Virus record (IMG/VR): IMGVR_UViG_3300037067_004487
Coordinates: 697-64,696 of that record
DNA: 64,000 nucleotides
Source: a virus
Taxonomy: Duplodnaviria > Caudoviricetes
Reading direction: 5' to 3' (one strand)
Shown here: piece after piece, positions 1-64,000 of the stretch
How the letters are laid out: every line of letters begins with the position of its first letter
Numbering within the stretch: position 1 is the first letter of the stretch
Translations under genes and position numbers: made by a program
The notes under the pieces: model-generated
What the model saw: only the letters and a program-made list of their open reading frames with translations
Told to the model about the DNA's origin: nothing
Database searches by the model: none

Positions 1-720
1 CTGAGGCGTGGCGCGGATGTGTGCAGTAGCGGGCGGCGGCGCTGTAGTCGGTGTGGGTATGACTGGGCGAATGGGTTGCGGTGTTGATGGCGGTGACATC
101 CCCGCAGGGGGTTGAATGGGGGAGGGTGATTCAGGGTCGTTTGCCTCTTCCCAGTCAAACGCGCGGCCATGCTCTTTCTGGTGGCAATCGCGGCAGAGCG
201 TGACCAGGTTGCTCTGCTGATTGGTGCCGTGATGCGAGAGGTAGACGATGTGGTGGACATCCAGAACGACGCCATGTGCGCCACATTGCGTGCAGCGGTT
301 CTTGTCTCTCTGGCGGATGTTGCGAGCCACCTCGATCCAGTCGCTTGGGTAGTCCGCGAAGCCGTGTTGTCGCAGCATTCCGCGTCGATGTGCGCGCATG
401 ATTTTGAAGTCGCGCGTGCTGTTGCTGGTGTCCTTGAGCAAGCTGGTTATCCAGTCGTGCAGCCTGGCGTCTGCAGCCGCTCCGAGGTTTGCCAGATCGG
501 CTTGGGCGCGCTGGCGCTTCCACTGTTCAGGAGATTCGAGATCGGCTGTGGCCTTGCGCTCCATGCCGCGCATCAGGCGTTCTCGCCATCGCTGCTCGGC
601 TTCTCGGGCAGGCTCCGGGTTGTCGTTCAAGGTATTGACGCAGCGCGTGCAAATTTGAACGTGTTCGGTCTTGAAGCGTAGCGATTTGAAGGTGTGCTTG
701 CAGATGCGGCACTCAGGCAT
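1..720 (-). CDS. HNH endonuclease with N-terminal Zn finger and Pro-rich tail; 3' end runs off the window (absent from the ORF track)
   Basis: Hand translation from ATG 720 is open to base 1: MPECRICKH..CTRC..RDKNRCTQCG..LDVHHIVYLSHHGTNQQSNLVTLCRDCHQKEH. ATG overlaps the cI stop (ATGCCTGA). Confidence 0.85.
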   Translation of the reverse strand, partial: MPECRICKHTFKSLRFKTEHVQICTRCVNTLNDNPEPAREAEQRWRERLMRGMERKATADLESPEQWKRQRAQADLANLGAAADARLHDWITSLLKDTSNSTRDFKIMRAHRRGMLRQHGFADYPSDWIEVARNIRQRDKNRCTQCGAHGVVLDVHHIVYLSHHGTNQQSNLVTLCRDCHQKEHGRAFDWEEANDPESPSPIQPPAGMSPPSTPQPIRPVIPTPTTAPPPATAHIRATPQ

Positions 721-1411
721 GTCCCGGCTTCTTGAGAGCGCTTCGCCGACCGCGCCCGGTGGCGAGCTGGATTGATTCAACTTCGCTCATGGGTATCGTG
801 AGCGGCGCATACCCGTTGTTGATCGAAAGAAGCTGCACTTCACCATCGCGCCGCCAGTTCAACTGCTTGAGCATCTTCCGCCCGTTCGTGCACAACACCA
901 CCACGTCATCACCAGGCTGCGGCTCGATGTTGGGCTCCACGATCACAAATTCACCCGCTCGATAGCGCGGGTGCATCGAGTCGCCGCGCACGCGCAGCGC
1001 ATAAGCGTTCGGGTCTGACGTTGGGTATTCCACGACGCCCTCTCCGTGGCCTACCGGGTATTGCAGTTCTTCAAGGTAGCCGTCCGCACCGCCTTTGACT
1101 TCTCCCACCAATGGTAAGAGCGCCTGCCTCTTGATGGCAATTACGTCTCCAACGTCGGACTCATCCGTGTCTATTGGTTCTGAGACGGCCATTCTTTGGG
1201 CAAGGTCGGCCCACCCCGGATAACGCGCGCTCAATCTCTTTTGTAGCTGCGGGCCGACACCTCGTGGCTCGCCGGATGGCAGTTTCACGCCGCTGATGAT
1301 CTGCCATATCGACTGATCGTTCGCACCTATTTCGTCGGCCACTCTCACATAACCACCCTCTCGATCACAGAGGATTTTCAGGGATGCGATGAGGTTCTCT
1401 TTCGGAGTCAT
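713..1411 (-). CDS. cI: CI-like repressor (HTH + S24 autopeptidase)
   Basis: N-terminal HTH; YALRVRGDSM (Ser) and MLKQL (Lys) S24 motifs; divergent from cro; likely start ATG 1411 (MTPKENL). Confidence 0.92.
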   Translation of the reverse strand: MTPKENLIASLKILCDREGGYVRVADEIGANDQSIWQIISGVKLPSGEPRGVGPQLQKRLSARYPGWADLAQRMAVSEPIDTDESDVGDVIAIKRQALLPLVGEVKGGADGYLEELQYPVGHGEGVVEYPTSDPNAYALRVRGDSMHPRYRAGEFVIVEPNIEPQPGDDVVVLCTNGRKMLKQLNWRRDGEVQLLSINNGYAPLTIPMSEVESIQLATGRGRRSALKKPGHA

Positions 1412-1420
1412 GGCCTGATT

Positions 1421-1484
1421 CAAGCAAAACGCTAGGAAAAGCCAAGTGCGTTTCGCTTGACGCCATCTAGCGAAACGATAGAAT
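1421..1484. promoter_or_regulatory. OR operator triplet with PR (and probable PRM)
   Basis: Three 15-bp sites related to CWAG-CGAAACG-CTWG at 1421-1435, 1445-1459 and 1467-1481; TTGACG(1457)-N16-TAGAAT(1479) upstream of cro. Confidence 0.8.
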
Positions 1485-1491
1485 GCAAGCC

Positions 1492-1743
1492 ATGATGAAG
1501 ATGGCTGCACATGAACGCGCGTCGCTCGCGCAAACGCTCGGCGTCTCCGATCAGTACCTCTACCAGTGCTTGACTGGCCGACGGCTCATGCGCCCGGAGG
1601 ACGCGGTTCGGATCGAAAAGGCCAGCGGTGGTCGCGTCCGGCGTTGGGACGTGAGACACGAAGACTGGCACCGAATCTGGCCAGAGCTGGTCGGTCGCAA
1701 GGGAGCGCCGACTGTTCCAGCAGAGGAGGCCGCCAGTGCCTGA
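1492..1743 (+). CDS. cro: Cro/YdaS-like repressor
   Basis: LAQTLGVSDQYLYQC HTH and IEKASGGRVRRWDVRHEDWHRIWPEL, typical of YdaS/Cro; divergent from cI. Confidence 0.85.
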   Translation: MMKMAAHERASLAQTLGVSDQYLYQCLTGRRLMRPEDAVRIEKASGGRVRRWDVRHEDWHRIWPELVGRKGAPTVPAEEAASA

Positions 1744-1849
1744 GCGCTCTATCAGCGTCAGGGCTGGCTTGAAGCCGCAAGCGCTACCCGAAGCCGACGT
1801 TGACGTGCGACCACCCCTGCAAGCAACAACCACCCAAGGAGATACCCCA

Positions 1850-2041
1850 ATGAACGGTTTGTCTGATGAATATGTGCTGCGCGCAGCAGTGGACGCAGCC
1901 AGTCGCCTCGCCTCTGATTTCTCCGCCAACCTAACGCCGGAGCAGGCCGCCGAAGCCGTTGTTCGCGCGTATCTGCAGGCGCGCGAGCTGCTTATCGCAG
2001 CCGACCAACCTGGCTCTCCAGATTGCGGAGTTGGGTCTTGA
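1850..2041 (+). CDS. Small hypothetical protein
   Basis: AAGGAG SD before ATG 1850; helical 63-aa product. Confidence 0.55.
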   Translation: MNGLSDEYVLRAAVDAASRLASDFSANLTPEQAAEAVVRAYLQARELLIAADQPGSPDCGVGS

Positions 2042-2123
2042 TGTCTCTGAACTCCGTCTCCAACGAGTGCGCGGCTTTCTTGGCGACGCCATCCGCTGCT
2101 CAATGTGCTGTGCTGAAGCTCAT
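1992..2123 (-). pseudogene. Small antisense coiled-coil ORF with in-frame TGA at codon 8
   Basis: GGAGG SD; MSFSTAH*AADGVAKKAAHSLETEFRDIKTQLRNLESQVGRLR. Confidence 0.35.
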
Positions 2124-2203
2124 GTTCACCCCTCCGGGTAATGGTTGTTTCGACGCTTCCATTGTCGTCCCGGAGAGGGTGGGCGCCCAAATGGAGCTGG
2201 CGT

Positions 2204-2416
2204 ATGCCTGAAAAGCTGACCGCCGCTCTCACGATCAAGCTGACGGATCGCCAGCTTCTTTCTCTGCAACGCCGCGCCGAGCAAAAGGGCGTGGTCCCAA
2301 GTGAGTACATGCGCAGCCTCCTTTTGGGTGATCTGCAAGCAGCCTTTCGGGAATACGAGGCGCTTGGGGCCATCTTCGAGGACGGCGCGCTGTCTGATAA
2401 GGATTTCCTCGAATGA
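2204..2416 (+). CDS. CII-position small regulator (ribbon-helix-helix-like)
   Basis: LTIKLTDRQLLSLQRRAEQKGVVPSEYMRSLL strand-helix-helix pattern; GGAG SD. Confidence 0.6.
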   Translation: MPEKLTAALTIKLTDRQLLSLQRRAEQKGVVPSEYMRSLLLGDLQAAFREYEALGAIFEDGALSDKDFLE

Positions 2417-2829
2417 CAAAGGCCGACAAGGTTTATTGCGGCTACCCAGGTGGGCGCCCCGCGTGGCCCTTCGGCACGTACATGAGTCGCATCGCGGTCA
2501 ATGGTGCGCAGCCAGAAGTGACCCCACCCAGGTATGACAAAGCCAGGGCCAGGAACCGGCGTGCGGCGGTGCTCAAAGCTCTTGATGGCGGCGCCATGTT
2601 GATTCCTGAAATCTGCAGCGCCACCAAAGACAACGACGGTTACGTGAGGAAGGTGCTGAATGAATTTCTCGCAGCAGGCCTGGTGACAAAGGCGCGTTGG
2701 CGCGGCGGGAAATCCAACACATTGAGCTTCAAGCTGACGGCGAAGGGCCACAAGCAAACCGGCGAAGTCTGCGCGCCGTCTATCGCAGACAAAAGAAAGC
2801 CCGCTGGCAGGCGGGCAATCGAGGGATAA
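2413..2829 (+). CDS. Winged-helix DNA-binding protein
   Basis: ATGA overlap with upstream gene; VLKALDGGAMLIPEICSAT..VRKVLNEFLAAGLVTK wHTH pattern. Confidence 0.6.
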   Translation: MTKADKVYCGYPGGRPAWPFGTYMSRIAVNGAQPEVTPPRYDKARARNRRAAVLKALDGGAMLIPEICSATKDNDGYVRKVLNEFLAAGLVTKARWRGGKSNTLSFKLTAKGHKQTGEVCAPSIADKRKPAGRRAIEG

Positions 2830-2833
2830 AACA

Positions 2834-3814
2834 GTGCTCACAAGTCTATTTGAAAAAGCCAAGAACGTCAACGCAGATCAGCGCGGCGACACGATCTCGT
2901 ACATCCTGCGTGCCATGGTGGCGCGCAGCAAAGACGGGGTGATCAACATCGCTCCGGGCATTGCGAAGCGCATCTTGGATGAGCTGAACTTCCCCGGCCA
3001 GCGAAAGGTGAGCGAGTCCCGTGTGTATGGACATCGCTACGCCATCATCAAAGGCGACTGGCTGGAGGGCCACGCCATCACGTTTGCCGAGCTGCCCGAT
3101 GGCAGGGTGCTGCTTGTGGATGGGCAGCATCGCCTGACCGCCATATCTCAATCTGAAGCATCAGTCCCCGTGACGGTGCGCATCGTGCCGGTTGAAAACA
3201 TCAAGGAAGCGCAGCAGTTCTACACCGGCTTTGATCAGAAAAACTCAGTTCGCACGGACAAGCAGATTCTGGACGCGGTTGAGGCGTCGCGCGAGACCGG
3301 CCTGACCACTCGCATGACTATTGCGTTGTATGCCGCGACCCCTTTGTTGCTGAACGACCTTGAGCCGGTCTCAGGGTATGGCATGAAAAACAAGAATCTG
3401 TCTTTGTTCATGCAGCACAACAGACTGGCAGCGCTGCACGAATGGGCCAAGGAAGCGCGCGCTTACAGCGTGTTGATCAAGCCCGCCACAAAAGAACTGG
3501 CTTCTGGACTTCGACTCCCCGGAGTCATGGCTGTGGGGTTGTACACCTTGCGTCACCAGCCAGCCAAGGCACAAGAATTTTGGACAGGAATGGCGAACCA
3601 GGATGGCTTGCGCAAGAACGACCCGAGGGCCACTCTCTATCGGGACATTCTCACGCGCTCGCTCAATATGGGAAGCATCCGCCAGCGCGTGCAGATGCCA
3701 GCGCTGGCATGGAACGCATGGTGCGAAGGGCGCGACCTCAAGATCATCAAGTGCATCGAGGGCGCATCGCTGGCGCTGTGGGGAACGCCGTTGGCGAAAG
3801 GGCGCGCGGCATGA
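2834..3814 (+). CDS. ParB/Srx-fold (DGQHR-type) protein
   Basis: LLVDGQHRLTAI motif. Confidence 0.7.
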   Translation: MLTSLFEKAKNVNADQRGDTISYILRAMVARSKDGVINIAPGIAKRILDELNFPGQRKVSESRVYGHRYAIIKGDWLEGHAITFAELPDGRVLLVDGQHRLTAISQSEASVPVTVRIVPVENIKEAQQFYTGFDQKNSVRTDKQILDAVEASRETGLTTRMTIALYAATPLLLNDLEPVSGYGMKNKNLSLFMQHNRLAALHEWAKEARAYSVLIKPATKELASGLRLPGVMAVGLYTLRHQPAKAQEFWTGMANQDGLRKNDPRATLYRDILTRSLNMGSIRQRVQMPALAWNAWCEGRDLKIIKCIEGASLALWGTPLAKGRAA

Positions 3815-4707
3815 AGATCCAAAAGGTAGAACTGAAGCGGCTGACATCGAGCGCCCAGCCGCGCCCGCTGATCACGGACGCTGTTGATCGTCTGGCGAGC
3901 AGCATTCGAGAGGTGGGTCTGATCCAGCCGATCACGGTACAGCCGTGCTCCATGATGATCGGCGGGCTTTCTGATCACGGCTTTCAGATCGTCGCTGGTC
4001 ATCATCGCGTTGCCGCATGCCGCGCGCTGGGCTGGGAAGAAATCGATGCGCTGGTGGTGGAGCCTGAAGAGCATCTTCAAGCCGAGCTGATGGAGATCGA
4101 TGAGAACCTGTGCCGGGCTGAGTTGACGGCGACGCAGCGTACCGCCCACATCAAGCGGCGCAAGCAGATTTGGGAGGCGCTGCATCCGGTAGAAATTCAG
4201 GTGGGACAACTTGTCCCACCTGAAATCGGCTACGGGAAACCGCCGCCGCAATCCAAGGCTTTCGCCGCCGACACCGCCAAGGTTACTGGCGAATCCAAGC
4301 GCGACGTGAACCGTCACCTCGCCCGCGCCGAAGCTCTTGGCGACGACCTGGGGCGCATCGTCGGCACCAGCCTGGACAAGGGCGTGGAGCTGGATGCGCT
4401 GGCCAAGCTGCCCGAGCCAGAGCGCAAGGAGCTGATCGACCGCGCCGAGGCCGGGGAAAAGGTCAGTGCGCGACAGCAGCAAGCCGATCCGCCAAAGAAG
4501 GAAAACGCGGCACTGTTATTCGCCGAAGCCATTGGTGCGGCCCTGGACTCATTCAGAGCTTCGCTTCGATGCTACAGCGACGAAGCGGCCGCTGCCGCAG
4601 TTTCAAGGGGTGTTGGAGCTGCCGATGAAAACGATCTGGAGAGGTACTTCCGGGTGATTCGACGCATTGATGATTTCCTTGCTGCGGCCGAGTCTGAGGT
4701 TGAGTAG
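3811..4707 (+). CDS. ParB N-terminal domain protein
   Basis: LASSIREVGLIQPITV, IVAGHHRVAACRALGWEEIDA, EIDENLCRAEL. Confidence 0.85.
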   Translation: MKIQKVELKRLTSSAQPRPLITDAVDRLASSIREVGLIQPITVQPCSMMIGGLSDHGFQIVAGHHRVAACRALGWEEIDALVVEPEEHLQAELMEIDENLCRAELTATQRTAHIKRRKQIWEALHPVEIQVGQLVPPEIGYGKPPPQSKAFAADTAKVTGESKRDVNRHLARAEALGDDLGRIVGTSLDKGVELDALAKLPEPERKELIDRAEAGEKVSARQQQADPPKKENAALLFAEAIGAALDSFRASLRCYSDEAAAAAVSRGVGAADENDLERYFRVIRRIDDFLAAAESEVE

Positions 4708-4709
4708 GC

Positions 4710-5687
4710 ATGGCCCGCTCCCGCAACATAAAGCCCGATTACGGGGCGAAAAAAGACGCACCAGACTTCGTGGTTGTGCCCATGGATGTGGTTCTTGATC
4801 GGCGGCTCACGTTGCGTCAAATGCGTGTGTTGATGGCCTTGTTTTCGTTCAGGAGCAAGACCACAAACACCGTCTGGCCGTCCCGCGAGGCCATCGCCAA
4901 ACGCACACACCTTGACATCGCCACCATCAGCAGCGCTACCACGGATTTGGTGCGTCTCGGATGGCTGATGAAGGCGGGCACTGGCGGGCATAGCAAGGCC
5001 ACCAGGTACACGCTTTGCGTGCCTGAAATCGAGCATGAAACCGTTACGGAATGCGCGACGGTATCCAAGCCAACAACCGTTGCGGAATGCGCAACTGTTG
5101 AAGCGTCCGAAATAGTTGCGGAAAGCACAACCGTTGCGGAATGCGCAACCGTTGCGGAATACGCAACACCACCCCTTGCGCATTACGCAACACCACCCCT
5201 TGCGCATTACGCAAGGGGCAAAGAACAAACCATTGAACATACCAATGAACAAACCATATCCCGCCCGGCTAAAAAGCCGGTCGCAGCGAAGCCGGTAAAA
5301 AAGACTGCAGACGAACACGAAACCGAACTGCAAGCCGCGTGCAAAAAAACGTGGGGCGAGTACAGCGCAGCTTTTGAGCGCCGCTACGGCACCAGGCCGG
5401 TGCGCAACGCGTCGGTGAATGCGAAGGTGCGGCAGTTCGTGCAGCGCATTGGCTACGACGAATCACCTGCCGTTGCCGGGTTCTACGTTGACCGCGTGAC
5501 CGATCCCTTCGTGCTGCGCAAGGTGCACGACGTGGGCCTGCTGCTGTCGGGTGCTGAGGGCTACCGCACGCAGTGGGCATCGGGCCGCACCACCGCCGAG
5601 CCGAATCGCCAGGAAGCGCTGGAAACCCGCAATCGCAACATCGCCGCCGATTGGGCGGCGCAAGGAGAAACCCATGCAGCCGTCTGA
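4710..5687 (+). CDS. Replication initiator (O-like, HTH_36) with internal iterons
   Basis: VWPSREAIAKRTHL..LVRLGWL HTH; repeated TVAECAT / PLAHYA segments encoded by iterons. Confidence 0.85.
   Translation: MARSRNIKPDYGAKKDAPDFVVVPMDVVLDRRLTLRQMRVLMALFSFRSKTTNTVWPSREAIAKRTHLDIATISSATTDLVRLGWLMKAGTGGHSKATRYTLCVPEIEHETVTECATVSKPTTVAECATVEASEIVAESTTVAECATVAEYATPPLAHYATPPLAHYARGKEQTIEHTNEQTISRPAKKPVAAKPVKKTADEHETELQAACKKTWGEYSAAFERRYGTRPVRNASVNAKVRQFVQRIGYDESPAVAGFYVDRVTDPFVLRKVHDVGLLLSGAEGYRTQWASGRTTAEPNRQEALETRNRNIAADWAAQGETHAAV
5039..5213. repeat. Replication-origin iterons
   Basis: About 7 palindromic copies of TTGCG-GAAT/CATT-(G/A)CGCAA, some tandem (ACCGTTGCGGAATGCGCA; CCACCCCTTGCGCATTACGCAA x2). 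Confidence 0.8.
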
Positions 5688-6336
5688 CCGCGCGGACTTC
5701 GCGCAGCTCATCACCGACGTGCTGGCGTACTACCGCCAGGACGCCAGCCGCTTCGTCCTTGACCTGTGGTGGAACGCCTGTCAGGGCGTGGACATGCAGC
5801 AGGTGCAGGCCGCGCTGCAAAAGCATTGCACCGATCCCGAGCGCGGGCAATTCGCGCCGAAGGTGGCTGACATCGCGGCATCGCTTTTCGGCACGGCGAC
5901 AGACCGAGCAGCGCTTGCATGGGGAAAAACAATCGACGCCGCCAGCCGCGTTGGTGCTTACACCGACGTGGTTTTTGACGATGCCGCCATTCATGCGGTG
6001 ATCGAAGACCTGGGTGGCTGGCCGAAGTTCTGCCGCTCTGAAACGGCGGATTTGAGCTATCTGCAGCATCGCTTCACGGAGTCCTACCGTGCTTACGTGG
6101 GACGCGGCGAGTTCGCCTATCCGCGCTGCCTGATGGGCGACCGCAGCCCTGACGTCATGTATGAAAAACGCGGTCTTCCGCCGCCGAAACCGGCGCTTGT
6201 GGGCGACGTGCAGAAAGCGCGCGCGGTGCATCGGCTGGGAACAGTGGGCGGGAAGACCGCGATTGCGTTCACGCCGTTGTCGGCTATCGAGAGCGGCAAT
6301 CAGCCGCTTCCGATGCTTCCGAAAGAGGTGGCGTGA
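5674..6336 (+). CDS. Replication-associated protein (P position, DUF6475-like)
   Basis: Overlaps the initiator 3' end; VVFDDAAIHAVIEDLGGWPKFC..FTESY. Confidence 0.6.
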   Translation: MQPSDRADFAQLITDVLAYYRQDASRFVLDLWWNACQGVDMQQVQAALQKHCTDPERGQFAPKVADIAASLFGTATDRAALAWGKTIDAASRVGAYTDVVFDDAAIHAVIEDLGGWPKFCRSETADLSYLQHRFTESYRAYVGRGEFAYPRCLMGDRSPDVMYEKRGLPPPKPALVGDVQKARAVHRLGTVGGKTAIAFTPLSAIESGNQPLPMLPKEVA

Positions 6337-6542
6337 TGGCGTTCGAGGAAAAAACACCCTTCGGCGCCTATCGGCAGTGTCGCCGTTGCCATGTGCACAT
6401 GCCCGCCACGGCTCAATTCTTCGAGCGCTCGCGCACTTGTTTGCTGGGGCTCACGAGCACATGCCGGGACTGTCGCAACAAGATGAATCGCGCGGCCTAC
6501 CGAGATCGTCTGTCGAGCCTGTCGAGGGCCGTAAATGCATGA
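6333..6542 (+). CDS. Small Zn-finger protein
   Basis: CRRC..CRDC motifs; coupled to neighbours. Confidence 0.55.
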   Translation: MMAFEEKTPFGAYRQCRRCHVHMPATAQFFERSRTCLLGLTSTCRDCRNKMNRAAYRDRLSSLSRAVNA

Positions 6543-6730
6543 CCCAATTCGAGCAACAAGCCCAGCACCTTACAACGCTGGCCACAACCCCGGGCTGGTG
6601 GGAATACACCCGCCAGAGAGTGCGCGAGCTGGACAAGGAGCCGGGTTTCGAGGGCATCCATGCCGAGGTGACGAAGCGCATCAAGGCGAGCGGGTACAAG
6701 CCGGACATGCGACGGGAGAGGGTGCTGTGA
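6539..6730 (+). CDS. Hypothetical protein
   Basis: ATGA-type coupling; TTPGWWEYTRQRVRELDK. Confidence 0.55.
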   Translation: MTQFEQQAQHLTTLATTPGWWEYTRQRVRELDKEPGFEGIHAEVTKRIKASGYKPDMRRERVL

Positions 6731-6933
6731 CGGCGGTATTCCTGCCTGATGGCCCTGCGGCCCGCCTGTGCGCAGAAATCGCACAGCGCCAGGCCATGGA
6801 GCCGCGCACGTACTCAATCAACGGCACGAAACGTCAACGTATGCAGCGCTCGAAAGAGTTAGCGATGGATCTGGCGGTGCACTGGCAGCGGGAGATTGAA
6901 GCGCTGGATGCGAAGGAGGCGAGCCGTGGTTGA
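6727..6933 (+). CDS. Hypothetical protein
   Basis: GTGA overlap with upstream stop. Confidence 0.45.
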   Translation: MTAVFLPDGPAARLCAEIAQRQAMEPRTYSINGTKRQRMQRSKELAMDLAVHWQREIEALDAKEASRG

Positions 6934-7384
6934 ACGCCTGACGCTTTCCCTCCATGAGCCGGTGCAGGCCCGCAAAGCCGTCGATTACCTCTACATCACG
7001 GCCAAGCCCTTGCTGATGGCTGGACATCGTCTCGTGGCGAAGCTGGAACCAGAGACGCGTCGGGACAACCACAACCGTCACTTTCACAGCCTGATCGCGC
7101 AGATCAGCGAGCAGATCGGCGGTGACTTGGCGGACAAGGAAGACGCGAAGCGCATCCTGATCTCCGCTTTCCGCATCGACACCCGAGACGATCCCGACCT
7201 GGCCGGTGAGTGGGCGAAGTTCGGCGACATGCGCATGGGCCGTGGGTTGCGCGGGGAAGTGGTGCTCATGGGGATGCAGTCGCGCGACTTCACGATCAAG
7301 CTGGCGCGCGCGTTCATCCATTGGCTTTACGCCTTCGGCGCGGAGCATGACGTGACGTTCAAGCCGTGGGAGGTAGACGAATGA
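6926..7384 (+). CDS. ninB: NinB-family recombination protein
   Basis: RRDNHNRHFHSLIAQISEQ..QSRDFTIKLARAFIHWLYAFGAEHDV; GGAGG SD. Confidence 0.8.
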   Translation: MVERLTLSLHEPVQARKAVDYLYITAKPLLMAGHRLVAKLEPETRRDNHNRHFHSLIAQISEQIGGDLADKEDAKRILISAFRIDTRDDPDLAGEWAKFGDMRMGRGLRGEVVLMGMQSRDFTIKLARAFIHWLYAFGAEHDVTFKPWEVDE

Positions 7385-7644
7385 ACAACCGCCTGACCAC
7401 TAAGGAGCGCGCTTACCTCGCGCGGGTCAAGGCGTTGCCGTGCTCGGTTTGCGACGCGCCCGCGCCTTCGGAAGCCCATCACGCCAAGCAAGGCCTTCAG
7501 TACACCTGCATTGCTCTTTGTCCTGACTGCCATCGAGGCCCGTTAATGGGCTGGCATGGCCTGCGCCGCGCTTGGGCCATTCGCAAGATGGACGAACTCG
7601 CTGCTTTGAATGTCACCATCGAAAGGCTTGTCGATGCGCATTGA
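7381..7644 (+). CDS. Ref-like HNH/Zn-finger protein (paralog 1)
   Basis: LARVKALPCSVC..SEAHH..IALCPDCHRG..GWHG. Confidence 0.65.
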   Translation: MNNRLTTKERAYLARVKALPCSVCDAPAPSEAHHAKQGLQYTCIALCPDCHRGPLMGWHGLRRAWAIRKMDELAALNVTIERLVDAH

Positions 7645-7999
7645 ACTCCCGTGGCCCGATCCGAAGCTGATGCCCAACCGCAAAAGCGGCAGGCATTGGG
7701 CTATCACGCAGGCGGTGAAGGTTCGCAGACGCGACATGGCATGGGCGCTCACGCGTGAGGCGATGCAGCGCGAGGCGTTCGCGCCGATGGATGGACAGTT
7801 GCTGCCGATCAAGCTGACTTTTTTCCCGCCGAGCTACGTGAGGCGTGATCTTGACGGGTTACTCGGGGCGCTCAAACCGGACGTTGATGGAATGGCGCGC
7901 GCGCTTGGGGTTGACGATCAATTTTTTGAGCCGATCACGCTCGCCAGAGGCAGCAAAGTCAAGGGCGGGGCAGTGGTGGTGGAGGTGGGCAATGCGTAG
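7634..7999 (+). CDS. rusA: RusA-like Holliday junction resolvase
   Basis: LPWPDPKLMPN..FFPPSYVRRDLDGLLGALKPDVDGMARALGVDDQFF. Confidence 0.75.
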   Translation: MRIELPWPDPKLMPNRKSGRHWAITQAVKVRRRDMAWALTREAMQREAFAPMDGQLLPIKLTFFPPSYVRRDLDGLLGALKPDVDGMARALGVDDQFFEPITLARGSKVKGGAVVVEVGNA

Positions 8000-8282
8000 C
8001 AAAAACAAGCCCGCGCAGACCGCGCTCGAAAAGCGATGGGTTTCCCTGCTGGCGCAACAGCCTTGTGTGGTGTGCGGGGCGTATGGAGTGGAAATTCATG
8101 AGTTCGAGCAGGGCGCATGGTTCTCCAGCACCCCACTGTGCCCGGCGTGTCATCGCGGCCCGGATGGATGGCACGGCACGCGCCAGCGATGGACGCTACG
8201 ACGGGTGGACATGGTGCGGGCGATCAACCTGGCCGTGCAACGCAATTTTGAAGCCATCAAGGGAAAGGGAGCCGCTGCATGA
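7992..8282 (+). CDS. Ref-like HNH/Zn-finger protein (paralog 2)
   Basis: LLAQQPCVVC..VEIHE..TPLCPACHRGPDGWHG. Confidence 0.6.
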   Translation: MRSKNKPAQTALEKRWVSLLAQQPCVVCGAYGVEIHEFEQGAWFSSTPLCPACHRGPDGWHGTRQRWTLRRVDMVRAINLAVQRNFEAIKGKGAAA

Positions 8283-8782
8283 CCCCTGAAAAAGAGCTGA
8301 CGAGCACGGAGCGCGTGCTGAATGCTGTCCGTGATCTTCGGGCGCTGGATCAGATTGCGACGCGCGAGACCGTGGCCGAGCTGACCGGCCTGAAGTTGTC
8401 CGTCGTGGATGACCGGCTGCGCACGCTCACGGACGACGGCCAGCTCAAGCGCCTCATGCGCGGGGTTTATGAGGTGGTGCACACCTACGATCCGCCGAGG
8501 GTCATGAGTAGGACGATCCTGGAAGACGGCTCAGTCAAATATGACATCGGAGACACGGTGCTGACGTTGACGCCATCGGAGGACAGGCGCCTTGCCGAGC
8601 TGGGCGCCGGAGCCCTTCAGACCGCAACGACGATCCACAGCACGAAGGAACACCTGTTCCTGGCTACGCAGCTTGCCGCGCGCGTGGAAAAGATGCAGCG
8701 GCTGCTGGATGCGATCAAGCATCAAATGGACGAGCGCCAGAGGCCGCTATTTGATGAGGCTGTGCAGGAGGCGCGAAGGTAA
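8279..8782 (+). CDS. Winged-HTH protein at the Q position; candidate late activator
   Basis: ATRETVAELTGLKLSVVDDRLRTLTDDGQLKRLMRGVY wHTH; last early-right gene before the packaging genes. Confidence 0.55.
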   Translation: MTPEKELTSTERVLNAVRDLRALDQIATRETVAELTGLKLSVVDDRLRTLTDDGQLKRLMRGVYEVVHTYDPPRVMSRTILEDGSVKYDIGDTVLTLTPSEDRRLAELGAGALQTATTIHSTKEHLFLATQLAARVEKMQRLLDAIKHQMDERQRPLFDEAVQEARR

Positions 8783-8822
8783 AAAATACGCGGTGTTGTA
8801 CTTTACGTACCCAACACCTAAA

Positions 8823-8851
8823 CAAAAACCGGCCAATGAGCCGGTTTTTTT
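8823..8851. terminator. Bidirectional intrinsic terminator
   Basis: AAAAACCGGC-CAATGA-GCCGGTTTTTTT. Confidence 0.75.
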
Positions 8852-8879
8852 GGATGTGTAGCAGCCTCGACGGCAATCT

Positions 8880-9500
8880 TCAGGAATCGTCTTCAGCTGA
8901 GGCGTTACCTCGACTCTTCACTGCACTTTGATCAGACACGCTACGTTTGATCTTTCGCTTCAAGATCGCCAGCCAGTCTTCAAAATCTTGAAAACTGTCC
9001 GGACTCAAGGTTTCTGGCCACTGAATGGTCACATCACCTTCAGTTAGTGCGAACACTTCTTGGCGCATTCCAACTCCTTTCTGCGCGAAGCCACCAGGGG
9101 TCACCATGAGGTTCAACGGCTTGGCCTGTTGAGCATCTGATGCCGTGGTCTGCTGCGCCAATTGTAGCGGCTTCACGTTTGCTGCAGCACTTTCCTCGTC
9201 GCTACTTGTATCCTCACGACCGTATTCGATATGCTTTTCTTCAGGTTCATGTCCATGAAGACCAGCAAAAAGCATGGACTTTTTGTAGTTCCCAAGGAAA
9301 GCGTCTACCGTACTATCGATGAAACCTTCCTGAAATATCAATGTAGACCGCGCCGATTGAGGCACATCCACACCCCAGTGATCCCAGCACATCTTGTAGG
9401 CCTTTGGGGATAGAAACGCATCCCTAAGTGCTTGTTTTCGTTCTTCTGACTCTTCTGTGTCCACCAAGATCCGATAAGCACGATCAGTGATCTTGATCAT
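8880..9500 (-). CDS. IS passenger protein of unknown function, possibly N-terminally truncated
   Basis: AT-richer ORF; probable start MIKITDRAYRIL; C-terminal EGDVTIQWPETLSPDSFQDFEDWL. Confidence 0.6.
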   Translation of the reverse strand: MIKITDRAYRILVDTEESEERKQALRDAFLSPKAYKMCWDHWGVDVPQSARSTLIFQEGFIDSTVDAFLGNYKKSMLFAGLHGHEPEEKHIEYGREDTSSDEESAAANVKPLQLAQQTTASDAQQAKPLNLMVTPGGFAQKGVGMRQEVFALTEGDVTIQWPETLSPDSFQDFEDWLAILKRKIKRSVSDQSAVKSRGNASAEDDS

Positions 9501-9809
9501 TTCTGAGTCAGCGGCCCCGGCGATTTCCCGCCGTAACCGGGGCGGAATAGAGAAAGCCCCCGTAGTGCACCCTCTTGACGGAAAGAGCACTACGGGGGCC
9601 GAGGCGGGTCACAGATGACCTAAACGACGCTGGCTTAAAGGCCTGCTGAAAGCGACCAGCAGTGTTGACGCACTGCTGGATTTGACGGCAACGTCTTCGT
9701 GGTCTTACCGACCCGTCAGCGCGCTTCCGTACCTCTCTATAGGCCTCTTCATTGTAGGCCAACGGGTGCTCGTCGGCAAGAAAGACCTCACTTGATTAAG
9801 GAGGCTGCC

Positions 9810-9938
9810 ATGCGCCGCTATACCAAAATCAAGAGCGTGTTTGTGCGCGCCTACCATCGGTTCCGTTTCGGCCGTTGAGAGAGCGTATGCCAGCACTGGC
9901 GCTCTCACCCGGGACAGCTTGAGCTGTTTCCGTTCTAA
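9810..9938 (+). pseudogene. IS-borne micro-ORF with in-frame TGA
   Basis: AAGGAGG SD; MRRYTKIKSVFVRAYHRFRFGR*ESVCQHWRSHPGQLELFPF. Confidence 0.5.
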
Positions 9939-10132
9939 CTGGATTTAGCACCTTTCCCACCCCGAGCACGACTCGGTGGTGGGTTTTTTGCGCCACTTTT
10001 CCTCATTACTGATAGAGCCTTGTCGAAGCTTACGCCTGACTCATCCGCCCCAAGTTCTTTGGCGGTCTCGATGAACCGTCTCGATTGCTCTTCACCATCG
10101 GTGGGTCGCTTCGGTTGTTTGGGTTTCGTCAT
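9935..10132 (-). CDS. Small IS1595-associated protein
   Basis: EQSRRFIETAKELGADESGVSFDKAL, directly downstream of the transposase. Confidence 0.65.
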   Translation of the reverse strand: MTKPKQPKRPTDGEEQSRRFIETAKELGADESGVSFDKALSVMRKSGAKNPPPSRARGGKGAKSS

Positions 10133-10160
10133 GCGCTCGCGCTTTCGATGACGGTTTTCG

Positions 10161-11099
10161 TCAATGAGTTCTTCGGTAGCTTAGACGCTTGCCACGCACC
10201 CCCATGAGCAGGTTTTCGGCACGCTGCATGTCATCCACGCCAAGCGCCTTGCGATTGTTGTAGCGGAAGTCGAATTCTGCAAGGTAGCGGTTTAGATGGT
10301 TGTGACCGCAGTGCTGGTAGACGCCCTTCATGCCGCGTTTGAACACCGAGAAGAATCCTTCGATGGTGTTGGTATGGATGCTCGGATCGGCGGCGTTCAC
10401 GTACTCGCCCCGGCCATGGCTGGTAAAGGCGTGGCTCGCGAAGTGCTCGCCAATGCGCTTGTACTGTCCGGCTTCGTCGGTGAGGATACGGGCTTCGCGG
10501 GCGACGTTGGCCTGAATTATTGGGATCAAGGTCGCTGCCTTGAGGTCGTCCACGACCAGTGAGCGAGCCTTGCCAGAGTCACGATCCACCAACGACAGCA
10601 CCTTGTTCTTGTGCTCGTAGCCACGACCTTTCTTGACCCCGCGCGGCTTTTTCGCCTTGTCGTGGCCGATGAAGGTTTCATCCACTTCCACATCACCGCC
10701 GCCGGAACCGAACACTTCCAACTCGTTGTCGCGCATCGCCTCGCGGATGCGGTGGCTCATGAACCAGGCCGACTTGAGAGTGATGCCAAGCGTACGGCTC
10801 AGTTGGTTGGAGCTGACGCCTTTCTTGGACGAGGCAATCAGAAAGATGGCCTGCAGCCATAGGTGCAGCTTGATGTGACTGGATTCAAAGATGGTTCCAA
10901 CCTTGACGGTGAAGGGCTTGCGGCAGTCGTAGCACTTCCAGACGCCGATCCGGGTGGAGGCGCCTTGCAGCTTGCCGGCGCGGCCCATCACGCCACAGTG
11001 TGGGCAAACCGTACCGTTCGCCCACAGCTTGCCCTCTACGAATTCGTAGGCGGCTTCTTCAATGTGAAAGAACGGCTGAGATAGGATTGATTGCGACAT
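10161..11099 (-). CDS. tnp: IS1595-family DDE transposase
   Basis: Zn ribbon CPHCG..CYDCRKPFTVKVGTIFESS; VEVDETFIG, ILTDE, HTNTIEGFFSVFKRG, YLAEFDFRYN. Confidence 0.93.
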   Translation of the reverse strand: MSQSILSQPFFHIEEAAYEFVEGKLWANGTVCPHCGVMGRAGKLQGASTRIGVWKCYDCRKPFTVKVGTIFESSHIKLHLWLQAIFLIASSKKGVSSNQLSRTLGITLKSAWFMSHRIREAMRDNELEVFGSGGGDVEVDETFIGHDKAKKPRGVKKGRGYEHKNKVLSLVDRDSGKARSLVVDDLKAATLIPIIQANVAREARILTDEAGQYKRIGEHFASHAFTSHGRGEYVNAADPSIHTNTIEGFFSVFKRGMKGVYQHCGHNHLNRYLAEFDFRYNNRKALGVDDMQRAENLLMGVRGKRLSYRRTH

Positions 11100-11180
11100 G
11101 ACGTTTGCCCCTTGGGGGCGCCAAGTATCGGCGATCCATCTGGGTACGTCAAGTACAACATCGCGTTTCTTTTGCCCAGC

Positions 11181-11218
11181 ATAGGGTTGGACTGGCCACG
11201 GCCATTTCAAGACACTGG
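11181..11218 (+). promoter_or_regulatory. Putative late promoter, copy 1 (terS region)
   Basis: ATAGGGTTGG-N20-GACACTGG; ATG at 11223. Confidence 0.65.
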
Positions 11219-11222
11219 ACAA

Positions 11223-11861
11223 ATGGCAAAAGTGAATGCAGGAACCGTGCCAGGCCCAAAGAAGAAGGCGCCGGGCAAAGCTGTGCCCGACTGGGAGAGG
11301 ATCGAGCTGGATTACCGCGCGGGCGTGAAGACGCTCAGGCAGATCGCCGACGAGCGAGAGGCCATCTTCTCCCACGAGAAGGCGAAGCACGGGACGGAAT
11401 ACGACCTGGTGCGCCAGTTCTTGGAGTCGCACCACGCGGGGCTATTCGATGAGATGCTTCCATGCGAGTCCGCCGCAGACACCGTTGTGACGGAGTATGC
11501 GTTCAGGCACGGGCGGGCGGACATCATTCTGTTCCATACAGATGGAACCGCCACGATCATCGAGGCCAAGGACGGCCAAAGGGGCTACACCAACGTGGTG
11601 GCGGGAATCGGCCAGTGCAGCCTATACGCGGCCCAACTTGCCGCAAAACCGGGAGTTGTTCGGGCCGTGCGCCGCGCGCTCATGTGGACAAGCGTGGGCA
11701 ACGTCGATGGCGACGCGAAGATCGAAGAGGCGTGCGAGATTGCTGGCGTCATCCCGCTTCCATATCCCTCCATGCGGATGCTGATGGCGACTCGCATGGC
11801 ATCTGAGAGGGTGATTGCGCGCGCAAAAGGCGCTTCGGAGGTCGATCATGGCTGCGCCTAA
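11223..11861 (+). CDS. Chimera: TerS-like N-terminal HTH fused to a PD-(D/E)xK nuclease
   Basis: PDWERIELDYRAGVKTLRQIADE, then EY..GRADII..IIEAK..GIGQCSLY. Confidence 0.7.
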   Translation: MAKVNAGTVPGPKKKAPGKAVPDWERIELDYRAGVKTLRQIADEREAIFSHEKAKHGTEYDLVRQFLESHHAGLFDEMLPCESAADTVVTEYAFRHGRADIILFHTDGTATIIEAKDGQRGYTNVVAGIGQCSLYAAQLAAKPGVVRAVRRALMWTSVGNVDGDAKIEEACEIAGVIPLPYPSMRMLMATRMASERVIARAKGASEVDHGCA

Positions 11862-12528
11862 AAAGATCGACTACGAGCGCATCGAGCCAGGCTGGAGAGC
11901 TGGGCTTCTCAGCCCGCACCAGCTCGCGGCTGCATACACGGAAGAGACCGGGCAGAAGGTATCTCACGCCGCGATCATCAAGCACTTCAAGAAGGCTGGA
12001 ATAGCCCGCGACCTGTCGGCCAAGATACGTGACCGCGCCGAAGCGATGGTTACAGAGGCGATGGTTACAGGCAAGGTTACACCGAGACAGACCATCCCTG
12101 ATGCAACGCTGATTGAGGAAGGTTCCACGCAGGTGGCCACGGTTCGCTTGGCGCATCGCAAGGACATTCACCGTGCCCGCCGCCTCACGAATGCCCTGCT
12201 CGACGAGCTGGAGCGTCAGACCGATCCGGAGACCGTCGCGCTTCTGAGCGAGTTTGGCGCTCTGATGCGAAACCCGGACGACAAGGGCGCCGACAAGCTC
12301 AACGATCTCTACCACGCCATCATCAGCCTGCCCGAGCGCTCGAAGACGCTGAAGGTGCTCACCGAGAGCTTGCAGAAGCTGGTGGACATGGAGCGCCAGG
12401 CGTTCGGCATGGACAAGGATCAGCCCAAGAGCGCGGACGCGCTGACAGACCTGCTGATGCGGATCAGCAATGGCAGCGGCAGCGGGATCAAGCCGGTGGC
12501 CACTGACCCGGAGCGTGACGATGACTAA
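11848..12528 (+). CDS. terS: Terminase small subunit
   Basis: IDYERIEPGWRAGLLS..VSHAAIIKHFKK..RDLSAKIR; C-terminal ERQAFGMD; GGAGG SD; upstream of terL. Confidence 0.8.
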   Translation: MAAPKKIDYERIEPGWRAGLLSPHQLAAAYTEETGQKVSHAAIIKHFKKAGIARDLSAKIRDRAEAMVTEAMVTGKVTPRQTIPDATLIEEGSTQVATVRLAHRKDIHRARRLTNALLDELERQTDPETVALLSEFGALMRNPDDKGADKLNDLYHAIISLPERSKTLKVLTESLQKLVDMERQAFGMDKDQPKSADALTDLLMRISNGSGSGIKPVATDPERDDD

Positions 12529-13222
12529 TGCCGTGGCTGGATTGATCTACTACATCCGAAGCAGCGCCACAGGTCGCGTCTATGTTGGATCGACAACAAG
12601 GCAGGCAAAGCAGCGCTGGGCTGAGCACCTGCACTACCTGCGCAAAGGGACGCATCACTCGAAGCACATGCAGCGCGTCTACGCCAAATATGGGGAAGCC
12701 GACCTGCAGTTCAGTGTTGAACTGAGGCACGAAGGCCCTGAGCCACTGCTGACTATTGAGCAACAACACATCGACCTATTCATTGGTCGCTGCATGAACG
12801 GAGTCCCGGTATCAGATTCAATCTACGCGGCTCATGCGGCAAACCGTGGCCGCGTAATGAGTGTCGAGGAAAAGGCTAGGCGTTCCGAATCAGCGAAGAA
12901 GGCAATTTCAGAGGGGCGATCCATTCGAGCGCCATGGAGCAAAGAGCGCAGGGCTGCGCACTCGATTCGTCTCACTGGCCGAAAAATGCCGAAGGTGTCA
13001 CAGGATGCCCGGAGCAACATCAGTGCAGGACTGCGCATGATGCACGCTCGGAACGGCACTTCCGCTAAGCCAAAAGGCCCAGATCAGCGCAACGCATTCG
13101 TGGCCGCCGAATCGGCCACCTGGCGCGCCATGGCTGCGCAAGGGAAGAGCTTCCGAGAGATTGAGCGCATTACCGGCCACAGTCGTCGAGTGATCGCCAG
13201 GGCGTGCAAGGAGGCCGCGTGA
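12521..13222 (+). CDS. GIY-YIG homing endonuclease
   Basis: LIYYIRSSATGRVYVGST..RWAEH..EQQHI; C-terminal HTH. Confidence 0.88.
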   Translation: MTNAVAGLIYYIRSSATGRVYVGSTTRQAKQRWAEHLHYLRKGTHHSKHMQRVYAKYGEADLQFSVELRHEGPEPLLTIEQQHIDLFIGRCMNGVPVSDSIYAAHAANRGRVMSVEEKARRSESAKKAISEGRSIRAPWSKERRAAHSIRLTGRKMPKVSQDARSNISAGLRMMHARNGTSAKPKGPDQRNAFVAAESATWRAMAAQGKSFREIERITGHSRRVIARACKEAA

Positions 13223-14817
13223 TGGCCACCACCAACCACGTTCGCGCCGACCTTCTTCCGACCAACGAAGAGGAACTGGCCGTGTTTTTGGCCAGCCCGG
13301 AAAAACGTCTATTCAGTGGGGCGCTCTACAAAATTATGGTCAAGGGCGAGGGCGAAGACGGCGAAGAGTTCTCGATCCCGTTCAAGCCCAACCGCGCTCA
13401 ACGCCGATTCATCCGCCGCCTGTGGCATCGCAACATCATCCTGAAAGCCCGTCAGCTCGGGTTCACGACGCTGATTGCGATCCTCTGGCTCGACCACGCG
13501 CTTTTCACGGCAGACCAGCGCTGCGGCATCATCGCCCAGGACAGAGAGGCGGCCGAGGCCATCTTCCGGGACAAGGTGAAGTTCGCCTACCAGAACCTGC
13601 CCGACGAGATACGCGAGCGCTTCCCACTGGCCAGAGACAGCGCGAGCGAGCTGCTTTTCGAGCACAACAACAGCAGCGTGCGCGTGGCCACGTCGATGCG
13701 CTCGGGCACGATTCACCGGCTGCACGTCTCGGAGTTCGGCAAGATTTGCGCCCGCTACCCGGACAAGGCCAAGGAGGTCATGACCGGCAGCATTCCTGCC
13801 GTGCCACTGTCGGGCATCCTGGTGATTGAATCGACCGCCGAGGGCGCGAGCGGCGAGTTCTACGACTTGTCCAAGCGCGCCGAGGCACTGCACGGCACAA
13901 AGCAGCGCCTGACTGAGCGCGATTACCGATTTCACTTCTACGCTTGGTGGCAGGAGCCCGGCTACCGCATGGATTCGCGCGCGGTTGTGGTCTCTCAAGA
14001 GGATCACGATTACTTCGATGCGCTGGAGGTGGAGATCGGCAGCAAGATCGACCCAGACCAGCGGGCGTGGTATGTGGCGACGCGAGACGCGGACTTCCCC
14101 GGCAGGCCGGAGCGCATGTGGCAGGAATACCCCAGCACACCAGCCGAGGCGTTCCAGCAGTCCACCGAGGGCCACTACCTCACGAAGACGTTGCAGCACA
14201 TCACCAAGGAAGGCCAGATCACGGCTGTTCCGGTGCTGGATATGCCCGTCTACACCTTCTGGGACATCGGCAACAGCGACGGCACGGCCATCTGGTTCTT
14301 GCAGTCGCTGCGCGGCGAAGACCGGGCCATCGGCTACTACGAAGAGCACGGCGAAGACCTACGCCACTACGCCAGGCACTTGCAGGAGCGCGGCTTTGTC
14401 TACGGCGGCCACTTCCTGCCGCACGACGCCGATCACAAGAAGCTGTCGGACTACAACCGCAGCACGAAGGAGCTGCTCATGGCGCTGCTGCCAGGCCAGC
14501 GCTTCGTGGTTGTCCCGCCGATCACCCAGCTATCGACGGGCATCAGCACCCTGCGCAAGCACATGAAGGGCTTGTGGATCGACAAGGAGCGCTGCGCTCA
14601 CGGGATCGAGCGGCTGCGCGGCTACCGCAAGAAGTGGAGCCAGAGCTTGGGCAAGTTCATCGACGAGCCGGACAAGGCGAACGGATGCAGTGAAGGCGCC
14701 GATGCGCTTCGGCAGTGGGCGCAAGCGAAGGAGCTTGGCCTATATGCCCCGACAGACGACGGCTTTGCTACGGCCAGCAGCTACGCCGAGCCACCGGAGC
14801 CAGATTGGAGAGCATGA
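13222..14817 (+). CDS. terL: Terminase large subunit
   Basis: ILKARQLGFTT (Walker A), LHVSEFG (Walker B), IESTAEG, nuclease FWDIGNSD. Confidence 0.95.
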   Translation: MATTNHVRADLLPTNEEELAVFLASPEKRLFSGALYKIMVKGEGEDGEEFSIPFKPNRAQRRFIRRLWHRNIILKARQLGFTTLIAILWLDHALFTADQRCGIIAQDREAAEAIFRDKVKFAYQNLPDEIRERFPLARDSASELLFEHNNSSVRVATSMRSGTIHRLHVSEFGKICARYPDKAKEVMTGSIPAVPLSGILVIESTAEGASGEFYDLSKRAEALHGTKQRLTERDYRFHFYAWWQEPGYRMDSRAVVVSQEDHDYFDALEVEIGSKIDPDQRAWYVATRDADFPGRPERMWQEYPSTPAEAFQQSTEGHYLTKTLQHITKEGQITAVPVLDMPVYTFWDIGNSDGTAIWFLQSLRGEDRAIGYYEEHGEDLRHYARHLQERGFVYGGHFLPHDADHKKLSDYNRSTKELLMALLPGQRFVVVPPITQLSTGISTLRKHMKGLWIDKERCAHGIERLRGYRKKWSQSLGKFIDEPDKANGCSEGADALRQWAQAKELGLYAPTDDGFATASSYAEPPEPDWRA

Positions 14818-14818
14818 A

Positions 14819-17086
14819 ATGGACATTCAGACCGCAGACGCCTACACAGACGCTGGCCCGATGCGCATCGACGAGTATGCGCAGATCGTGCGCGAGATCG
14901 CCAACCAGCCGCCGTGGCGCGCCCAGGCTGACAAGGAGGCCGACTACGCCGACGGCAACCAGCTTGACACCGACCTGCTGCGCCGAATGCGCCAGCTCGG
15001 GATGCCGCCCGCGAAAGAGAACGTCATCACCCCGGCTATCGCGGCTGTATGCGGCTACGAGGCCAAGACCCGCACGGACTGGCGCGTGACGCCGGACGGC
15101 GAGCCGCAGAGCAAGGACATCGCCGACGCGCTGAACTACAAGCTGAACCAGGCCGAGCGGCACAGCAAGGCCGACAAGGCCATCAGCAAGGCGTTCAAGG
15201 CGATGGTGACGACCGGGATAGGCTGGATCGAGGTCGCGCGCGCGCCGAACTCGCTCGACTTCCCCATCAAGTGCCGCTACGTTCACCGCAATGAAATCTG
15301 GTGGGACATGCGCTCAACGGAGCTTGATCTGTCGGACGCGCGCTGGCTGCGCCGCCGCCGCTGGGTGGACAAGGCCAAGGCCGCGCGCCTGTTCCCGGAG
15401 CACAAGGAGCTGCTGATGCGCTCGCTTGCTGGCTGGATGACGGACGAGGCGGACACGCTGGACGGCGGCACGTCAACCCGGCTGATGAATGCATGGGACG
15501 CCGAGCGCGCATGGACGCAGATTGAGGACGCATGGTTCAACACGGAAAACCGAACCGTGGCCATCGACGAACTTTGGTATCGCCGCTGGGATAAGCGTGT
15601 GATGCTGAAGATCAAGGGCGGGCGCGCGGTGGAGTTCGACGAGAACAGCATGGCGCACCAGGCCGCCGTGATGGCCGGGCAGGCGACGCTGGTGGAAGAG
15701 GTCATCCCCACGGTGCGCCGCGCGTATTGGGTGGGGCCGCACTGTCTGCACGACGACGAGAGCCCGTATCCGCACCGGCATTTCCCCTACGTGCCCATGT
15801 TCGGGTATCAGGAGGACATGACGGGCATTCCCTACGGCATTGTGAGGGACATGCTTTTCCCGCAGGACAACCTGAACAGCACGATTTCCAAGCTGCGCTG
15901 GGGCATGGCTTCGGCCCGCACGGAGCGCACCAAGGGCGCGGTGGCGATGACGGACGACCAGTTCCGCCGCATGATCGCCCGCGTAGACGCCGACGTGGTG
16001 CTTGATCCGACGCACATGGCGCAGCCGGGCGCGCGCTTCGAGGTCAAGCGCGACTTCCAACTGTCAGACCAGCAGTTCCAATTGATGAACGACTCGCGCA
16101 TGGCGGTGCAACGCGTGTCGGGCGTGACGGATGCCTTCCTGGGACAGGCCGGGACAGCCACGAGCGGCTTGCAGGAGCAGACGCAGCTTGAGCAGTCGCA
16201 GGTGTCGCTGGCTGATCTGATGGATCAGGCGCACGAGGCGCGCACGCAGGTGGGCGAGCTGATCATGGCCCTCTTGATCGAGGACATGGGCAAAGACCCG
16301 CAGCAGATCATCATCGAGGGCGACGTGCTCAATCCGCCGCGCACGGTCAACCTGAACGTGGTGGAGTTCGATCCGGCAACTGGCGTGCGATACCTGAGCA
16401 ATGACATCCAGCGCGCCAGGCTCACGGTGGCGCTGGACGACGTGCCGACTTCGAGCGGGTTCCGCGCGCAGCAGCTCAACGCCCTGACCGAGGCCACGAA
16501 GTCGGCGCCGCCCGAGCTTCAGAACGTGATCCTGCCCTACATGGTGCACATGATGGACTTACCCAAGAAGGAGGACATTGTTCAGGCGGTGATGCAGGCC
16601 AAGCAGCAGGCCGACCCGGAGCAGATCAGGGAGCAGGTCAAGCAGGAGCTGATGCACGACCTCAAGGAGCGCGAGCTTGCCATCCGCGAGCGCGAGATTG
16701 CGGCCAGGGAGCGGCTGATGCAGGCGCAGACGGTGCAGACGGGCGTGACTGGGGCTTTTGCAGCCACCCAAGCTGCCGAGAAGGTGGCGATGCAGCCACT
16801 TATCGCACCGGTGGCCGACGTGATTCTCCAAGGAGCTGGGTACAGGAAACCTACACCCGAAGGCCAAGACCCGAACCTACCCGGCCCCGGAGCAATGCCC
16901 GCCCCGGCTGGCGGCGTTCAGCCCCAGGCATCCATGGGAGGCGAGCCTGGGGATACGTCACCACTGACGCCGAGCAATCCAGCCGCAGATGCTATGCCAG
17001 TTGGTGAGGATGGTTTCGCTACAGCGCTTCCTCATAGCCCGGCGGAAGGCGCGGGACGCGGTATCGAGACGCTTAGAGCGGACTGA
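14819..17086 (+). CDS. P22-like portal protein
   Basis: FPYVPMFGY..PYGIVRDMLFPQDNLN; C-terminal coiled coil; follows terL. Confidence 0.9.
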   Translation: MDIQTADAYTDAGPMRIDEYAQIVREIANQPPWRAQADKEADYADGNQLDTDLLRRMRQLGMPPAKENVITPAIAAVCGYEAKTRTDWRVTPDGEPQSKDIADALNYKLNQAERHSKADKAISKAFKAMVTTGIGWIEVARAPNSLDFPIKCRYVHRNEIWWDMRSTELDLSDARWLRRRRWVDKAKAARLFPEHKELLMRSLAGWMTDEADTLDGGTSTRLMNAWDAERAWTQIEDAWFNTENRTVAIDELWYRRWDKRVMLKIKGGRAVEFDENSMAHQAAVMAGQATLVEEVIPTVRRAYWVGPHCLHDDESPYPHRHFPYVPMFGYQEDMTGIPYGIVRDMLFPQDNLNSTISKLRWGMASARTERTKGAVAMTDDQFRRMIARVDADVVLDPTHMAQPGARFEVKRDFQLSDQQFQLMNDSRMAVQRVSGVTDAFLGQAGTATSGLQEQTQLEQSQVSLADLMDQAHEARTQVGELIMALLIEDMGKDPQQIIIEGDVLNPPRTVNLNVVEFDPATGVRYLSNDIQRARLTVALDDVPTSSGFRAQQLNALTEATKSAPPELQNVILPYMVHMMDLPKKEDIVQAVMQAKQQADPEQIREQVKQELMHDLKERELAIREREIAARERLMQAQTVQTGVTGAFAATQAAEKVAMQPLIAPVADVILQGAGYRKPTPEGQDPNLPGPGAMPAPAGGVQPQASMGGEPGDTSPLTPSNPAADAMPVGEDGFATALPHSPAEGAGRGIETLRAD

Positions 17087-17160
17087 CATAAAATAGGCGA
17101 GCCCACAAAGGACGGCAATCCGATGCGGGCTCTAACCAATCAGACTGATAAGGAGTCGTC

Positions 17161-17886
17161 ATGGCTGACCATGATCTTACCGCAGCAGACCTGAAAAAAT
17201 GCTCGCGCTGCGGGATAGAAAAACCAAGACCCGAGTTCTATAAGTGCGCCGCGTGCAAGGACGGCTTGCGCGGAGAGTGCAAGCGGTGCGTGGCCGCCAA
17301 GCAGAGCGTCTACAACGAGAAGAACGCCGACAAGATCAGCGCGCAGAAAAGGAGATACCGGTCGGAGAACCTGGAGTCTATTCAAGAGGCGAAGCGTGCG
17401 TACTATCTTAGGAACTCCGATCGCATCAAAGAAAAAACAAGACGCCGCGAGCTTGAAAAACCCGATGAAGTTCGCGAGGCGCATAGAGCCTATCGAAGGA
17501 AGAACGCAGCGAGTATCGCCGAGCGGATGCGCCTGTATTGGCAGCAGAACTCCAGCAAATTTAGAGAAAAGAAAAAACGGTACTACCAAGAGAACAAATC
17601 GCGCCTTCAGCCAGGGCGCAAGGCTGCCAAGGCGCGCAGAAGAAACGCCGCTGGATCGGTCGTGAAAGCGGATGTGGTCTGGCTGCTTGAGATGCAGCGA
17701 TGGAAATGCGCCGTGTGCGCGCAGAGCATCAAGAAAGGCGGCTACCACCTTGACCACATCATGCCCCTGGCCAGAGGCGGGACGAATCATCGGGAAAACC
17801 TTCAGGTCTTGTGCCCAGCCTGCAACCTCTCGAAAAGCGCGAAACACCCGGTAGATTTCATGCAGCAGCGAGGAATGTTGCTGTAG
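17161..17886 (+). CDS. HNH homing endonuclease
   Basis: KCSRC..CKRC; CAVC..YHLDHIMPLARGGTNHRENLQVLCPACNLSK. Confidence 0.92.
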   Translation: MADHDLTAADLKKCSRCGIEKPRPEFYKCAACKDGLRGECKRCVAAKQSVYNEKNADKISAQKRRYRSENLESIQEAKRAYYLRNSDRIKEKTRRRELEKPDEVREAHRAYRRKNAASIAERMRLYWQQNSSKFREKKKRYYQENKSRLQPGRKAAKARRRNAAGSVVKADVVWLLEMQRWKCAVCAQSIKKGGYHLDHIMPLARGGTNHRENLQVLCPACNLSKSAKHPVDFMQQRGMLL

Positions 17887-17938
17887 CCCTCCACGCTCAT
17901 AGGCCCGCCTCGTGTGGGCTTTTTTCTGGCCGCCCGGT

Positions 17939-17976
17939 ATAGGGTTTGATCCTCAAGGCGGGTTTTCGGACACTGG
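17939..17976 (+). promoter_or_regulatory. Putative late promoter, copy 2 (head genes)
   Basis: ATAGGGTTTG-N20-GACACTGG. Confidence 0.65.
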
Positions 17977-18128
17977 ATTCCAAGCCAGGCGCGCGAGCAA
18001 ATGGCGATGCCGCACCCTCGGGATGAGGGCGCACCTTCCCGCCGATGGAGCATGCGGGACGAGGGCTCAGGCCCTTGTTCCCGATCATGCGAACGGCGCT
18101 CAAGGGCCGGATGGCCCAAGGAGCACGA

Positions 18129-19118
18129 ATGTCTGCCTTGGAGGACATGACCCCAGCAGAAATGCTGGACGCCGCGATGGACGGCAGCTTGACGCTGGAC
18201 GGCGACGAGCAAGAGACCATCAACAAGCCGACCGACGACGAGGCGAAACCCGAATCGACGGAGCAGCAACCGCAGGCCACCGACGACAAGAGCGCAGACG
18301 ACGAGCCGGAAGGCGCGCCGATTGCCAGCAAGTCGGGCGCCTACACGATCCCCTACGACAAGCTGGTGCAAGCCCGTGAGAAGGCGCACACGCTGGAGGC
18401 CGAGAACGCGGCCCTGAAGGCGCAGCTTGAGGAGCTGAATGCCAAGCAGCAGCAGAACCTGGCGCAGGCGCAAGCCAACGCGCAGGACAGGGCTGATGCC
18501 GGGCAGCAGGCCACACAGGCCGACGCCAATTTGGCGCAGGCCGAGGCGGCTATCAGCCAGGGTGCGGATGTTTCGGTTTTCGGTGACTTCTCCGAGGAAG
18601 CGATTGCGAAGGGCATCGCAACACTGCAAGCGCGTGAACGTGAGGCGATCCGGGCCGAACTGAAAACCGAGCTGAAGGCCGAGATTGAGAAGGAGCTTGC
18701 TCCCATCCGTCAATCCCGGCAGCAGCAGGCGGTGGACGCCCACTACGGCGCGATTTACGCGAAACACCCCGACGCGGATGAGCTGGCGCAGAGCGAGCAG
18801 TTCACGAAGTGGCAGCAGAGCTTGCCGACTTTCATGCGCGACGGGATCAACAAGGCCCTGACCGAGGGGACGACCGAGCAGGTGATCGAGGTCTTCGACA
18901 CCTTCAAGGCCCAGGCAGGAATCAAGCAACCCCAACCGGCCAAGGCAAGCATGGATGTGCAGCGCCATGTGCCCACCTCGCTTTCGGAGATCGCGGGAGA
19001 GCCGCACCGTGATTTGGTGCAGCAAACGCTGGAGACGGCTGACAACCCGTCCGCGCTCATGGACGCCATGCAGAGCATGACGCCGGAGCAACTGGAGCGG
19101 GTTTTGAGCGCCGTGTAG
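18129..19118 (+). CDS. Capsid scaffolding protein
   Basis: Acidic coiled coil (YTIPYDKLVQAREK, IYAKHPDADEL) between portal and MCP. Confidence 0.8.
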   Translation: MSALEDMTPAEMLDAAMDGSLTLDGDEQETINKPTDDEAKPESTEQQPQATDDKSADDEPEGAPIASKSGAYTIPYDKLVQAREKAHTLEAENAALKAQLEELNAKQQQNLAQAQANAQDRADAGQQATQADANLAQAEAAISQGADVSVFGDFSEEAIAKGIATLQAREREAIRAELKTELKAEIEKELAPIRQSRQQQAVDAHYGAIYAKHPDADELAQSEQFTKWQQSLPTFMRDGINKALTEGTTEQVIEVFDTFKAQAGIKQPQPAKASMDVQRHVPTSLSEIAGEPHRDLVQQTLETADNPSALMDAMQSMTPEQLERVLSAV

Positions 19119-19183
19119 CCAGCTTCCCCAACTGGGCCACCTCGTGATGAGGCAGCTCGCTTATCCCACAGAAGGAGGTCTCA

Positions 19184-20509
19184 ATGACCACGAAATCCAC
19201 GGTGGCCGCAGGTGATCCTAAGGCCATGTTTGTTCAAGCTGCCGGGCTGTTTGCTCAGTCCATGCAGCGCAATTCCACGCTGGGCCGCCTGTCTGGCCCC
19301 ATGCCCAAGGGCGAGGCCGCAGCTGCGGACGTCGTTCGCAAGCAGACCGCCACGGACATGCCCATCGTCAAGTCGGTGGACTTGTCGCGCGGCAAGGGCG
19401 ACGAGGTGGAGTTCCACTTCCTGCAGCCTGTCGGGGCTTACCCGATCATGGGCAGCCGCCACGCCGAGGGCAAGGGCACCGGCCTGAGCTATGACAAGGC
19501 CCGTGTGCGCGTCAATCAGGCGCGCTTCCCGGTTGACCTGGGCGACACCATGACGAGCTTGCGCTCGGCCGTGGACTATCGCCGTCTGGGCCGTCCGGTG
19601 GCGCAGAGTCTGATGGACAGCTACCTTGACCAGTCGCTGCTGGTGCACATGGCTGGCGCGCGGGGCTATCAGGACAACATCGAGTGGCGCATTCCTGTGG
19701 CCAACCACGCGGACTTTGCCGATATGGCCGTGAACGCCGTGAAGGCGCCGACCCGCAACCGCCACTATGTGGCGCAGGGCGGCACGGGCAGCACGTTCGC
19801 GGACAGCCTCAAGCCGTTCTTCAGCGTGGCCGCCAGCGGCTCGGAAATGACTTCGTTCCTGTCCACCGACCAGTTGACCATGGACGTGGTTGACGCGGTG
19901 CGCACGCTGATCGAGTCGATCACCCTGCCGCCGCCCGCCGTGAAGATTCCCGGTGACGTGGTGGCCGAGGATTCGCCGCTGCGCGTGCTGCTGGTCTCCC
20001 CGGCTCAGTACCACGTCTTCGCGCAGGACAAGAACTTCCGGCAGTTCCAGGCCAATGCGATGGCGCGCGCCAGCAAGGCGAAGAACCACCCGCTGTTCCT
20101 GGGCGAGTGCGGTCTGTGGAACGGCATCCTCTTGATGAAGATGCCCAAGCCGATCCGCTTCTACGCGGGCGACGAGATCAGCTACTGCGGCGCCTACGAC
20201 AGCGAGACCGAGCTGAAGACCAAGGTGCCCGCAGCGTTCAGCACCACCCATGCGGTGGATCGCGCGATTTTGCTGGGCGGCCAGGCCATTGCCCAAGCGT
20301 TCGCGGCCAGCGGTCACGGCGGCATGCCCTTCTTCTGGAAGGAGAAGGACTTCGACCACGGCGACAAGATGGAGCTGCTGATCGGCGCCATCCAGGGCAT
20401 TTCCAAGGTGCGCTGGAATGTGGATCAGGGCGACGGCACGAAGCAGTACACCGACCACGGTGTGATTGCCATCGATACCGCCGTGCCGATCATCAGCGAA
20501 CGCGGCTGA
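19184..20509 (+). CDS. Major capsid protein (DUF4043 / N4 gp56-like)
   Basis: DLSRGKGDEVEFHFL..PIMG..AEGKG; RAILLGGQAIAQAF; DHGVIAIDT; AAGGAGG SD. Confidence 0.9.
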   Translation: MTTKSTVAAGDPKAMFVQAAGLFAQSMQRNSTLGRLSGPMPKGEAAAADVVRKQTATDMPIVKSVDLSRGKGDEVEFHFLQPVGAYPIMGSRHAEGKGTGLSYDKARVRVNQARFPVDLGDTMTSLRSAVDYRRLGRPVAQSLMDSYLDQSLLVHMAGARGYQDNIEWRIPVANHADFADMAVNAVKAPTRNRHYVAQGGTGSTFADSLKPFFSVAASGSEMTSFLSTDQLTMDVVDAVRTLIESITLPPPAVKIPGDVVAEDSPLRVLLVSPAQYHVFAQDKNFRQFQANAMARASKAKNHPLFLGECGLWNGILLMKMPKPIRFYAGDEISYCGAYDSETELKTKVPAAFSTTHAVDRAILLGGQAIAQAFAASGHGGMPFFWKEKDFDHGDKMELLIGAIQGISKVRWNVDQGDGTKQYTDHGVIAIDTAVPIISERG

Positions 20510-20565
20510 TCCATGAGGGGCCTCGCGCCCCTCTTTGTCAATACCGATTCTCATAGGAGGCCATC

Positions 20566-21051
20566 ATGGCAACCATCACCAAGAAACTGACCAAGAATGC
20601 GAGCAACCGCCTGGGCGCAGCGCCCTGGGGCAACATGGCCGCGTTCACCTACAAGCTGGAGACCAACAGCTCCGGCGCCGTGATCGGCTCGGATGCCGCT
20701 CAGGGTTCTTCCACACCTGCCGGCACCGTGATCCGCGTGGGCATCCTGCCTGCCGGGTTTAAGTTGGTTGATTTTAAGGCCACCGTCGGCACCGCGATGA
20801 CCACGACCATCACCGCCGACGTGGGCTTTGCCTACGTGGACGGCGTGGACGATTCCAGCGTGCCGCAGGACGCGGACTACTTCGTCGCGGCGGGTGCGAC
20901 CACCGTCGGCGTGCTGCGCCAGGCCACGACCGTCCCGCAGGTGACCCTGCCCAAGGACGCATGGCTGACCGTGACCACCGCCGTGGCTGCCAACGCCAAG
21001 GCATCGAGCATCGAGCTGATCGTCCTCGCAGTCGCCGAAGGCGTGAAGTAA
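20566..21051 (+). CDS. Capsid decoration/cement protein (putative)
   Basis: Beta-rich and Ala/Thr/Gly-rich; directly after MCP; AGGAGG SD. Confidence 0.55.
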   Translation: MATITKKLTKNASNRLGAAPWGNMAAFTYKLETNSSGAVIGSDAAQGSSTPAGTVIRVGILPAGFKLVDFKATVGTAMTTTITADVGFAYVDGVDDSSVPQDADYFVAAGATTVGVLRQATTVPQVTLPKDAWLTVTTAVAANAKASSIELIVLAVAEGVK

Positions 21052-21091
21052 TCCAGGCGCCGGGCGGACGCCCGGCCATCAGGAGTGAGCA

Positions 21092-21478
21092 ATGGAACTT
21101 GTCACTGTCAAATTCTCCGGCTCGCGGGCCTACCGAGATCGCACGGCCTATGCCAATGTCTGGCAGCCGGGCGATGTGAAGGCCATCCCACAGGACGCGG
21201 CGCAGCAGCTCAAGCGCTTCGCCGAGTTCGAGGTGGTGGGGCAAAAGCCTACGAAGGAGCAGGAGGCCGAGGCCGCCCTGTCACAGAAGGCGGTGACCCA
21301 GAAGCAGGAGGACGAGCACAACGAAACCGAGGGCATGTTGCTGGCGGTGCAGTCGTGGGACAAGAACCAGCTCGAAGCCTACGCGCGCAAGTACGACACG
21401 GAGCTGGACAAGCGCCGCTCCGTGTCGAGCCTGCGCCTTGACGTGGCCAACCTGGTGGAGCGCTTCGGCGTGCGCTGA
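21092..21478 (+). CDS. Hypothetical virion-assembly protein
   Basis: SD; TGATG coupling to the next gene. Confidence 0.6.
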   Translation: MELVTVKFSGSRAYRDRTAYANVWQPGDVKAIPQDAAQQLKRFAEFEVVGQKPTKEQEAEAALSQKAVTQKQEDEHNETEGMLLAVQSWDKNQLEAYARKYDTELDKRRSVSSLRLDVANLVERFGVR

Positions 21479-22143
21479 TGACGCTGGAAGACCTCATTGG
21501 GCGCTTCCGCGTTCTGGCCAACGACCGGCAGGAGCCGTTCTTCTGGACGAACGAGGAAATCGCGGGCTGGCTTTCGGACGCGCAGGCGCAAGCCTGCATC
21601 CGGGGCCGACTGCTGCGCGAGGATGCGAACCCGCTTGTGTGTCTGATCACGCTCGCGCCGGGCCAGCATACCTATCTGCTGCACAAGGCGGTCTATGAGT
21701 TGATCGACGTGCGCTATGTGCCGCTGACGGGAAGGCCGCGCGCGCTTTGCCGTGTGACGCGCGAGTGGCTGGACAACGAGCAGCCTGATTGGCGCGAGGA
21801 CGAATACGAGCCCCGCTACGTGATTCAGGATGAACGATCCATTCGCGTGGTGGGCAAGATCAATACGGGCGACGCGATCCGCATCGAGTGCTACCGGCTG
21901 CCGATGAAGGCGCTGGAGAGCGACGCGGACAAGCCCGAGATTCACGAGGCGCACCACGTACACCTGATCCAGTGGGCGCTGAAGGTGGCTTTCTCCGTGG
22001 TGGATGCAGATGCGTTTGATCCGCAACGCTCGGAGAAGGCGGAGGCTGAATTCACTCGGTACTTCGGGCCGCTGCCCGATGCCGATCTGCGGCGCGAGAC
22101 GCGCTGGGACGCGCCGCACCACAACATGGCGGTGCTGCCATGA
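21478..22143 (+). CDS. Head-tail adaptor protein
   Basis: FRVLANDRQEPFFWTNEEIAGWLSDAQ..KPEIHEAHHVHLIQWAL. Confidence 0.75.
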   Translation: MTLEDLIGRFRVLANDRQEPFFWTNEEIAGWLSDAQAQACIRGRLLREDANPLVCLITLAPGQHTYLLHKAVYELIDVRYVPLTGRPRALCRVTREWLDNEQPDWREDEYEPRYVIQDERSIRVVGKINTGDAIRIECYRLPMKALESDADKPEIHEAHHVHLIQWALKVAFSVVDADAFDPQRSEKAEAEFTRYFGPLPDADLRRETRWDAPHHNMAVLP

Positions 22144-23102
22144 CCGCACCAGCCACTCAGCGCATCGGCCCCTTCCCCATCGGGATGGACAACCGCGCGC
22201 CCGATTACGAACTGCGCCTGCCAGAAGGTGCGGGCCATCTACTGCGCGACGCGCTGAACGTGGACACGACGGGCAAGGGTTCGCTCAAGACGCGCCCCGG
22301 GTTCACACGATCCGTCATCGGCGCGGACTGCCATTCGCTCTGGTCTGACCCAGGCATCCCCTTCGCCCTGTACGTAGATGCGGGCGTGCTCAAGCGCCTG
22401 AACCCGGACGGCACGACGAGCGTGGTGCGCGCGAACATCGGCCTGGCCACGCGGGTGCGGTACGCGCGGGTTCACGAGGCGGTGTTCTACACGGATGGGA
22501 TCGTCGTGGGGTCGTATCACCCAATGAGCGGCCCGACACCGGCGTGGCTCGATGCACAAGCCGCGACCGTGGGCGACCAGGCGCTGGTTCCCATGCCCGC
22601 AGGCCAGCAGATCGCGCACCACGGCGGGCGCCTGCTGGTGGCCGTGGGCTCGTCGCTGATCTACAGCGAACCGTTCCAGCCGACGCTCAGGGACGAGGCC
22701 AAGGGCTTCGAGTTGTTCCCGGCGCCGATCACCTGCCTGGCGGCGGTGGAAGCGGGCGTGTTCGTGGTGGCCGATCAAACCTACTTCATCGCCGGCGGCC
22801 TGCCGGCCGAGAACGTGCAGGCGGTGCTTGAGTACGGCGCGCCGGATCAGCAGGCGGTGCGCCGCGACGACGGCGGGGTGCAGTGGATGGGCACGCAGGG
22901 CGTGGTGTCCGTGAACCGGGCGGGCGAGATCAGCAACCTGCAGGACGCGCACATCGCGCAAATCGCCACGGGATCGGCGGCGACGCTGTACCGGGAGGCG
23001 GACGGCATGAAAACCATCATCGCGGCGCTTTCGCAGGAAAGCGACATGGGCGCGGGCATCGGCTCCTTCGCGCAGGCACGAGTTGTGAGAAAGGCTTACT
23101 GA
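22140..23102 (+). CDS. Tail tubular/stabilisation protein (putative)
   Basis: LLRDALNVDTTGKGSLKTRPG; beta-rich; follows the adaptor. Confidence 0.55.
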   Translation: MTAPATQRIGPFPIGMDNRAPDYELRLPEGAGHLLRDALNVDTTGKGSLKTRPGFTRSVIGADCHSLWSDPGIPFALYVDAGVLKRLNPDGTTSVVRANIGLATRVRYARVHEAVFYTDGIVVGSYHPMSGPTPAWLDAQAATVGDQALVPMPAGQQIAHHGGRLLVAVGSSLIYSEPFQPTLRDEAKGFELFPAPITCLAAVEAGVFVVADQTYFIAGGLPAENVQAVLEYGAPDQQAVRRDDGGVQWMGTQGVVSVNRAGEISNLQDAHIAQIATGSAATLYREADGMKTIIAALSQESDMGAGIGSFAQARVVRKAY

Positions 23103-23103
23103 C

Positions 23104-23607
23104 ATGACATCCATCATTCGACCCGGCTTCGAGTACACGCTGAACGTGCGCAGCAAGCGCACGGGCGAGGTTCTGGCGCGCGAGCACGCCTTCAATCGCG
23201 TCCCCATCGAGGGGCTCAACGACATCGCCGAGACCTACCTGAAGGGCGGCACGGCGCCGGCGGCGCTGTACGTCGGCGCGTGGACGGGTTCGCACGTCCC
23301 GGACGGCAACGAGACCGCGGCCAGCCTGCTCGGCATCGTGACCGAAGTCACGAACTACGTGCAGGCCGGGCGGCTGGTGCTGACGCTGGGCTCCGTGACC
23401 GGCGGGGCCTGCTCCAACCAGGCATCGCTGGCGCGCTTCGACATGCTGGGCGCGGCGGTCGTGAACGGCATGTTCCTGAGCACCACGCAGGCCAAGGGCA
23501 GCTCGGCCGGGAAGCTGGCCTCGGTCGTTCGCTTCGCCAACCCCCGCACCGTGGACGAGACGGTTTATCTCGAAGTCCTCACGGGTTTTCAGTTCATCTC
23601 TCTGTAA
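23104..23607 (+). CDS. Virion structural protein
   Basis: HAFNRVPIEGLN..VTNYVQAGR; late operon. Confidence 0.6.
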   Translation: MTSIIRPGFEYTLNVRSKRTGEVLAREHAFNRVPIEGLNDIAETYLKGGTAPAALYVGAWTGSHVPDGNETAASLLGIVTEVTNYVQAGRLVLTLGSVTGGACSNQASLARFDMLGAAVVNGMFLSTTQAKGSSAGKLASVVRFANPRTVDETVYLEVLTGFQFISL

Positions 23608-23619
23608 GGAGTTTTCACC

Positions 23620-24069
23620 ATGGCTCTTCTCGCTTCCACGGGGCTGCGCACGCATGTGCTGGGCACCGGATCGCTCAAGACGGCCCTCGCGGCCGGGTTC
23701 CTCCACATCTACTCGTGCGCCATCGCGGACATCCCGGCCTCGGCGGACGCGGCCATCACCGCCTCGCACACCAAGCTGCTGACGTACTACAGCGATGGGG
23801 CGGCGACCGGGCTGAACCTTGGCGTCGCCGCTGACGGCGCCATCGGCAAGGCGGCTGGCGAAACCTGGTCTGGAACAATCCTCGCCACCGGCAATGCCAC
23901 GTTCTTCCGCTTCGTCGGCAGCGCGGACACGGGCGCCGCATCGACCACGGAACCGCGCCTTCAAGGCCGGGTGGGCACGGCAGGCGCCGAGCTGAACATC
24001 GACACCCTGGCGCTGACCGCCGGGCAGACGAAGCAACTCAACTTCGTCAACATCAACCTGCCGTGGTGA
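23620..24069 (+). CDS. Virion structural protein
   Basis: AAGGAG SD; NATFFRFVG..RLQGRVGTAGAELN. Confidence 0.6.
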   Translation: MALLASTGLRTHVLGTGSLKTALAAGFLHIYSCAIADIPASADAAITASHTKLLTYYSDGAATGLNLGVAADGAIGKAAGETWSGTILATGNATFFRFVGSADTGAASTTEPRLQGRVGTAGAELNIDTLALTAGQTKQLNFVNINLPW

Positions 24070-24072
24070 TAG

Positions 24073-24708
24073 ATGCCTGTTTTCTACGGGTATCTTCCAT
24101 TCAAGTCTGCCGGCGGGACAGACGAGTTCGGCGTTTATCACCCGCCATGGGGCGATATTGACGGAGTGCCGCATGAGCTGACCCAAGCGGAATTCTTGGC
24201 TATCGCGGGCGACCTCGCTCTCGATATGGTGCCCATCTACACACTGACCAGTACGAACTACTGGACGATCTCGGCTGGCGGGCCTTTGCCTCCTGCGGAT
24301 CCAGGCAACGTGTCCATATTGCAGTTCGACAGTTACCTCTATGCGTACCTGAATAAAACGTCTGGCAAAGAAGACCTACAAATAGATTTTTCCGGTCGGA
24401 TTGAAGGCACAACCACAACGGTAGAGTCGATACGCGCGTTCATCGTTGAGATCGAAACAGACGTGGCTCCGTACTGGGGGGAATCAGCGTGGTATGAGCG
24501 TCCAAGGGTTCTTCTGTACCCGTATGGAGAGTCTCCGACCGATGCGACATTCCACCTCGTCGTAGAAAACCAAGAATTTTCAGACGGGGTGCACACGGCT
24601 GTGCCTCCACTCAACCTTCAGTCTTTGAAGGTGTACGCGTACCAGGCGCCTATTACGCCGCCAGCAATGTTTTGGGCCAATTTCGTGGGCTCCCATGAAG
24701 TTCCGTGA
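24073..24708 (+). CDS. Tail protein with atypical (lower-GC) codon usage
   Basis: In operon; aromatic-rich; visibly more A/T third positions than its neighbours. Confidence 0.6.
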   Translation: MPVFYGYLPFKSAGGTDEFGVYHPPWGDIDGVPHELTQAEFLAIAGDLALDMVPIYTLTSTNYWTISAGGPLPPADPGNVSILQFDSYLYAYLNKTSGKEDLQIDFSGRIEGTTTTVESIRAFIVEIETDVAPYWGESAWYERPRVLLYPYGESPTDATFHLVVENQEFSDGVHTAVPPLNLQSLKVYAYQAPITPPAMFWANFVGSHEVP

Positions 24709-26729
24709 TGCTCATCTTCGACGACTCCGAAGGCCAATCCGACATCAAGGAGAAGGACACCCTTGATGCGATGCTGGCGGTCGGCTCGGAGTTCATGACG
24801 GACTCCGACGACGAGAGCACGGTGCAGCGATCGGGCGAGTTCGTCAAGATCGAGAAGGAGCCGGGCAGCGAGCCGTTTCCTCGGCACCTGCTGCTGCACG
24901 AAACCTGCGACGTCTTCACCAAGGCCGGCGTTTACCTCGGCGACAACGATTACTTCAACCTGAGCGACGAGAGCCAGCTGGACCGGCGCACGCTCTGGTA
25001 TGTCGCCGGGTTCGACGGCGAGAGCCAGCAGGGTACGGCGTTCAGGGAGAAGCGCGGCCCGGACATGGTGAGGATGCCGCGCTGCGCCGGGCAATCCGAC
25101 CCCTCGGGGGCCAAGGTTCTGTTCGGGCTGTACGAGCGCAGCCACACCGCCATTCACGGCAAGCGGCGGATGTTCGTGCAGGATGACGGCAAGGTGCTGG
25201 TGCTGCGCGACGTGGTGCAGCGCGGCGGCCGGTTCTACTACGGCGCGCAGACGGACTCGTTCACCAGCGTGCGCTCTGCCAGGGTTTCACAGGTCGAACT
25301 GGTGCCCTACGACCCGCAGACCGGGAAAACGGCCGCACCGATCTTCGCGTTTCCCGTGTTCAGCGGGGTGAGTGTGGACGTGACCGAGGGCCTTCCCAAG
25401 CTGCGTTCGAACGTCTCTGTCGATCCGGCGCTGCCGATGTACGACGCGACGCGGATCTACAACATCACCACGGGTGCCCTGGGAGGGATGGATTTCGACT
25501 TCCAGGTCTCCAACAGCACGCCCTACGGTGGCGACCCAGGCGCGGTGCACGACGTGTGCCCGCCCGCCATGGCAAAAACCGCCGACGGCAAGCTGTACCA
25601 GTCGATCATCGCGGTCTACGCGGGCGACGACGACGTGCGGGCGCCGGCGAGCGCCGGGGCGTACCGGCTGACCTGCAAGTACACCACGTTGGACGCCGGC
25701 GCCAAGACGACGAAGATCGTGATTCCCGACCCGTCTTGGATCGGCACCTACCCTGGGTATTACTACGCCGTGTCCCAGGTGGAGCTGGTACGCACGGCGC
25801 CGACCAAGGCGTTTCTGTATGTGCGGGCTCACGTCATGCAGGGCGGCGCGAAATCGACCTATGTCAGCGCGACCGACCAGGCGGTGCTGTACTACTGCAC
25901 GGCGGACGCCGGGGCGACATGGACCCTGCTGCCGACGCTGGTCGGCATGGTTCCAACCCTCGGCGGAATGCTCGCGCGCGACGAGGACACGCTGCTGACA
26001 TTCGAGACCATGCCGGACTACCCGACCGCGGCCTTGAACGTGCGGGCCATCACGCCCAGCAGCATCAGCGTGATCGGCTCCATTCCCCTGTCGGCCTTCT
26101 ACGACGATCTGTTCGATCCGGGATTCGTCCGTGTTCCCTACCTCGCCTTCGGCTTCGGTGGCGTGACCTACATCCGCAAGAATGACCAGACGATCAAGCG
26201 CCTGTGGATGCAATTTGACCCGCGCTGGTACTACGAGGATGGGTCTGCATTCAACCTCACCTACCCGGCGTCTCGCCCCCTGCTGATGGTGTCCGACGAT
26301 GGCGGGAAGACGTGGGCGCGCAGGTTCCTCCCGACGCCGTGGGCGTTTCTGGCCGGTTTCGTGGTGAGCACAGGCCCGGGCGAGCTGGCCGTGCCGGTGC
26401 AGTCGCCCAGGGTGGAAGGTGCAAAGAATCTGACCGTCACGATCTACCGGTCGCGCAACGGCGGGGACACGTGGACGGCCGACGCGAACGCACAGGCGCG
26501 GCTGACGGCGCGCACGCGCATCGACGGTGGGGTCGTGATCGGCCGGCGGATCGGCTCGGGCCACCAGGAGCGCTACGAGCAGGACCTCTCGGACTGCTGG
26601 CTCGAATACAACCGCGGCGAGCTCGCTCCGATGCTGACGCTGCGCGACGAGCAGGGCCGTTTTCTCAACTCCGATCCAGCGCGCCCGTGGGTGGTGGATG
26701 CGAGAAAGGACAAGCCGATCTATGGCTAA
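24705..26729 (+). CDS. Asp-box (BNR) beta-propeller tail protein
   Basis: CTADAGATW, VSDDGGKTW, RSRNGGDTW. Confidence 0.7.
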   Translation: MMLIFDDSEGQSDIKEKDTLDAMLAVGSEFMTDSDDESTVQRSGEFVKIEKEPGSEPFPRHLLLHETCDVFTKAGVYLGDNDYFNLSDESQLDRRTLWYVAGFDGESQQGTAFREKRGPDMVRMPRCAGQSDPSGAKVLFGLYERSHTAIHGKRRMFVQDDGKVLVLRDVVQRGGRFYYGAQTDSFTSVRSARVSQVELVPYDPQTGKTAAPIFAFPVFSGVSVDVTEGLPKLRSNVSVDPALPMYDATRIYNITTGALGGMDFDFQVSNSTPYGGDPGAVHDVCPPAMAKTADGKLYQSIIAVYAGDDDVRAPASAGAYRLTCKYTTLDAGAKTTKIVIPDPSWIGTYPGYYYAVSQVELVRTAPTKAFLYVRAHVMQGGAKSTYVSATDQAVLYYCTADAGATWTLLPTLVGMVPTLGGMLARDEDTLLTFETMPDYPTAALNVRAITPSSISVIGSIPLSAFYDDLFDPGFVRVPYLAFGFGGVTYIRKNDQTIKRLWMQFDPRWYYEDGSAFNLTYPASRPLLMVSDDGGKTWARRFLPTPWAFLAGFVVSTGPGELAVPVQSPRVEGAKNLTVTIYRSRNGGDTWTADANAQARLTARTRIDGGVVIGRRIGSGHQERYEQDLSDCWLEYNRGELAPMLTLRDEQGRFLNSDPARPWVVDARKDKPIYG

Positions 26730-27072
26730 TTCGCTGATCAAGAACATGCCGTCTGCGTCGGACAGCACCGCATCGGGCGGCACCTCTGGCGGTTCCGGGG
26801 GCTCGGGAGGCTCTTCTGGCGGCGGCGTGCCTACCCAGTCTGCCACGTGCGACGCGAGCTTCATGGCCACGCTGATCACCATGGCTGGCGGCGCTTCCAA
26901 TGTCGGCCGCATCTCGCTTGGCGACGGCTACGACTGGTACACCATCCCGGTGCAGACGGGTGGCCTCGGAAATGACCGTATCGCGGTGCGCAACGGCGGC
27001 TGCGTCAACGGGTATGTGAACCTGATTTACGCGCCGGCCACGCCCTACAACTACGCCGTCATGGTGGGGTGA
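26722..27072 (+). CDS. Gly/Ser-rich small virion protein
   Basis: Overlaps the upstream stop; GGTSGGSGGSGGSSGGG linker. Confidence 0.55.
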   Translation: MANSLIKNMPSASDSTASGGTSGGSGGSGGSSGGGVPTQSATCDASFMATLITMAGGASNVGRISLGDGYDWYTIPVQTGGLGNDRIAVRNGGCVNGYVNLIYAPATPYNYAVMVG

Positions 27073-27075
27073 CAC

Positions 27076-28980
27076 ATGATAAGTTGTGAACCGATCGCAA
27101 TCAGGGACTTTGGCAACGGGCCTGAGACGATATACCAGTGCACCGAGTTCCCCGACAATCTCGACACCTACAAGCCGCCGACCAACACCGGCGGCGGCGG
27201 ATCGAGCAGTGGCATTTCCTACGGGGGCCAGATTTACTACGACCCGCTCAACCCCTCCGGGTCGGTGCCCATCGCCACGCAGACAGCGCCCGAACCGCTG
27301 CCGCCGAACGTCATCCCGGCGTGGGATGCCGGGGCCTACAGTGCAGAAAAGCTGCAGGCCAACTGGCTCGGGACGGTGCTCTTCGACGTGCCCGACGTTC
27401 AAGGTGTGCGCCCGGGCGGCGTGGCCATCGGCCTGGTGCCCGTGGCCGACCTGCCGACCGTGGGGCGCAGCGGCTACGCGCAGATCAAGTACGGGCTGGT
27501 CTTCACGTCGGCGACGGTGAGGATCATCCTGGACGGCGCCGTGGTCAGGGAAATGACCTATGCGGAGGTGAACAGCGCGCGCGCCGTGGGGAGCACGACG
27601 GACACGGTGGCGCTGCTGGTCGGCGACGGGCAAATCACCTACGTGATCAACGGCACGCTGTACTTCTCCGGCGCCTTCTCCATGCCGTCCGAGTTCGCGC
27701 TGGACGCGACGCTCTACACGCCCTACGACGAGGTGGACAACCCGGAGTTTGCGGCCGGCGCGTGGACGGCGACGTTCGCGGGGGCCACGCTGACCGGGGA
27801 GCTTTCCGGCTTCACGATGGAGGCGGATGCGCGCAACACCGGAACCCTGAGCGCGTCGCTGCAGCCGGTAGCAGGCATGTTTTCCGAGGGGGCCTACGCC
27901 GATCTGCGCGCGTCCATGTCATCCTTCGAGATGACCAGCAGCTACGACAACTATCTGCAGGCGCAATTGCCCGAGTTCTCGATGCGCGCGTACTCCGGCC
28001 CGTATGCTGCGCTGGAGGCGAGCCTGTCGGCGCTGAACATGCAGGGCGGGGTGTCGGCGCCGGATGCCAGCGTGCCCTACAGCATGCTCGCGTCCTCCCT
28101 GTCGCGCTTCGAGATGCAGGCGACGTTTGCCGGAACCGCCACCCTCGACACGGCGATGAGCGGCTTTCAGATGCGGGCATCGTCCGAGACGAGCTACAGC
28201 GAGCTGAACAGCGCCATGAGCGGGCTGCGGATGACGGCCTACAGCGGGGGCATCACGCCCTTCGTGAACGTGCCCGAGTTCGTCGGGGTGTACTTTCCGA
28301 GCTTCCAGAGCTGGAACATCACCCTGGCGATCACGGAGACGGTCGGCGGTGGCTCGACGATCACGCTGCAGGCCATCACGCAGGCGGACACCACCGAGCA
28401 GATCACGGCGGAAGACCAGACGCAGATGATGCTCACCTTCCTGCAGAGCGCTGTCGAGCAGGTGGGGCTGCTGCAGAACGTGCGCCTGACGGTGCTGGGC
28501 GCGGCGGACGACGCGGAGCAGATCGTCGGAGGCGGCGCCTGGGCGGTGAACGCGCAAACCAGCGCCTCGACGCGCTACGACAACTACGACTTCAACAGCT
28601 TCGCAGCCGTAGGTGGCAAGCACTTCGCCTGCCGCCACGACGGCATTTATCTGCTGGGTGGCAACACCGACAACGGCCGGGTGATCCAGAGCGGGGTGAA
28701 CCTGGGGCAGCACACCTTCGGCACCGAAGCACTCAAGCACATCACCAACGTGTACGCGGGCGTCTCGGCGGGTGGCGCGGTGTTCCTGAAGGTGGGCGAC
28801 GGCGTGAGTGAGTACACCTACAAGGCGCGGCGCACCGATCCGCACATGAAGGAGCAGCGCATCGACGTGGGCCGGGGCCTGCGGGCGAATTACTACACCT
28901 TCGAGCTGACGAGCGACGCCGACCGGTTTGAGCTGGATTCGGTGTCGTTTCGCGTGGTGGCCTCCAACCGGAGAATCTGA
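27076..28980 (+). CDS. Tail protein
   Basis: 634 aa; C-terminal TRYDNYDFNSFA..RIDVGRGLRANYYTFEL. Confidence 0.65.
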   Translation: MISCEPIAIRDFGNGPETIYQCTEFPDNLDTYKPPTNTGGGGSSSGISYGGQIYYDPLNPSGSVPIATQTAPEPLPPNVIPAWDAGAYSAEKLQANWLGTVLFDVPDVQGVRPGGVAIGLVPVADLPTVGRSGYAQIKYGLVFTSATVRIILDGAVVREMTYAEVNSARAVGSTTDTVALLVGDGQITYVINGTLYFSGAFSMPSEFALDATLYTPYDEVDNPEFAAGAWTATFAGATLTGELSGFTMEADARNTGTLSASLQPVAGMFSEGAYADLRASMSSFEMTSSYDNYLQAQLPEFSMRAYSGPYAALEASLSALNMQGGVSAPDASVPYSMLASSLSRFEMQATFAGTATLDTAMSGFQMRASSETSYSELNSAMSGLRMTAYSGGITPFVNVPEFVGVYFPSFQSWNITLAITETVGGGSTITLQAITQADTTEQITAEDQTQMMLTFLQSAVEQVGLLQNVRLTVLGAADDAEQIVGGGAWAVNAQTSASTRYDNYDFNSFAAVGGKHFACRHDGIYLLGGNTDNGRVIQSGVNLGQHTFGTEALKHITNVYAGVSAGGAVFLKVGDGVSEYTYKARRTDPHMKEQRIDVGRGLRANYYTFELTSDADRFELDSVSFRVVASNRRI

Positions 28981-29972
28981 TGGCAAATGGACGAGCACTG
29001 CCTTCCGCGTTGATGTTCGACTGGCTGCTGGGCCGGGCCTGGGGCATGGCCAAGAACGCCTACGCGAACGCCAGCAGCCTGGGCATCGCCAGCCTGCCGA
29101 CGGTGGGCTGGGAGTCAGGCGTGGACACCGGTGGTGGGTCGGGCATCGAGCAGTTCATGACCCGCTACGCCGGGGACGAGCCCGCCGCGTTGGTGGTGGC
29201 GCACGACCGGGCGCTGGAGCGCGAGATGAAGGAGGTGGCCGACCGGTGGGCCGCCGAGTTCCAGGGCGCCATCACCAGCGCCATGCCGGTGGGGCCGGGC
29301 TTCATCCTGGCCATCGAGTGGCTGCGCAAGGTGGTCAACGGCGGCGACGGCCTAGGGTACGTGGGTGCGGGGCACCGGATGGCGCAGGGGCAGGGCTACA
29401 AACAGACGGCGCTGGCCCGTGTGGGCGCGCGCGGCCTGCCGACCCCGCCCGGCGCAGCGCTGGCGCTGACCGCGGTGGCCGGGCGGGAGAGTGATGTGCT
29501 GCTGGGTGTCGCGGCAGACAAGATCGCCGCCGACCGGCTGGCCGAGCAGCACAAGCTGCGGGTGGATGCGGCCGAGGCGCTGATCCGCGCGAGAAACGAT
29601 GCGCTCGATGCGCTCATGGACCACCTGTTCACGCAGATGCACCTGATGTTCGACGTGTTCGGGCGCAACAACGACTACCTGGTGAAGCTGCAGCGCCAGG
29701 AGAACGCCATTCGCTCGCGGCTGGACATTCGGCTGGCGGAACTGTCCGGGTGGGAAGAGCGCATCGCCACGACGGATGACTCGAAGGAGGCGGCGAACCG
29801 CAAGCTCAAGGCGCAGGTAGAGCGCTACAACACCCGCACCAGCATGTCGGCCGAGGCGCATATCCGAATGCTCAAGCGGTTTTCTTCGCGTGCGGCGTCG
29901 GCTCTGAACAGCGCTGGGGTGAGCGTGAGCGCCAGCGCCTCCGAATCGAACAACGTGGACTCAGGGGTGTAA
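28980..29972 (+). CDS. Internal virion/ejection protein (putative)
   Basis: Helical Ala-rich ORF, TGATG-coupled. Confidence 0.55.
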   Translation: MANGRALPSALMFDWLLGRAWGMAKNAYANASSLGIASLPTVGWESGVDTGGGSGIEQFMTRYAGDEPAALVVAHDRALEREMKEVADRWAAEFQGAITSAMPVGPGFILAIEWLRKVVNGGDGLGYVGAGHRMAQGQGYKQTALARVGARGLPTPPGAALALTAVAGRESDVLLGVAADKIAADRLAEQHKLRVDAAEALIRARNDALDALMDHLFTQMHLMFDVFGRNNDYLVKLQRQENAIRSRLDIRLAELSGWEERIATTDDSKEAANRKLKAQVERYNTRTSMSAEAHIRMLKRFSSRAASALNSAGVSVSASASESNNVDSGV

Positions 29973-29975
29973 ACC

Positions 29976-31019
29976 ATGGCGACCATGACTCTCATGCCCG
30001 GCCTGACCGCGGCCATCGTGTGGACGGCGATCGACAAGATCACGCAGATGATGGGCGACGCCGAAACGTCCCTGGCCGAGGCCGTTTCCCGCGAGATCAA
30101 CGCCGCGCAACACGCCATCCCGGTACGCCCGGACGTGATGGGCGTGAGCTACGCGGAGCAGTACGGCTCGGTCGGCGGCGCCTTGAAAGAGGCGAACATC
30201 GAGAAAAAAGACCCACCGATCGACACGCTGCCGCTGTTCCTCGACAACGTGGTGGGGTCGTTCTTCGAGGACTACGTGGGCAAGATGGATGCGCTCTTTC
30301 CCGGCCTGGGCGCGGCCGGGGACGATGCGGATGCGTTCGTGCGCAATGCGCTGAACTCGGCCATCGGCATGTCCTATGACGAGGTGGTGGACAGCACGCC
30401 GGCGAAGAGCGCGTTTGCGCTGGCATCCAGGCAGGCATTCGCACAGGAGCGCCAGGCGCTGGATGCCGCCGCCAAGGCGGGGCACCGGTTTGCCCATGGC
30501 GTGGTGCTGGAGAGTCTGGCCCGGATGCATGGCGCGAGCATCGAGAGCGCGACTCAGGCGCTGGCCCAGGCCCACGAGCAGCGCCTGATGCAGGAGCGCT
30601 CGGAGAAGATGCGGCTGGTTCAGGCGCAGCTCGCCACCAGCATGGACCGGATCAAGCGCCTGCATCAGCAGGTGGCCGAGGCGTTCAAACTCAAGCTGCA
30701 GGCCCGCGGGATGTGGGTGAACGACCAGAACGCCGTGGTGGACGCGGCCAACAACATTTACGCCACCAACGAGAAGTTCCAGACGCACATCACGGAGCTG
30801 CTCAGGAAGGTGGCATCGCGCCGCTTCGCTCTGGACTTCGACGAAAAGGCGATCAAGGATCGCGGCGAGTTCATGGGCAAGATCCTGATCGCCAACGCCA
30901 ACGAGGTGGTCGATCTGTTCGGCAACGCGATCACCACGCTGATGAACCAGGTGCACGCCAGCGGGCGGTATGGCGGCACGGAACGCGACGTGACGGATTG
31001 GGACAGCATCCTGGCGTGA
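29976..31019 (+). CDS. Internal virion/ejection protein (putative)
   Basis: Helical Ala-rich ORF in the late operon. Confidence 0.55.
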   Translation: MATMTLMPGLTAAIVWTAIDKITQMMGDAETSLAEAVSREINAAQHAIPVRPDVMGVSYAEQYGSVGGALKEANIEKKDPPIDTLPLFLDNVVGSFFEDYVGKMDALFPGLGAAGDDADAFVRNALNSAIGMSYDEVVDSTPAKSAFALASRQAFAQERQALDAAAKAGHRFAHGVVLESLARMHGASIESATQALAQAHEQRLMQERSEKMRLVQAQLATSMDRIKRLHQQVAEAFKLKLQARGMWVNDQNAVVDAANNIYATNEKFQTHITELLRKVASRRFALDFDEKAIKDRGEFMGKILIANANEVVDLFGNAITTLMNQVHASGRYGGTERDVTDWDSILA

Positions 31020-31027
31020 TCACCGCC

Positions 31028-31065
31028 ATAGGGTTTGCCCATTGACCGAGACGCCTGAAAAATGC
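31028..31065 (+). promoter_or_regulatory. Putative late promoter, copy 3
   Basis: ATAGGGTTTG-N20-AAAAATGC. Confidence 0.55.
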
Positions 31066-33185
31066 AAGCAATCACAGGAGCAAGAACCATGCGAGGTTTC
31101 CACCCGGCTGCCGTGGAGCAGCATTTCGTCGATGGCGGCGTCGTCAACTTTCTAAAACGGGCTACCGGCCTAGCGCCAAAACTGAGCTACCCAGAGACAG
31201 AGGCATATGACCGCCAGCGCGCGCAGCAACGTGCGCAGACGATCAAATCACTTCCAGGACAAAAGGATGCAGCAGCGGCGCCGCAGGAACCAAGTGGCAT
31301 TGGCGCCTTGCCTGCGGACTACCTGCGCAACCCCAAGAGTGTGCTCAGAAAGCGCGAGCAAGAAGCCGGGTTCAAGGATGGTGGCCGCGTGCGCCCGCAG
31401 GGGTTCGTGGCCAGCGACAAGCACCCGGACGGTATCGACACGGTTCCGGCGAGGCTGTCCAAGGGTGAATACGTGCTCCCGACGGACACGGTGGACGCGG
31501 TGGGCGTGGAGAACCTTGATGCGCTCAGGGCGGCGACGCACACCCAGGCGCGCGGGTTTTCTGGAAAGAAGGACGGCGAGTTCTTCTTTGCCGGTGGGGG
31601 CGGCGTGGACGACGAAGAGCGCAAGCGAGGCAACCCCGGCTTGACGACCGTGGATGATCCCGTGGCGAACGCGGCGCGCTTTGTGAAGGTGCCGCCGCCG
31701 ATTGGCACGCAGCCTGGTCGTCAGGATCAGGCGCAGCAGCCTCCAGCGCAGCCTGCGCCCGTCATGCCTCCAGCAGTTCAGCCTGCCGCGCCAGCGCCTG
31801 AAGTGCAGCGCCAGTCAGTGGCCGCGCCGGTTGCGAGCGGCCAGCCAGCAGCCACAGCGCCGCAGCCTCGGCCAAGAACCTTCACCGAGGACGTGATCAT
31901 GACGGCGGGCGACAACGCCAAGGCCGCATGGGATCGCGGTGGTGCATCCGGCGTGGGAGAGGCTTTCGGCCATGCGGTGCGGGGCGCGGCGACTGCCATA
32001 CCGGCGGCGTTTGTGGATGCTGCCGATGATGTCGTGAATGGCCCCATCGGGAATACCGTCGGAGGGTTCTGGCGCGGGATCACGGGCGGATCAGATCAGC
32101 CGACGCAACAACCAGCGGCGGCGTCGCCTCAAGCCTCGATCAATGGCGCCCAGCCCGACGCCAGCCCGGCGGCCAGCAGGCATTCACCGCCTCTGGTCAG
32201 CGCCGAGGAGCAGCAGCGTCGCATGAATGCCATCAGCGGGCAGGCTGCAGCCCCAGCCGCAGGAGGCGGGCAGGAGATCATGCCCGGCGTGTTCAACCAC
32301 GGGCGCGGCCAGTACAGCGATAACGCGGCTGGCATGGGTTTTGCTTCCGGGTTCACCGGGCAGCCGAATGCACAGAACATGGCGGCTGCGGATGCACTGG
32401 CGGCGCGCTCTCAGCAGGAGTCGCGCGGTCGTGTCGCGGCTGCTCAAGCGGCGCAGGCACAGCAACCGCAAGGCTTCCAAGCGCCAGTGGCGCAGCACAG
32501 CGGCAACAACTGGCAGCGGCGCAACGATCTGCGCAACCTGGAGGTGAGCGCAGGCTCGATCACGAACAACGGCAGCCGATGGGATAAGCACAAGGGCGAG
32601 TCTCCCGCATCGCAGGCGTACCGCGCGGCGCTGGTCGCCGATCTGCAAGCGCAGAACATGCAGCCCGGGATCGACGTGGCCACCATGAAGGAAAACGCCG
32701 GATTGCAGCGCACCGGGATGGAGCAGTCTGGGGCCAACCAGCGGGCGGCTGATGGGAATGCATTGGGCAGAGACAGGCTTGCGCTTGATACCCGGCGTTT
32801 CGGGCTGGACGCCCAGGCCAAGGGCTTCGATATGCGGCAGGCGCAGCGACATGAAAACCTGATGACGGCTTATGACAAGGCCACTCATGAGCAGCGCGCC
32901 GCCATGCGAGAGCAGTATCCGGACATCTTCAAGCGCGGCGGCGAAGCAAAGTTGCAGGTGCTTCGTGGCAGAGCTGATCCAGCGACTGGCCAGATTGATC
33001 CGGACATGGTTGTGTCTCTTGATCCGCGCACGCAGAGTGCTCGCACGATCCCAATTCAAGGGCAGGCGCCAAAACTCCAGCCTTTGCCTGAAAAGGACAA
33101 GCGCGTGGCCGGTCAGACTTATCTGAACAGCAACGGCGTGCCTGTTGTGGTGGCGCCTGACGGGAAGGTATTGGCCGTCCAGTGA
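31062..33185 (+). CDS. DNA ejection/transfer protein (putative)
   Basis: Gln/Pro/Ala-rich; DTVPARLSKGEYVLPTDTVDAVG motif seen in phage internal proteins; start could be 31090. Confidence 0.65.
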   Translation: MQAITGARTMRGFHPAAVEQHFVDGGVVNFLKRATGLAPKLSYPETEAYDRQRAQQRAQTIKSLPGQKDAAAAPQEPSGIGALPADYLRNPKSVLRKREQEAGFKDGGRVRPQGFVASDKHPDGIDTVPARLSKGEYVLPTDTVDAVGVENLDALRAATHTQARGFSGKKDGEFFFAGGGGVDDEERKRGNPGLTTVDDPVANAARFVKVPPPIGTQPGRQDQAQQPPAQPAPVMPPAVQPAAPAPEVQRQSVAAPVASGQPAATAPQPRPRTFTEDVIMTAGDNAKAAWDRGGASGVGEAFGHAVRGAATAIPAAFVDAADDVVNGPIGNTVGGFWRGITGGSDQPTQQPAAASPQASINGAQPDASPAASRHSPPLVSAEEQQRRMNAISGQAAAPAAGGGQEIMPGVFNHGRGQYSDNAAGMGFASGFTGQPNAQNMAAADALAARSQQESRGRVAAAQAAQAQQPQGFQAPVAQHSGNNWQRRNDLRNLEVSAGSITNNGSRWDKHKGESPASQAYRAALVADLQAQNMQPGIDVATMKENAGLQRTGMEQSGANQRAADGNALGRDRLALDTRRFGLDAQAKGFDMRQAQRHENLMTAYDKATHEQRAAMREQYPDIFKRGGEAKLQVLRGRADPATGQIDPDMVVSLDPRTQSARTIPIQGQAPKLQPLPEKDKRVAGQTYLNSNGVPVVVAPDGKVLAVQ

Positions 33186-33193
33186 CACCCGGC

Positions 33194-33231
33194 ATAGGGT
33201 TTGCCTGCTGATCTTCGGCAGGCGACATTGG
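33194..33231 (+). promoter_or_regulatory. Putative late promoter, copy 4
   Basis: ATAGGGTTTG-N20-GACATTGG; ATG at 33236. Confidence 0.65.
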
Positions 33232-33235
33232 GCGC

Positions 33236-36200
33236 ATGACGCCCGACGAATACCTGAATCAGGCCGACGAGTACATCGCGGCCAAGTCCACGAAAAATCC
33301 CAATGCGGGGAGCGCCGAGCCCAAGGTGTTCACCGAACGTGAGCTTGGTTTTCAGCCAAGGCGAACGTGGGGCGAGGCCATCAAGGATACCGGCGCGGCG
33401 CTGGCCGGAGGGGTTGCCGGTCTCGGCAAGACGGCGGGCGATCTGTATGGCCTTGCTTCCGGGGACATGGACAACGCGCTTTCGCGCTACTCGCAGAAGG
33501 GCCAAGAGTATTTTGACGAGGCGAAGTCCGGCGCCCTGAAGGAGAAGATCGCCGAGCGCAGCGCGAACATCGACGCGCAAGATTCCACGCTGGGCAAGGC
33601 ATGGACGGCGGTGAAGGACACCCTGACCGACCCGGCCCTTGCAATGGATACGGCGGCGAGCAACGCGGCCACGATGATCCCCAGCATGGGCGCCGGGCGC
33701 CTGGCGGGCGGTATCACGGCGGCGCGCGGCTTTGCAGCGGCGCAGGCTGCGGCAGGTGCTGGCAAAGCAATTACCAAGGAAGCTGCTGATCAGGTTGCCA
33801 TGCGCGCAGGGCGTGTCGCAACTGGCACTGCTATCGGCACTGGCGCCGTGCAACAGGGCGCCGACGTGTCTGGCGACATCTACGGCGATCTTCTCAAAAA
33901 CACCGATGCGCAATGGGCGCAGAGCCCCGAGTACGTAGCCGCGCTGCAAAGAAACGGCGGTGACGCACAGGCGGCCAAGCGCGAGCTGGCGCTTGGCGTG
34001 GCCCGGGCCTCGTTCCTGCCTGCGACGGCGATTTCCGTGGCGTCCAACGCCATTCCCGGTGCGACGCTGTTGGAGCGTGCACTTGTTGGTGCGCCTGCGG
34101 GGGCGGCTGCCAAGGCTGGGGCCAAGGAGGCTGGCAAGCTGGCAGGCATCCGGGCTTTTGCCAAGGGTGTTCTTGGCGAGGGCGCGCAGGAGTTTGTGGA
34201 GGAAGGCGGCGGCAGGCTGGCAGCGAACATCGCGGCGCAGCGGGTCGATCCGAGTCATGACACATTGGATCAGGTGGGCGAGAACGCTGGTCTTGGCTTT
34301 GCTGGTGGTGCACTGCTGGGTATCGGCGGCGGTGTGCGCGAGGGGCTGGCTGCGCGCAGGGGCTTCCAGCCTGGGGCCGATCAACAGCCTGGCATTGATG
34401 GTGCGCCACCAGCATCTGTTCCTCCGGCGGATGGCGGACAACCTTTGGCCCTGCCCGCGCCGGTGATCGACGTTGGTGGCGATGGTGTAGCGCGCACGGC
34501 GGACGACCGCAACGCGCGGACTCAGAGGATCAACAGCGGCGACATCACCGACGTAACGCCGATTCGTGAGACGCCGTTCGGCGCTGCCGAAGCTCCGGTG
34601 ATTGAGCCTGCTCCGGTGGTTCAGCCGCCCACCCCTTCCGAGCAGCTCGGCCTGCGCAGCGGCCCCGACGCCGGGACGATGGAGAACGCAGCGGCGCTGG
34701 CGGTGGACTCTGGTGCTTCGCCGATTGCTCAGACGGTGGACGCTGACGGCGTACTGCAAGACGCCACACAAGCGCGCGACTCGCGAGATTTGAGCGCCTG
34801 GACGGATGAGGAATTGAGCAGCACGTTTCGCAGCGATCAGGCCAAAGAGATTCGCCAGCAGCTTGCGCAGGAGATTGCGCGTCGCCGTGCCGTGCGCGAG
34901 CAGCAGGCGCTTCAAGACGAGCTGGATGCAGATCAGCAGGCGTTGAACGAGCCGCAATTGCCTGAGGGCGCCGATGCCGCGTTTGCCAGGACGTTCGAGG
35001 GCGAGGGCGACACGGTTTTTCAACCACGACAGGAGCAAGGCGATGGCACTCAAGCCCAAGAAACCCAGCAAGCGGGCGCGGGACAACCGCAAGCAGGAGC
35101 AGCGCAGACAAATGCAGGAGCAGGCGAGAACGCCAGCGCGGCTGGAAGAGGTGGCGTTCAAGAGGGTGGGGTAGGCAAGTATTCTGGCCCGGCCGATGTC
35201 TCCATTGTTGCCGGGCAGAAAGAGCTGGCCAATCGCGCCGCGACGATTTCCGCGCTGAAGGGCATGAATGGGCAGATACGCGCCATTTCGCCGGATGAGG
35301 CGTGGAACGACCGCGCAATCGAAGATGCCAATAATCTGGACGATCTGCGAGATGCGATCAGCAACACGTTGGTGCGCCTGACGCGCGGCGCTCAAACCAC
35401 ACAGGAGAATGCGCAAGCAGAGAGCTTGCGCAAGCGTCTTGATGCCGCCAGCGGCAGCGATCTGAGGCAGGTGTTTGACCGGCTCGGCCTTGCTGGCGCG
35501 AGGATGACCGCTGACGAGCGCGTGCGAGCGTTGATGGCGGAGGACTATGCCAGTGTCTCGCAGGCGTTGGATGCCGTAGATGGAAGTGCCCAACAACCTG
35601 CACTATCTTCCGTTTCAAACGCAGATGGTGACAACACCTCACCAACTGCGCCAGCCAGCGCCCCGACGCCCAAGCAGCAGAAGGCGCTGGATCGGATCGC
35701 CAGCGGTAAGGCGTTTTTCTTCTCGCAGCCCAAGGCCCAGGCGTTCATCGACGACAACGGCCTGAGCGGCACCCACGAGTTGGAGCAGCGCGGCAAGTCG
35801 TGGCATGTGGTCGAGTCTCAAAAATCAGCCGCGACCAAGACCTTCGCGCCAGAGACGGGCACGCTTGGTGTCCCGCGCTCGGAAATGCCGCAGGTGCCTT
35901 CGCGGTCCCATGGCGCGCTGGTCAACCATCTGAATGCCCAAGGCATCGCCCACGAGACGACGACCGTTGATGCTGGATCGCTCAAGCCGACGCAGGCCGA
36001 ATACTCTCCCGCCAAGGTGGAGGAAGCCAAGGCGGCGGATGGTGACCGCGCAGTGATTGTGTCCAGTGACGGGCACATCATCGACGGTCACCACCAGGCC
36101 ATGGCTGCCGCCGAGGAAGGCAAGCCGGTCAAGGCCATCGTGCTGGATGCGCCCGTTGATCAGGCGCTGGAGGCAGTGAAGAATTCACCTAGTGCGCAAC

Positions 36201-39200
36201 CATCGGAGGCTGCCAACACCGAGACCATGGACCTGCGCAAGCTGGCCCATGCGGTGGAGCAACCTGGCGACATCATGCTGGGCAACGACAAGTTTGTGAC
36301 GCTGGAGCAGGCCGTGGCAGCCGCCAAGGCTGAAATGACGCCAGCATCCTGGGGTATGCCGTTCCAATTCAATCGCGTGCTGGACATTGCGCCGCGTGAT
36401 TGGAACCGCATGGTGCAGGCCATGACGGGTAACGAATATCGTGACCCAACAAAGGGCGGCACCACAGATAGCGAACGCACAAAAGCCGAAGCGAAGCCTA
36501 CGAAGAAGCCGCGCGGCATCCTCGCCAAGAAGGCCGAGGCCGAGGAAGCTGCACGGGCGGAATACTTCACGCCGGGAAACATCGTCAAGAGCTACGGTGG
36601 TTTCGACCGCGTGATCGAGTACAACCCGAGCGCAGAGCGTGGCGGCTGGGAAGTTCAGGTTCAGGCGGTGCGCAAGGAGGGCGGCGCATGGGTGGATGTG
36701 CCCAACGAGCGCGCGCGCTGGCATTCCACACAGCCGGACGCCAAGGAGTTGAAGGCTGGGCCCGTGGGGAAGGTGGCGGTTGAGCAGGCGCCCGCCACTG
36801 CGCAGCCCGCGACGGCTGAGTCAGTGCAAGAGGCGGCAGCCAAGCTGCCTACTGACTTCATCACGGCGCCGGATGGCTCACTGGACTACGGCGAGATCAC
36901 GCCCGAGATGGGCAAGGCCATGCGCAGGCAGGCCGGGAAAATTCGGCTGCGACAGGGTAATGAAGCCTGGGGGCTGATCCATATTCAGAACCGCCACGGA
37001 ACGCAGTTCGCAAAGCTCGGTTTTGAATCTGCGATCGACTTCATCGCGCATGTTGCCGGTGCCTTCAACACCGTCTACAAAGGGAAGGGCGCGGGCTTGT
37101 CTCTGGTGCTTGAAACTGACCGCGTTGGCGGGCGGTTGATGGTGGAGCTCGAACCGTCGGAGGATGTGGATTTTTATGACGTGAAGACGGCATCCCCTGT
37201 TCGCGTTGACCAATACAAAAACGAGAAACCGCTGTGGAGGCGCGTCGGGACCAACGCGCTATCTGCCGAAGCAGACCCCCTTCTTCCCAGGGGCCAAAGC
37301 GGTAGCGACAGTATAGCCCAGAGCACCACGCAAGTGCAACCCGTCACCCCTGCCCAAGTACAGGCCGCCACCGAGCAGATCAAGAACCTGATCGGAGCGG
37401 CCATTGATGCCATGCCAGCGGGCGAGGTCAACCGCATCGCCAAGAAGTTTCTGCCGACGATGGGCGTCAAGCCCACGGTGAGCAAGGCCAAGAACAAGGA
37501 GGCGTTCGTTGACCCGAAGGTGAATCTGCTGGGCGCGGCTGCGGAGCTGGGCGTGGAAGTGCCTGCTGAGGTGCGGCGGGCGCTGGTGGCTGAGGCTGAA
37601 GGACGAGTGCAAGAGGCGCCAGAGCCGGTGTCACAACCCGAAGCGCGCAAGGCGGCGAAGGCGGGGGCGAAGGAATCGACGGCGATTTCTGATTTCGGAG
37701 AGAAGATCGGAGGCGCCAAGAAGGACATCTGGGCTTCCATGCAGGACAGCCTGAAGGCGGTGGCGGATGGTGACATCGCTAGTCAACCGCTGTCCAAGAT
37801 ATGGCCGCAGCCAGACTACCAGGCTTTGATCGACGGCGGCGCCGACCCGTGGGTGATGGCGTTCGCCCGAGCTGCACGCGACGAGGTGCCCGCCAAGCCG
37901 CGCAGTGGCTGGAAGGTCAAGCGCTGGGCAGAGCAGGTGCGAACCTTGCGTGGCCTGACCGTGGAATTGATGGACGGCACGCTGAGTGTGGACGAGGTTC
38001 GCAAGAAGATGCTGGGCCTGAACTCGCAGGGGATGCGCGATCTGAATGGTCGGGTTGACCTCTACATGCTGGTGGGGCATCGCCAGTCGCTGGACGGCGT
38101 GCGCATTTCATCGGGGCAGTATTCCCTCTACAAGGGGCAGGATTTCAACCCGCCCAAGACGTTCTGGACGGTGGAGAAGTCCACGAAGGCAACGGTCTTC
38201 GGCAACTGGCCGCGAGAGCTGGCCATAGGCAACACGCGCGAGGAAGCGCTGCAGGCGTTCAAGAAGGCTTACGACTCGCTGGACATCAACCCAGCTCCGT
38301 CCAAGGAGGTGTCGTTCGAGATTTACAGCAGGCGCGGTGATGATGGCAAGGCGTCCGGGTATTGGGTGGCCAAGAAGATCGGGCGCAACCCCATATTCCT
38401 GGCCGGGCCGTTTGCCACCGTCAAGGAAGCCCGCGCCTACCGCGACGAGCATCAGGCCGAGCTGGTGGAGAAGCTGGCCAAGGTCAAGGAAATTCCGCGC
38501 GAGCGCCGCGATACGAATGAGCCGCGCGTGGGCGAGGACATGCGCAACGGGCAGGACGTGACGCCGCAAATGTTTGGCGACACGTTTGGCTTCAGAGGGG
38601 TGGAGTTTGGAAATTGGGTCGAGCAGGGCCGCCGTCAGAAGGACTTGAACGATGCGTTCGATGCGCTGATGGATATGGCTGCAGTGCTGGGCTTGCCGCC
38701 CAAGGCTCTGTCCCTGAACGGCGAACTCGGGCTGGCATTTGGTGCGCGTGGTTCGGGTGGCGTGAACCCAGCATCGGCGCATTACGAGCGTGACAAGGTG
38801 GTGATCAACCTGACGAAGAAGTCAGGCGCGGGCAGCCTTGGGCACGAGTGGTGGCACGCGCTGGACAACTATTTCTCGCGGATGCGCGCGCAGCCTGTCT
38901 CCATGATGACGACGGCGCTGGATGTGTCGCTGGCGTCAAGGGGCTCGCCTTTCGAGCATCGCGGCGCCGTGCGCAAGGAGATGATCCAAGCCTACGGCGC
39001 GGTGGTCAAGGCCATCCGCCTGACCGCGCTGAAGGCGCGCTCGGCCAAGCTGGATGCCAAGCGTACGAAGGAATACTGGACGACGGGCCATGAGATGTCG
39101 GCACGGGCGTTCGAGTCCTACCTGATTTCCAAGCTGCAGGATCAGAACGCATCAAACGACTATCTGGCCAACGTGGTGTCGCCACAGACGTGGAAGGCAG

Positions 39201-42200
39201 CCGAGGCGCTGGGGTTTGAGCTGGAAGAAAGCTACCCCTATCCGACCGCTGGCGAGATTCCAACGATCCGCGCCGGGTTCGATGAGTTTTTCCAGACCAT
39301 CGAGACCCGCGAGGGCGAGGATGGGAAGGTGGCGCTGTTCAACGAACGGCGCGGCCAGGATGCGCCCGCCGAAGAGACGGCCAAGGTGCAGAAGGCCATC
39401 GAGGGCGGCACGCTGATCGACGCAGCGCAGTTTGTGGCGGACACGGGCTCAGAGGCACAGCAGGCGGTGGCCGAGATGGTGGTCAAGAAGCTGCAGGCGC
39501 TGCAGGACGCCGGGTTCAATCTGGACTTGAAGGTGGCGCATCGGGGCTTCCCGGTGCCGATGGAGCTTGCGAATGCCCGGGGATACACCGAATCGGCGTT
39601 CGACGCCAAGGGCCGGGACATCACGGTCTGGCTCAACGGTGCGGATGTGACCGGCAAGGTGGGGGTCGATTACGAGACCTTGCTGCATGAGTTGGTGCAC
39701 GCGGCCACGATGGGGGCGGTGATGCATGGGCGGGCGGTCAAGGGTTCTCCGTTCGCCGCTGATGTGGCGGCTCTGATGGATGTGACGGACGCGATTGCTG
39801 CGCACATCAACCAGCGGTTTGCGGATGCGGATGCGGGCCGGGCGACGCTGACGGAGTTCGAGAAGGATTTGCGCGCAGGGGCGAACAATGCCTTCACGCA
39901 GGATGACGAGACGCTGGCCTGGGCTTTGAGCAGTGTGGAGGCGCAGCAGTATCTTGAGACGATTCCCTACAAGCGCACGCAGCAGTCGCTGTGGCAACGG
40001 TTTGTGCAAGCGGTGCGCTCTGCGCTGGGCCTGAAGCCGCAGGCGGATACGGCGCTTTCCGAGGTGTTGCGCGTGGGTGCTTCCATCCTTGGGCGCAAGG
40101 AAAGCCAGGTGCGCGGCGTGCCTTCGTTCTGGCACAAGCGCGGGTTGCGCATGACGACGCAGCAGTCCGATGGCAGCACGGTGGCGATCAATCAGGCGGG
40201 GGCGGTGTATGCGGACAGCCCGACGCACAACACCAACTTCGCGTCCAACCCAGACAAGCGCCCCGGCACAGCGCAAGACAAGGCCGTCATGCGCGCCATT
40301 GCCGACGGCAAGAGCGCGCGCGATGTTCTGCGCCTGATCGCCAGCTCCAGCAAAAACCCGTTCAACCGGCAGGTGGCCCAGCTGCTGCTCAAGGCTGGCG
40401 TGACGCCCGACATCGTGTTCGGGCATATCGGCAAGCGCGGCGCCGACGGGATTCACGGCCAGTACCGTGGCAAGACCGACACGATCCACATCGCTGGCAG
40501 CGCCGAATACGCCGCCGAGCGCATCTTCCTGCACGAGGCGATGCACGCGGCGACCATGCGCGCGCTCAGGAAGAAGGGTCTGCACTCGATCCAGCTTCGC
40601 AAGCTGTTCGAGCATGTGAGCAAGCAAAAGAGCCTGGCCGGGTTCTACGGCATCAAGAACGTGGACGAGTTCGTGGCCGAGGTGTTCACGAACCCGGATT
40701 TCCAGCAGGCGCTGCGCAATATCAGCGCACCAAGCGGCAGCCCGCTCAAGACCGCATGGGACAGCTTTGTGCGGATCATGCGCTCCATCCTTGGATTGGG
40801 GAATGACTCGCACAGCGCGCTGTCGCAGGCGCTCAATCTTGGCGTGGGCGTGGTGCGCGAGGACATGCTGATCCGCAAGAAGGGCACGAGGATGGGGATG
40901 CGCGCCGAAGGTGGCGTTGACCCTGACGCCAAGGCGGCCGTTGCGTTGCAGCAGCGTGTTGAAGGCATGAGCGCGCAAGAGCTGGCGCAGTTTCTGGCGT
41001 CGGACAACACGCCAGCGCAGGCGGCTATTGCCCGGCGGGTGAGCGAACGCTTGACGGCGCTGCAAAAGCAAGGGGTGAAGTTCGACTTCAAGGTGTCGCA
41101 CATTGGCACGTTTGCCCCTGCGGCCATGAACCGGGCGCGGGCCTACACCGAGTTTGAGGTGGACGACAAAGGCCAAATCAGCGTGACGGTATGGGCGCAC
41201 GGCGCGGACATGCAAGGCCGCGTGGGGATGGATAAGGGCACGCTGTTGCACGAGCTGGTTCACGCTGTCACCGGGGCCGCGCTGCAGGCTGGGCGTATGC
41301 ACCCGGACTCGGCCTACAGACAATCCGTGGGCGACTTGCGCAAGCTGCACGCAGCCCTTGTGGAGCACATCATTGACCGACGCAAGCGCATGGGTGACGG
41401 CATCAGCGAGTTCGAGAAGTCGATTCTTGAGGGAGCGAACAATGCGATGCAGTCCGAGGATGAAATTCTGGCTTGGGGGCTGACGAATCCTGAGATGCAA
41501 AGCCTGCTGGAGTCCATGCCCTACCAAGGGGCAACGGGATGGGGCAGGTTCGTGCAGACGATCCGCAATCTGCTGGGACTGGCGCCTTCGGCAGACACCG
41601 GGCTATCTGAGGTGCTGCGCATTGCCGACCAGATCATGAGCGCCGATCCGGTAGAGACTTCCGAGCTGCCCAACATCGCCAAGTCGGGCATGCCGATGTA
41701 CAGCACTCAAGGTACGGCGCGGCGCTGGGGGATGGCCGAGCAGGATGGTGACGGCCATGTAGCCAACTTTGGCACGGATGACATGGCGCGCAACATCGGC
41801 GATGGCCTGAAGTCGATCACGGTGCCAAACGTCAAGCGCCTTGGCAAGCACAAGCTGACGGACTGGCTCAAGCTGGGCCTGCAGTTCCTGGGCCGCAGGC
41901 AGTTGGTGGACATCTACGGCGACATGCTTCCGATGGCCGAGTACGACCGTCTGGCGGCGCAGATGGAGGCGGACAAGAACGAGTCCGGCTCCGAGGCTGA
42001 TGAGCTGGTGCGGCGCTGGGCGAAGCTGCCCGACGAGGGCAAGCTGGCCGACTTGATGCACGAGGCGACGCTGGCGCAGATCGACGCGGATTCCGCCGTG
42101 GCGCATGACCCGAGCGATGACCAGATGCAGAGCCGGGCGCTCAAGGGCAGGTTCGATGCCCTGTCGCCGCAGGCGCAGAAGGTGTACCGCGAGGCGCGCG

Positions 42201-44422
42201 ACAGCTACCGCGCGCACCATGCGCAGGTGCGCCAGGCGATCAAAGACCGCATCGAGCGCAGCGAGCTGTCCAACAGCCGCCGGACGGAGCTGCTGCAGCG
42301 CATGGATGACGATTTTTTCCAGAAGGTGAAGGGGGTTTACTTCCCGCTGGCGCGCTTTGGCCAGTACGTGGTGGCGGTCAAAGACGCTGGTGGGCAGGTG
42401 GTGAGCGTGTCCAGGGCAGAGACGATGCCGGAGGCGGAGCGCGCGCGGGCGCAGTTGCTGGGGGCATTCCCGAAGGATAAGGGTTTCTCCGTGGGCCGCG
42501 TGACGCTGGACAAGGAGTTCGTGGCGAGCCACAAGATGGTGGGCCGGGGCTTCATGACCGATCTGTACCGGGCGATGGAGGGAATTGACCTGCCCACGGA
42601 TCAACTGGCCGAGATGGAGGACACGCTGGGGCAGTTGTACCTGTCGAGCCTGCCTGATCTGAGCTGGGCCAAGCACGGCATTCACCGCAAGGGCACGCCG
42701 GGCTTCAGCCAGGACGCGCGCCGGGCGTTTGCGCAAAACACCTTCCACGGCGCCCGCTACCTTGCGAAGCTGCGCTACGGCGACCGGATGCAGTCCGAGC
42801 TGGAGGCTATGCAAAAGCATGTGGACGAGTGGAGCGCGGTGGAAGATTTCGACCAGCCGGGGGCGCAGCGTGTGGTGGACGAGATGATGAAGCGCCACGA
42901 CACGATGATGAACCCCAAGAGCAACCCGCTGGCGACGGCGATGACGAGTCTGGGCTTTGTTTACTACCTTGGCCTGTCTCCAGCGGCGGCGGTGGTGAAC
43001 CTGTCGCAGACGGGGCTGGTGGCCTACCCGGTGATGGCGGCCAAGTGGGGCTACGCCAAGACGGCATCGGCGCTGCTCAAGGCGTCCGAGGAGTCGGTGC
43101 GAGGCAAGAACGACATCCGCACGCAGCTCAAGAGCCAAGACGAGATCGACGCCTACGACCGGGCTGTGGCCTCTGGCGTGATCGACGTGACGCAGGCGCA
43201 CGATCTGGCTGGTGTGGCGCAGGGCGAGGATCAGCGGGTGGCGTGGAAGCTGCGCCCGGTGATGAAGGCGGCGTCGTTCCTGTTCCACCACGCGGAGCGG
43301 TTCAACCGGCAGGCGACGTTCATGGCGGCGTACCGGCTGGCGAAGGAGGCGGGATCGAAGAATGCCTATGAGGATGCGGTGAAGGCGACCTATGACGGGC
43401 ATTTCGACTACAGCAGCTCGAACCGGCCCCGCGTGATGCAGGGCAATGTGGCGCGTGTGGTGCTGCTGTTCAAACAGTTCGCGCAGAACATGATCTACAC
43501 CATCGGGCGTCAGGCGTATCTGTCGGTGCAGGGTGAATCCCCGGAGGTGAGGAAACAGGCGCGCAAGACGTTCGCCGGGCTGATGGTGACGCACGCCATG
43601 GGCGCCGGGGTGTTGGGCCTGCCGCTGGTGGCGCCGCTGCTGGCGGTGGCGTCCATGCTTGGCGGCAGCGATGACGAGCCGTGGGACGCTGAGGTGGCGC
43701 TCAGGAACATGCTGGCCGATACGTTCGGGGCAAAGGCTTCCGAGGTGATCGCCAAGGGGCTCTCGCGTTTGACGCCTTGGGATATTTCCGGCCGGGTGGG
43801 GTTGGACAACCTGATCTTTCCCGACGTTCAGGAAGGGATTGAGGGGCAGCGCTGGGCCGAGTCGTTCGCTACGGGGATGCTGGGGCCGGTGATTGGCATG
43901 GGGGTGAACGCGGCGAAGGCGGCGCAGAGCCTGGGCGACGGTAACTACCAGCGCGCGCTGGAAGAGTTCATGCCGGTGATGCCGCGATCTTCGGTGAAGG
44001 CATACCGCTACTGGACGGAAGGCGACAAGGACAAGACCGGGGTGGTCGTCAAGGATGAGGTCGGCCTGGCTGGCGTGCTCGGGCAGGTGGCCGGGTTCTC
44101 GCCATCCGAGGTGCGGCTTGCCAGAGAGGGGCGGTCTGCGGTGCTGGATCAGGATCGCAGGCTCGGCGCACGCCGCTCCGAGTTGCTGGCGCAGTATGCC
44201 CACGCGGCCATGCGCGGCGACGCCGATGGCAAGCAGGATGCGGCAAATGCGATCCGGGCCTTCAACGAGAAGAACCCGACGCGCCGGATTACGGTGCCGC
44301 AGATGATGCAGTCGATGAGGAACCGCCAGAAGCGCATTGACCAGGCGCAGGACGGTGTGTATCTGCCGCGCACGAGAAGGGATGCGGCGCAGGCGGGGGC
44401 GTTTGCCCTCGATGGGGCCTAG
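33236..44422 (+). CDS. Large polyvalent protein, 3,728 aa (internal virion protein)
   Basis: ParB-like DGHH (about 36083), barnase/EndoU/colicin/RelE-like GLIHIQNRHG (about 36970), DFGEKIGGAK, zincin HExxH at about 38843, 39686, 40532 and 41249, EMSARAFE, YFPLARFG (PLxRFG, about 42344). Confidence 0.88.
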   Translation: MTPDEYLNQADEYIAAKSTKNPNAGSAEPKVFTERELGFQPRRTWGEAIKDTGAALAGGVAGLGKTAGDLYGLASGDMDNALSRYSQKGQEYFDEAKSGALKEKIAERSANIDAQDSTLGKAWTAVKDTLTDPALAMDTAASNAATMIPSMGAGRLAGGITAARGFAAAQAAAGAGKAITKEAADQVAMRAGRVATGTAIGTGAVQQGADVSGDIYGDLLKNTDAQWAQSPEYVAALQRNGGDAQAAKRELALGVARASFLPATAISVASNAIPGATLLERALVGAPAGAAAKAGAKEAGKLAGIRAFAKGVLGEGAQEFVEEGGGRLAANIAAQRVDPSHDTLDQVGENAGLGFAGGALLGIGGGVREGLAARRGFQPGADQQPGIDGAPPASVPPADGGQPLALPAPVIDVGGDGVARTADDRNARTQRINSGDITDVTPIRETPFGAAEAPVIEPAPVVQPPTPSEQLGLRSGPDAGTMENAAALAVDSGASPIAQTVDADGVLQDATQARDSRDLSAWTDEELSSTFRSDQAKEIRQQLAQEIARRRAVREQQALQDELDADQQALNEPQLPEGADAAFARTFEGEGDTVFQPRQEQGDGTQAQETQQAGAGQPQAGAAQTNAGAGENASAAGRGGVQEGGVGKYSGPADVSIVAGQKELANRAATISALKGMNGQIRAISPDEAWNDRAIEDANNLDDLRDAISNTLVRLTRGAQTTQENAQAESLRKRLDAASGSDLRQVFDRLGLAGARMTADERVRALMAEDYASVSQALDAVDGSAQQPALSSVSNADGDNTSPTAPASAPTPKQQKALDRIASGKAFFFSQPKAQAFIDDNGLSGTHELEQRGKSWHVVESQKSAATKTFAPETGTLGVPRSEMPQVPSRSHGALVNHLNAQGIAHETTTVDAGSLKPTQAEYSPAKVEEAKAADGDRAVIVSSDGHIIDGHHQAMAAAEEGKPVKAIVLDAPVDQALEAVKNSPSAQPSEAANTETMDLRKLAHAVEQPGDIMLGNDKFVTLEQAVAAAKAEMTPASWGMPFQFNRVLDIAPRDWNRMVQAMTGNEYRDPTKGGTTDSERTKAEAKPTKKPRGILAKKAEAEEAARAEYFTPGNIVKSYGGFDRVIEYNPSAERGGWEVQVQAVRKEGGAWVDVPNERARWHSTQPDAKELKAGPVGKVAVEQAPATAQPATAESVQEAAAKLPTDFITAPDGSLDYGEITPEMGKAMRRQAGKIRLRQGNEAWGLIHIQNRHGTQFAKLGFESAIDFIAHVAGAFNTVYKGKGAGLSLVLETDRVGGRLMVELEPSEDVDFYDVKTASPVRVDQYKNEKPLWRRVGTNALSAEADPLLPRGQSGSDSIAQSTTQVQPVTPAQVQAATEQIKNLIGAAIDAMPAGEVNRIAKKFLPTMGVKPTVSKAKNKEAFVDPKVNLLGAAAELGVEVPAEVRRALVAEAEGRVQEAPEPVSQPEARKAAKAGAKESTAISDFGEKIGGAKKDIWASMQDSLKAVADGDIASQPLSKIWPQPDYQALIDGGADPWVMAFARAARDEVPAKPRSGWKVKRWAEQVRTLRGLTVELMDGTLSVDEVRKKMLGLNSQGMRDLNGRVDLYMLVGHRQSLDGVRISSGQYSLYKGQDFNPPKTFWTVEKSTKATVFGNWPRELAIGNTREEALQAFKKAYDSLDINPAPSKEVSFEIYSRRGDDGKASGYWVAKKIGRNPIFLAGPFATVKEARAYRDEHQAELVEKLAKVKEIPRERRDTNEPRVGEDMRNGQDVTPQMFGDTFGFRGVEFGNWVEQGRRQKDLNDAFDALMDMAAVLGLPPKALSLNGELGLAFGARGSGGVNPASAHYERDKVVINLTKKSGAGSLGHEWWHALDNYFSRMRAQPVSMMTTALDVSLASRGSPFEHRGAVRKEMIQAYGAVVKAIRLTALKARSAKLDAKRTKEYWTTGHEMSARAFESYLISKLQDQNASNDYLANVVSPQTWKAAEALGFELEESYPYPTAGEIPTIRAGFDEFFQTIETREGEDGKVALFNERRGQDAPAEETAKVQKAIEGGTLIDAAQFVADTGSEAQQAVAEMVVKKLQALQDAGFNLDLKVAHRGFPVPMELANARGYTESAFDAKGRDITVWLNGADVTGKVGVDYETLLHELVHAATMGAVMHGRAVKGSPFAADVAALMDVTDAIAAHINQRFADADAGRATLTEFEKDLRAGANNAFTQDDETLAWALSSVEAQQYLETIPYKRTQQSLWQRFVQAVRSALGLKPQADTALSEVLRVGASILGRKESQVRGVPSFWHKRGLRMTTQQSDGSTVAINQAGAVYADSPTHNTNFASNPDKRPGTAQDKAVMRAIADGKSARDVLRLIASSSKNPFNRQVAQLLLKAGVTPDIVFGHIGKRGADGIHGQYRGKTDTIHIAGSAEYAAERIFLHEAMHAATMRALRKKGLHSIQLRKLFEHVSKQKSLAGFYGIKNVDEFVAEVFTNPDFQQALRNISAPSGSPLKTAWDSFVRIMRSILGLGNDSHSALSQALNLGVGVVREDMLIRKKGTRMGMRAEGGVDPDAKAAVALQQRVEGMSAQELAQFLASDNTPAQAAIARRVSERLTALQKQGVKFDFKVSHIGTFAPAAMNRARAYTEFEVDDKGQISVTVWAHGADMQGRVGMDKGTLLHELVHAVTGAALQAGRMHPDSAYRQSVGDLRKLHAALVEHIIDRRKRMGDGISEFEKSILEGANNAMQSEDEILAWGLTNPEMQSLLESMPYQGATGWGRFVQTIRNLLGLAPSADTGLSEVLRIADQIMSADPVETSELPNIAKSGMPMYSTQGTARRWGMAEQDGDGHVANFGTDDMARNIGDGLKSITVPNVKRLGKHKLTDWLKLGLQFLGRRQLVDIYGDMLPMAEYDRLAAQMEADKNESGSEADELVRRWAKLPDEGKLADLMHEATLAQIDADSAVAHDPSDDQMQSRALKGRFDALSPQAQKVYREARDSYRAHHAQVRQAIKDRIERSELSNSRRTELLQRMDDDFFQKVKGVYFPLARFGQYVVAVKDAGGQVVSVSRAETMPEAERARAQLLGAFPKDKGFSVGRVTLDKEFVASHKMVGRGFMTDLYRAMEGIDLPTDQLAEMEDTLGQLYLSSLPDLSWAKHGIHRKGTPGFSQDARRAFAQNTFHGARYLAKLRYGDRMQSELEAMQKHVDEWSAVEDFDQPGAQRVVDEMMKRHDTMMNPKSNPLATAMTSLGFVYYLGLSPAAAVVNLSQTGLVAYPVMAAKWGYAKTASALLKASEESVRGKNDIRTQLKSQDEIDAYDRAVASGVIDVTQAHDLAGVAQGEDQRVAWKLRPVMKAASFLFHHAERFNRQATFMAAYRLAKEAGSKNAYEDAVKATYDGHFDYSSSNRPRVMQGNVARVVLLFKQFAQNMIYTIGRQAYLSVQGESPEVRKQARKTFAGLMVTHAMGAGVLGLPLVAPLLAVASMLGGSDDEPWDAEVALRNMLADTFGAKASEVIAKGLSRLTPWDISGRVGLDNLIFPDVQEGIEGQRWAESFATGMLGPVIGMGVNAAKAAQSLGDGNYQRALEEFMPVMPRSSVKAYRYWTEGDKDKTGVVVKDEVGLAGVLGQVAGFSPSEVRLAREGRSAVLDQDRRLGARRSELLAQYAHAAMRGDADGKQDAANAIRAFNEKNPTRRITVPQMMQSMRNRQKRIDQAQDGVYLPRTRRDAAQAGAFALDGA

Positions 44423-44466
44423 ATCAGCAGATGCGGGAGATGGCGGCTCAAGCCGAATAACCCGGT

Positions 44467-44504
44467 ATAGGGTTGGACGCCGTGCGCAGGGTCGGCAAAA
44501 CTGC
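44467..44504 (+). promoter_or_regulatory. Putative late promoter, copy 5
   Basis: ATAGGGTTGG-N20-AAAACTGC; ATG at 44510. Confidence 0.6.
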
Positions 44505-44509
44505 CGCGC

Positions 44510-44866
44510 ATGTCCACCCCCGCCAAGCTCAAGCTGACGATCTACCAGGGCGCCACCTTCCGCAAGACCCTGATCTGGTCTGAGGAAGACAAGACCCCCA
44601 TCGACCTGACGGGCTGCACGGCCCGGATGCAGGTGCGCCCGGAGATTGAGTCGCCCACCGTGCTGCTGTCGCTTACGACAGAGAACGGCGGGATCGACCT
44701 GACCCATGCAGACGGAATCATCGACCTGCTCATCAGCGCCGAGGACACGGCCGCCATTACCTGGGAGTCGGGCGTCTACGACCTGGAGATCGTGCACCCC
44801 AGCACCGAAGTGACCCGCCTTGTGCAGGGCAGCGTATCGGTTTCGCCGGAGGTGACGCGTGACTGA
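44510..44866 (+). CDS. Tail-fibre-associated Ig-like protein (BppU-N-like)
   Basis: LTIYQGATFRKTLIW..PIDLTGCTARMQVR..VYDLEI. Confidence 0.7.
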   Translation: MSTPAKLKLTIYQGATFRKTLIWSEEDKTPIDLTGCTARMQVRPEIESPTVLLSLTTENGGIDLTHADGIIDLLISAEDTAAITWESGVYDLEIVHPSTEVTRLVQGSVSVSPEVTRD

Positions 44867-45359
44867 TCTGGTGTCCGTGCAGGAGGTGCAGATTGTCTCG
44901 GTGCCGGAGACGACCGTACAGGTCATCGAGGCACCGAGCGAGACGCGCATCATCGCGGAATGCCAGCAGGGGCCGGAAGGGAAGCCTGGCCCTGTCGGCC
45001 CAGCAGGTGGTGCGGCCTTTATTCGCTACACCTCTTCTGCTCTCTCCGCGCTTCGTGTGGTGTGGGAGGACGTGGACGGTGCGGTGTACCCGATCGACCC
45101 GGAAGACGATGCCCACATCGACCTGATCAGCGGCCTGACGCTCACGGCCACGCCTGGCGCGGGCGAGGTGACCGTGCAGCGCAGCGGCCCGGTGGACGAC
45201 AGCGCCTGGAGCTGGGCGCCGGGCCGGGTGTGGCTGGGCGCTGCGGGCGCTCTCACGCAAACCCCGCCGCTGGACGGCACGGACGTGCTCATCGGCTACG
45301 CCGTCTCGCCTACGCGGCTTTTTCTTGACATCCAAGACCCTATTTTTCAGGAGGACTGA
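44859..45359 (+). CDS. Tail-fibre accessory protein
   Basis: QGPEGKPGPVGPAGG collagen-like stretch; WSWAPGRVWLGAAGALTQTPP. Confidence 0.6.
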   Translation: MTDLVSVQEVQIVSVPETTVQVIEAPSETRIIAECQQGPEGKPGPVGPAGGAAFIRYTSSALSALRVVWEDVDGAVYPIDPEDDAHIDLISGLTLTATPGAGEVTVQRSGPVDDSAWSWAPGRVWLGAAGALTQTPPLDGTDVLIGYAVSPTRLFLDIQDPIFQED

Positions 45360-45362
45360 ACC

Positions 45363-45881
45363 ATGGCCCAACGATTCCTCGCCCGTGTGTCGGGCAAGAC
45401 CAAGCAGATCGAGGCGAAAGCCACCAGCACCGGCGCGGCGGATGCGGGGAAAATTGCCGCACTGGGCTCGGACGGGCGTCTCGACGAGTCCATGATGCCC
45501 GCAGGCATCGGCGCGGACACGCAGATCATCCCCGCCAGTGAAGCCCTGAGCGCCGGGAACCTGATCAATATCTGGAGCGATTCGGGCGACGTGAAAGTGC
45601 GCCTGGCCGACAACAGCAACGGCCGCCCGGCCGATGGCTACGTGCTCGATGCGGTCGCCATGGCTGCCGACGCCACGGTGTATCCGCTGGATGGCACCAA
45701 CAGCGAGCTGACGGGCCTGACGCCAGGCGCTGAATACTGGCTGGGCACCGCTGGCGGCGTGATCGCCGTGCCGTTGGACGAGACCGACGCGGCCAACGCC
45801 AGCAAGATCAGCCAGTACCTGGGCAAGGCCAAGAGCGCCACGGAGCTGATCACGACCGATGACGGTTACGTGATCCTGTAA
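45363..45881 (+). CDS. Tail-fibre accessory protein
   Basis: GAADAGKIAALGSDGRLDESMMP; GLTPGAEYWLGTAGG. Confidence 0.65.
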   Translation: MAQRFLARVSGKTKQIEAKATSTGAADAGKIAALGSDGRLDESMMPAGIGADTQIIPASEALSAGNLINIWSDSGDVKVRLADNSNGRPADGYVLDAVAMAADATVYPLDGTNSELTGLTPGAEYWLGTAGGVIAVPLDETDAANASKISQYLGKAKSATELITTDDGYVIL

Positions 45882-45891
45882 GAGGCGGACG

Positions 45892-46905
45892 ATGGCGACG
45901 CGCAGACCACTCGTGCTGATCGGCGGCAAGCGCAAGCTGCTACCCGCGGAGGACACGCTGCCCGGCAGCGGCGATGTCGCTACCACCATTCACGCTGCAA
46001 CAACCAAGACCACTCCCGCCGACGCAGACGAACTGGGCATCGTTGACAGCGCCGCTTCGTGGGTGCTGAAAAAGTTCACCTGGGCGAATCTCAAGGCCGC
46101 GCTCCTGGCCTACTTCAAAGGGCAGTTTCGGGAAAAGCTCACCGCCGCTCGCACGTACTACGTCCGCACGGATGGGGGTGATAGCAACGACGGTCTGAGC
46201 GATACCACGGGCGGTGCGTTTGCGACGATTCAGAAAGCATTGGACGTGGCCAGCGCGCTGGACACTGGCATCTACGATGTGACGATCAGCATCGGGGCGG
46301 GCACGTTTTCGGAGCCGCAGTTCGTGCTCAAGTCATATACCGGGGCCGGTCTAATCATTCTGCAGGGCGCGGGTACGAGCAATACGACACTGAGCACCAC
46401 GTCTGCGGCGTCAAGTGGAGCCATCATGGCGCAAAGCGTGATCGGCAGATACCACCTACGCGACTTCAAATTGACGAACACAGGGACGGCCGCGCAAGCC
46501 CTTCTCTACGCATATGGCGGTTCGAGGCTTTACTTTGAAGACCTGGATTTCGGCTCTGGCGCGAAGTGGCACATCGGCGCGCAATTTGGCGCGTTCGTAG
46601 AAGCGACCGGAGGGTACTCGATTTCAGGTGGGTCAGAGTCGCACATGGCGGTCTTTGCGAACTCATTCGTATACATCAGTCAAAAGACAATTGTTCTTAC
46701 CGGAACGCCCGCATTCAGCGTTGCGTTTGCGCGCGCCGAATTTGTGGGTGCAGTGTATTTGTACAGCAACACTTTTTCTGGTTCGGCAACAGGCAAACGC
46801 TACCAATGCGTGGGTGGTGGCGGCATCCGCGTGTTGGGCGCTGGGGCGAATTACATTCCTGGCGATGTTGCCGGAACTACTGACACGACGAGTTGGTATC
46901 TATGA
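45892..46905 (+). CDS. Tail fibre/spike (beta-helix-like C-terminus)
   Basis: ARTYYVRTDGGDSNDGL..FATIQKAL..TISIGAGTF; codon usage shifts in the C-terminal half. Confidence 0.75.
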   Translation: MATRRPLVLIGGKRKLLPAEDTLPGSGDVATTIHAATTKTTPADADELGIVDSAASWVLKKFTWANLKAALLAYFKGQFREKLTAARTYYVRTDGGDSNDGLSDTTGGAFATIQKALDVASALDTGIYDVTISIGAGTFSEPQFVLKSYTGAGLIILQGAGTSNTTLSTTSAASSGAIMAQSVIGRYHLRDFKLTNTGTAAQALLYAYGGSRLYFEDLDFGSGAKWHIGAQFGAFVEATGGYSISGGSESHMAVFANSFVYISQKTIVLTGTPAFSVAFARAEFVGAVYLYSNTFSGSATGKRYQCVGGGGIRVLGAGANYIPGDVAGTTDTTSWYL

Positions 46906-47342
46906 CGACCTACAAACTCACGCATGAGGGGTACGTCATCCGCGACGGCGATACGAAAGTCCCCACCGTTGACACCCCGGAGTGGCCCAACACCAACGCG
47001 GATTACCTTGCGTACAAGCAGTGGCTCGCTGATGGAGGCGTGCCGCTGCCGCCCGATCCGCTATCGCCGCAGGAGACGTTCTCTGCTGTCCAGCAGGCTG
47101 TGCAGCAGCGCCTGGATGACTTCGCCCAAACACGTGGTTACGACGGCATCCTGAGCGCGGCGACCTATGTGACAAGCACTGTTCCGAAATTCGCTGCCGA
47201 GGGGCAATACGCCGTTGGAGTGCGGGATGCAACGTGGGCGGCCTGCTACCAGATCATGGCGGATGTTCAGAGCGGTGTGCGCCCGCTGCCTACCGTGAGT
47301 GAAGTGTTGGCGGAACTCCCGCCTTTGGAGTGGCCGCAATGA
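46902..47342 (+). CDS. Tail-fibre assembly protein
   Basis: NADYLAYKQWLADGGVP; QQRLDDFAQTRGYDGILSAATY..RDATWAACY. Confidence 0.75.
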   Translation: MTTYKLTHEGYVIRDGDTKVPTVDTPEWPNTNADYLAYKQWLADGGVPLPPDPLSPQETFSAVQQAVQQRLDDFAQTRGYDGILSAATYVTSTVPKFAAEGQYAVGVRDATWAACYQIMADVQSGVRPLPTVSEVLAELPPLEWPQ

Positions 47343-48046
47343 ATGCCGACCTGCTCACCATCGCCGGTGTGCCCGAGACGCTGCGCACCGAGGCGCTTGC
47401 GAATCTCGTCGTCGCGGAAGAGCGCAGCCGTGGCTTGCTGTGGCACAAGATCAAGGTGCGCTACTGGTACGCCAGCGACTGCGCCGCTGCTCTCTCGTGG
47501 AAGGACAACCGTCTGATCGACGTGAAGCCCGAATGGGCGAGCCGCGACATTGCGCCGGTGCGCAATGTCTCCTGCAATGGCGACAACCCTCCATGGGACG
47601 AGACCGGCCCGGTCTTGGATGCGTGGCTCGATCAGGACCCTGCGAGCGCCGACTACCGGCTTGCCGTGCAGCGCAACTACTGGCTCCCCGGCACTCACCC
47701 TAGAAGCTACGAGGCACGCAAGGCTTGGTATCGCAGGAACGGCGGCGAGTACGAGGCATGGGCTCGCGGCTGGCCCATCGACGTAAACGCGCCCTACCAA
47801 GTGTGGGAAGGCACGCAAGGCCGCACGCAAGTGACCGTGCAGTGCTGCAGCGGCGCATGGCAAGTCGATGTGCGCAAGAACTACGGCCCCATCGTGATCG
47901 AGGGCCACTACGGGTTTGAGATTTCCAACGTGTTCACCACGATCAACGGGCCACGCGAGCAGTCGTGGTATCCCCTGCCGGGGTATGAGCTGCGCGCGCC
48001 GGTGTGCTGGGCAACGATTCCAAGAATTCGAGGCTGGAATGACTGA
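47339..48046 (+). CDS. Hypothetical phage protein
   Basis: ATGA coupling; Trp-rich. Confidence 0.6.
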   Translation: MNADLLTIAGVPETLRTEALANLVVAEERSRGLLWHKIKVRYWYASDCAAALSWKDNRLIDVKPEWASRDIAPVRNVSCNGDNPPWDETGPVLDAWLDQDPASADYRLAVQRNYWLPGTHPRSYEARKAWYRRNGGEYEAWARGWPIDVNAPYQVWEGTQGRTQVTVQCCSGAWQVDVRKNYGPIVIEGHYGFEISNVFTTINGPREQSWYPLPGYELRAPVCWATIPRIRGWND

Positions 48047-48365
48047 CGACGACGTGCTGCCGGATCACACCATGCGCAACGACGACACCTACAAGACCTA
48101 CGTGGCCAACGAGCTGCGGCGCCACGACGCGCGTCTTGATGCGATGGCCGCCAGGATCGCGCTGATCGAACGCGACCAGACGGAAATCAAGACGCTGGTG
48201 AAAGACGTGGCCAAGAACACGGGCGAGATGCTGGAGGTGTTCGAGAGCTGGCGCGGCGCGATGCGGGCGCTGGAGTGGATCGGGCGCGCGGCCAAGCCCA
48301 TCGTCTACATCGTGGGTCTGATCGGCGGCGCGGTGGTGTGGATCAAGACCGGGGGGATGAAGTGA
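48039..48365 (+). CDS. Coiled-coil membrane protein (holin/antiholin-like)
   Basis: Coiled coil plus C-terminal TM (PIVYIVGLIGGAVVWI). Confidence 0.6.
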   Translation: MTDDDVLPDHTMRNDDTYKTYVANELRRHDARLDAMAARIALIERDQTEIKTLVKDVAKNTGEMLEVFESWRGAMRALEWIGRAAKPIVYIVGLIGGAVVWIKTGGMK

Positions 48366-48601
48366 TGAAGCCGCTGCAGAACTGGCGCCAAGTGCTCAAG
48401 CAGGCGTGGAGCGTGCGCCTGATCGCGCTCACGGTGCTGCTGCTTGTGCTCGATCTCGGGGCCATTGTGCTTGAGGTCGTTGGCATGCTGGCGGACCGTC
48501 CTGGGTGGTCGATTGCGCTGAGGTCGCTGGCCGCCCTGTGCGGCGTGGCCGCGTTCGTGGCGCGCTTCATTGCGCAAAAAGGTTTATCACTGAAGGAGTA
48601 G
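48365..48601 (+). CDS. Holin (2 TM)
   Basis: NWRQVLKQAWSVRL plus two hydrophobic segments; TGATG coupling. Confidence 0.7.
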   Translation: MKPLQNWRQVLKQAWSVRLIALTVLLLVLDLGAIVLEVVGMLADRPGWSIALRSLAALCGVAAFVARFIAQKGLSLKE

Positions 48602-48604
48602 ACG

Positions 48605-48892
48605 ATGGGAATGAACTTTGGGCAAGCAGTTGAGGCTCTGAAGGCGGGCAGGCGAGTCTCGCGCGAAGGCTGGAACGGTCGCGGCATGTGGCTGGTGCTG
48701 GTGCCGGGGCAGAAGTCAGTGACGCTCAAGCCGGGCAGCGCCTACGAGACCGCGCTGAAGCAGGACGCCTGCGAAATCCTCCCGCACATTGACATGTGGA
48801 CGGTGAACGCCGAAGGACGCCGCGCCATGCTACCGGGCTGGGTGGCGTCGCAGTCGGACATCCTCGGTGAAGACTGGGTGGTGTTGGAGTAA
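48605..48892 (+). CDS. DUF2829 / Tad2-like signalling-molecule sponge
   Basis: MNFGQAVEALKAGRRVSREGWNGRGMW..GWVASQSDILGEDW. Confidence 0.85.
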   Translation: MGMNFGQAVEALKAGRRVSREGWNGRGMWLVLVPGQKSVTLKPGSAYETALKQDACEILPHIDMWTVNAEGRRAMLPGWVASQSDILGEDWVVLE

Positions 48893-48895
48893 GCA

Positions 48896-49519
48896 GTGCC
48901 CCGCGTCCCCGTCAAGCTCAGCGCCGGAATCTCTGCCCTGCTGATCCTCATCGGCAGCGGCGGGAAGATGGTCTACGACGCGCAGACCACGGCGGAGCTG
49001 ATGCAGCACGAGTACATCCAGGCTGTGGCCGGGGACGCACAGACCAGCGAGGCCGTGAAGGTGGCGATGGTGATGGGCAGCTACTACGAGAGCAGCTACC
49101 GGCACATCGGCACACCCTACATCGATCGCATGGGAAAGGGCCAGCCGCTCACGGTCTGCAACGGCATTACCGGCGCGGGCGTGGTTGCTGGCGTGCGCTA
49201 CGCGCCGCAGGACTGCTACCGCCTGGAGCGCGGGCGCTACCTCGATTACGAGCGCACCCTGCGCCAGGATGTCCCCGCGTGGGCACACCTTGGCGCGCTG
49301 CAGCAGGCCGTGTTCATGGACTTCCTGCACAACAAGGGCGAGGCCAAATGGCGCACCAGCACCATGCGCCGCCTGCTGCTCGCTGGCGACGTTGATGGCG
49401 CCTGCCGCCAGAACGAGCGCTGGACGCGCGGCACTGTGGATGGCGTCAGCACCGTGCTGCCCGGCCTCGTGGCGCGCGCCAATGCCAATACGGATCTTTG
49501 TTTGGAGGGCAACGGATGA
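48896..49519 (+). CDS. GH24 lysozyme, probable SAR endolysin
   Basis: N-terminal hydrophobic segment; E..D..T triad (YES..YID..LTVCNGIT); MDFLHNKG. Confidence 0.88.
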   Translation: MPRVPVKLSAGISALLILIGSGGKMVYDAQTTAELMQHEYIQAVAGDAQTSEAVKVAMVMGSYYESSYRHIGTPYIDRMGKGQPLTVCNGITGAGVVAGVRYAPQDCYRLERGRYLDYERTLRQDVPAWAHLGALQQAVFMDFLHNKGEAKWRTSTMRRLLLAGDVDGACRQNERWTRGTVDGVSTVLPGLVARANANTDLCLEGNG

Positions 49520-49575
49520 ACCCGCTTACCTTTTACCTGCTCGCATTCGTGCCCTGGTGGGCTTGGTGGCTGTGA
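49516..49575 (+). CDS. 19-aa hydrophobic micropeptide (putative)
   Basis: MNPLTFYLLAFVPWWAWWL; ATGA overlap upstream, TGATG overlap downstream. Confidence 0.45.
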   Translation: MNPLTFYLLAFVPWWAWWL

Positions 49576-50096
49576 TGTGGTCGTGGATCAAAGGCGACAT
49601 CGCCACCATCGCCGCCCTCGCCCTCGGCGTGCTGCTGGGCCTGCAGACGTGGCGCCTGCACACCGAGCAGCTCCGCTACAGCACGCTGGAGACACGGGTG
49701 GCGAAGGACAACGCCGCGCGTGCATCTGCTTCATTGAAGCAGATCGAGAAGAACGTGGCGAAGAAAGAAACCCACGCAACCGCATCAACGGAGAACGCCA
49801 GTGAGCTACTTCAAAACCTGGAACGCCGTGCCGCTGCTGCTACTCGGCGTGCTGCTGACGCTGACCGGCTGCGCCTCGACGCCGAGCGCCGAGCCGCCAC
49901 TTATCGTGCAATGTCCGAATCCGGGGGCGCTGACTGCAGCGCTCTCGCGGATCGGACTGCAGCCCTCGACCGAAGTCTTGCAAAAGGCCTCGGCGTGGTC
50001 GCTGAACTCCAAGGAACTGTTGAACGCCGCGATGCCGAAGTCGCAGCCTTGATGAGGCAGATCCAGGCGGACCGGGCGCTGATGTCGGAACCTTGA
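49575..50096 (+). CDS. Rz: i-spanin (Rz-like)
   Basis: N-terminal TM (IAALALGVLLGLQTWRL) plus coiled coil; AADADRLR. Confidence 0.8.
   Translation: MWSWIKGDIATIAALALGVLLGLQTWRLHTEQLRYSTLETRVAKDNAARASASLKQIEKNVAKKETHATASTENASELLQNLERRAAAATRRAADADRLRLDAERRAATYRAMSESGGADCSALADRTAALDRSLAKGLGVVAELQGTVERRDAEVAALMRQIQADRALMSEP
49801..50052 (+). CDS. Rz1: o-spanin lipoprotein (Rz1-like), embedded
   Basis: Lipobox LLTLTGC in an alternative frame inside Rz. Confidence 0.75.
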   Translation: MSYFKTWNAVPLLLLGVLLTLTGCASTPSAEPPLIVQCPNPGALTAALSRIGLQPSTEVLQKASAWSLNSKELLNAAMPKSQP

Positions 50097-50126
50097 GCGA
50101 TGCGTGGCCGAAGTCTGAAAGGTAGC

Positions 50127-50343
50127 TTTTGCGCCAACCGTTGCGCCAACGATGCGCGAAAATCGAATAAAACAGTAGCAAGAAACCCATGGTGCCCGGG
50201 GCCGGACTCGAACCGGCACGCCTTGCGGCGGGGGATTTTGAGTCCCACTACGTTTTTAGCGCTGGCGCGGCTTTACTAGCTGTTTTTCGCGCAAAAAACA
50301 CCCGGTTCCTTCACTCTGTCAGAAAACTTTTGCGCCAACGATT
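50127..50343. other. attP: core 50190-50246 equals the 3' part of tRNA-Leu(CAA), with arm sites
   Basis: Reverse complement GGGACTCAAAATCCCCCGCCGCAAGGCGTGCCGGTTCGAGTCCGGCCCCGGGCACCA; TTGCGCCAAC arm repeats x2 left and x1 right; next to the int 3' end. Confidence 0.88.
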
Positions 50344-51369
50344 TCAACGCACCGCGCGCAGCTTCTGCGCCTTGGTTCGGTAGTGCTTGGCGGTGATGGT
50401 TTTGCTGCTGTGCTGCAGCAGTTTTGACGCTTCATCAACATCTTCTGCGAGGTCTGCCGCGAGACTGCGCATGTCGCGCAGGTACATCCCTCGGATGCGC
50501 TGCCCCATGTCCTTGTCGCCTGCTTTCTCAAACTGGTAGGCTGCGGCATCTCTGGCGGCATCCCAGCGGGTGCGCAGCATCCCCGCAGACACGGCGCGGC
50601 CCGTCTCGGTGCATAGCAGCATGACGCAGTGCGCTTTCATGGCCTCCCGGCGCGTCACCAGCGCTGATAGAACGGGGGACTCGGAGACGACGAATTGCGC
50701 AGGCTTCTTCGTCTTGCTGGCCCGGTGAGTCAGAACACCGTCTGCAGGCATCCGCACCGTCCTCGCGTCGGTGATCCTCATGCCAGTGGCCGAGGCGATG
50801 TCCATGCAGTCCTTCAGGACCTGATCGGCCTGGGCGTACACGGCGGTGAACATGGCTTGCGTGATTTCGTATTCGCGAGCACTCTCGGGATTCTTCCAGC
50901 CCTTCACGTCGGCGGCAGGCCACGGCAGGCGGGTCATTCCCCACAGCAGGGCCTTGCCCCATACGATGCGCAGCAGGGACATTTCGCGGTTGCCCTGGGT
51001 CTTGGCGGTGCGGTGGTCGAGGTAGAAGCGCAGGGCAGGGAGGTCTACTTCGTCCCATGTCATTTGCCCGAAAACAGGGCGGATGGTGCGCAGGTTCTTC
51101 GTGTAGCCCCGTCGAGTCTCCGCACTCTCGTACTTGGGCAGTTCATCCTGCTCGAATCTGTTGAACGCTTCGTCCAGACGGCCCAGTGTCAGCGGGCGCT
51201 TGTTGTGAAGCTGCTCCCACTGCTCGATAGCCTTGTCGTAGTCCTTGCCAAGGCGGATGTCCGTCTTCCCCTCCGGGCGCATGTCGTAGCTGTAGTACAC
51301 ATACGCCTGACCGCCCGCGCCGCGATAGACCTTGGTTCGCAGGCGCGGGTATTTCGTGGCCTTTGGCAT
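50344..51369 (-). CDS. int: Tyrosine integrase
   Basis: TGMRITD (R), YLRDMRSLAA, LLQHSSKTITAKHY. Confidence 0.92.
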   Translation of the reverse strand: MPKATKYPRLRTKVYRGAGGQAYVYYSYDMRPEGKTDIRLGKDYDKAIEQWEQLHNKRPLTLGRLDEAFNRFEQDELPKYESAETRRGYTKNLRTIRPVFGQMTWDEVDLPALRFYLDHRTAKTQGNREMSLLRIVWGKALLWGMTRLPWPAADVKGWKNPESAREYEITQAMFTAVYAQADQVLKDCMDIASATGMRITDARTVRMPADGVLTHRASKTKKPAQFVVSESPVLSALVTRREAMKAHCVMLLCTETGRAVSAGMLRTRWDAARDAAAYQFEKAGDKDMGQRIRGMYLRDMRSLAADLAEDVDEASKLLQHSSKTITAKHYRTKAQKLRAVR

Positions 51370-51379
51370 AGTGGTGCTC

Positions 51380-51586
51380 CTATCGGATGGCGGCGGTGTT
51401 CATTCCATGGCGCGCCAGCGATGGCCTGCCTTCGAGCCAGGCTTGGACGTGCACGCGCGAGACGATGATTCTCGCGCCATCCTGCTTGTGCGGGATGCCA
51501 CGGAACTTGAGCCACGCGGCTTGCTGGGTTGACCTTGCATAACCCGTGAGCTGGTGCAGTTCAGGGCTGCTCAGATACTCGCTCAT
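51380..51586 (-). CDS. xis: Excisionase (DUF4224-like)
   Basis: YLSSPELHQLTGYARSTQQAAWLKFRGIP, directly upstream of int. Confidence 0.8.
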   Translation of the reverse strand: MSEYLSSPELHQLTGYARSTQQAAWLKFRGIPHKQDGARIIVSRVHVQAWLEGRPSLARHGMNTAAIR

Positions 51587-51667
51587 GGTGCTCTCCAAAG
51601 AAAAAGCCCTCGTCGGAGGGTTCTGGATAGGGATCGCGCTTGTCCCTTCGCTGGCGGGCACGGCGGA

Positions 51668-51895
51668 TCATCTCTTCAACCTCCACAAAATCGGCTTCCC
51701 GGAATCGGCGCGGGCGATGAGTCCACGCTGCTCAAGATCGAGCAGAAGGCGCGAGACGAAGGCGGCGTGCTTCCGATCGCTCTCTGCGCCGGGCTGGCGT
51801 CCGATCAATGGCGTGAATTCGGCGTTGAGCATAGTCAAGTTGGTCGCTAGCTCTTTCAGTATGAATTCCTGCTGCTCAGAGAGTAGGATGGTCAT
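51668..51895 (-). CDS. Small wHTH-like protein
   Basis: LLDLEQRGLIARADSGKPILWRL; AAGGAG SD. Confidence 0.55.
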   Translation of the reverse strand: MTILLSEQQEFILKELATNLTMLNAEFTPLIGRQPGAESDRKHAAFVSRLLLDLEQRGLIARADSGKPILWRLKR

Positions 51896-52008
51896 TTATC
51901 GCTCCTTGCGAGGATGGCTGCGGCGTGGTCTCTCGCGGCCTCGTGCAGCGCGCCGTAGTGCTTGGCGCTGCATCCGAGGTATGGAGGGTCTGCGTATGCG
52001 GCTTTCAT
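51892..52008 (-). pseudogene. 38-aa remnant of a DPPY-type DNA methylase N-terminus
   Basis: MKAAYADPPYLGCSAKHYG; GAGG SD; ATGA coupling to the next gene. Confidence 0.55.
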
Positions 52009-52025
52009 GGTTCCTCGTGGTCGCG

Positions 52026-52085
52026 GTCTAACAATTCATCCAAGCCGACGCCGCTACGCGGCGCGGCTTAATTCAGGCGTTGGCC
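52026..52085 (+). other. Integron attC site (aadA-type, 60 bp)
   Basis: GTCTAAC-AATTC-ATCCAAGC-CGACGCCGCTACGCGGCGCG-GCTTAAT-TCAGGC-GTTGGCC: R''/L''/L'/R' layout with the extra L'' base. Confidence 0.85.
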
Positions 52086-52309
52086 GGTAGGTCGTCCGGC
52101 CGCCCGTCGCCGCAGTGCGGGCACCACCAGACGCCGTGTCCAGGCTCTGCCGGGTTATCGCGGTAGTTCTGCGGCCATTCATCTTTCGGCAGCGGCAACG
52201 TGCGCCCGAGCAGCGGATTCCCGTCGCGCCCTTCGTGGGTGTGCGGCCCAATCCCGTAGATCGGGAAGCACGCCGCCCCATCCGGGTCGGTGCAGTATTC
52301 GCAGCTCAT
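52073..52309 (-). CDS. Small Cys-rich protein ending inside attC
   Basis: MSCEYC..WWCPHCG; stop lies within attC. Confidence 0.6.
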   Translation of the reverse strand: MSCEYCTDPDGAACFPIYGIGPHTHEGRDGNPLLGRTLPLPKDEWPQNYRDNPAEPGHGVWWCPHCGDGRPDDLPANA

Positions 52310-52439
52310 TTGCGCATCTCCTCGTGCCAGGAGCGGCGGCGCCCGGTCAGCCAGTCAATCGCCCGCATAGCAAGTCCCGCCACCGCGCCGAGCCACTCCG
52401 CAATTCGTTCCATCTCGTTCTCCTTAGTAGTCACCAGCG

Positions 52440-52772
52440 TCACGCGCGCCGTCGTTTGACAAGCTGATCGAACACATTGCTCGGGTGTTCTACCTTTGCC
52501 TCGCGCTCACCAAGCCACCACACGCCACCCGCGCCGTCTTCGCATAGCTTTCTTGTGGCGACACGCGCCTTGGGGTATCCCTCGCGCTTGAGCCACTTTC
52601 GCAAGCGAGTCCCGAGCGCACTGGCAACTTCGGGCGGGCACTTGATGCGCTGGCCCTGCTGCAGTTTTGAAAACAGGTCGTCGTACTTAGACCCTCCGCG
52701 CGTCAACAAAGCGCCGCTGTAGGGCGTGTTGTCGATTGACATTTCTGATAGGTCGTATTTATCGGGTTGCAT
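52440..52772 (-). CDS. Hypothetical protein
   Basis: GGSKYDDLFSKLQQGQRIKCP; early left operon. Confidence 0.65.
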   Translation of the reverse strand: MQPDKYDLSEMSIDNTPYSGALLTRGGSKYDDLFSKLQQGQRIKCPPEVASALGTRLRKWLKREGYPKARVATRKLCEDGAGGVWWLGEREAKVEHPSNVFDQLVKRRRA

Positions 52773-52989
52773 TCGGTTCCTCTTTGTCTGCTCGCAGGTA
52801 TTTCCACACCTGAAACTGAGCTATCCGCAAGAAGGCCTTTTCGCTGCTGTCTGGCGTGTCGAAAGCGGCTCCGTACCTTCTGCGCGCCCATGCGCAAAAC
52901 GCGGGCCATTCAGGGTGTTTCTGTTCGTCTTCTTCTGCGCCAAATGCGCACTGAGACGGCTCTAGTGCTTGATGGTCTCGGCGGCTCAT
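52759..52989 (-). CDS. Hypothetical protein
   Basis: Overlap-coupled in the early left operon. Confidence 0.5.
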   Translation of the reverse strand: MSRRDHQALEPSQCAFGAEEDEQKHPEWPAFCAWARRRYGAAFDTPDSSEKAFLRIAQFQVWKYLRADKEEPNATR

Positions 52990-53345
52990 AGCGATCTGTT
53001 CCTCACGTCAATCACGGGCTCGGCCTTGGCTCTGGCTGTCTTGATTCGGCTCTTGAGCCGGGCTTCTTCGCGCTTCAGTCCCTCCAGGCGATCCAGCCCA
53101 TCGGACACTTTCTGGCGCACCTGACGATGGTCGTCCCACGCGCTTTGTATGCGACGCACTTCGTGCTTGAGGAAATCGAATGGGTCGAAGACCTTGCCGC
53201 ACCCCGCGCACTTCACGGTTCGGTTGTGCTCATCCAGGCTGATCTTGTCGTGGGCGCAGTAGCCGAACGGCTCACGCTCCACGCTCAGGGTTTGCTCTGG
53301 AATATCTGTGCCGGGGAATTGGCGAATGTTGGTTTCGTCGGTCAT
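52986..53345 (-). CDS. Zn-ribbon/coiled-coil hypothetical protein
   Basis: CAH..VKCAGCGKVFDPFDFL; ATGA coupling. Confidence 0.65.
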   Translation of the reverse strand: MTDETNIRQFPGTDIPEQTLSVEREPFGYCAHDKISLDEHNRTVKCAGCGKVFDPFDFLKHEVRRIQSAWDDHRQVRQKVSDGLDRLEGLKREEARLKSRIKTARAKAEPVIDVRNRSL

Positions 53346-53533
53346 GGTTCGATCTGTTCCTCGTAATCAGCAGCCGTGTGGCACTCGCTGGGGAAATGCA
53401 GGCCCGGCATGCAGCATTCGCCGGGCGGCAGGCAGCATCCAAACTCTGGGGGGCTGCTTTCTTGGCTGTCATCGTCCTCGTAGTCGGTGCATTCGTCGCA
53501 CCCGTTGCAGCCGTTTTCGCATGGGTGGGTCAT
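53342..53533 (-). CDS. Cys-rich microprotein B
   Basis: MTHPCENGCNGCDECTDYED..CCLPPGECCMPGLHFPSECH. Confidence 0.6.
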   Translation of the reverse strand: MTHPCENGCNGCDECTDYEDDDSQESSPPEFGCCLPPGECCMPGLHFPSECHTAADYEEQIEP

Positions 53534-53769
53534 GGCGTGCTCCTTGCGCGGATGGCTGCTGCACAACCCTTTGCTCCCTCTGCCAGTGCAGCGAGTACCG
53601 GATGGTCACTTGATTGTTCGGTTCGGTATTCACACACCTTCGCGCATTCTTCGCGTTCGAATGCTTGCCCAGCCGCATAAGCCGACTCCCAGATTTCCCA
53701 AGAAAGACAGGCCTTTTTACTAGCGCGCGCCCTGGCCGCCCATTGCTCGAAATCTGCTTTCATGCTCAT
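53530..53769 (-). CDS. Hypothetical protein
   Basis: FEREECAKVCE..CAAAIRARS, a common phage early-gene pattern. Confidence 0.6.
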   Translation of the reverse strand: MSMKADFEQWAARARASKKACLSWEIWESAYAAGQAFEREECAKVCEYRTEQSSDHPVLAALAEGAKGCAAAIRARSTP

Positions 53770-54002
53770 GGCATCTGCTCCCCTATGTCGGCAGCATCAT
53801 TCCATTGGGCGCAAATCAACTCAGCGGCTTCGGGGCTGGTGAACTTCGCCCCGGGCTTGCTCTTAAAGCGCAGGACGTTCATGCCCTGGCTGTTCACGAT
53901 GCAGGCGCCGATTGGGTATGTCTCCACGCTGTACGGCGGCACTGCGAAGCCTGGTGTTATGCGGGCGTCGTCCAGCATTCGCGCGCGGTCCAGGTCAGCC
54001 AT
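53766..54002 (-). CDS. Hypothetical protein
   Basis: AAGGAG SD; MADLDRAR..CIVNSQGMNVL. Confidence 0.55.
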   Translation of the reverse strand: MADLDRARMLDDARITPGFAVPPYSVETYPIGACIVNSQGMNVLRFKSKPGAKFTSPEAAELICAQWNDAADIGEQMP

Positions 54003-54162
54003 TGCTGGCTCCTTCAGCGCTGCACTCCGGGCACGGCAGCAAATAGTCACTCCATGGGTCTCTGCCGTCCCCATGGCAACGCGGGCATTCGTGATCTTCA
54101 AAGTCTTCGTAGTCGGTGCAGGCGTCACAGCCGTTGCAACCGTCCTCGCAGGGATCTTTCAT
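53995..54162 (-). CDS. Cys-rich microprotein A (not in ORF track)
   Basis: MKDPCEDGCNGCDACTDYEDFEDHECPRCHGDGRDPWSDYLLPCPEC; ATGA overlap. Confidence 0.6.
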   Translation of the reverse strand: MKDPCEDGCNGCDACTDYEDFEDHECPRCHGDGRDPWSDYLLPCPECSAEGASNG

Positions 54163-55340
54163 GCTGCACCGCCTTCCTTGGCTTGGGCGCGGGCGGCGGC
54201 GTTAATGGCGTCGCGCAATGTGCGGCCATGGACTGCTGTGTCCTCGTACCCATATTCAACCTCCCATCGGATTGGTCCGTTGAACCCTTTGCGGACGCGC
54301 TGGATACGCACGTTTCCGACGCGCTCGATTAGTTCGATCAGCGCATCCCCCTGCGCTACTGGCGCTGGCTGCGGCAAGGTGTCAAGCGCAGCCGGGTAAG
54401 CCCACAAACAGTCCCAAGTCCCGAAGTGCTTGCCTAGTGGGAAATCTGCTTTGAAACTTCCGCCAGTGTGCCTCCCGGTATAAACACGGCCTTCGTGCTT
54501 GAAAAGCACCGGCTCACCAATGTTCGGCAAGTATCGATCCTGCGATTTGTCGCACGGGTTGACCCAGACCGAATGCTCCTGCGCTGCCACTGGTGGCTGG
54601 GGTGCTGTCTTGGCAGGGGTTGCTGGAAATCGTCGAAGCTCAAGCAGGGCGCGGCGCAAGACGTTGACAGGCTCAAATGCGCCACGGTCATTGCCATTGA
54701 CACGAGCGATGAAGTCGTCCACGTCAAACAGCGCTTGGGCGACGGCATCGACATCGACCGGAACCGCCACAGCGGCAGGCGCATGGCTGAGAATGCTGGC
54801 AATGAGCTGCGCCACATTGCAGTCCGCGTAGCCATCATCGGCCACAGCTCCGATCCACTCGGGCGTCGGTCGAACTGGCACCAGCCGCCACCCATCCGGC
54901 ACCGCCACTGCGGCAGGCGCTGCCACCTGATCTACCGAGGACTGCTCGGCAGTTTCCATCACCTTGCCTTCGTTGTAGCCAAGCTCCCATGCGATACCGC
55001 ACACGTCAGTGCACGGGTTCTCGATCTCTTTTCCTGCTGACTGGGCATAGCGGCCCTTTCCAACACCCATCTCATAAGCGGTGGTGATGGCGAGAACATG
55101 GATGCGATCTGGTTTTGATTGCTCGGCAGTTGCCCGCTGCCCGAGCAGCTCCATGATGGAATCAGCCAGTTCTGCAGGCGTGTCGGACTCGCCCACGTCC
55201 GAGAAATCGTCTTCGCTCATCGTGCCCACACTCCATGCAGACCAAACTCGGTCGCAGTGGTAGGTGCCGCTCAGGCGAGCGGCGATGAGGTCGATCAGCT
55301 TCTCGCGCTGGGCAGCGTCATTGATAGTGGTGGTCGTCAT
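54159..55340 (-). CDS. Mosaic Ead/Eaa-like early protein
   Basis: Patchwork with a PAAVAVPDGWRLVPVRPT module; start ATG 55340. Confidence 0.65.
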   Translation of the reverse strand: MTTTTINDAAQREKLIDLIAARLSGTYHCDRVWSAWSVGTMSEDDFSDVGESDTPAELADSIMELLGQRATAEQSKPDRIHVLAITTAYEMGVGKGRYAQSAGKEIENPCTDVCGIAWELGYNEGKVMETAEQSSVDQVAAPAAVAVPDGWRLVPVRPTPEWIGAVADDGYADCNVAQLIASILSHAPAAVAVPVDVDAVAQALFDVDDFIARVNGNDRGAFEPVNVLRRALLELRRFPATPAKTAPQPPVAAQEHSVWVNPCDKSQDRYLPNIGEPVLFKHEGRVYTGRHTGGSFKADFPLGKHFGTWDCLWAYPAALDTLPQPAPVAQGDALIELIERVGNVRIQRVRKGFNGPIRWEVEYGYEDTAVHGRTLRDAINAAARAQAKEGGAA

Positions 55341-55561
55341 TGAAAATCCCATCGAATGCAGTCCGCCGCCACGCAGCGGCCATAGGTCTGCCCCTGAGCC
55401 GTCACCCTGAAATTCAGGCGGCTCTTGCACTTGGGGCAGGCGATGTGCCCGGACACAGGAGCCTCGGGCTTGAATGTGGGGGGCTTGCAGTGCAAGGTGC
55501 GCACCAGGGCAATGGCGCGAGCCGTGGGGTCGCGCAGGGCGAGGTAGGCGGAGGTGGTCAT
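55337..55561 (-). CDS. Small Zn-finger protein
   Basis: CPKCKS..CVAADC; ATG overlaps the stop of the beta frame. Confidence 0.6.
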   Translation of the reverse strand: MTTSAYLALRDPTARAIALVRTLHCKPPTFKPEAPVSGHIACPKCKSRLNFRVTAQGQTYGRCVAADCIRWDFQ

Positions 55562-56979
55562 GCCTCACTCCTCAGCGGCACGCCGCACAAGCTCCACAAG
55601 TGCCACTGCAGCCTGCAGCGGTACGACGCCATTTCCGACTTGACGGAGCTGGTGAGCGCGGGATTCGTCCACCACCACGGCCAGCCCATCAGCCACGCCC
55701 CGAACGCCGGGTTCAGTCGCCGGGGCGAGCCATGGGGCAGCCTGCGCGATGTCTGCCCATCGTGCGTCTGTTGGGCCTGGCGCAAAAAGTGGTGCTCCAC
55801 GTAGTCGGGGAGCTGATCCATGTGTTTGCGCCCCGTCCCGTTCACCTCGACGTGCGCCGTGGAGTTCGTCCCCTTCCAGTATCGGCTCGCTGGCGTGGGC
55901 CACTGCGCCGCCGCGCTCGGCAGCATCAGGTCGCCCTTGCTCCCCGCTTGATTCGGCCCGCCCTTCGTTCCATCCGTCGCCCGTGGCGTCGGCCATTGCT
56001 GGGCCTGCCCCGTCAACGTCAGGCGCTCCATGCCCTTCTGGCCCCGGTCGCGCGTGTATTCGTTCCCCTGCGAGTTCGATACGCTCGGCGTCATCCAGAG
56101 CACCGCATCCCGGTTCAGGTTGCCGCCCTGGGTGCTCGCCAGGTCGGCTCCCGGCCTGCGGCCATCGTGGGCGTTGGGCGTGGCCCACAGCTTGGCCGCC
56201 AGCGCTATCGTCGGCCGCGCGGTGGCGTTCGGTGATGTGGAGCGGTTGATGCGTTCGTGTCCCGTGTCCGGGGTCGGCCACATCGGTGCATTCCAGTACG
56301 CGGCTTCTGTCGGTAGCCCGGTTGTCCGTTTTGTTGCCGCACAGCGCTGCGCCGATGGGTCGATCTTGCTCATGTCGCGCGCGCCGCTGCATACATCCGG
56401 CGTTGTCCACATCCCGCCGCCAGGCAAGGCAAAACCAGCGGCTGCGCCCATGGCTGGCGCCCACGTCGGACGCGGAAATAGTGAGCCATTCCGCGTCCCA
56501 CCCGCGGTCGGCCAGTTCTCCCACGACGCGGGCGGCCGCGCGCTCTTCGAGAGCGCCTTCGGCTTCGTCCACAGCGGTGGCTGTGGCAGTAGCGATGGCT
56601 GCGACGTTCTCCAGAAAGAGGAGCTGCGCACCGCAATCGTCGGCGAGAGTGAGGATGTCGAAGAACAGGCCCGAGCGCTTGCCATCGAGGCCAGCACGCC
56701 GGCCGGCGATGCTGATGTCTTGGCACGGGAAGCCCGCAATGAGGAAATCCACGCATCCGCGCCACGCTGCGCCTCGGAAGGTGAGCAGGTCAGACCAAAT
56801 AGGACACGGATCAAGCGCTCCCGCTTCCATAAGGCGGGCAAGCTGTGCGGCAGCAGGGGCTTCCCGCTCCACGTAGCAAACGGTTCGGTGCTCGACGCCG
56901 AGATACTCGAATCCGGCCCTTGCGCCTTCTCCGAGCATGCCGACGCCGGCGCACAACTCGATGGAATGTAGAGCCACAT
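55558..56979 (-). CDS. C5-methyltransferase beta-type subunit in an overlapping frame (W-x-T-P repeats + motif IX)
   Basis: Stop-free for about 475 codons; six W-x-T-P repeats; RRLNPAFGAWLMGWP motif IX-like; SD GAAGGA; stop coupled to the next gene. Confidence 0.75.
   Translation of the reverse strand: MWLYIPSSCAPASACSEKAQGPDSSISASSTEPFATWSGKPLLPHSLPALWKRERLIRVLFGLTCSPSEAQRGADAWISSLRASRAKTSASPAGVLASMASARACSSTSSLSPTIAVRSSSFWRTSQPSLLPQPPLWTKPKALSKSARPPASWENWPTAGGTRNGSLFPRPTWAPAMGAAAGFALPGGGMWTTPDVCSGARDMSKIDPSAQRCAATKRTTGLPTEAAYWNAPMWPTPDTGHERINRSTSPNATARPTIALAAKLWATPNAHDGRRPGADLASTQGGNLNRDAVLWMTPSVSNSQGNEYTRDRGQKGMERLTLTGQAQQWPTPRATDGTKGGPNQAGSKGDLMLPSAAAQWPTPASRYWKGTNSTAHVEVNGTGRKHMDQLPDYVEHHFLRQAQQTHDGQTSRRLPHGSPRRLNPAFGAWLMGWPWWWTNPALTSSVKSEMASYRCRLQWHLWSLCGVPLRSEA
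55565..56977 (-). CDS. C5-cytosine DNA methyltransferase catalytic (alpha) frame
   Basis: IELCAGVGM (I), AGFPCQDIS (IV), FLENV (VI), HGRSRWF (VIII), QLRQVGNGVVP (X); start GTG 56977 or ATG 56992. Confidence 0.9.
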   Translation of the reverse strand: MALHSIELCAGVGMLGEGARAGFEYLGVEHRTVCYVEREAPAAAQLARLMEAGALDPCPIWSDLLTFRGAAWRGCVDFLIAGFPCQDISIAGRRAGLDGKRSGLFFDILTLADDCGAQLLFLENVAAIATATATAVDEAEGALEERAAARVVGELADRGWDAEWLTISASDVGASHGRSRWFCLAWRRDVDNAGCMQRRARHEQDRPIGAALCGNKTDNRATDRSRVLECTDVADPGHGTRTHQPLHITERHRAADDSAGGQAVGHAQRPRWPQAGSRPGEHPGRQPEPGCGALDDAERIELAGERIHARPGPEGHGAPDVDGAGPAMADATGDGWNEGRAESSGEQGRPDAAERGGAVAHASEPILEGDELHGARRGERDGAQTHGSAPRLRGAPLFAPGPTDARWADIAQAAPWLAPATEPGVRGVADGLAVVVDESRAHQLRQVGNGVVPLQAAVALVELVRRAAEE

Positions 56980-56995
56980 GCTCATCCTTCATGAA

Positions 56996-57020
56996 TAAAA
57001 AAGCCCGCATGTGGCGGGCT
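56996..57020 (-). terminator. Intrinsic terminator just upstream of the MTase
   Basis: Minus strand AGCCCGC-CACAT-GCGGGCT followed by a U tract. Confidence 0.7.
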
Positions 57021-57106
57021 CAAGTGGGGGTGGCGAAAAAGCACCGCAGGGCTGAAACTCAGTGCTCGCGGTACAACAAGGGCTCATGCAATTTGTGGAG
57101 AACCAC

Positions 57107-57346
57107 ATGACAGAAGCTCGGTTTGGAATCCGCGTTCGCAACGCTGCTGGCGAAGTGGCCACGATCTATCAATGCGGGACGCTGATCCTCGGTCGCGCAA
57201 GGGGCGAAGCCCAGACAACAAAACCGAGACCCCTGCGATACGAGACCGCAGATGGCAAGCCGTTGACGGAGCGTGAGCCCTCTCCGGAGGGGAGACGGTC
57301 ATGGACAGACCCGGCTACGAACGAGCACTTCACCGAGCGCTCATAA
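57107..57346 (+). CDS. Moron-like hypothetical protein (counter-oriented)
   Basis: GGAG SD; opposite strand to the surrounding operon. Confidence 0.55.
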   Translation: MTEARFGIRVRNAAGEVATIYQCGTLILGRARGEAQTTKPRPLRYETADGKPLTEREPSPEGRRSWTDPATNEHFTERS

Positions 57347-57440
57347 GACGTCTCCGGATGGCTTCCGAAATTGAAGCGCAGGGCTCAATTGGCATAGCGC
57401 GGCTACATTGATCGGGGTTGAAACGCTTTGGAGCCGCACG

Positions 57441-57686
57441 ATGCATAAGCTCGACAAGAAAACCTTGGCGATGCTTCGAAATTGGAAGAACAAATACGGC
57501 CTTGACGTCATAGAAGACCGCCTTGACAGCGGCCTTTTCCACAACGACAAAGCCATGCAGCAGGCTTGCTATGCGTGGATACGGGCACAACGAGCCGCGC
57601 CCGTGATCCTTCTAGCCGTCAAGTTCGTTTTCGGTCTGGCTGTTTTCCTTGGCGCTATAGCTAGCGTGATTGCCGTGTTCAAGTAG
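57441..57686 (+). CDS. Moron-like membrane protein
   Basis: GGAG SD; C-terminal TM VILLAVKFVFGLAVFLGAIASVIAVF. Confidence 0.6.
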   Translation: MHKLDKKTLAMLRNWKNKYGLDVIEDRLDSGLFHNDKAMQQACYAWIRAQRAAPVILLAVKFVFGLAVFLGAIASVIAVFK

Positions 57687-57740
57687 CCCCTTGCGCTGCG
57701 CGGGAGAAAAACCAGCCCGCAGGGTGTCGGGCTGTGGACA

Positions 57741-58382
57741 TCAGGCAACCGCCAGCGCTCCGGCGACCGGTGTCCCCTTGATCGCGAAATACACCTCCAT
57801 GCATCCCTGCACATCGGCCATGGCGCTGTGGGCGTTCTCCAACTCGCGGCCGGTGAAGTGCCTGTAGGCTTCGCTCAGGTTCGCGCTCTTGAAGTGGTTG
57901 CGGCCAGCGGCGCGCATCTTGGCCGTGGGTGGCAGCTTCAAGATGGGGGTGGAAAGGATCTGCGTGCATTCGGCGCGGCTGGCCTTCCACTCGTCCGATG
58001 GCGGGATGGCAAGGCCTGGGTCGCGCGGATCGACGTGGCGTTTGAGCGCGATGCGCAGGATGCGCGCATCAAAGCTCTCGTTGTGGGCAATGCGCAGGCG
58101 GCCGCGCCACAGCTCCATGAACATGTCCACGGCCTGTGCCTCGGGAATGCCCACGTCCATGGCGTGCTCGGTTGTGATGCCGTGGATGGCGGCCACCTCG
58201 TCGGGGATCGTCCAGCCGTTGGGGCGCACGATCACGTCCATGCTGGCGATGGTTCTGCGTGTGTCCAGGTCAACCAGGCAGGCCGCGAGTTGGACGATGT
58301 GTGGCTGGGCCGGGGACTCGGAGGGCTCGCTGAACAGCGGGAGCCCCTGGGTTTCCGTGTCGTAGAAGAGGGCGAAGGTCAT
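57741..58382 (-). CDS. DEDDh 3'-5' exonuclease (DnaQ-like)
   Basis: FYDTETQG, IAHNESFD, AHSAMADV. Confidence 0.92.
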   Translation of the reverse strand: MTFALFYDTETQGLPLFSEPSESPAQPHIVQLAACLVDLDTRRTIASMDVIVRPNGWTIPDEVAAIHGITTEHAMDVGIPEAQAVDMFMELWRGRLRIAHNESFDARILRIALKRHVDPRDPGLAIPPSDEWKASRAECTQILSTPILKLPPTAKMRAAGRNHFKSANLSEAYRHFTGRELENAHSAMADVQGCMEVYFAIKGTPVAGALAVA

Positions 58383-60229
58383 GCTGCCTCCAATTGGCTG
58401 ATGTTTTGGATGTGCTGCGTCAGGAGCATCAAGAGTCGGGCGAACTGCGCTTCGCTGAAAAGGTGCGCGCTCTTGTCGCGGGCCAGGGCTTCGATGCCGA
58501 ACTGCGCCATCCCCGCAGTGCTGATGGACAGCGGTGCCAGACGGGCGTTGATATCGCCCAGCTTCAGAGTCGGCTCGTTGTCGGGTTCATCGCCGCTGGT
58601 CGCCTCGACGATGTTTTCCGGTGGGTCGCGGAAGCACACACCGGGATCTGCCGTTGGTACGGGGAATTCAAGGCTGGCGCGGAACGCGGTTGCCGCCGCT
58701 TCCAACGCAGGCCTGTTGGCCTCAATGGCTGCGTGTGCCTGTTCTTGCGCCTGCTTCATGCGCTCGGCGGCTTCCGCTTGTGCGCGCTGCTGCTCTTCCG
58801 CACGGATGCGCTGGCGTTCAGCTTCGGCAGTTTTCTCGGCAGCGGCTAGGGCCTTGCGCTCTTCATCTTGGCGGATGCGCTCGCGCTCGGCCTCCAGGCG
58901 GGCGGCTTCCTGCGCGGCGTGCTCGGCGATCCGCGCCTTCACCAGCGTGGTGAGATCGTCCGGCGCCTTGAGCACGATGGCGGCCGTGTCAGAAAACAGG
59001 AACGCATGCTGGCTGGCCAGCTCGCGCAACGTCGTCAGGTTGATCTGGATGCGGTCGGCAATCTCATTGGCGGCGATCTTGGCGCGCGCCAGCTCGGTAT
59101 CCACGGCATCACGCAGGCTGTCCACGGTGCGCTTGCCCTTGATCGAGCCAGCGAAGTCGCTTGGCACCTGGGGCATGTAGGGCTTGCCCAGTCGGGTGTT
59201 CAGGTTGGCGATGTGCGCTGCGAACGCCTTTTGGCCGCGCTGCACGTGCGCCAGCTTGATGCGTTCCTTTTCGGCGGCCAGCAGCTTCTCGGCTGCCAGG
59301 CGCGTGTCCCGCGTGAGCTTGTGCAGCATGTCCTTCTGGCGCTTGAAGGCCGATAGCATCGCGGCCTGGGACAGGGCCTGTTCTTCGGACGCATCCAGCG
59401 CTGCCTCGGCACCCTTGAGTGCCTTGATCTGCAGGTCGAGACTGGCGAAGTCCAGATCGGTTTCCGGCTGGCGGATCAAGCGGTGCTCGATGAAGTCGCG
59501 CAGGGCCACTTCGTACTCGGGCAGGTTGTCTTTCAGGTCGATGCTGCCGGTCACCTGGGCGAACACGGCGGGCAGGGCGGTGACGGCCTCGGCCACCACC
59601 TTCGCCGGCGCGGCGTCGGGAACCACGTAGGCGGCCACGTCCTTCTCAAACTGCTCCCAGCCCGAGATGATCCTGGCGCGCATCGCCGAGTCCGGCGTGT
59701 ACCAGCAGTGCCGGACCTCGCCGATTTGCCCGTCCTCATCCAGGCTCGCCGCGGTGAACAGGATGCGCTCGCAGCCGGACACCAGCGCCTGCTGCTCCAT
59801 CTGCGCCCGATAGTGCTCAGGCAGGCGCGCGCCGTAGCTGTCGTCGCAGATTTCGTACGGCATGGCCTGGCGCAAGCTGGCGTTGAGCGTCTTGCACTCC
59901 CACGCCACGTCTTCGACGAACGTGATGCCGTCGAAGCTGGCGCTGTAGGTACCATCGGTGCCGACGCACGGGCTCAGTTCCTCGCCGATGACCTTCTCCG
60001 CCAGCGGCCGGGCCAGCTCTTCGATGCGGTGGCCGCGGTCAAAGATGCGTTGCTGCTCGGGGGTGACATCGGGGGTGATGCCCGTGGCGCGCTCGCGCAG
60101 AAAGTCCGCTCGGCTCTTGTAGGGGCTGATGCCCAGCATGGCCGGGGCATCGCTGGCGTTGCGCGCGGTGGCGCGGTGCTGGTGCCACTCGGGCGAACCT
60201 TGGCGGAGCTTGAGAATCATGAAGGTCAT
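58379..60229 (-). CDS. YqaJ-like recombination exonuclease with coiled-coil extension
   Basis: QGSPEWHQHR..NASDAPAMLGISPYKS; SASFDG; WECK; QMEQQ. Confidence 0.9.
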   Translation of the reverse strand: MTFMILKLRQGSPEWHQHRATARNASDAPAMLGISPYKSRADFLRERATGITPDVTPEQQRIFDRGHRIEELARPLAEKVIGEELSPCVGTDGTYSASFDGITFVEDVAWECKTLNASLRQAMPYEICDDSYGARLPEHYRAQMEQQALVSGCERILFTAASLDEDGQIGEVRHCWYTPDSAMRARIISGWEQFEKDVAAYVVPDAAPAKVVAEAVTALPAVFAQVTGSIDLKDNLPEYEVALRDFIEHRLIRQPETDLDFASLDLQIKALKGAEAALDASEEQALSQAAMLSAFKRQKDMLHKLTRDTRLAAEKLLAAEKERIKLAHVQRGQKAFAAHIANLNTRLGKPYMPQVPSDFAGSIKGKRTVDSLRDAVDTELARAKIAANEIADRIQINLTTLRELASQHAFLFSDTAAIVLKAPDDLTTLVKARIAEHAAQEAARLEAERERIRQDEERKALAAAEKTAEAERQRIRAEEQQRAQAEAAERMKQAQEQAHAAIEANRPALEAAATAFRASLEFPVPTADPGVCFRDPPENIVEATSGDEPDNEPTLKLGDINARLAPLSISTAGMAQFGIEALARDKSAHLFSEAQFARLLMLLTQHIQNISQLEAA

Positions 60230-61311
60230 TCGGCGTTCTCCAGCTCGGCGATGCGAGCGTCAAAGATTTCGGTCAACCGCAGGCGTGCGGCCTCGTCGGT
60301 CACGGCTTCGATCAACCCGCCCAGCTCGTAGAGCTTGTCCAGGTTGTCGGCGGCCTGCATGTCGGTTTCGAGCTTTTGCTGGTCAACCTGCGGGGCGTCG
60401 CCGTTGGTCTTCACCTGCTGCTGAGTCGGCTGCTTGGGCTGCTGCAGCTTGGCAACCTCGTCGCGCAGCTGCTTCTCTTGCTCGGGCGTGACATCGGCCT
60501 TGGCGCGCAGCCATGCCAGCGCGTCGTCGATGGTCTTGCCGCGCGCGATGCCCTTGAGCACCATGGGCATGCTGGCCTGCCAGTCTTCGGCAGTCCAAAC
60601 GGGTTTCTCGGGCGGCGGGACGACTTCTGCTGGCCCCATGAATTTCTCCGAGGCAGTTGGTAGCTCGTCTTCCGTGTAGACGCCGAGCAGCACGCCGGGT
60701 TTGTTCAGGCGCACGAACTTGCGCAGCGCGAGATAGCAGATTTGCTGCTTCGGGTCGGTCGCCCACTGCGTGGAAAAGCGCGGGTAGGCTTGAGACATCA
60801 GCAGCTCCAGCTCGCGCGGCTTCTTCTCGCCGCGCAGCGTGGCGCGAACGATCACGCCCAGGCCCTGCTCATCGGCCTTGGTGTAGGTGGCGACGTAATA
60901 CTTGCCGCCCTTGTCGCTCTTGCGCTCTTCGACCTTGCCGAGCACCTTGCTCCAGTCGCCGAAGTGCTCGTACTCCGGGTCGCCTTCCAGCTCGCCGCTG
61001 TTCTGGATCACGGCGTTGACCAGTTGGGCCTCGTACCCAAGCGCGCCGCCCTGCGTGACGTGGGTTTTCTGTGCGACTGCGAAGGGGTTCATGCCCCACG
61101 TGAGGGCCTGCATGGTCACAGCGGCGCAGTCGGCCTCGTTGCCGTGGAAGTGACGGGGTACCGTGATGCCGCCTCGCGCCATCATCTTGCCGAAGGCTTG
61201 GATGCGATCCCACGCCGGGCCGAGGATCATGGAGGCGGCATCAAGGCGCGCGATTTCGTTACCTTGGCTGGCCAGGGCCAGCGCTGAGGATTCGGTGGTG
61301 GTCTCTTTCAT
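60226..61311 (-). CDS. recT: RecT-like single-strand annealing protein
   Basis: WGMNPFAVAQKTHV..LGYEAQLVNAVI; PKQQICYLALR..LLGVYTEDE. Confidence 0.85.
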   Translation of the reverse strand: MKETTTESSALALASQGNEIARLDAASMILGPAWDRIQAFGKMMARGGITVPRHFHGNEADCAAVTMQALTWGMNPFAVAQKTHVTQGGALGYEAQLVNAVIQNSGELEGDPEYEHFGDWSKVLGKVEERKSDKGGKYYVATYTKADEQGLGVIVRATLRGEKKPRELELLMSQAYPRFSTQWATDPKQQICYLALRKFVRLNKPGVLLGVYTEDELPTASEKFMGPAEVVPPPEKPVWTAEDWQASMPMVLKGIARGKTIDDALAWLRAKADVTPEQEKQLRDEVAKLQQPKQPTQQQVKTNGDAPQVDQQKLETDMQAADNLDKLYELGGLIEAVTDEAARLRLTEIFDARIAELENAE

Positions 61312-61508
61312 GCCCGTTCCTTTGCAAATTGCTCTTGTGTGATCTGCTCGCAGCGTGCCTTGCCGCCTTCCTTGGCCGCATCAGCGGCGCGCGCCTTGAA
61401 GAAGCGATCGGCGCTCCAGACGCGGTGCAGCGCGACGTAGGAGTTGCCTTCCTTGCTGGTGTGGCGCGCGTACACGTCGCGCGCGCAGAAGTCGTCTGTC
61501 TGAGTCAT
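61308..61508 (-). CDS. Hypothetical protein
   Basis: YVALHRVWSADRFF; ATGA coupling to recT. Confidence 0.6.
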   Translation of the reverse strand: MTQTDDFCARDVYARHTSKEGNSYVALHRVWSADRFFKARAADAAKEGGKARCEQITQEQFAKERA

Positions 61509-61610
61509 CTCATTTCCTGATTGCGGCAGTCCGCGCGTAGCTGGCTGCCTTCTTGATGGGGTGCTGCTTGACGAAGTGCCAGAACAACACGGCGAACTTG
61601 ATCCACTTCT

Positions 61611-61850
61611 TCATGCGAACCTCTCGGCCAGGAGCAGGCCCGCGAGGAATGCGGCTGCGATGGCGCACGTGAAAAGCACCGCGCGATCCGCACGGCGCCA
61701 GTAGCGCGCGCTGCGGTGTGGGCCGCTGAATGCATCGGCATCAGATGCGCGCGGCGGGCGCACGTAGCACCGGCCTATGCCTATGCCAGCGCTGGTCGTG
61801 ACGAAGCGCTCGCCAGATGGGCGCAGCTCGGGGTCGGTGATTGAGAGCAT
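61611..61850 (-). CDS. Small membrane protein
   Basis: FVTTSAGIGIGRCY..C-terminal TM; GGAGG SD. Confidence 0.55.
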   Translation of the reverse strand: MLSITDPELRPSGERFVTTSAGIGIGRCYVRPPRASDADAFSGPHRSARYWRRADRAVLFTCAIAAAFLAGLLLAERFA

Positions 61851-62056
61851 CAGAGCCTCCCGTCCGAGTGCTGCAGCTCCAGCTCGCGCGCGCGCTGGTC
61901 GTGCCTGCGATCCAGCTCGCCGCTCGTTTTGAGCCACAGGTAGTGCCGGTCGGCTTCTTCCCACTCGGCTTCGCCAACGATGCGATGGACTTCGGACGAC
62001 GGCGGCGCGAATGGTGCGAGCGCGCGGGCGATGGCGAGGGGTAGGTGGGCGTTCAT
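61850..62056 (-). CDS. Hypothetical protein
   Basis: GGAAG/GTGAG upstream; coupled at both ends. Confidence 0.5.
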   Translation of the reverse strand: MNAHLPLAIARALAPFAPPSSEVHRIVGEAEWEEADRHYLWLKTSGELDRRHDQRARELELQHSDGRL

Positions 62057-62631
62057 CACGCGCTCACTTCCTGCGGCTCGCGCGCCGCCTCGTGCGCCTT
62101 GATGGCTTCGCGGAACAGCTCCGCGCGGCTCGGCTCGTGATGGCCGACATTCCAGTGCGCCAGGGCCTGCTCGGCAGTCCACGGCCCCCGACACCCCGCG
62201 CGGTACTCGCCGTGTCGGACATGCAAGGCGTATTCCCACACGGCCAGGACCTGACCCGCACCGAACTCGATGGCTGAGTGGTCGAACGTGATGCCGTAGC
62301 TGATGTAGAGGTGGCCGCCCACACTGGTGAGCACCGGCAGGCTGGCACCCTCGGCCTCGATGGAGAGGTCGCCGCTCACGCTGGTGAGCACCGGCATGCT
62401 GGCACCCTCGGCCTCGATGGAGAGGTCGCCGCTCACGCTGGTGAGCACCGGCATGCTGGCACCCTCGGCCTCGATGGAGAGGTAGCCGCCCACACTGGTG
62501 AGCACCGGCAGGCTGGCACCCTCGGCCCGGATGTAGAGGTGGCCGGTGACCTCCGTGATGTCGGCGCAGTCTTTGAGATTCGCCTTCGTGACGATCAGAT
62601 CGCCGACGTACTTTGTATTGGATGCGGCCAT
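62056..62631 (-). CDS. LRR-like tandem-repeat protein
   Basis: Four 19-aa repeats AEGAS(L/M)PVLTSV(G/S)G(Y/D/H)L(S/Y)I; C-terminal YRAGCRGPWTAEQALAHW. Confidence 0.75.
   Translation of the reverse strand: MAASNTKYVGDLIVTKANLKDCADITEVTGHLYIRAEGASLPVLTSVGGYLSIEAEGASMPVLTSVSGDLSIEAEGASMPVLTSVSGDLSIEAEGASLPVLTSVGGHLYISYGITFDHSAIEFGAGQVLAVWEYALHVRHGEYRAGCRGPWTAEQALAHWNVGHHEPSRAELFREAIKAHEAAREPQEVSA
62303..62530. repeat. Four tandem 57-bp coding repeats
   Basis: Units 2 and 3 identical; units 1 and 4 nearly identical. Confidence 0.9.
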
Positions 62632-62646
62632 GTGGGCTCCTTTGGG

Positions 62647-62676
62647 GAAAGAAAAAGCCCGCTGGTGGGCGGGCTT
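62647..62676 (-). terminator. Intrinsic terminator after the tRNAs
   Basis: AAGCCCGC-CCACCA-GCGGGCTT followed by a U-rich tract on the minus strand. Confidence 0.7.
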
Positions 62677-62684
62677 GTGGGTGT

Positions 62685-62771
62685 TGGTGGATTGCTAGGG
62701 AGTCGAACCCCGTAACCCAGAAGGGCGGCGGATTTACAGTCCGCCACAGTCGCCAGTGCTGCTCGCAATCC
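62685..62771 (-). tRNA. tRNA-Tyr(GUA)
   Basis: Acceptor GGATTGC/GCAATCC + A-CCA; anticodon arm GCGGA-CTGTAAA-TCCGC; long variable arm; TTCGACT T-loop. Confidence 0.88.
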
Positions 62772-62778
62772 GAATTGA

Positions 62779-62852
62779 TGACGCATCAGGCGGGACTCGA
62801 ACCCGCGACCTTGCCGATATATCGGCCTCTCTACCGTCTGAGCTACTGATGC
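62779..62852 (-). tRNA. tRNA-like element with a collapsed anticodon loop
   Basis: Perfect acceptor GCATCAG/CTGATGC and T-arm GCGGG-TTCGAGT-CCCGC; D-arm GCTC-AGACGGTA-GAGA; anticodon arm GCCGA-TATA-TCGGC (4-nt loop); 3' end GTCA. Confidence 0.7.
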
Positions 62853-62886
62853 GGATGGGCCCCGCGTCCGGGCTGGATTACTCCGC

Positions 62887-63030
62887 ATCGCCCGTAGGCG
62901 ATCCACCATCAACCCATGTCACTCGATCCCAATTTCATCCGCCCTGCGCAAGGCGGCACATAGCTGCCGGGACTGGAGTAGGCAGCTTTCGGTGAATGAC
63001 ATGGGTTGATGGCTGTCGCTTACGGCGACA
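62887..63030 (-). ncRNA. Structured multi-stem RNA candidate
   Basis: Perfect 16-bp IR (62906-62921 / 62997-63012) enclosing two hairpins; flanking C-UACG-G and C-GUAA-G tetraloop hairpins on the minus strand. Confidence 0.6.
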
Positions 63031-63038
63031 AGTCACGA

Positions 63039-63353
63039 TTAACCTGGGCGAAAATCCAACGCCTGGAGCTTGCTGATGCGGTCGAGGATCGCGTTCTGCC
63101 GCGCCTGGCTTTCTGCGCGCTCCTTCTGCAGGGCAGTGTTCAGGCTCGCGATTTGGTTGCGCAGGGCTTCGTCCTGGCTGATGGCATCTACCGTGACCGT
63201 GGCTTGGCCGATGTGGGCGTAGCCCATTTCCTCGAAATGTGTGCTTCGACCTTCTCCGCCAGAAATGATGGGGCGGTCGTTGCCTGCCAATGCCCCATCA
63301 AGTGTTTGGTGGGGCGAGAGGTACGCCTGCGCGGTGAACGTGATCTTGCTCAT
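63039..63353 (-). CDS. First protein gene of the PL operon (coiled-coil C-terminus)
   Basis: AAGGAG SD; MSKITFTAQAY..IASLNTALQKERAESQARQNAILDRISKLQAL. Confidence 0.75.
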   Translation of the reverse strand: MSKITFTAQAYLSPHQTLDGALAGNDRPIISGGEGRSTHFEEMGYAHIGQATVTVDAISQDEALRNQIASLNTALQKERAESQARQNAILDRISKLQALDFRPG

Positions 63354-63942
63354 GATTGCTCTCCTTATTCGAATCACAGCCCTGCGCGCAAGACTGTGAT
63401 TTGGCCCCTCTTGCGAGGGCTGTTGCAGCACGTCCTTTGCGTACCCCGGCGCTATGCCGCGGTGTGTGCTGCTGCTGGCGTCTCCCGGTTGCACCGGCTC
63501 CAGCTTCTCGGCTCAGACGCTTGTCCCACCTGGGGCGCCCGCTGCCTTGATGCCCTTCCCGTTTTTGGCTGGCATCGCCTCACCCGCTGCTCTCGTCGCG
63601 GTTCACGCCCTGCCATCAGAGGCCCGGGGGTCAACGCAGTCGAATGTGATGGGCGGGCCGGGCTTGATTCCGACTACGAATCTCAGAGCAACTAGAAATT
63701 CGTGACTTATGCCATGCCGTCATGTTTGCTCTGCAACATGGCCGAAAAAAAGGTGCAGCCCCTTCGCTGCCGCCGCCCATCACATTCCACTGCTCAACCT
63801 TTTAAGGTGCCTTGACGGCCCCGGCGCGATCACCTGTAGGCCCATGCGCAACCTGGCGGGGAACTTCCCCTGCACCCCCTCCTGCCTCGACTCGGTTAGC
63901 CCTCGGATCGCTTGGGCTGGGTGGTTTGTTGCTCTGGGTTGG

Positions 63943-63983
63943 ATTCTGTCGAAAAGCTAGATTGATGTCAAGCGTTTCGCTAG
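63943..63983 (-). promoter_or_regulatory. PL promoter with OL operators
   Basis: TTGACA(63966-63971)-N17-CAGAAT(63943-63948) on the minus strand; operators at 63946-63960 and 63969-63983 match the OR consensus. Confidence 0.82.
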
Positions 63984-64000
63984 ATTAAGATAAATTTCGC

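Follow-up and report, generated by a model that had tools for sequence, protein, structure and literature searches.

The attC sites of the aadB, aadA and catB3 cassettes, known from class 1 integrons, are 60 nt long and show the order R''-L''-L'-R', an extrahelical G, an extrahelical T and a 3-nt loop, all of which recur in the site described here. Loot et al. reported that cassettes insert efficiently at GWT sites of the genome and named the products SALINs; the same paper gives the GWT target consensus and counts 3400 SALINs in RefSeq genomes. As to phages, Qi et al. (2023; PMC9892861) screened 10,705 phage genomes and found integrons as well as 17 CALINs. Five of the six phage attC sites tested in that study recombined with attI1, and methyltransferases were among the cargo. 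The screen required at least two attC sites, so that single sites were left uncounted. Chromosomal integrons, finally, contain inverted cassettes that are self-expressed, for example those for toxin-antitoxin systems.

The attC described here belongs to a temperate phage of the Comamonadaceae. It was found in a stretch of 64,000 nt, called the window below, taken from the 64,696-nt IMG/VR virus record IMGVR_UViG_3300037067_004487. Unlike the aadB, aadA and catB3 sites it is located on a phage, with neither an integron nor a resistance gene. The distal bases of its R' box (TTGGCC) pair poorly with R'', and the loop of the bottom strand reads GTA instead of the GAA of the known sites. As in SALINs, there is one attC outside an integron, no integron integrase (IntI), and GTT at the junction. 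In contrast to the SALINs described, it resides in a phage genome and not in a bacterial chromosome, its cargo is truncated, its second junction is lost and its route of insertion has to be deduced. With the phages of PMC9892861 it shares an attC without IntI, and DNA methyltransferases are among the cargo there; it differs from them in being a single attC for which the donor cassette family can be identified. The cargo is reversed, as in inverted cassettes of chromosomal integrons, and forms a two-gene unit in the intact relatives on contigs L024 and L075. However, this unit consists of a methyltransferase-like gene with an ADPPY motif and a partner gene of about 105 aa, which do not make up any recognised toxin-antitoxin pair. 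The features of the region are as follows.

50189-50259, no strand assigned: attP core resembling the 3' end of tRNA-Leu, 91-95% identical to two Acidovorax loci (L049 and L050)
50344-51369, - strand: int, a phage tyrosine integrase (phrog_1), not an integron integrase
51380-51586, - strand: xis, an excisionase (DUF4224), common to Acidovorax and Pseudorhodoferax prophages up to 51609
51607-51620, - strand: terminator-like hairpin with T-run between the 75-aa gene and xis, from the terminator scan
51668-51895, - strand: phage early gene of 75 aa, possibly winged-helix-like; native and outside the cassette, with homologue P0002
51892-52008, - strand: ORF of 38 codons, the first 29 of which (about 52008-51921) are the 5' stump of the ADPPY methyltransferase-like cassette gene
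52009-52025, - strand: cassette leader of 17 nt with the ribosome-binding site CGCGACCACGAGGAACC, between attC and the ATG of the cargo, 17/17 identical to L080:1006-1022
52026-52085, bottom (recombinogenic) strand on -: integron attC of 60 nt, from blastn, alignment and our own covariance model
52026-52032 and 52079-52085, attC top strand on +: R'' (GTCTAAC) and R' (GTTGGCC), respectively
52073-52309, - strand: Cys-rich phage early gene of 78 aa (phrog_5457)

Comparison with plasmids placed the site in the sequence family of the resistance cassettes. A blastn search of 72,556 plasmids with positions 52006-52105 matched at least 5000 plasmid records, and all of the matches listed were 3' ends of resistance cassettes. 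Among those listed the attC of aadB, which encodes ANT(2'')-Ia, ranked first with 92.2% identity over 64 nt, while the attC of catB3 was 85% identical over 73 nt. When aligned by hand with two annotated plasmid examples, the phage site agreed with aadB attC at about 56 of 60 positions. The differences lie at position 2 of R'', at one base of the spacer, at one base of the loop and at one base of R' past the expected crossover point, which is between 52079 and 52080; they should be harmless. A preliminary description of this DNA had recognised the resemblance to known cassette attC sites, which holds, and had compared the site with the aadA type; the nearest named site among the matches listed is that of aadB.

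The + strand at 52026-52085 contains an imperfect palindrome. Because the attC family is absent from Rfam (a scan of the window with Rfam gave a tRNA only), we built a covariance model of our own, designated R1. It was trained on the bottom strands of 53 other attC sites, drawn from plasmids and from 30 IMG/VR contigs with the core of the attC family, and excluded the window site. The structure supplied was the textbook one, with an R box, an unpaired spacer, an L box with the extrahelical G, a stem with the extrahelical T and a 3-nt loop. Covariation backs this structure, since 14 of 22 pairs were changed on both sides, and 93% of the cells of the family alignment pair as against 21-44% with the partners slid. 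R1 gave 78.6 bits (E 4e-19) for the - strand at 52026-52085 and 20.3 bits for the + strand of the same 60 nt; no second attC in the 64 kb was significant. These scores mean that the phage attC is real, far above chance, strand-specific and single.

In the R1 alignment the phage site displays the AAC and GTT triplets, the L box with the extrahelical G, the extrahelical T, the unpaired central spacer and the 3-nt loop. Its core sites correspond to R'' (RYYYAAC) and R' (GTTRRRY) and the AAC and GTT triplets pair, with position 6 of R' being C and not R, and with mismatches at two of the seven pairs of the R box. The inner L'' and L' repeats are likewise present with both extrahelical bases, the spacer and the loop. 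To this are added the strand-specific covariance score and the homology to experimentally established attC sites, and 52026-52085 is a genuine integron attC. The preliminary description had proposed a canonical 60-bp site with the full R''-L''-L'-R' layout, present only once, and had suggested a covariance model as a check. The R1 score is not low, and the model alignment, the homology to plasmid attC sites and the lack of any other significant R1 match in the 64 kb bear out the proposal.

How should such a site be classified? A complete integron comprises intI, attI and a cassette array. No match to TIGR02249, the integron integrase model, was obtained in the whole 64,696-nt record, in agreement with the earlier statement that the phage lacks this enzyme, and the Int of the phage is an ordinary phage tyrosine integrase. 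A CALIN consists of at least two clustered attC sites without intI, and here the next best R1 match had 12.8 bits (E about 1). In a gene cassette the attC accompanies a cargo ORF between two G/TT junctions; the phage has retained attC and leader but no more than 29 cargo codons. Nor is the attC a Rho-independent terminator, since a T-run is absent on both strands and the scan makes no call there. With one attC, no second attC nearby and no intI nearby, the remaining phage element is a solo attC (SALIN).

All genes flanking the site are on the - strand and the top strand of the attC is on +. In the direction of transcription the order is the Cys-rich gene, attC, the 38-codon ORF, the 75-aa gene, the terminator-like hairpin, xis, int and the attP core. 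The Cys-rich ORF overlaps the attC by 13 nt, so that its last two codons and its stop codon (TGA, 52075-52073) come from the attC. The arrangement sketched in the preliminary description is thus confirmed in each of its points: the top strand is opposed to phage transcription, the attC overlaps the stop of the Cys-rich ORF, int is about 0.7 kb away (its start is at 51369, a gap of 657 bp), and attP, recognised by the match of its core (50189-50259) to the 3' end of tRNA-Leu, is about 1.8 kb away.

The 38-codon ORF starts with MKAAYADPPYLG and its DPPY motif gave weak matches to phrog_1996 and PF02086. Its last nine codons are unrelated to the cargo and end in an ATGA overlap with the 75-aa gene; they are the native upstream region of that gene, including an AAGGAG ribosome-binding site. 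An unrelated phage-like operon without attC encodes P0002, which is homologous to the 75-aa protein over its full length (61% identity, 99% coverage). No relatives of the 75-aa and 38-aa ORFs were found in IMG/VR or among GenBank phages.

A few repeats were noted elsewhere in the window. The terminator-like hairpin is included in a 28-nt repeat with 86% identity (51611-51638 and 32057-32084), which may be a reused terminator module. A direct repeat of 79 nt with 73% identity (53456-53534 and 54085-54163) covers the starts of two small ORFs on the - strand, which look like paralogous Cys-rich early genes. A tandem array with a period of 57 nt and about five copies (62302-62586) lies just before a tRNA-Tyr and an odd tRNA-like gene (62685-62853). 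The phage also possesses a giant ORF of 3,728 aa (33236-44422), 8 kb from the attC.

The integration module and the Cys-rich gene have relatives that end on either side of the site. Int is 80% identical at the amino acid level to the integrase of a prophage of Acidovorax kalamii. Homology of the int-xis-att region to Acidovorax and Pseudorhodoferax prophages is limited to 50190-51609, ending at 50189/50190 and at 51609, and none of these homologous int-xis loci has an attC. A homologue of the Cys-rich gene in phage contig L033 shows 76% nucleotide identity up to window position 52092 and then diverges, with other genes following there. Homology is thus interrupted on both sides of the stretch 51610-52091, and the attC indeed marks a gene-content breakpoint, an association that had been proposed as a check. 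A search for a close relative of the window phage, with or without attC, found none.

The source of the foreign stretch could be traced to a cassette family that occurs in cassette arrays of metagenomes. The closest match was the metagenomic contig L080, with 89% identity over 150 nt (window 52070-51921 against L080:961-1110). Homology is unbroken from the inside of the attC through the leader into the start of the cargo gene; besides the leader, 78 of the first 87 coding nucleotides are identical, and identity is lost thereafter, near 51921. Positions 51935-52011 are also 84% identical to the IMG/VR contig L024, where they correspond to the start of a 178-aa gene within a row of attC sites. 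The intact cargo gene has 172 aa in L080 and 178 aa in L024.

A metagenome scan with the L024 protein returned 309 relatives, and the attC model was run on the best 80 loci. These gave 73 attC matches, all 73 of them on the sense strand of the gene, and at no fewer than 19 of these best 80 of 309 loci an attC ended 10-25 nt before the ATG of the ADPPY gene. IMG/VR contained 141 ADPPY relatives; 13 of the best 80 loci had attC, and 39/39 attC matches were again on the sense strand. Since all 112 matches of the two sets (loci L061-L140 and L141-L220) share this strand, the ADPPY cassette gene is always in reverse orientation. In L075 the ADPPY cassette is located about 1.1 kb upstream of a gene for IntI (480.7 bits on TIGR02249; cut-off 265) and its gene points towards intI, i.e. 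it is reversed with respect to ordinary cassettes. The ADPPY gene (172-178 aa) is usually followed by an overlapping partner gene of about 105 aa, both being intact in L024:3499-4349 and L075:1438-2321. The ADPPY gene and its partner are a widespread integron cassette. More distant ADPPY relatives are ordinary phage genes without attC, so transfer between phages and integrons is possible in either direction. A search of 301 genomes from the likely host family with the ADPPY protein gave no match.

The reverse orientation accounts for what at first looks odd in the phage. Because crossover takes place at the 5' end of the attC bottom strand, attC, leader and reversed gene form one cassette, and the attC top strand opposes phage transcription because the gene of the cassette, being reversed, is aligned with the operon. 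In other words the antisense orientation of the attC is a trait of the cassette family and not a peculiarity of the phage.

We consider it probable that an integron gene cassette once entered the temperate phage and was later broken by deletion, and that this genuine attC is the end of it that survived. The cassette would have been inserted immediately behind the Cys-rich early gene, which would since then have borrowed the stop codon of the attC. Its gene would have read with phage early transcription, leaving the attC top strand antisense. Codon 30 and the rest of the cargo, as well as the other junction of the cassette, may then have been lost in a later deletion, which left a solo attC. 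Entry would most likely have been mediated by IntI of the host, the target being either a secondary site with GTT or an attC already present, and the host presumably an integron-bearing member of the Comamonadaceae. The R' box of the attC is exactly one border of the foreign stretch, and a border at G/TT is what IntI crossover predicts. No second cassette junction survives in the phage, and because this junction is gone, entry by IntI is something that we infer; the arrangement would look no different after recombination with another phage that carried an attC.

A candidate for the left junction was considered at 51824 (GGCG/TTGAGC). The GTTGAGC at this position has GGCG in front of it, as does the R' box, giving a 7-nt direct repeat with 52076-52082, and deleting the interval from 51824 to the R' repeat would fuse the two ORFs in frame. 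It was rejected on the grounds that the 75-aa gene, which spans 51824, is a whole native gene with P0002 as a full-length homologue, and that the Cys-rich family ends where the window protein ends. A pick-up resembling specialised transduction was also rejected, since int and xis are located between attP and attC.

Entry without IntI is possible, if on the unlikely side. The attC and the stump would in that case have come by homologous or illegitimate recombination with a phage or prophage bearing an attC-flanked ADPPY cassette. Such donors are conceivable given that attC sites surround the gene in 13 of the best 80 IMG/VR ADPPY loci and that the L024 contig has tail genes. The end of the stump has no recognisable recombination site, and both borders are module boundaries typical of phage mosaics. 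However, one border falls exactly at the R' box with the Cys-rich ORF running into it, as expected of IntI crossover at G/TT, and IMG/VR, in which the exact attC-leader junction had no match, yielded no donor phage with that junction. Among other IMG/VR phages, the four whose attC sites are closest have nothing in common with the window beyond the attC, bar one 77-nt match to the ADPPY gene, and thus represent independent acquisitions.

If the attC did arrive as part of a cassette that has since been broken, as we favour, it may be asked whether it still works. In the preliminary description it was suggested that the phage could use a host integron integrase to gain or shuffle early-region genes or cassettes, or to integrate at attI. 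We regard it as unlikely that the attC is actively kept, be it for IntI of the host to insert or swap cassettes in the early region or for integration of the phage at an attI or attC of the host. The attC has stayed near the family consensus (hence its 78.6 bits) while the cargo decayed, and attC arrays occur around the ADPPY gene family on other IMG/VR phage contigs. Recombination of published phage attC sites with attI1 (PMC9892861) also speaks for activity. Against this stand the presence of one site only with no intact cassette, the lack of attC in the homologous int-xis modules of other prophages, and the failure to find any phage variant with a different cassette at the site.

Folding likewise argues for reduced activity. 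The computed probability that the R triplet and the L core form was 0.014 in the phage attC, the lowest of 44 sites compared; the 43 comparison sites had a median of 0.74, with plasmid aadB and catB3 at about 0.12-0.13, all under the looser constraint, because the strict one put plasmid aadB attC near zero too. The R box is weak, and a competing small hairpin forms. In the cell, integrase stabilises attC structures, so the weak R box lowers the odds of activity but does not bring them to nothing. The 3-nt loop is of the kind that extrudes readily from double-stranded DNA, which favours hairpin formation at the site.

Hosts with IntI appear to be plentiful. In the family of Acidovorax kalamii, to which the likely hosts belong, 65 of 151 genomes sampled had IntI above the curated cut-off, and each of the four related genomes tested contained attC sites of the same kind as the phage site. 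It seems that members of the family very commonly have chromosomal integrons, and the phage will therefore often meet IntI. Several of the same 151 genomes contained two to seven IntI matches. Expression of IntI and induction of prophages are both triggered by the SOS response and would therefore be expected to coincide.

With all of its defining features retained in the sequence, the attC could still be cut by IntI of a host. As to the earlier idea, then, a canonical attC, a breakpoint and hosts rich in intI, which the preliminary description had wished to see searched for, are in its favour; use by the phage is the part that did not find support, since only a broken cassette is present. An intact attC and leader, a cargo cut after 29 codons and no second junction make the site look like a decaying past acquisition and not like a working shuffling device. 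Only as a speculation, and one we think quite unlikely to be right, might the ADPPY two-gene unit move from temperate phages to chromosomal integrons of the bacteria they infect and back again, always reversed for expression from its own or phage signals, with solo attC sites as live docking points and SOS inducing IntI and prophage together.

It is very improbable that the hairpin now serves the early operon as an RNA or DNA element (an attenuator, a processing signal or a stability signal), its attC ancestry being incidental. The bottom strand does correspond to the sense of the transcript, the stem is stable (-17 to -18.5 kcal/mol, z about -2.5 to -3), and attC sites have been suggested to act as weak terminators (PMC9892861). 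Yet the absence of a T-run and of a scan call leaves 51607-51620 as the only terminator-like site, and conservation is with integron attC sites and not with phage relatives. An assembly artefact, with a repeated attC causing phage and integron sequences to be joined during metagenome assembly, is extremely improbable: the attC family is highly repeated in environmental DNA, its exact core being present on 30 IMG/VR contigs, but both flanks consist of phage genes that follow one another as expected (lysis region, attP, int, xis, early genes), a foreign stretch of only about 165 nt could have come in only if the assembler had erred twice, once near 51920 where the sequence is not repeated, and the ORFs are neatly fused, with a stop codon inside the attC and an ATGA overlap to the next gene.

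Phage attC sites, CALINs and SALINs have been described before and the present cassette is broken, so that the field as a whole is unchanged. What is added is a solo attC in a temperate phage of the Comamonadaceae that comes from the sequence family of clinical resistance cassettes (aadB, aadA, catB3). Moreover, the donor cassette family can be named, its fixed reverse orientation explains the 'wrong-way' attC, and the cassette is apparently decaying. In the phage attC, gene flow between integrons and a temperate phage has left a clear physical trace. An attC of the resistance type, together with likely hosts in the IntI-rich Comamonadaceae, supports the proposal in the literature that parts of integrons can travel between bacteria with phages.

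Two further viral contigs with several attC sites were observed. L024 (3300048590_000330) has at least eight attC sites in a row (2480-7127) beside a tail-fibre gene, with no IntI; the contig contains tail, tail-fibre and tail-assembly genes, and the row is located within the phage or in flanking host DNA. On L025 (3300020577_006534), three attC sites in two orientations (3346-4245) follow right after a giant DarB-like antirestriction gene. The record that carries them is an unrelated 62-kb virus, 98% complete according to CheckV.

Follow-up and report, generated by a model that had tools for sequence, protein, structure and literature searches.

A locus of approximately 1.4 kb on the minus strand of the window (the whole 64,000-nucleotide stretch of phage DNA analyzed here) keeps two reading frames of the same strand, A and B, open from end to end; their starts are conserved among relatives, and purifying selection alternates between the two frames along the same DNA. 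Judged from the sequence features described below, the two polypeptides probably form one C5-methyltransferase (C5-MTase) jointly, in which A would be the large catalytic domain and B the small recognition domain. The original prediction of a dual-coded locus has held in its core, as both frames are open at approximately 45 loci, the conserved starts are adjacent, and frame B holds the recognition-like part together with motif IX.

Layout of the two reading frames

Frame A (55565-56977, minus strand) comprises 470 codons plus a TGA at 55565-55567 and is the proposed catalytic chain, while frame B (55558-56979, minus strand), which is frame A shifted by +1 on the same strand, comprises 473 codons plus a TGA at 55558-55560 and is the proposed recognition chain. 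Both were found to be stop-free throughout when checked on the letters, in agreement with the earlier claim that a second frame is open across the same 1.4 kb. The open stretches extend over 55565-57010 for A (a 481-aa ORF) and 55558-56985 for B. Synonymous codon resampling gave a probability of approximately 2e-4 in the window that B is stop-free given protein A, and of less than 2e-4 that A is stop-free given protein B, which excludes chance as the source of the doubly open frames. The stop of B and the ATG of the following gene share bases as ATGA on the minus strand, as had been predicted. This gene, a 74-codon Cys-rich ORF (55337-55561, minus strand) whose ATG lies 4 nt past the stop of A, has no PHROG match and is context, outside the enzyme.

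The conserved start of frame A is a GTG at 56975-56977, 2 nt after the conserved ATG of frame B at 56977-56979 (MWLYIPS), the two overlapping as ATGTG; a further in-frame ATG of B is located at 56983-56985. The Shine-Dalgarno-like GAAGGA (56985-56990, minus strand) is the sole such site before both starts and is spaced 5 nt from the ATG of B and 7 nt from the GTG of A. The single site, its two spacings, and the overlapping starts had all been proposed and are borne out by the minus strand letters; the left end then given, 56992, belongs to another frame-A ATG farther upstream, which relatives do not conserve. In the relatives, similar purine-rich sites precede the paired starts, and at 26 of the 32 loci examined the start of A follows the ATG of B by 2 nt (ATGTG) or 5 nt (ATGACATG); in the relative L005, the A-frame start next to the ATG of B has no alternative. 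Directly upstream of the ribosome-binding site is a terminator-like hairpin followed by a T run (57001-57021, minus strand; eight pairs, six of them G-C). The hairpin of the original prediction is thus real, and antitermination-dependent expression may follow from it, but most relatives lack such a hairpin and are coupled to an upstream gene instead.

Approximately 45 diverged viral loci, including loci at 51-58% GC, have both frames stop-free over 0.8-1.6 kb and 5-22 stops in the third frame, with a protein identity of 30-58% among loci, so that they are not near-identical copies. The number of stops expected per locus is 1.7-5 in B over the first 122 codons of A and 2.4-10.8 in A over the modules described below, and none were observed; the relative L063 has one in-frame stop within the spacer of A. 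Frequent interruption of frame B in homologs, which would speak against dual coding, was not found, B being open at the approximately 45 loci. At E ≤ 1e-3, searches with B reached 23,913 cluster representatives of B-like sequence. Two short B-like proteins (P0305 and P0322), considered as stand-alone recognition subunits, proved on their contigs to be gene calls cut short within an ordinary two-frame locus, and long B-like proteins of 495-885 aa, considered as single-chain fusions, lack PF00145. The phage itself is known from a groundwater metagenome alone: the complete stretch is present in just one sequencing run, which is perhaps its source, and the others contain less than 0.13 of its words.

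Motifs and folds of the two predicted proteins

Frame A carries the C5-MTase motifs I (ELCAGVGMLGEG), IV (GFPCQDIS), VI (FLENV), VIII (SHGRSRWF), and X (QLRQVGNGVVP) and has no motif IX, much as first described. It is the one frame matched by Pfam PF00145 (residues 16-216 of the 481-aa ORF, profile positions 3-182 of 324, E 2.3e-23), with no match to this family in B. In the AlphaFold model of A, the large domain (residues 1-190) is confident at pLDDT 85-95 and the motif X helix is at pLDDT of approximately 93, while the spacer of residues 190-397 is at pLDDT 30-45. The best fold matches of the model are M.HaeIII, M.HhaI, and DNMT1 over approximately 189 columns, and the HMM match of frame A to M.HhaI spans motifs IV-VI. 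Frame A therefore has all the motifs named and the Rossmann-like large domain of the PF00145 family; a recognition domain and motif IX between VIII and X, which members carry in the same polypeptide, are missing from it. Across the modules of B, frame A reads as a spacer rich in Gly, Ala, Arg, Asp, Glu, and Pro, and a conserved segment, PLFAPGP..LAPATEP, lies between the modules and motif IX, which corrects the earlier picture of the stretch between VIII and X of A as empty.

Frame B contains, in order, WTTP, WPTP, WATP, WMTP, WPTP, and WPTP, followed by RRLNPAFGAWLMGWP (motif IX), and the claim of six W-x-T-P units with a motif IX-like sequence is confirmed in this respect. The tryptophans of the six WxTP modules are at B residues 191, 234, 265, 295, 329, and 360. 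The modules, of approximately 30-45 residues each, are mutually dissimilar and share only their WxTP start; DNA-level repeat searches of the locus found no tandem array, and the "repeat array" of the original prediction is replaced by six dissimilar modules. Module types recur across phages in 82 distinct orders among 83 proteins, and these almost unique combinations fit putative swappable recognition cassettes; such shuffling would also be compatible with the multispecificity first proposed, though it does not prove it.

Frame B has no Pfam family match, and its profile gave chance-level matches alone (E ≥ 0.2) against PDB sequences. Folded alone, B has a mean pLDDT of 50.8 and is confident only at motif IX and the C-terminal helices. 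A look-up of B residues 112-473 in the ESM Atlas returned, besides viral clusters, a single PF00145 cluster (score 0.82), which serves as a lead only. The family phrog_1008 matches, in colinear order, B residues 236-447 and then residues 448-480 of the 481-aa ORF of frame A.

At the loci scorable for motifs, I-VIII are always in A and the WxTP modules are always in B, and at none of them is motif IX in both frames at once. Five loci place motif IX in frame A and three in the third frame, and at three loci motif X is outside both ORFs. Frame B supplies motif IX in the window, as had been proposed, but this is not a universal rule, since the relatives L014 and L018 have it in frame A, an assignment that fits cooperating chains rather than a fixed recoding site.

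Selection along the shared DNA and rival explanations

Isolated single-base differences were scored pairwise among 26 loci, the random expectation per synonymous class being 21-25%, and these pairwise counts are not phylogenetically independent. Along the same DNA, purifying selection forms a mosaic of A, A+B, B, A, B, and A, and a frame-agnostic nucleotide alignment gave the same result. Over motifs I-VI of A (56615-56977, minus strand), purifying selection acts on A only, as 76% of isolated differences leave protein A unchanged but alter B (23% expected). The first 115-120 or so residues of B are therefore an unconstrained, stop-free passenger, and for approximately the first 115 of them the sole evidence of translation is that the frame is stop-free and its ATG conserved. 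The next segment, which runs from ENV to motif VIII in A and over SSFWRTSQ..SWENWPTAGGTRNG in B (56420-56614, minus strand), is constrained at all three codon positions; its differences are mixed between frames, its diversity is low, and invariant residues occur in both frames; it is the dual-coding core of the locus.

Across the six WxTP modules (55825-56412, minus strand), selection acts on B only, with 68-74% of isolated differences synonymous in B. It returns to A over PLFAPGP..LAPATEP (55709-55792, minus strand; 74% synonymous in A), which is flanked by two B-selected segments, then to B over motif IX (55678-55722, minus strand; 78-82% synonymous in B), and finally to A over the motif X region, QLRQVGNGVVP with its helix (55577-55663, minus strand; 81% synonymous in A). 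The earlier suggestion that frame B is the one under selection in the middle agrees with these synonymous-site counts, which place the modules under B and motif X under A.

An unlikely alternative is that both frames are translated and B is independent of the methylase, for instance serving in DNA binding or anti-defence, with its gene overprinted on that of the methylase. It would account for the absence of a Pfam family for B, for the Burkholderia phages in which B continues in frame into a ParB-like protein, and for the presence of IX and X within A itself in L014, L018, and Mycobacterium phage Shauna1. However, the A protein of the window is without a recognition domain and motif IX, which is exactly what B carries, and at scorable loci I-VIII stay in A and WxTP in B with IX never in both. 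The PTP modules and motif IX of B also align to the matching part of a single-chain methylase, Shauna1 gp67 (E 9e-5), whose alignment to A covers motifs IV-VIII and X (E 5e-22).

Still less probable is a single polypeptide that passes from A (I-VIII) to B (modules and IX) and back to A (X) by programmed frameshifting or transcriptional slippage, the long ORFs being by-products. The order of motifs over both frames is indeed colinear with single-chain enzymes, and one clade of relatives has a poly-G run of 7-10 at the hinge between modules and tail, altering which frames join, where slippage could occur. The selection mosaic would nevertheless demand four shifts for a colinear product, and SSFWRTSQ..TRNG of B shares bases with motifs VI-VIII of A, so that a single chain cannot contain the two. 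A conserved slippery site was not observed after motif VIII, where the alignment just past the motif is too gappy for scoring; homopolymers of at least six are absent from the gene in the window, and both frames are open end to end. Recoding also leaves unexplained why B is open over the first 122 codons of A, why A is open over the modules, and why the ATG of B sits beside the start of A, and these open frames, together with the four shifts needed, make programmed frameshifting unlikely.

That only one gene is real and the second ORF is a by-product of composition or annotation is hardly credible: a GC content of approximately 63% in the window makes long spurious ORFs common, and gene callers annotate A or B depending on the record, but a stop-free second frame has a probability of at most 2e-4 in the window, the pattern is repeated by approximately 45 loci down to 51% GC, segments of each frame have their own synonymous-site signature, and motifs IX and X are conserved, yet in different frames.

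Proposed enzyme and comparison with known methyltransferases

In the preferred explanation, a two-chain methyltransferase, ribosomes at one Shine-Dalgarno site would initiate either at the ATG of frame B or at the GTG of frame A two bases on, and we infer that both frames are translated. Chain A would form the AdoMet-binding, catalytic large domain, its N-terminus carrying motifs I-VIII and its C-terminus the motif X helix, the two parts being joined by a presumably unstructured spacer of approximately 200 residues that would be merely the A-frame reading of the modules of B. Chain B would open with the passenger of approximately 115 residues, the B-frame reading of motifs I-VI of A, after which the conserved SSFWRTSQ..WENWPTAGGTRNG, the six WxTP modules, and motif IX would together correspond to the small target-recognition domain. 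Both chains would come together as one active enzyme, like alpha and beta of M.EcoHK31I, and this enzyme would methylate phage DNA, presumably evading host restriction. A wider reading is put forward tentatively, as a possibility held with less confidence: the co-extensive two-frame layout may be standard in a very large and mostly mis-annotated phage family, in which plug-in WxTP cassettes are shuffled by recombination, the two-chain methylase is multispecific and has its entire recognition array overprinted on the linker of the catalytic chain, and the expression of the chains is set by competing starts 2-5 nt apart.

To our knowledge, bacteria and phages very rarely have same-strand overlaps of more than 1 kb in which each product has a function. 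Were both frames translated, thousands of annotations of "DNA cytosine methyltransferase" or "hypothetical protein" in phages and prophages would each describe half an enzyme, and methylome prediction from the annotated chain alone would fail. The locus would also offer a clean natural system for two proteins sharing one sequence, in which the constrained segments alternate between the frames instead of constraint being uniform, and each product bears a long passenger set by the other. The shuffled WxTP modules would then be a compact recognition toolkit for a split methyltransferase, which, if true, bears on phage restriction escape and on engineered targeted methylation.

Among known enzymes, Bacillus phage multispecific C5-MTases (M.SPRI, M.Phi3TI, and relatives) have dissimilar tandem recognition modules between VIII and IX, and the sets of modules vary among related phages. 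Their modules lie in the chain of the catalytic core, whereas the putative recognition modules here are in the overlapping frame. M.HhaI and M.HaeIII (PF00145) share the catalytic motifs and the large-domain fold with the present locus and have all of them in one frame. Shauna1 gp67, a single-chain actinophage enzyme, unites PTP-type modules of the kind found here, motif IX, and motif X in one frame, and a nested +1 ORF of 128-141 codons with B-like modules is still present in Shauna1 and MelBins.

Every characterized C5-MTase requires a recognition domain and motif IX (PMC3404938), and artificial C5-MTase fragments can complement one another (PMC2836561, PMC3404938). Literature searches for the layout described here returned M.EcoHK31I, M.AquI, and general reviews only. 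M.AquI is a two-subunit C5-MTase (PMC3404938) that is likewise divided within the variable region, one chain being catalytic and the other bearing recognition parts and late motifs; unlike in M.AquI, the overlap here is total and motif X remains on the catalytic chain.

The closest known case is M.EcoHK31I from E. coli (YGGCCR), which requires two chains, beta (motif IX) being encoded in the other frame inside alpha (Lee, Kam & Shaw 1995, as described in PMC2836561 and PMC3404938), and has already been used for engineered targeted methylation (PMC2836561). As in that enzyme, C5-MTase chains are placed in different frames of the same DNA, here by the evidence of ORF maintenance and frame-specific selection, and one chain has I-VIII and X and the other IX (in the window; L014 and L018 differ), a likeness in layout. 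Beta of M.EcoHK31I is nested in alpha and has IX only, the recognition domain being in alpha, whereas the frames here are co-extensive (470 and 473 codons) with starts 2 nt apart behind one ribosome-binding site, and B has the whole recognition-like array together with IX. The layout has been shown experimentally for one E. coli enzyme only, in a much smaller form than that of the phage locus.

Two open reading frames over one methylase locus

The same 1.4 kb of the window is covered by two open reading frames on the minus strand, namely frame A (55565-57010, with a conserved GTG start at 56975-56977) and frame B (55558-56985, with a conserved ATG at 56977-56979), which is A shifted by +1. Both frames are preceded by GAAGGA-TGAGC-ATGTG at their 5' side; the stop of B (TGA) shares bases with the ATG of the following ORF as ATGA, and this ATG lies 4 nt beyond the TGA of A. 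Frame A possesses the C5-methyltransferase motifs I, IV, VI, VIII and X, while frame B is characterized by six WxTP modules followed by RRLNPAFGAWLMGWP. Re-finding both ORFs and their motif sets confirmed the two-frame layout of the original prediction. A Pfam search matched A to the first half of PF00145 only and returned nothing for B.

When synonymous codons were resampled using the phage's own codon usage, 7.0 stops were expected in frame B given protein A and 11.6 in frame A given protein B, with P(zero stops) <=2e-4 for each frame given the other protein. A scan of viral contigs yielded 57 loci at 30-58% protein identity, and in approximately 45 of these the FPCQ (motif IV) frame and the WxTP frame at +1 overlap stop-free for 0.8-1.6 kb, the third frame having 5-22 stops. 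The same two frames are open in loci of 51-58% GC. Expected stops per locus were 1.7-5 for B over the first 122 codons of A and 2.4-10.8 for A over the modules, and the observed number was 0. Interruptions of frame B in homologs were looked for, and none was found over the ~45 two-frame viral loci. Of 32 loci examined, 26 have the ATG of B either 2 nt (ATGTG) or 5 nt (ATGACATG) 5' of the A start. Two open frames are also found, with differing module numbers, in the three closest cultured phages, annotated as B in Acidovorax phages Alfacinha1 and Alfacinha3 and as A in Burkholderia phage phi1026b. Dual coding of this locus is highly probable.

A word-indexed protein search recovered >1,200 B-like and >1,500 A-like called proteins, and an exhaustive search (E<=1e-3) recovered 23,913 B-like cluster representatives. 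Gene-calling programs that do not allow long overlaps on one strand systematically mis-annotate the family. The public call at the window locus (P0003; 55558-56373, minus) retains just 271 residues of frame B, and the short database "B" proteins P0305 and P0322 are likewise truncated gene calls.

The locus is placed in the early region of a ~63% GC phage, known only from one groundwater metagenome, with RecE-like and DnaQ-like exonucleases encoded upstream. Antitermination-dependent expression had also been proposed, a tentative reading for which the sole support is a terminator-like hairpin with a T run (57021-57001, minus); a similar hairpin occurs in one relative (L005), and others are translationally coupled to an upstream gene. 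A putative fixed subunit ratio, set by competition between the start codons, is plausible. The 0.7 kb separating the methylase from the exonuclease gene (57022-57740), flanked by that hairpin and another minus-strand terminator-like one (57734-57713), may be a moron-like insert; its plus-strand ORFs (57062-57346; 57408-57686, with a hydrophobic tail) had no PHROG match. On the other side, a 74-codon cysteine-rich ORF (55337-55561, minus), zinc-ribbon-like with a CPKC ... C..C pattern, has its start coupled to the stop of frame B and found no family in the PHROG search.

Selection along the shared DNA and the WxTP modules

Selection was followed by codon-position diversity (27 loci) and by classifying isolated single-base differences (26 loci), which gave the same mosaic; the random expectation per single-frame synonymous class is 21-25%. 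Since the compared pairs are not phylogenetically independent, the following proportions are descriptive and carry no P-values. Differences synonymous in A only constitute 76% over A motifs I-VI, 74% over PLFAPGP..LAPATEP and 82% over motif X, and those synonymous in B only constitute 74% over the WxTP modules and 78% over motif IX. The stretch from ENV (motif VI) to motif VIII, which is also SSFWRTSQ..WENWPTAGGTRNG of B, is mixed (59% A-only, 28% B-only), with a 7-fold enrichment of changes silent in both frames and low diversity at all three positions; identical bases here serve both proteins. A frame-agnostic nucleotide alignment reproduced these figures, and the direction of the mosaic is unambiguous. 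As each ORF has segments kept as protein, we infer that both are translated. The first ~115 residues of B, rich in Ser, Ala, Leu and Pro, have no amino-acid constraint but never a stop and always an ATG at the start, the simplest reason being that B can be initiated only at the shared 5' site.

The six window units are unlike in length and sequence, sharing only the WxTP start, and no DNA-level tandem repeat was found at them. Cutting 83 B proteins at WxTP sites gave 402 units that clustered into recurring types, including a near-universal WPTPRATDGTKGGPNQ.GSKGDLMLPSA unit and others starting WLTPNVPNGGRSVS.., WATPDCNTSTYSNG.. and WMTPSVSNSQGNEY... The 83 proteins have 82 different module orders, that of the window being U-C-K-E-B plus a terminal unit. 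These combinations look like shuffled cassettes and would fit the idea of several recognition units, though multispecificity itself is a tentative reading.

Motif placement among relatives

The PHROGs profile phrog_1008 aligns first to residues 236-447 of B and continues, in the order of the profile, into residues 448-480 of the frame-A ORF (481 aa); therefore, single-frame relatives carry the modules together with motifs IX and X on one polypeptide. Mycobacterium phage Shauna1 gp67 has I-VIII, three LPTP modules, IX and X all in one frame. Its alignment with window A covers motifs IV-VIII and X (E 5e-22), and that with window B covers the modules and IX (E 9e-5). The single-chain actinophage methylases of Shauna1 (L061:1211-1597) and Gordonia phage MelBins (L062:1604-2029) also have a nested +1 ORF of 128-141 codons that starts right after ENV and encodes a B-like LPTSGMTRNG and two modules, one being 86% identical to window module five. 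The DNA for PTPRATDGTKGGPNQ.GS.GDLMLPSA is ~80% identical between these phages and the window despite phylum-level host distance.

Wherever motifs were scorable, I-VIII were always in A and WxTP modules always in B. Motif IX is in A in five loci, including the proteobacterial-type L014 and L018, where ~150 residues are inserted ahead of motif X, and IX or X is outside both ORFs in six shifted loci. Shifts occur at the hinge between ..TGGG and RKHMDQL..: in L013, L024 and L025 the frame moves by +1 and the modules continue into the motif X tail, and in L023 and L032 it moves by -1 and the catalytic chain continues into the motif IX tail. This hinge, where the last WxTP module meets the IX and X tails, is made of 7-10 consecutive G in a clade of relatives comprising L004, L011, L013, L014, L022-L027 and L032 (for instance, L024:3500, L032:3353 and L013:1290). 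The phase is normal with G8, whereas other lengths produce one or the other of these joins and leave one motif orphaned; phase variation, slippage or an error in homopolymer sequencing could each account for this. No such poly-G run is present in the window.

A bacterial-genome relative (L063:3144-3146) has a single in-frame stop in the A spacer that splits the I-VIII piece from the motif X piece, while its frame B is free of stops; the alternatives here are a pseudogene, a form with three chains or an error in sequencing. Frame B lacks its usual stop in phi1026b (L002:1497-3614) and in the called proteins P0075, P0098 and P0101, and in Burkholderia phages continues in frame into a ParB-like gene to give 706-741 residues. 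This fusion may be real because the read-through persists in a lineage with a clearly diverged ParB part (P0101).

A putative two-chain methyltransferase and its precedents

The AlphaFold model of A (67-sequence alignment) is confident over residues 1-190 (pLDDT 85-95), followed by a spacer (190-397; pLDDT 30-45) in which Gly, Ala, Arg, Asp, Glu and Pro are abundant, a region of moderate confidence (400-420) and a motif X helix (pLDDT 93). Foldseek matched it to M.HaeIII, M.HhaI and DNMT1 over ~189 columns, corresponding to the large domain. Modelled alone, B had a mean pLDDT of 50.8, with confidence only in motif IX and the C-terminal helices.

A single chain made by recoding would require four frame changes, since selection passes through A, A+B, B, A, B, A along the DNA, and the motif placements among loci are more easily reconciled with chains that cooperate than with recoding at one fixed site. 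The locus probably encodes a two-chain cytosine-C5 methyltransferase, with A as the large catalytic domain and B as the small recognition domain, both of which would be initiated at neighbouring codons on a single mRNA.

A literature search found no paper describing this two-frame family layout. M.AquI and artificial fragment complementation indicate that C5-methyltransferases tolerate such splits, and M.EcoHK31I has a beta chain with motif IX encoded in the other frame inside alpha, both chains being needed (PMC2836561, PMC3404938). Coding of a methylase chain in a second frame would be common to M.EcoHK31I, the experimental precedent, and the window locus, whereas the latter differs in its end-to-end overlap, its paired starts and the placement of the entire recognition-like array in frame B.
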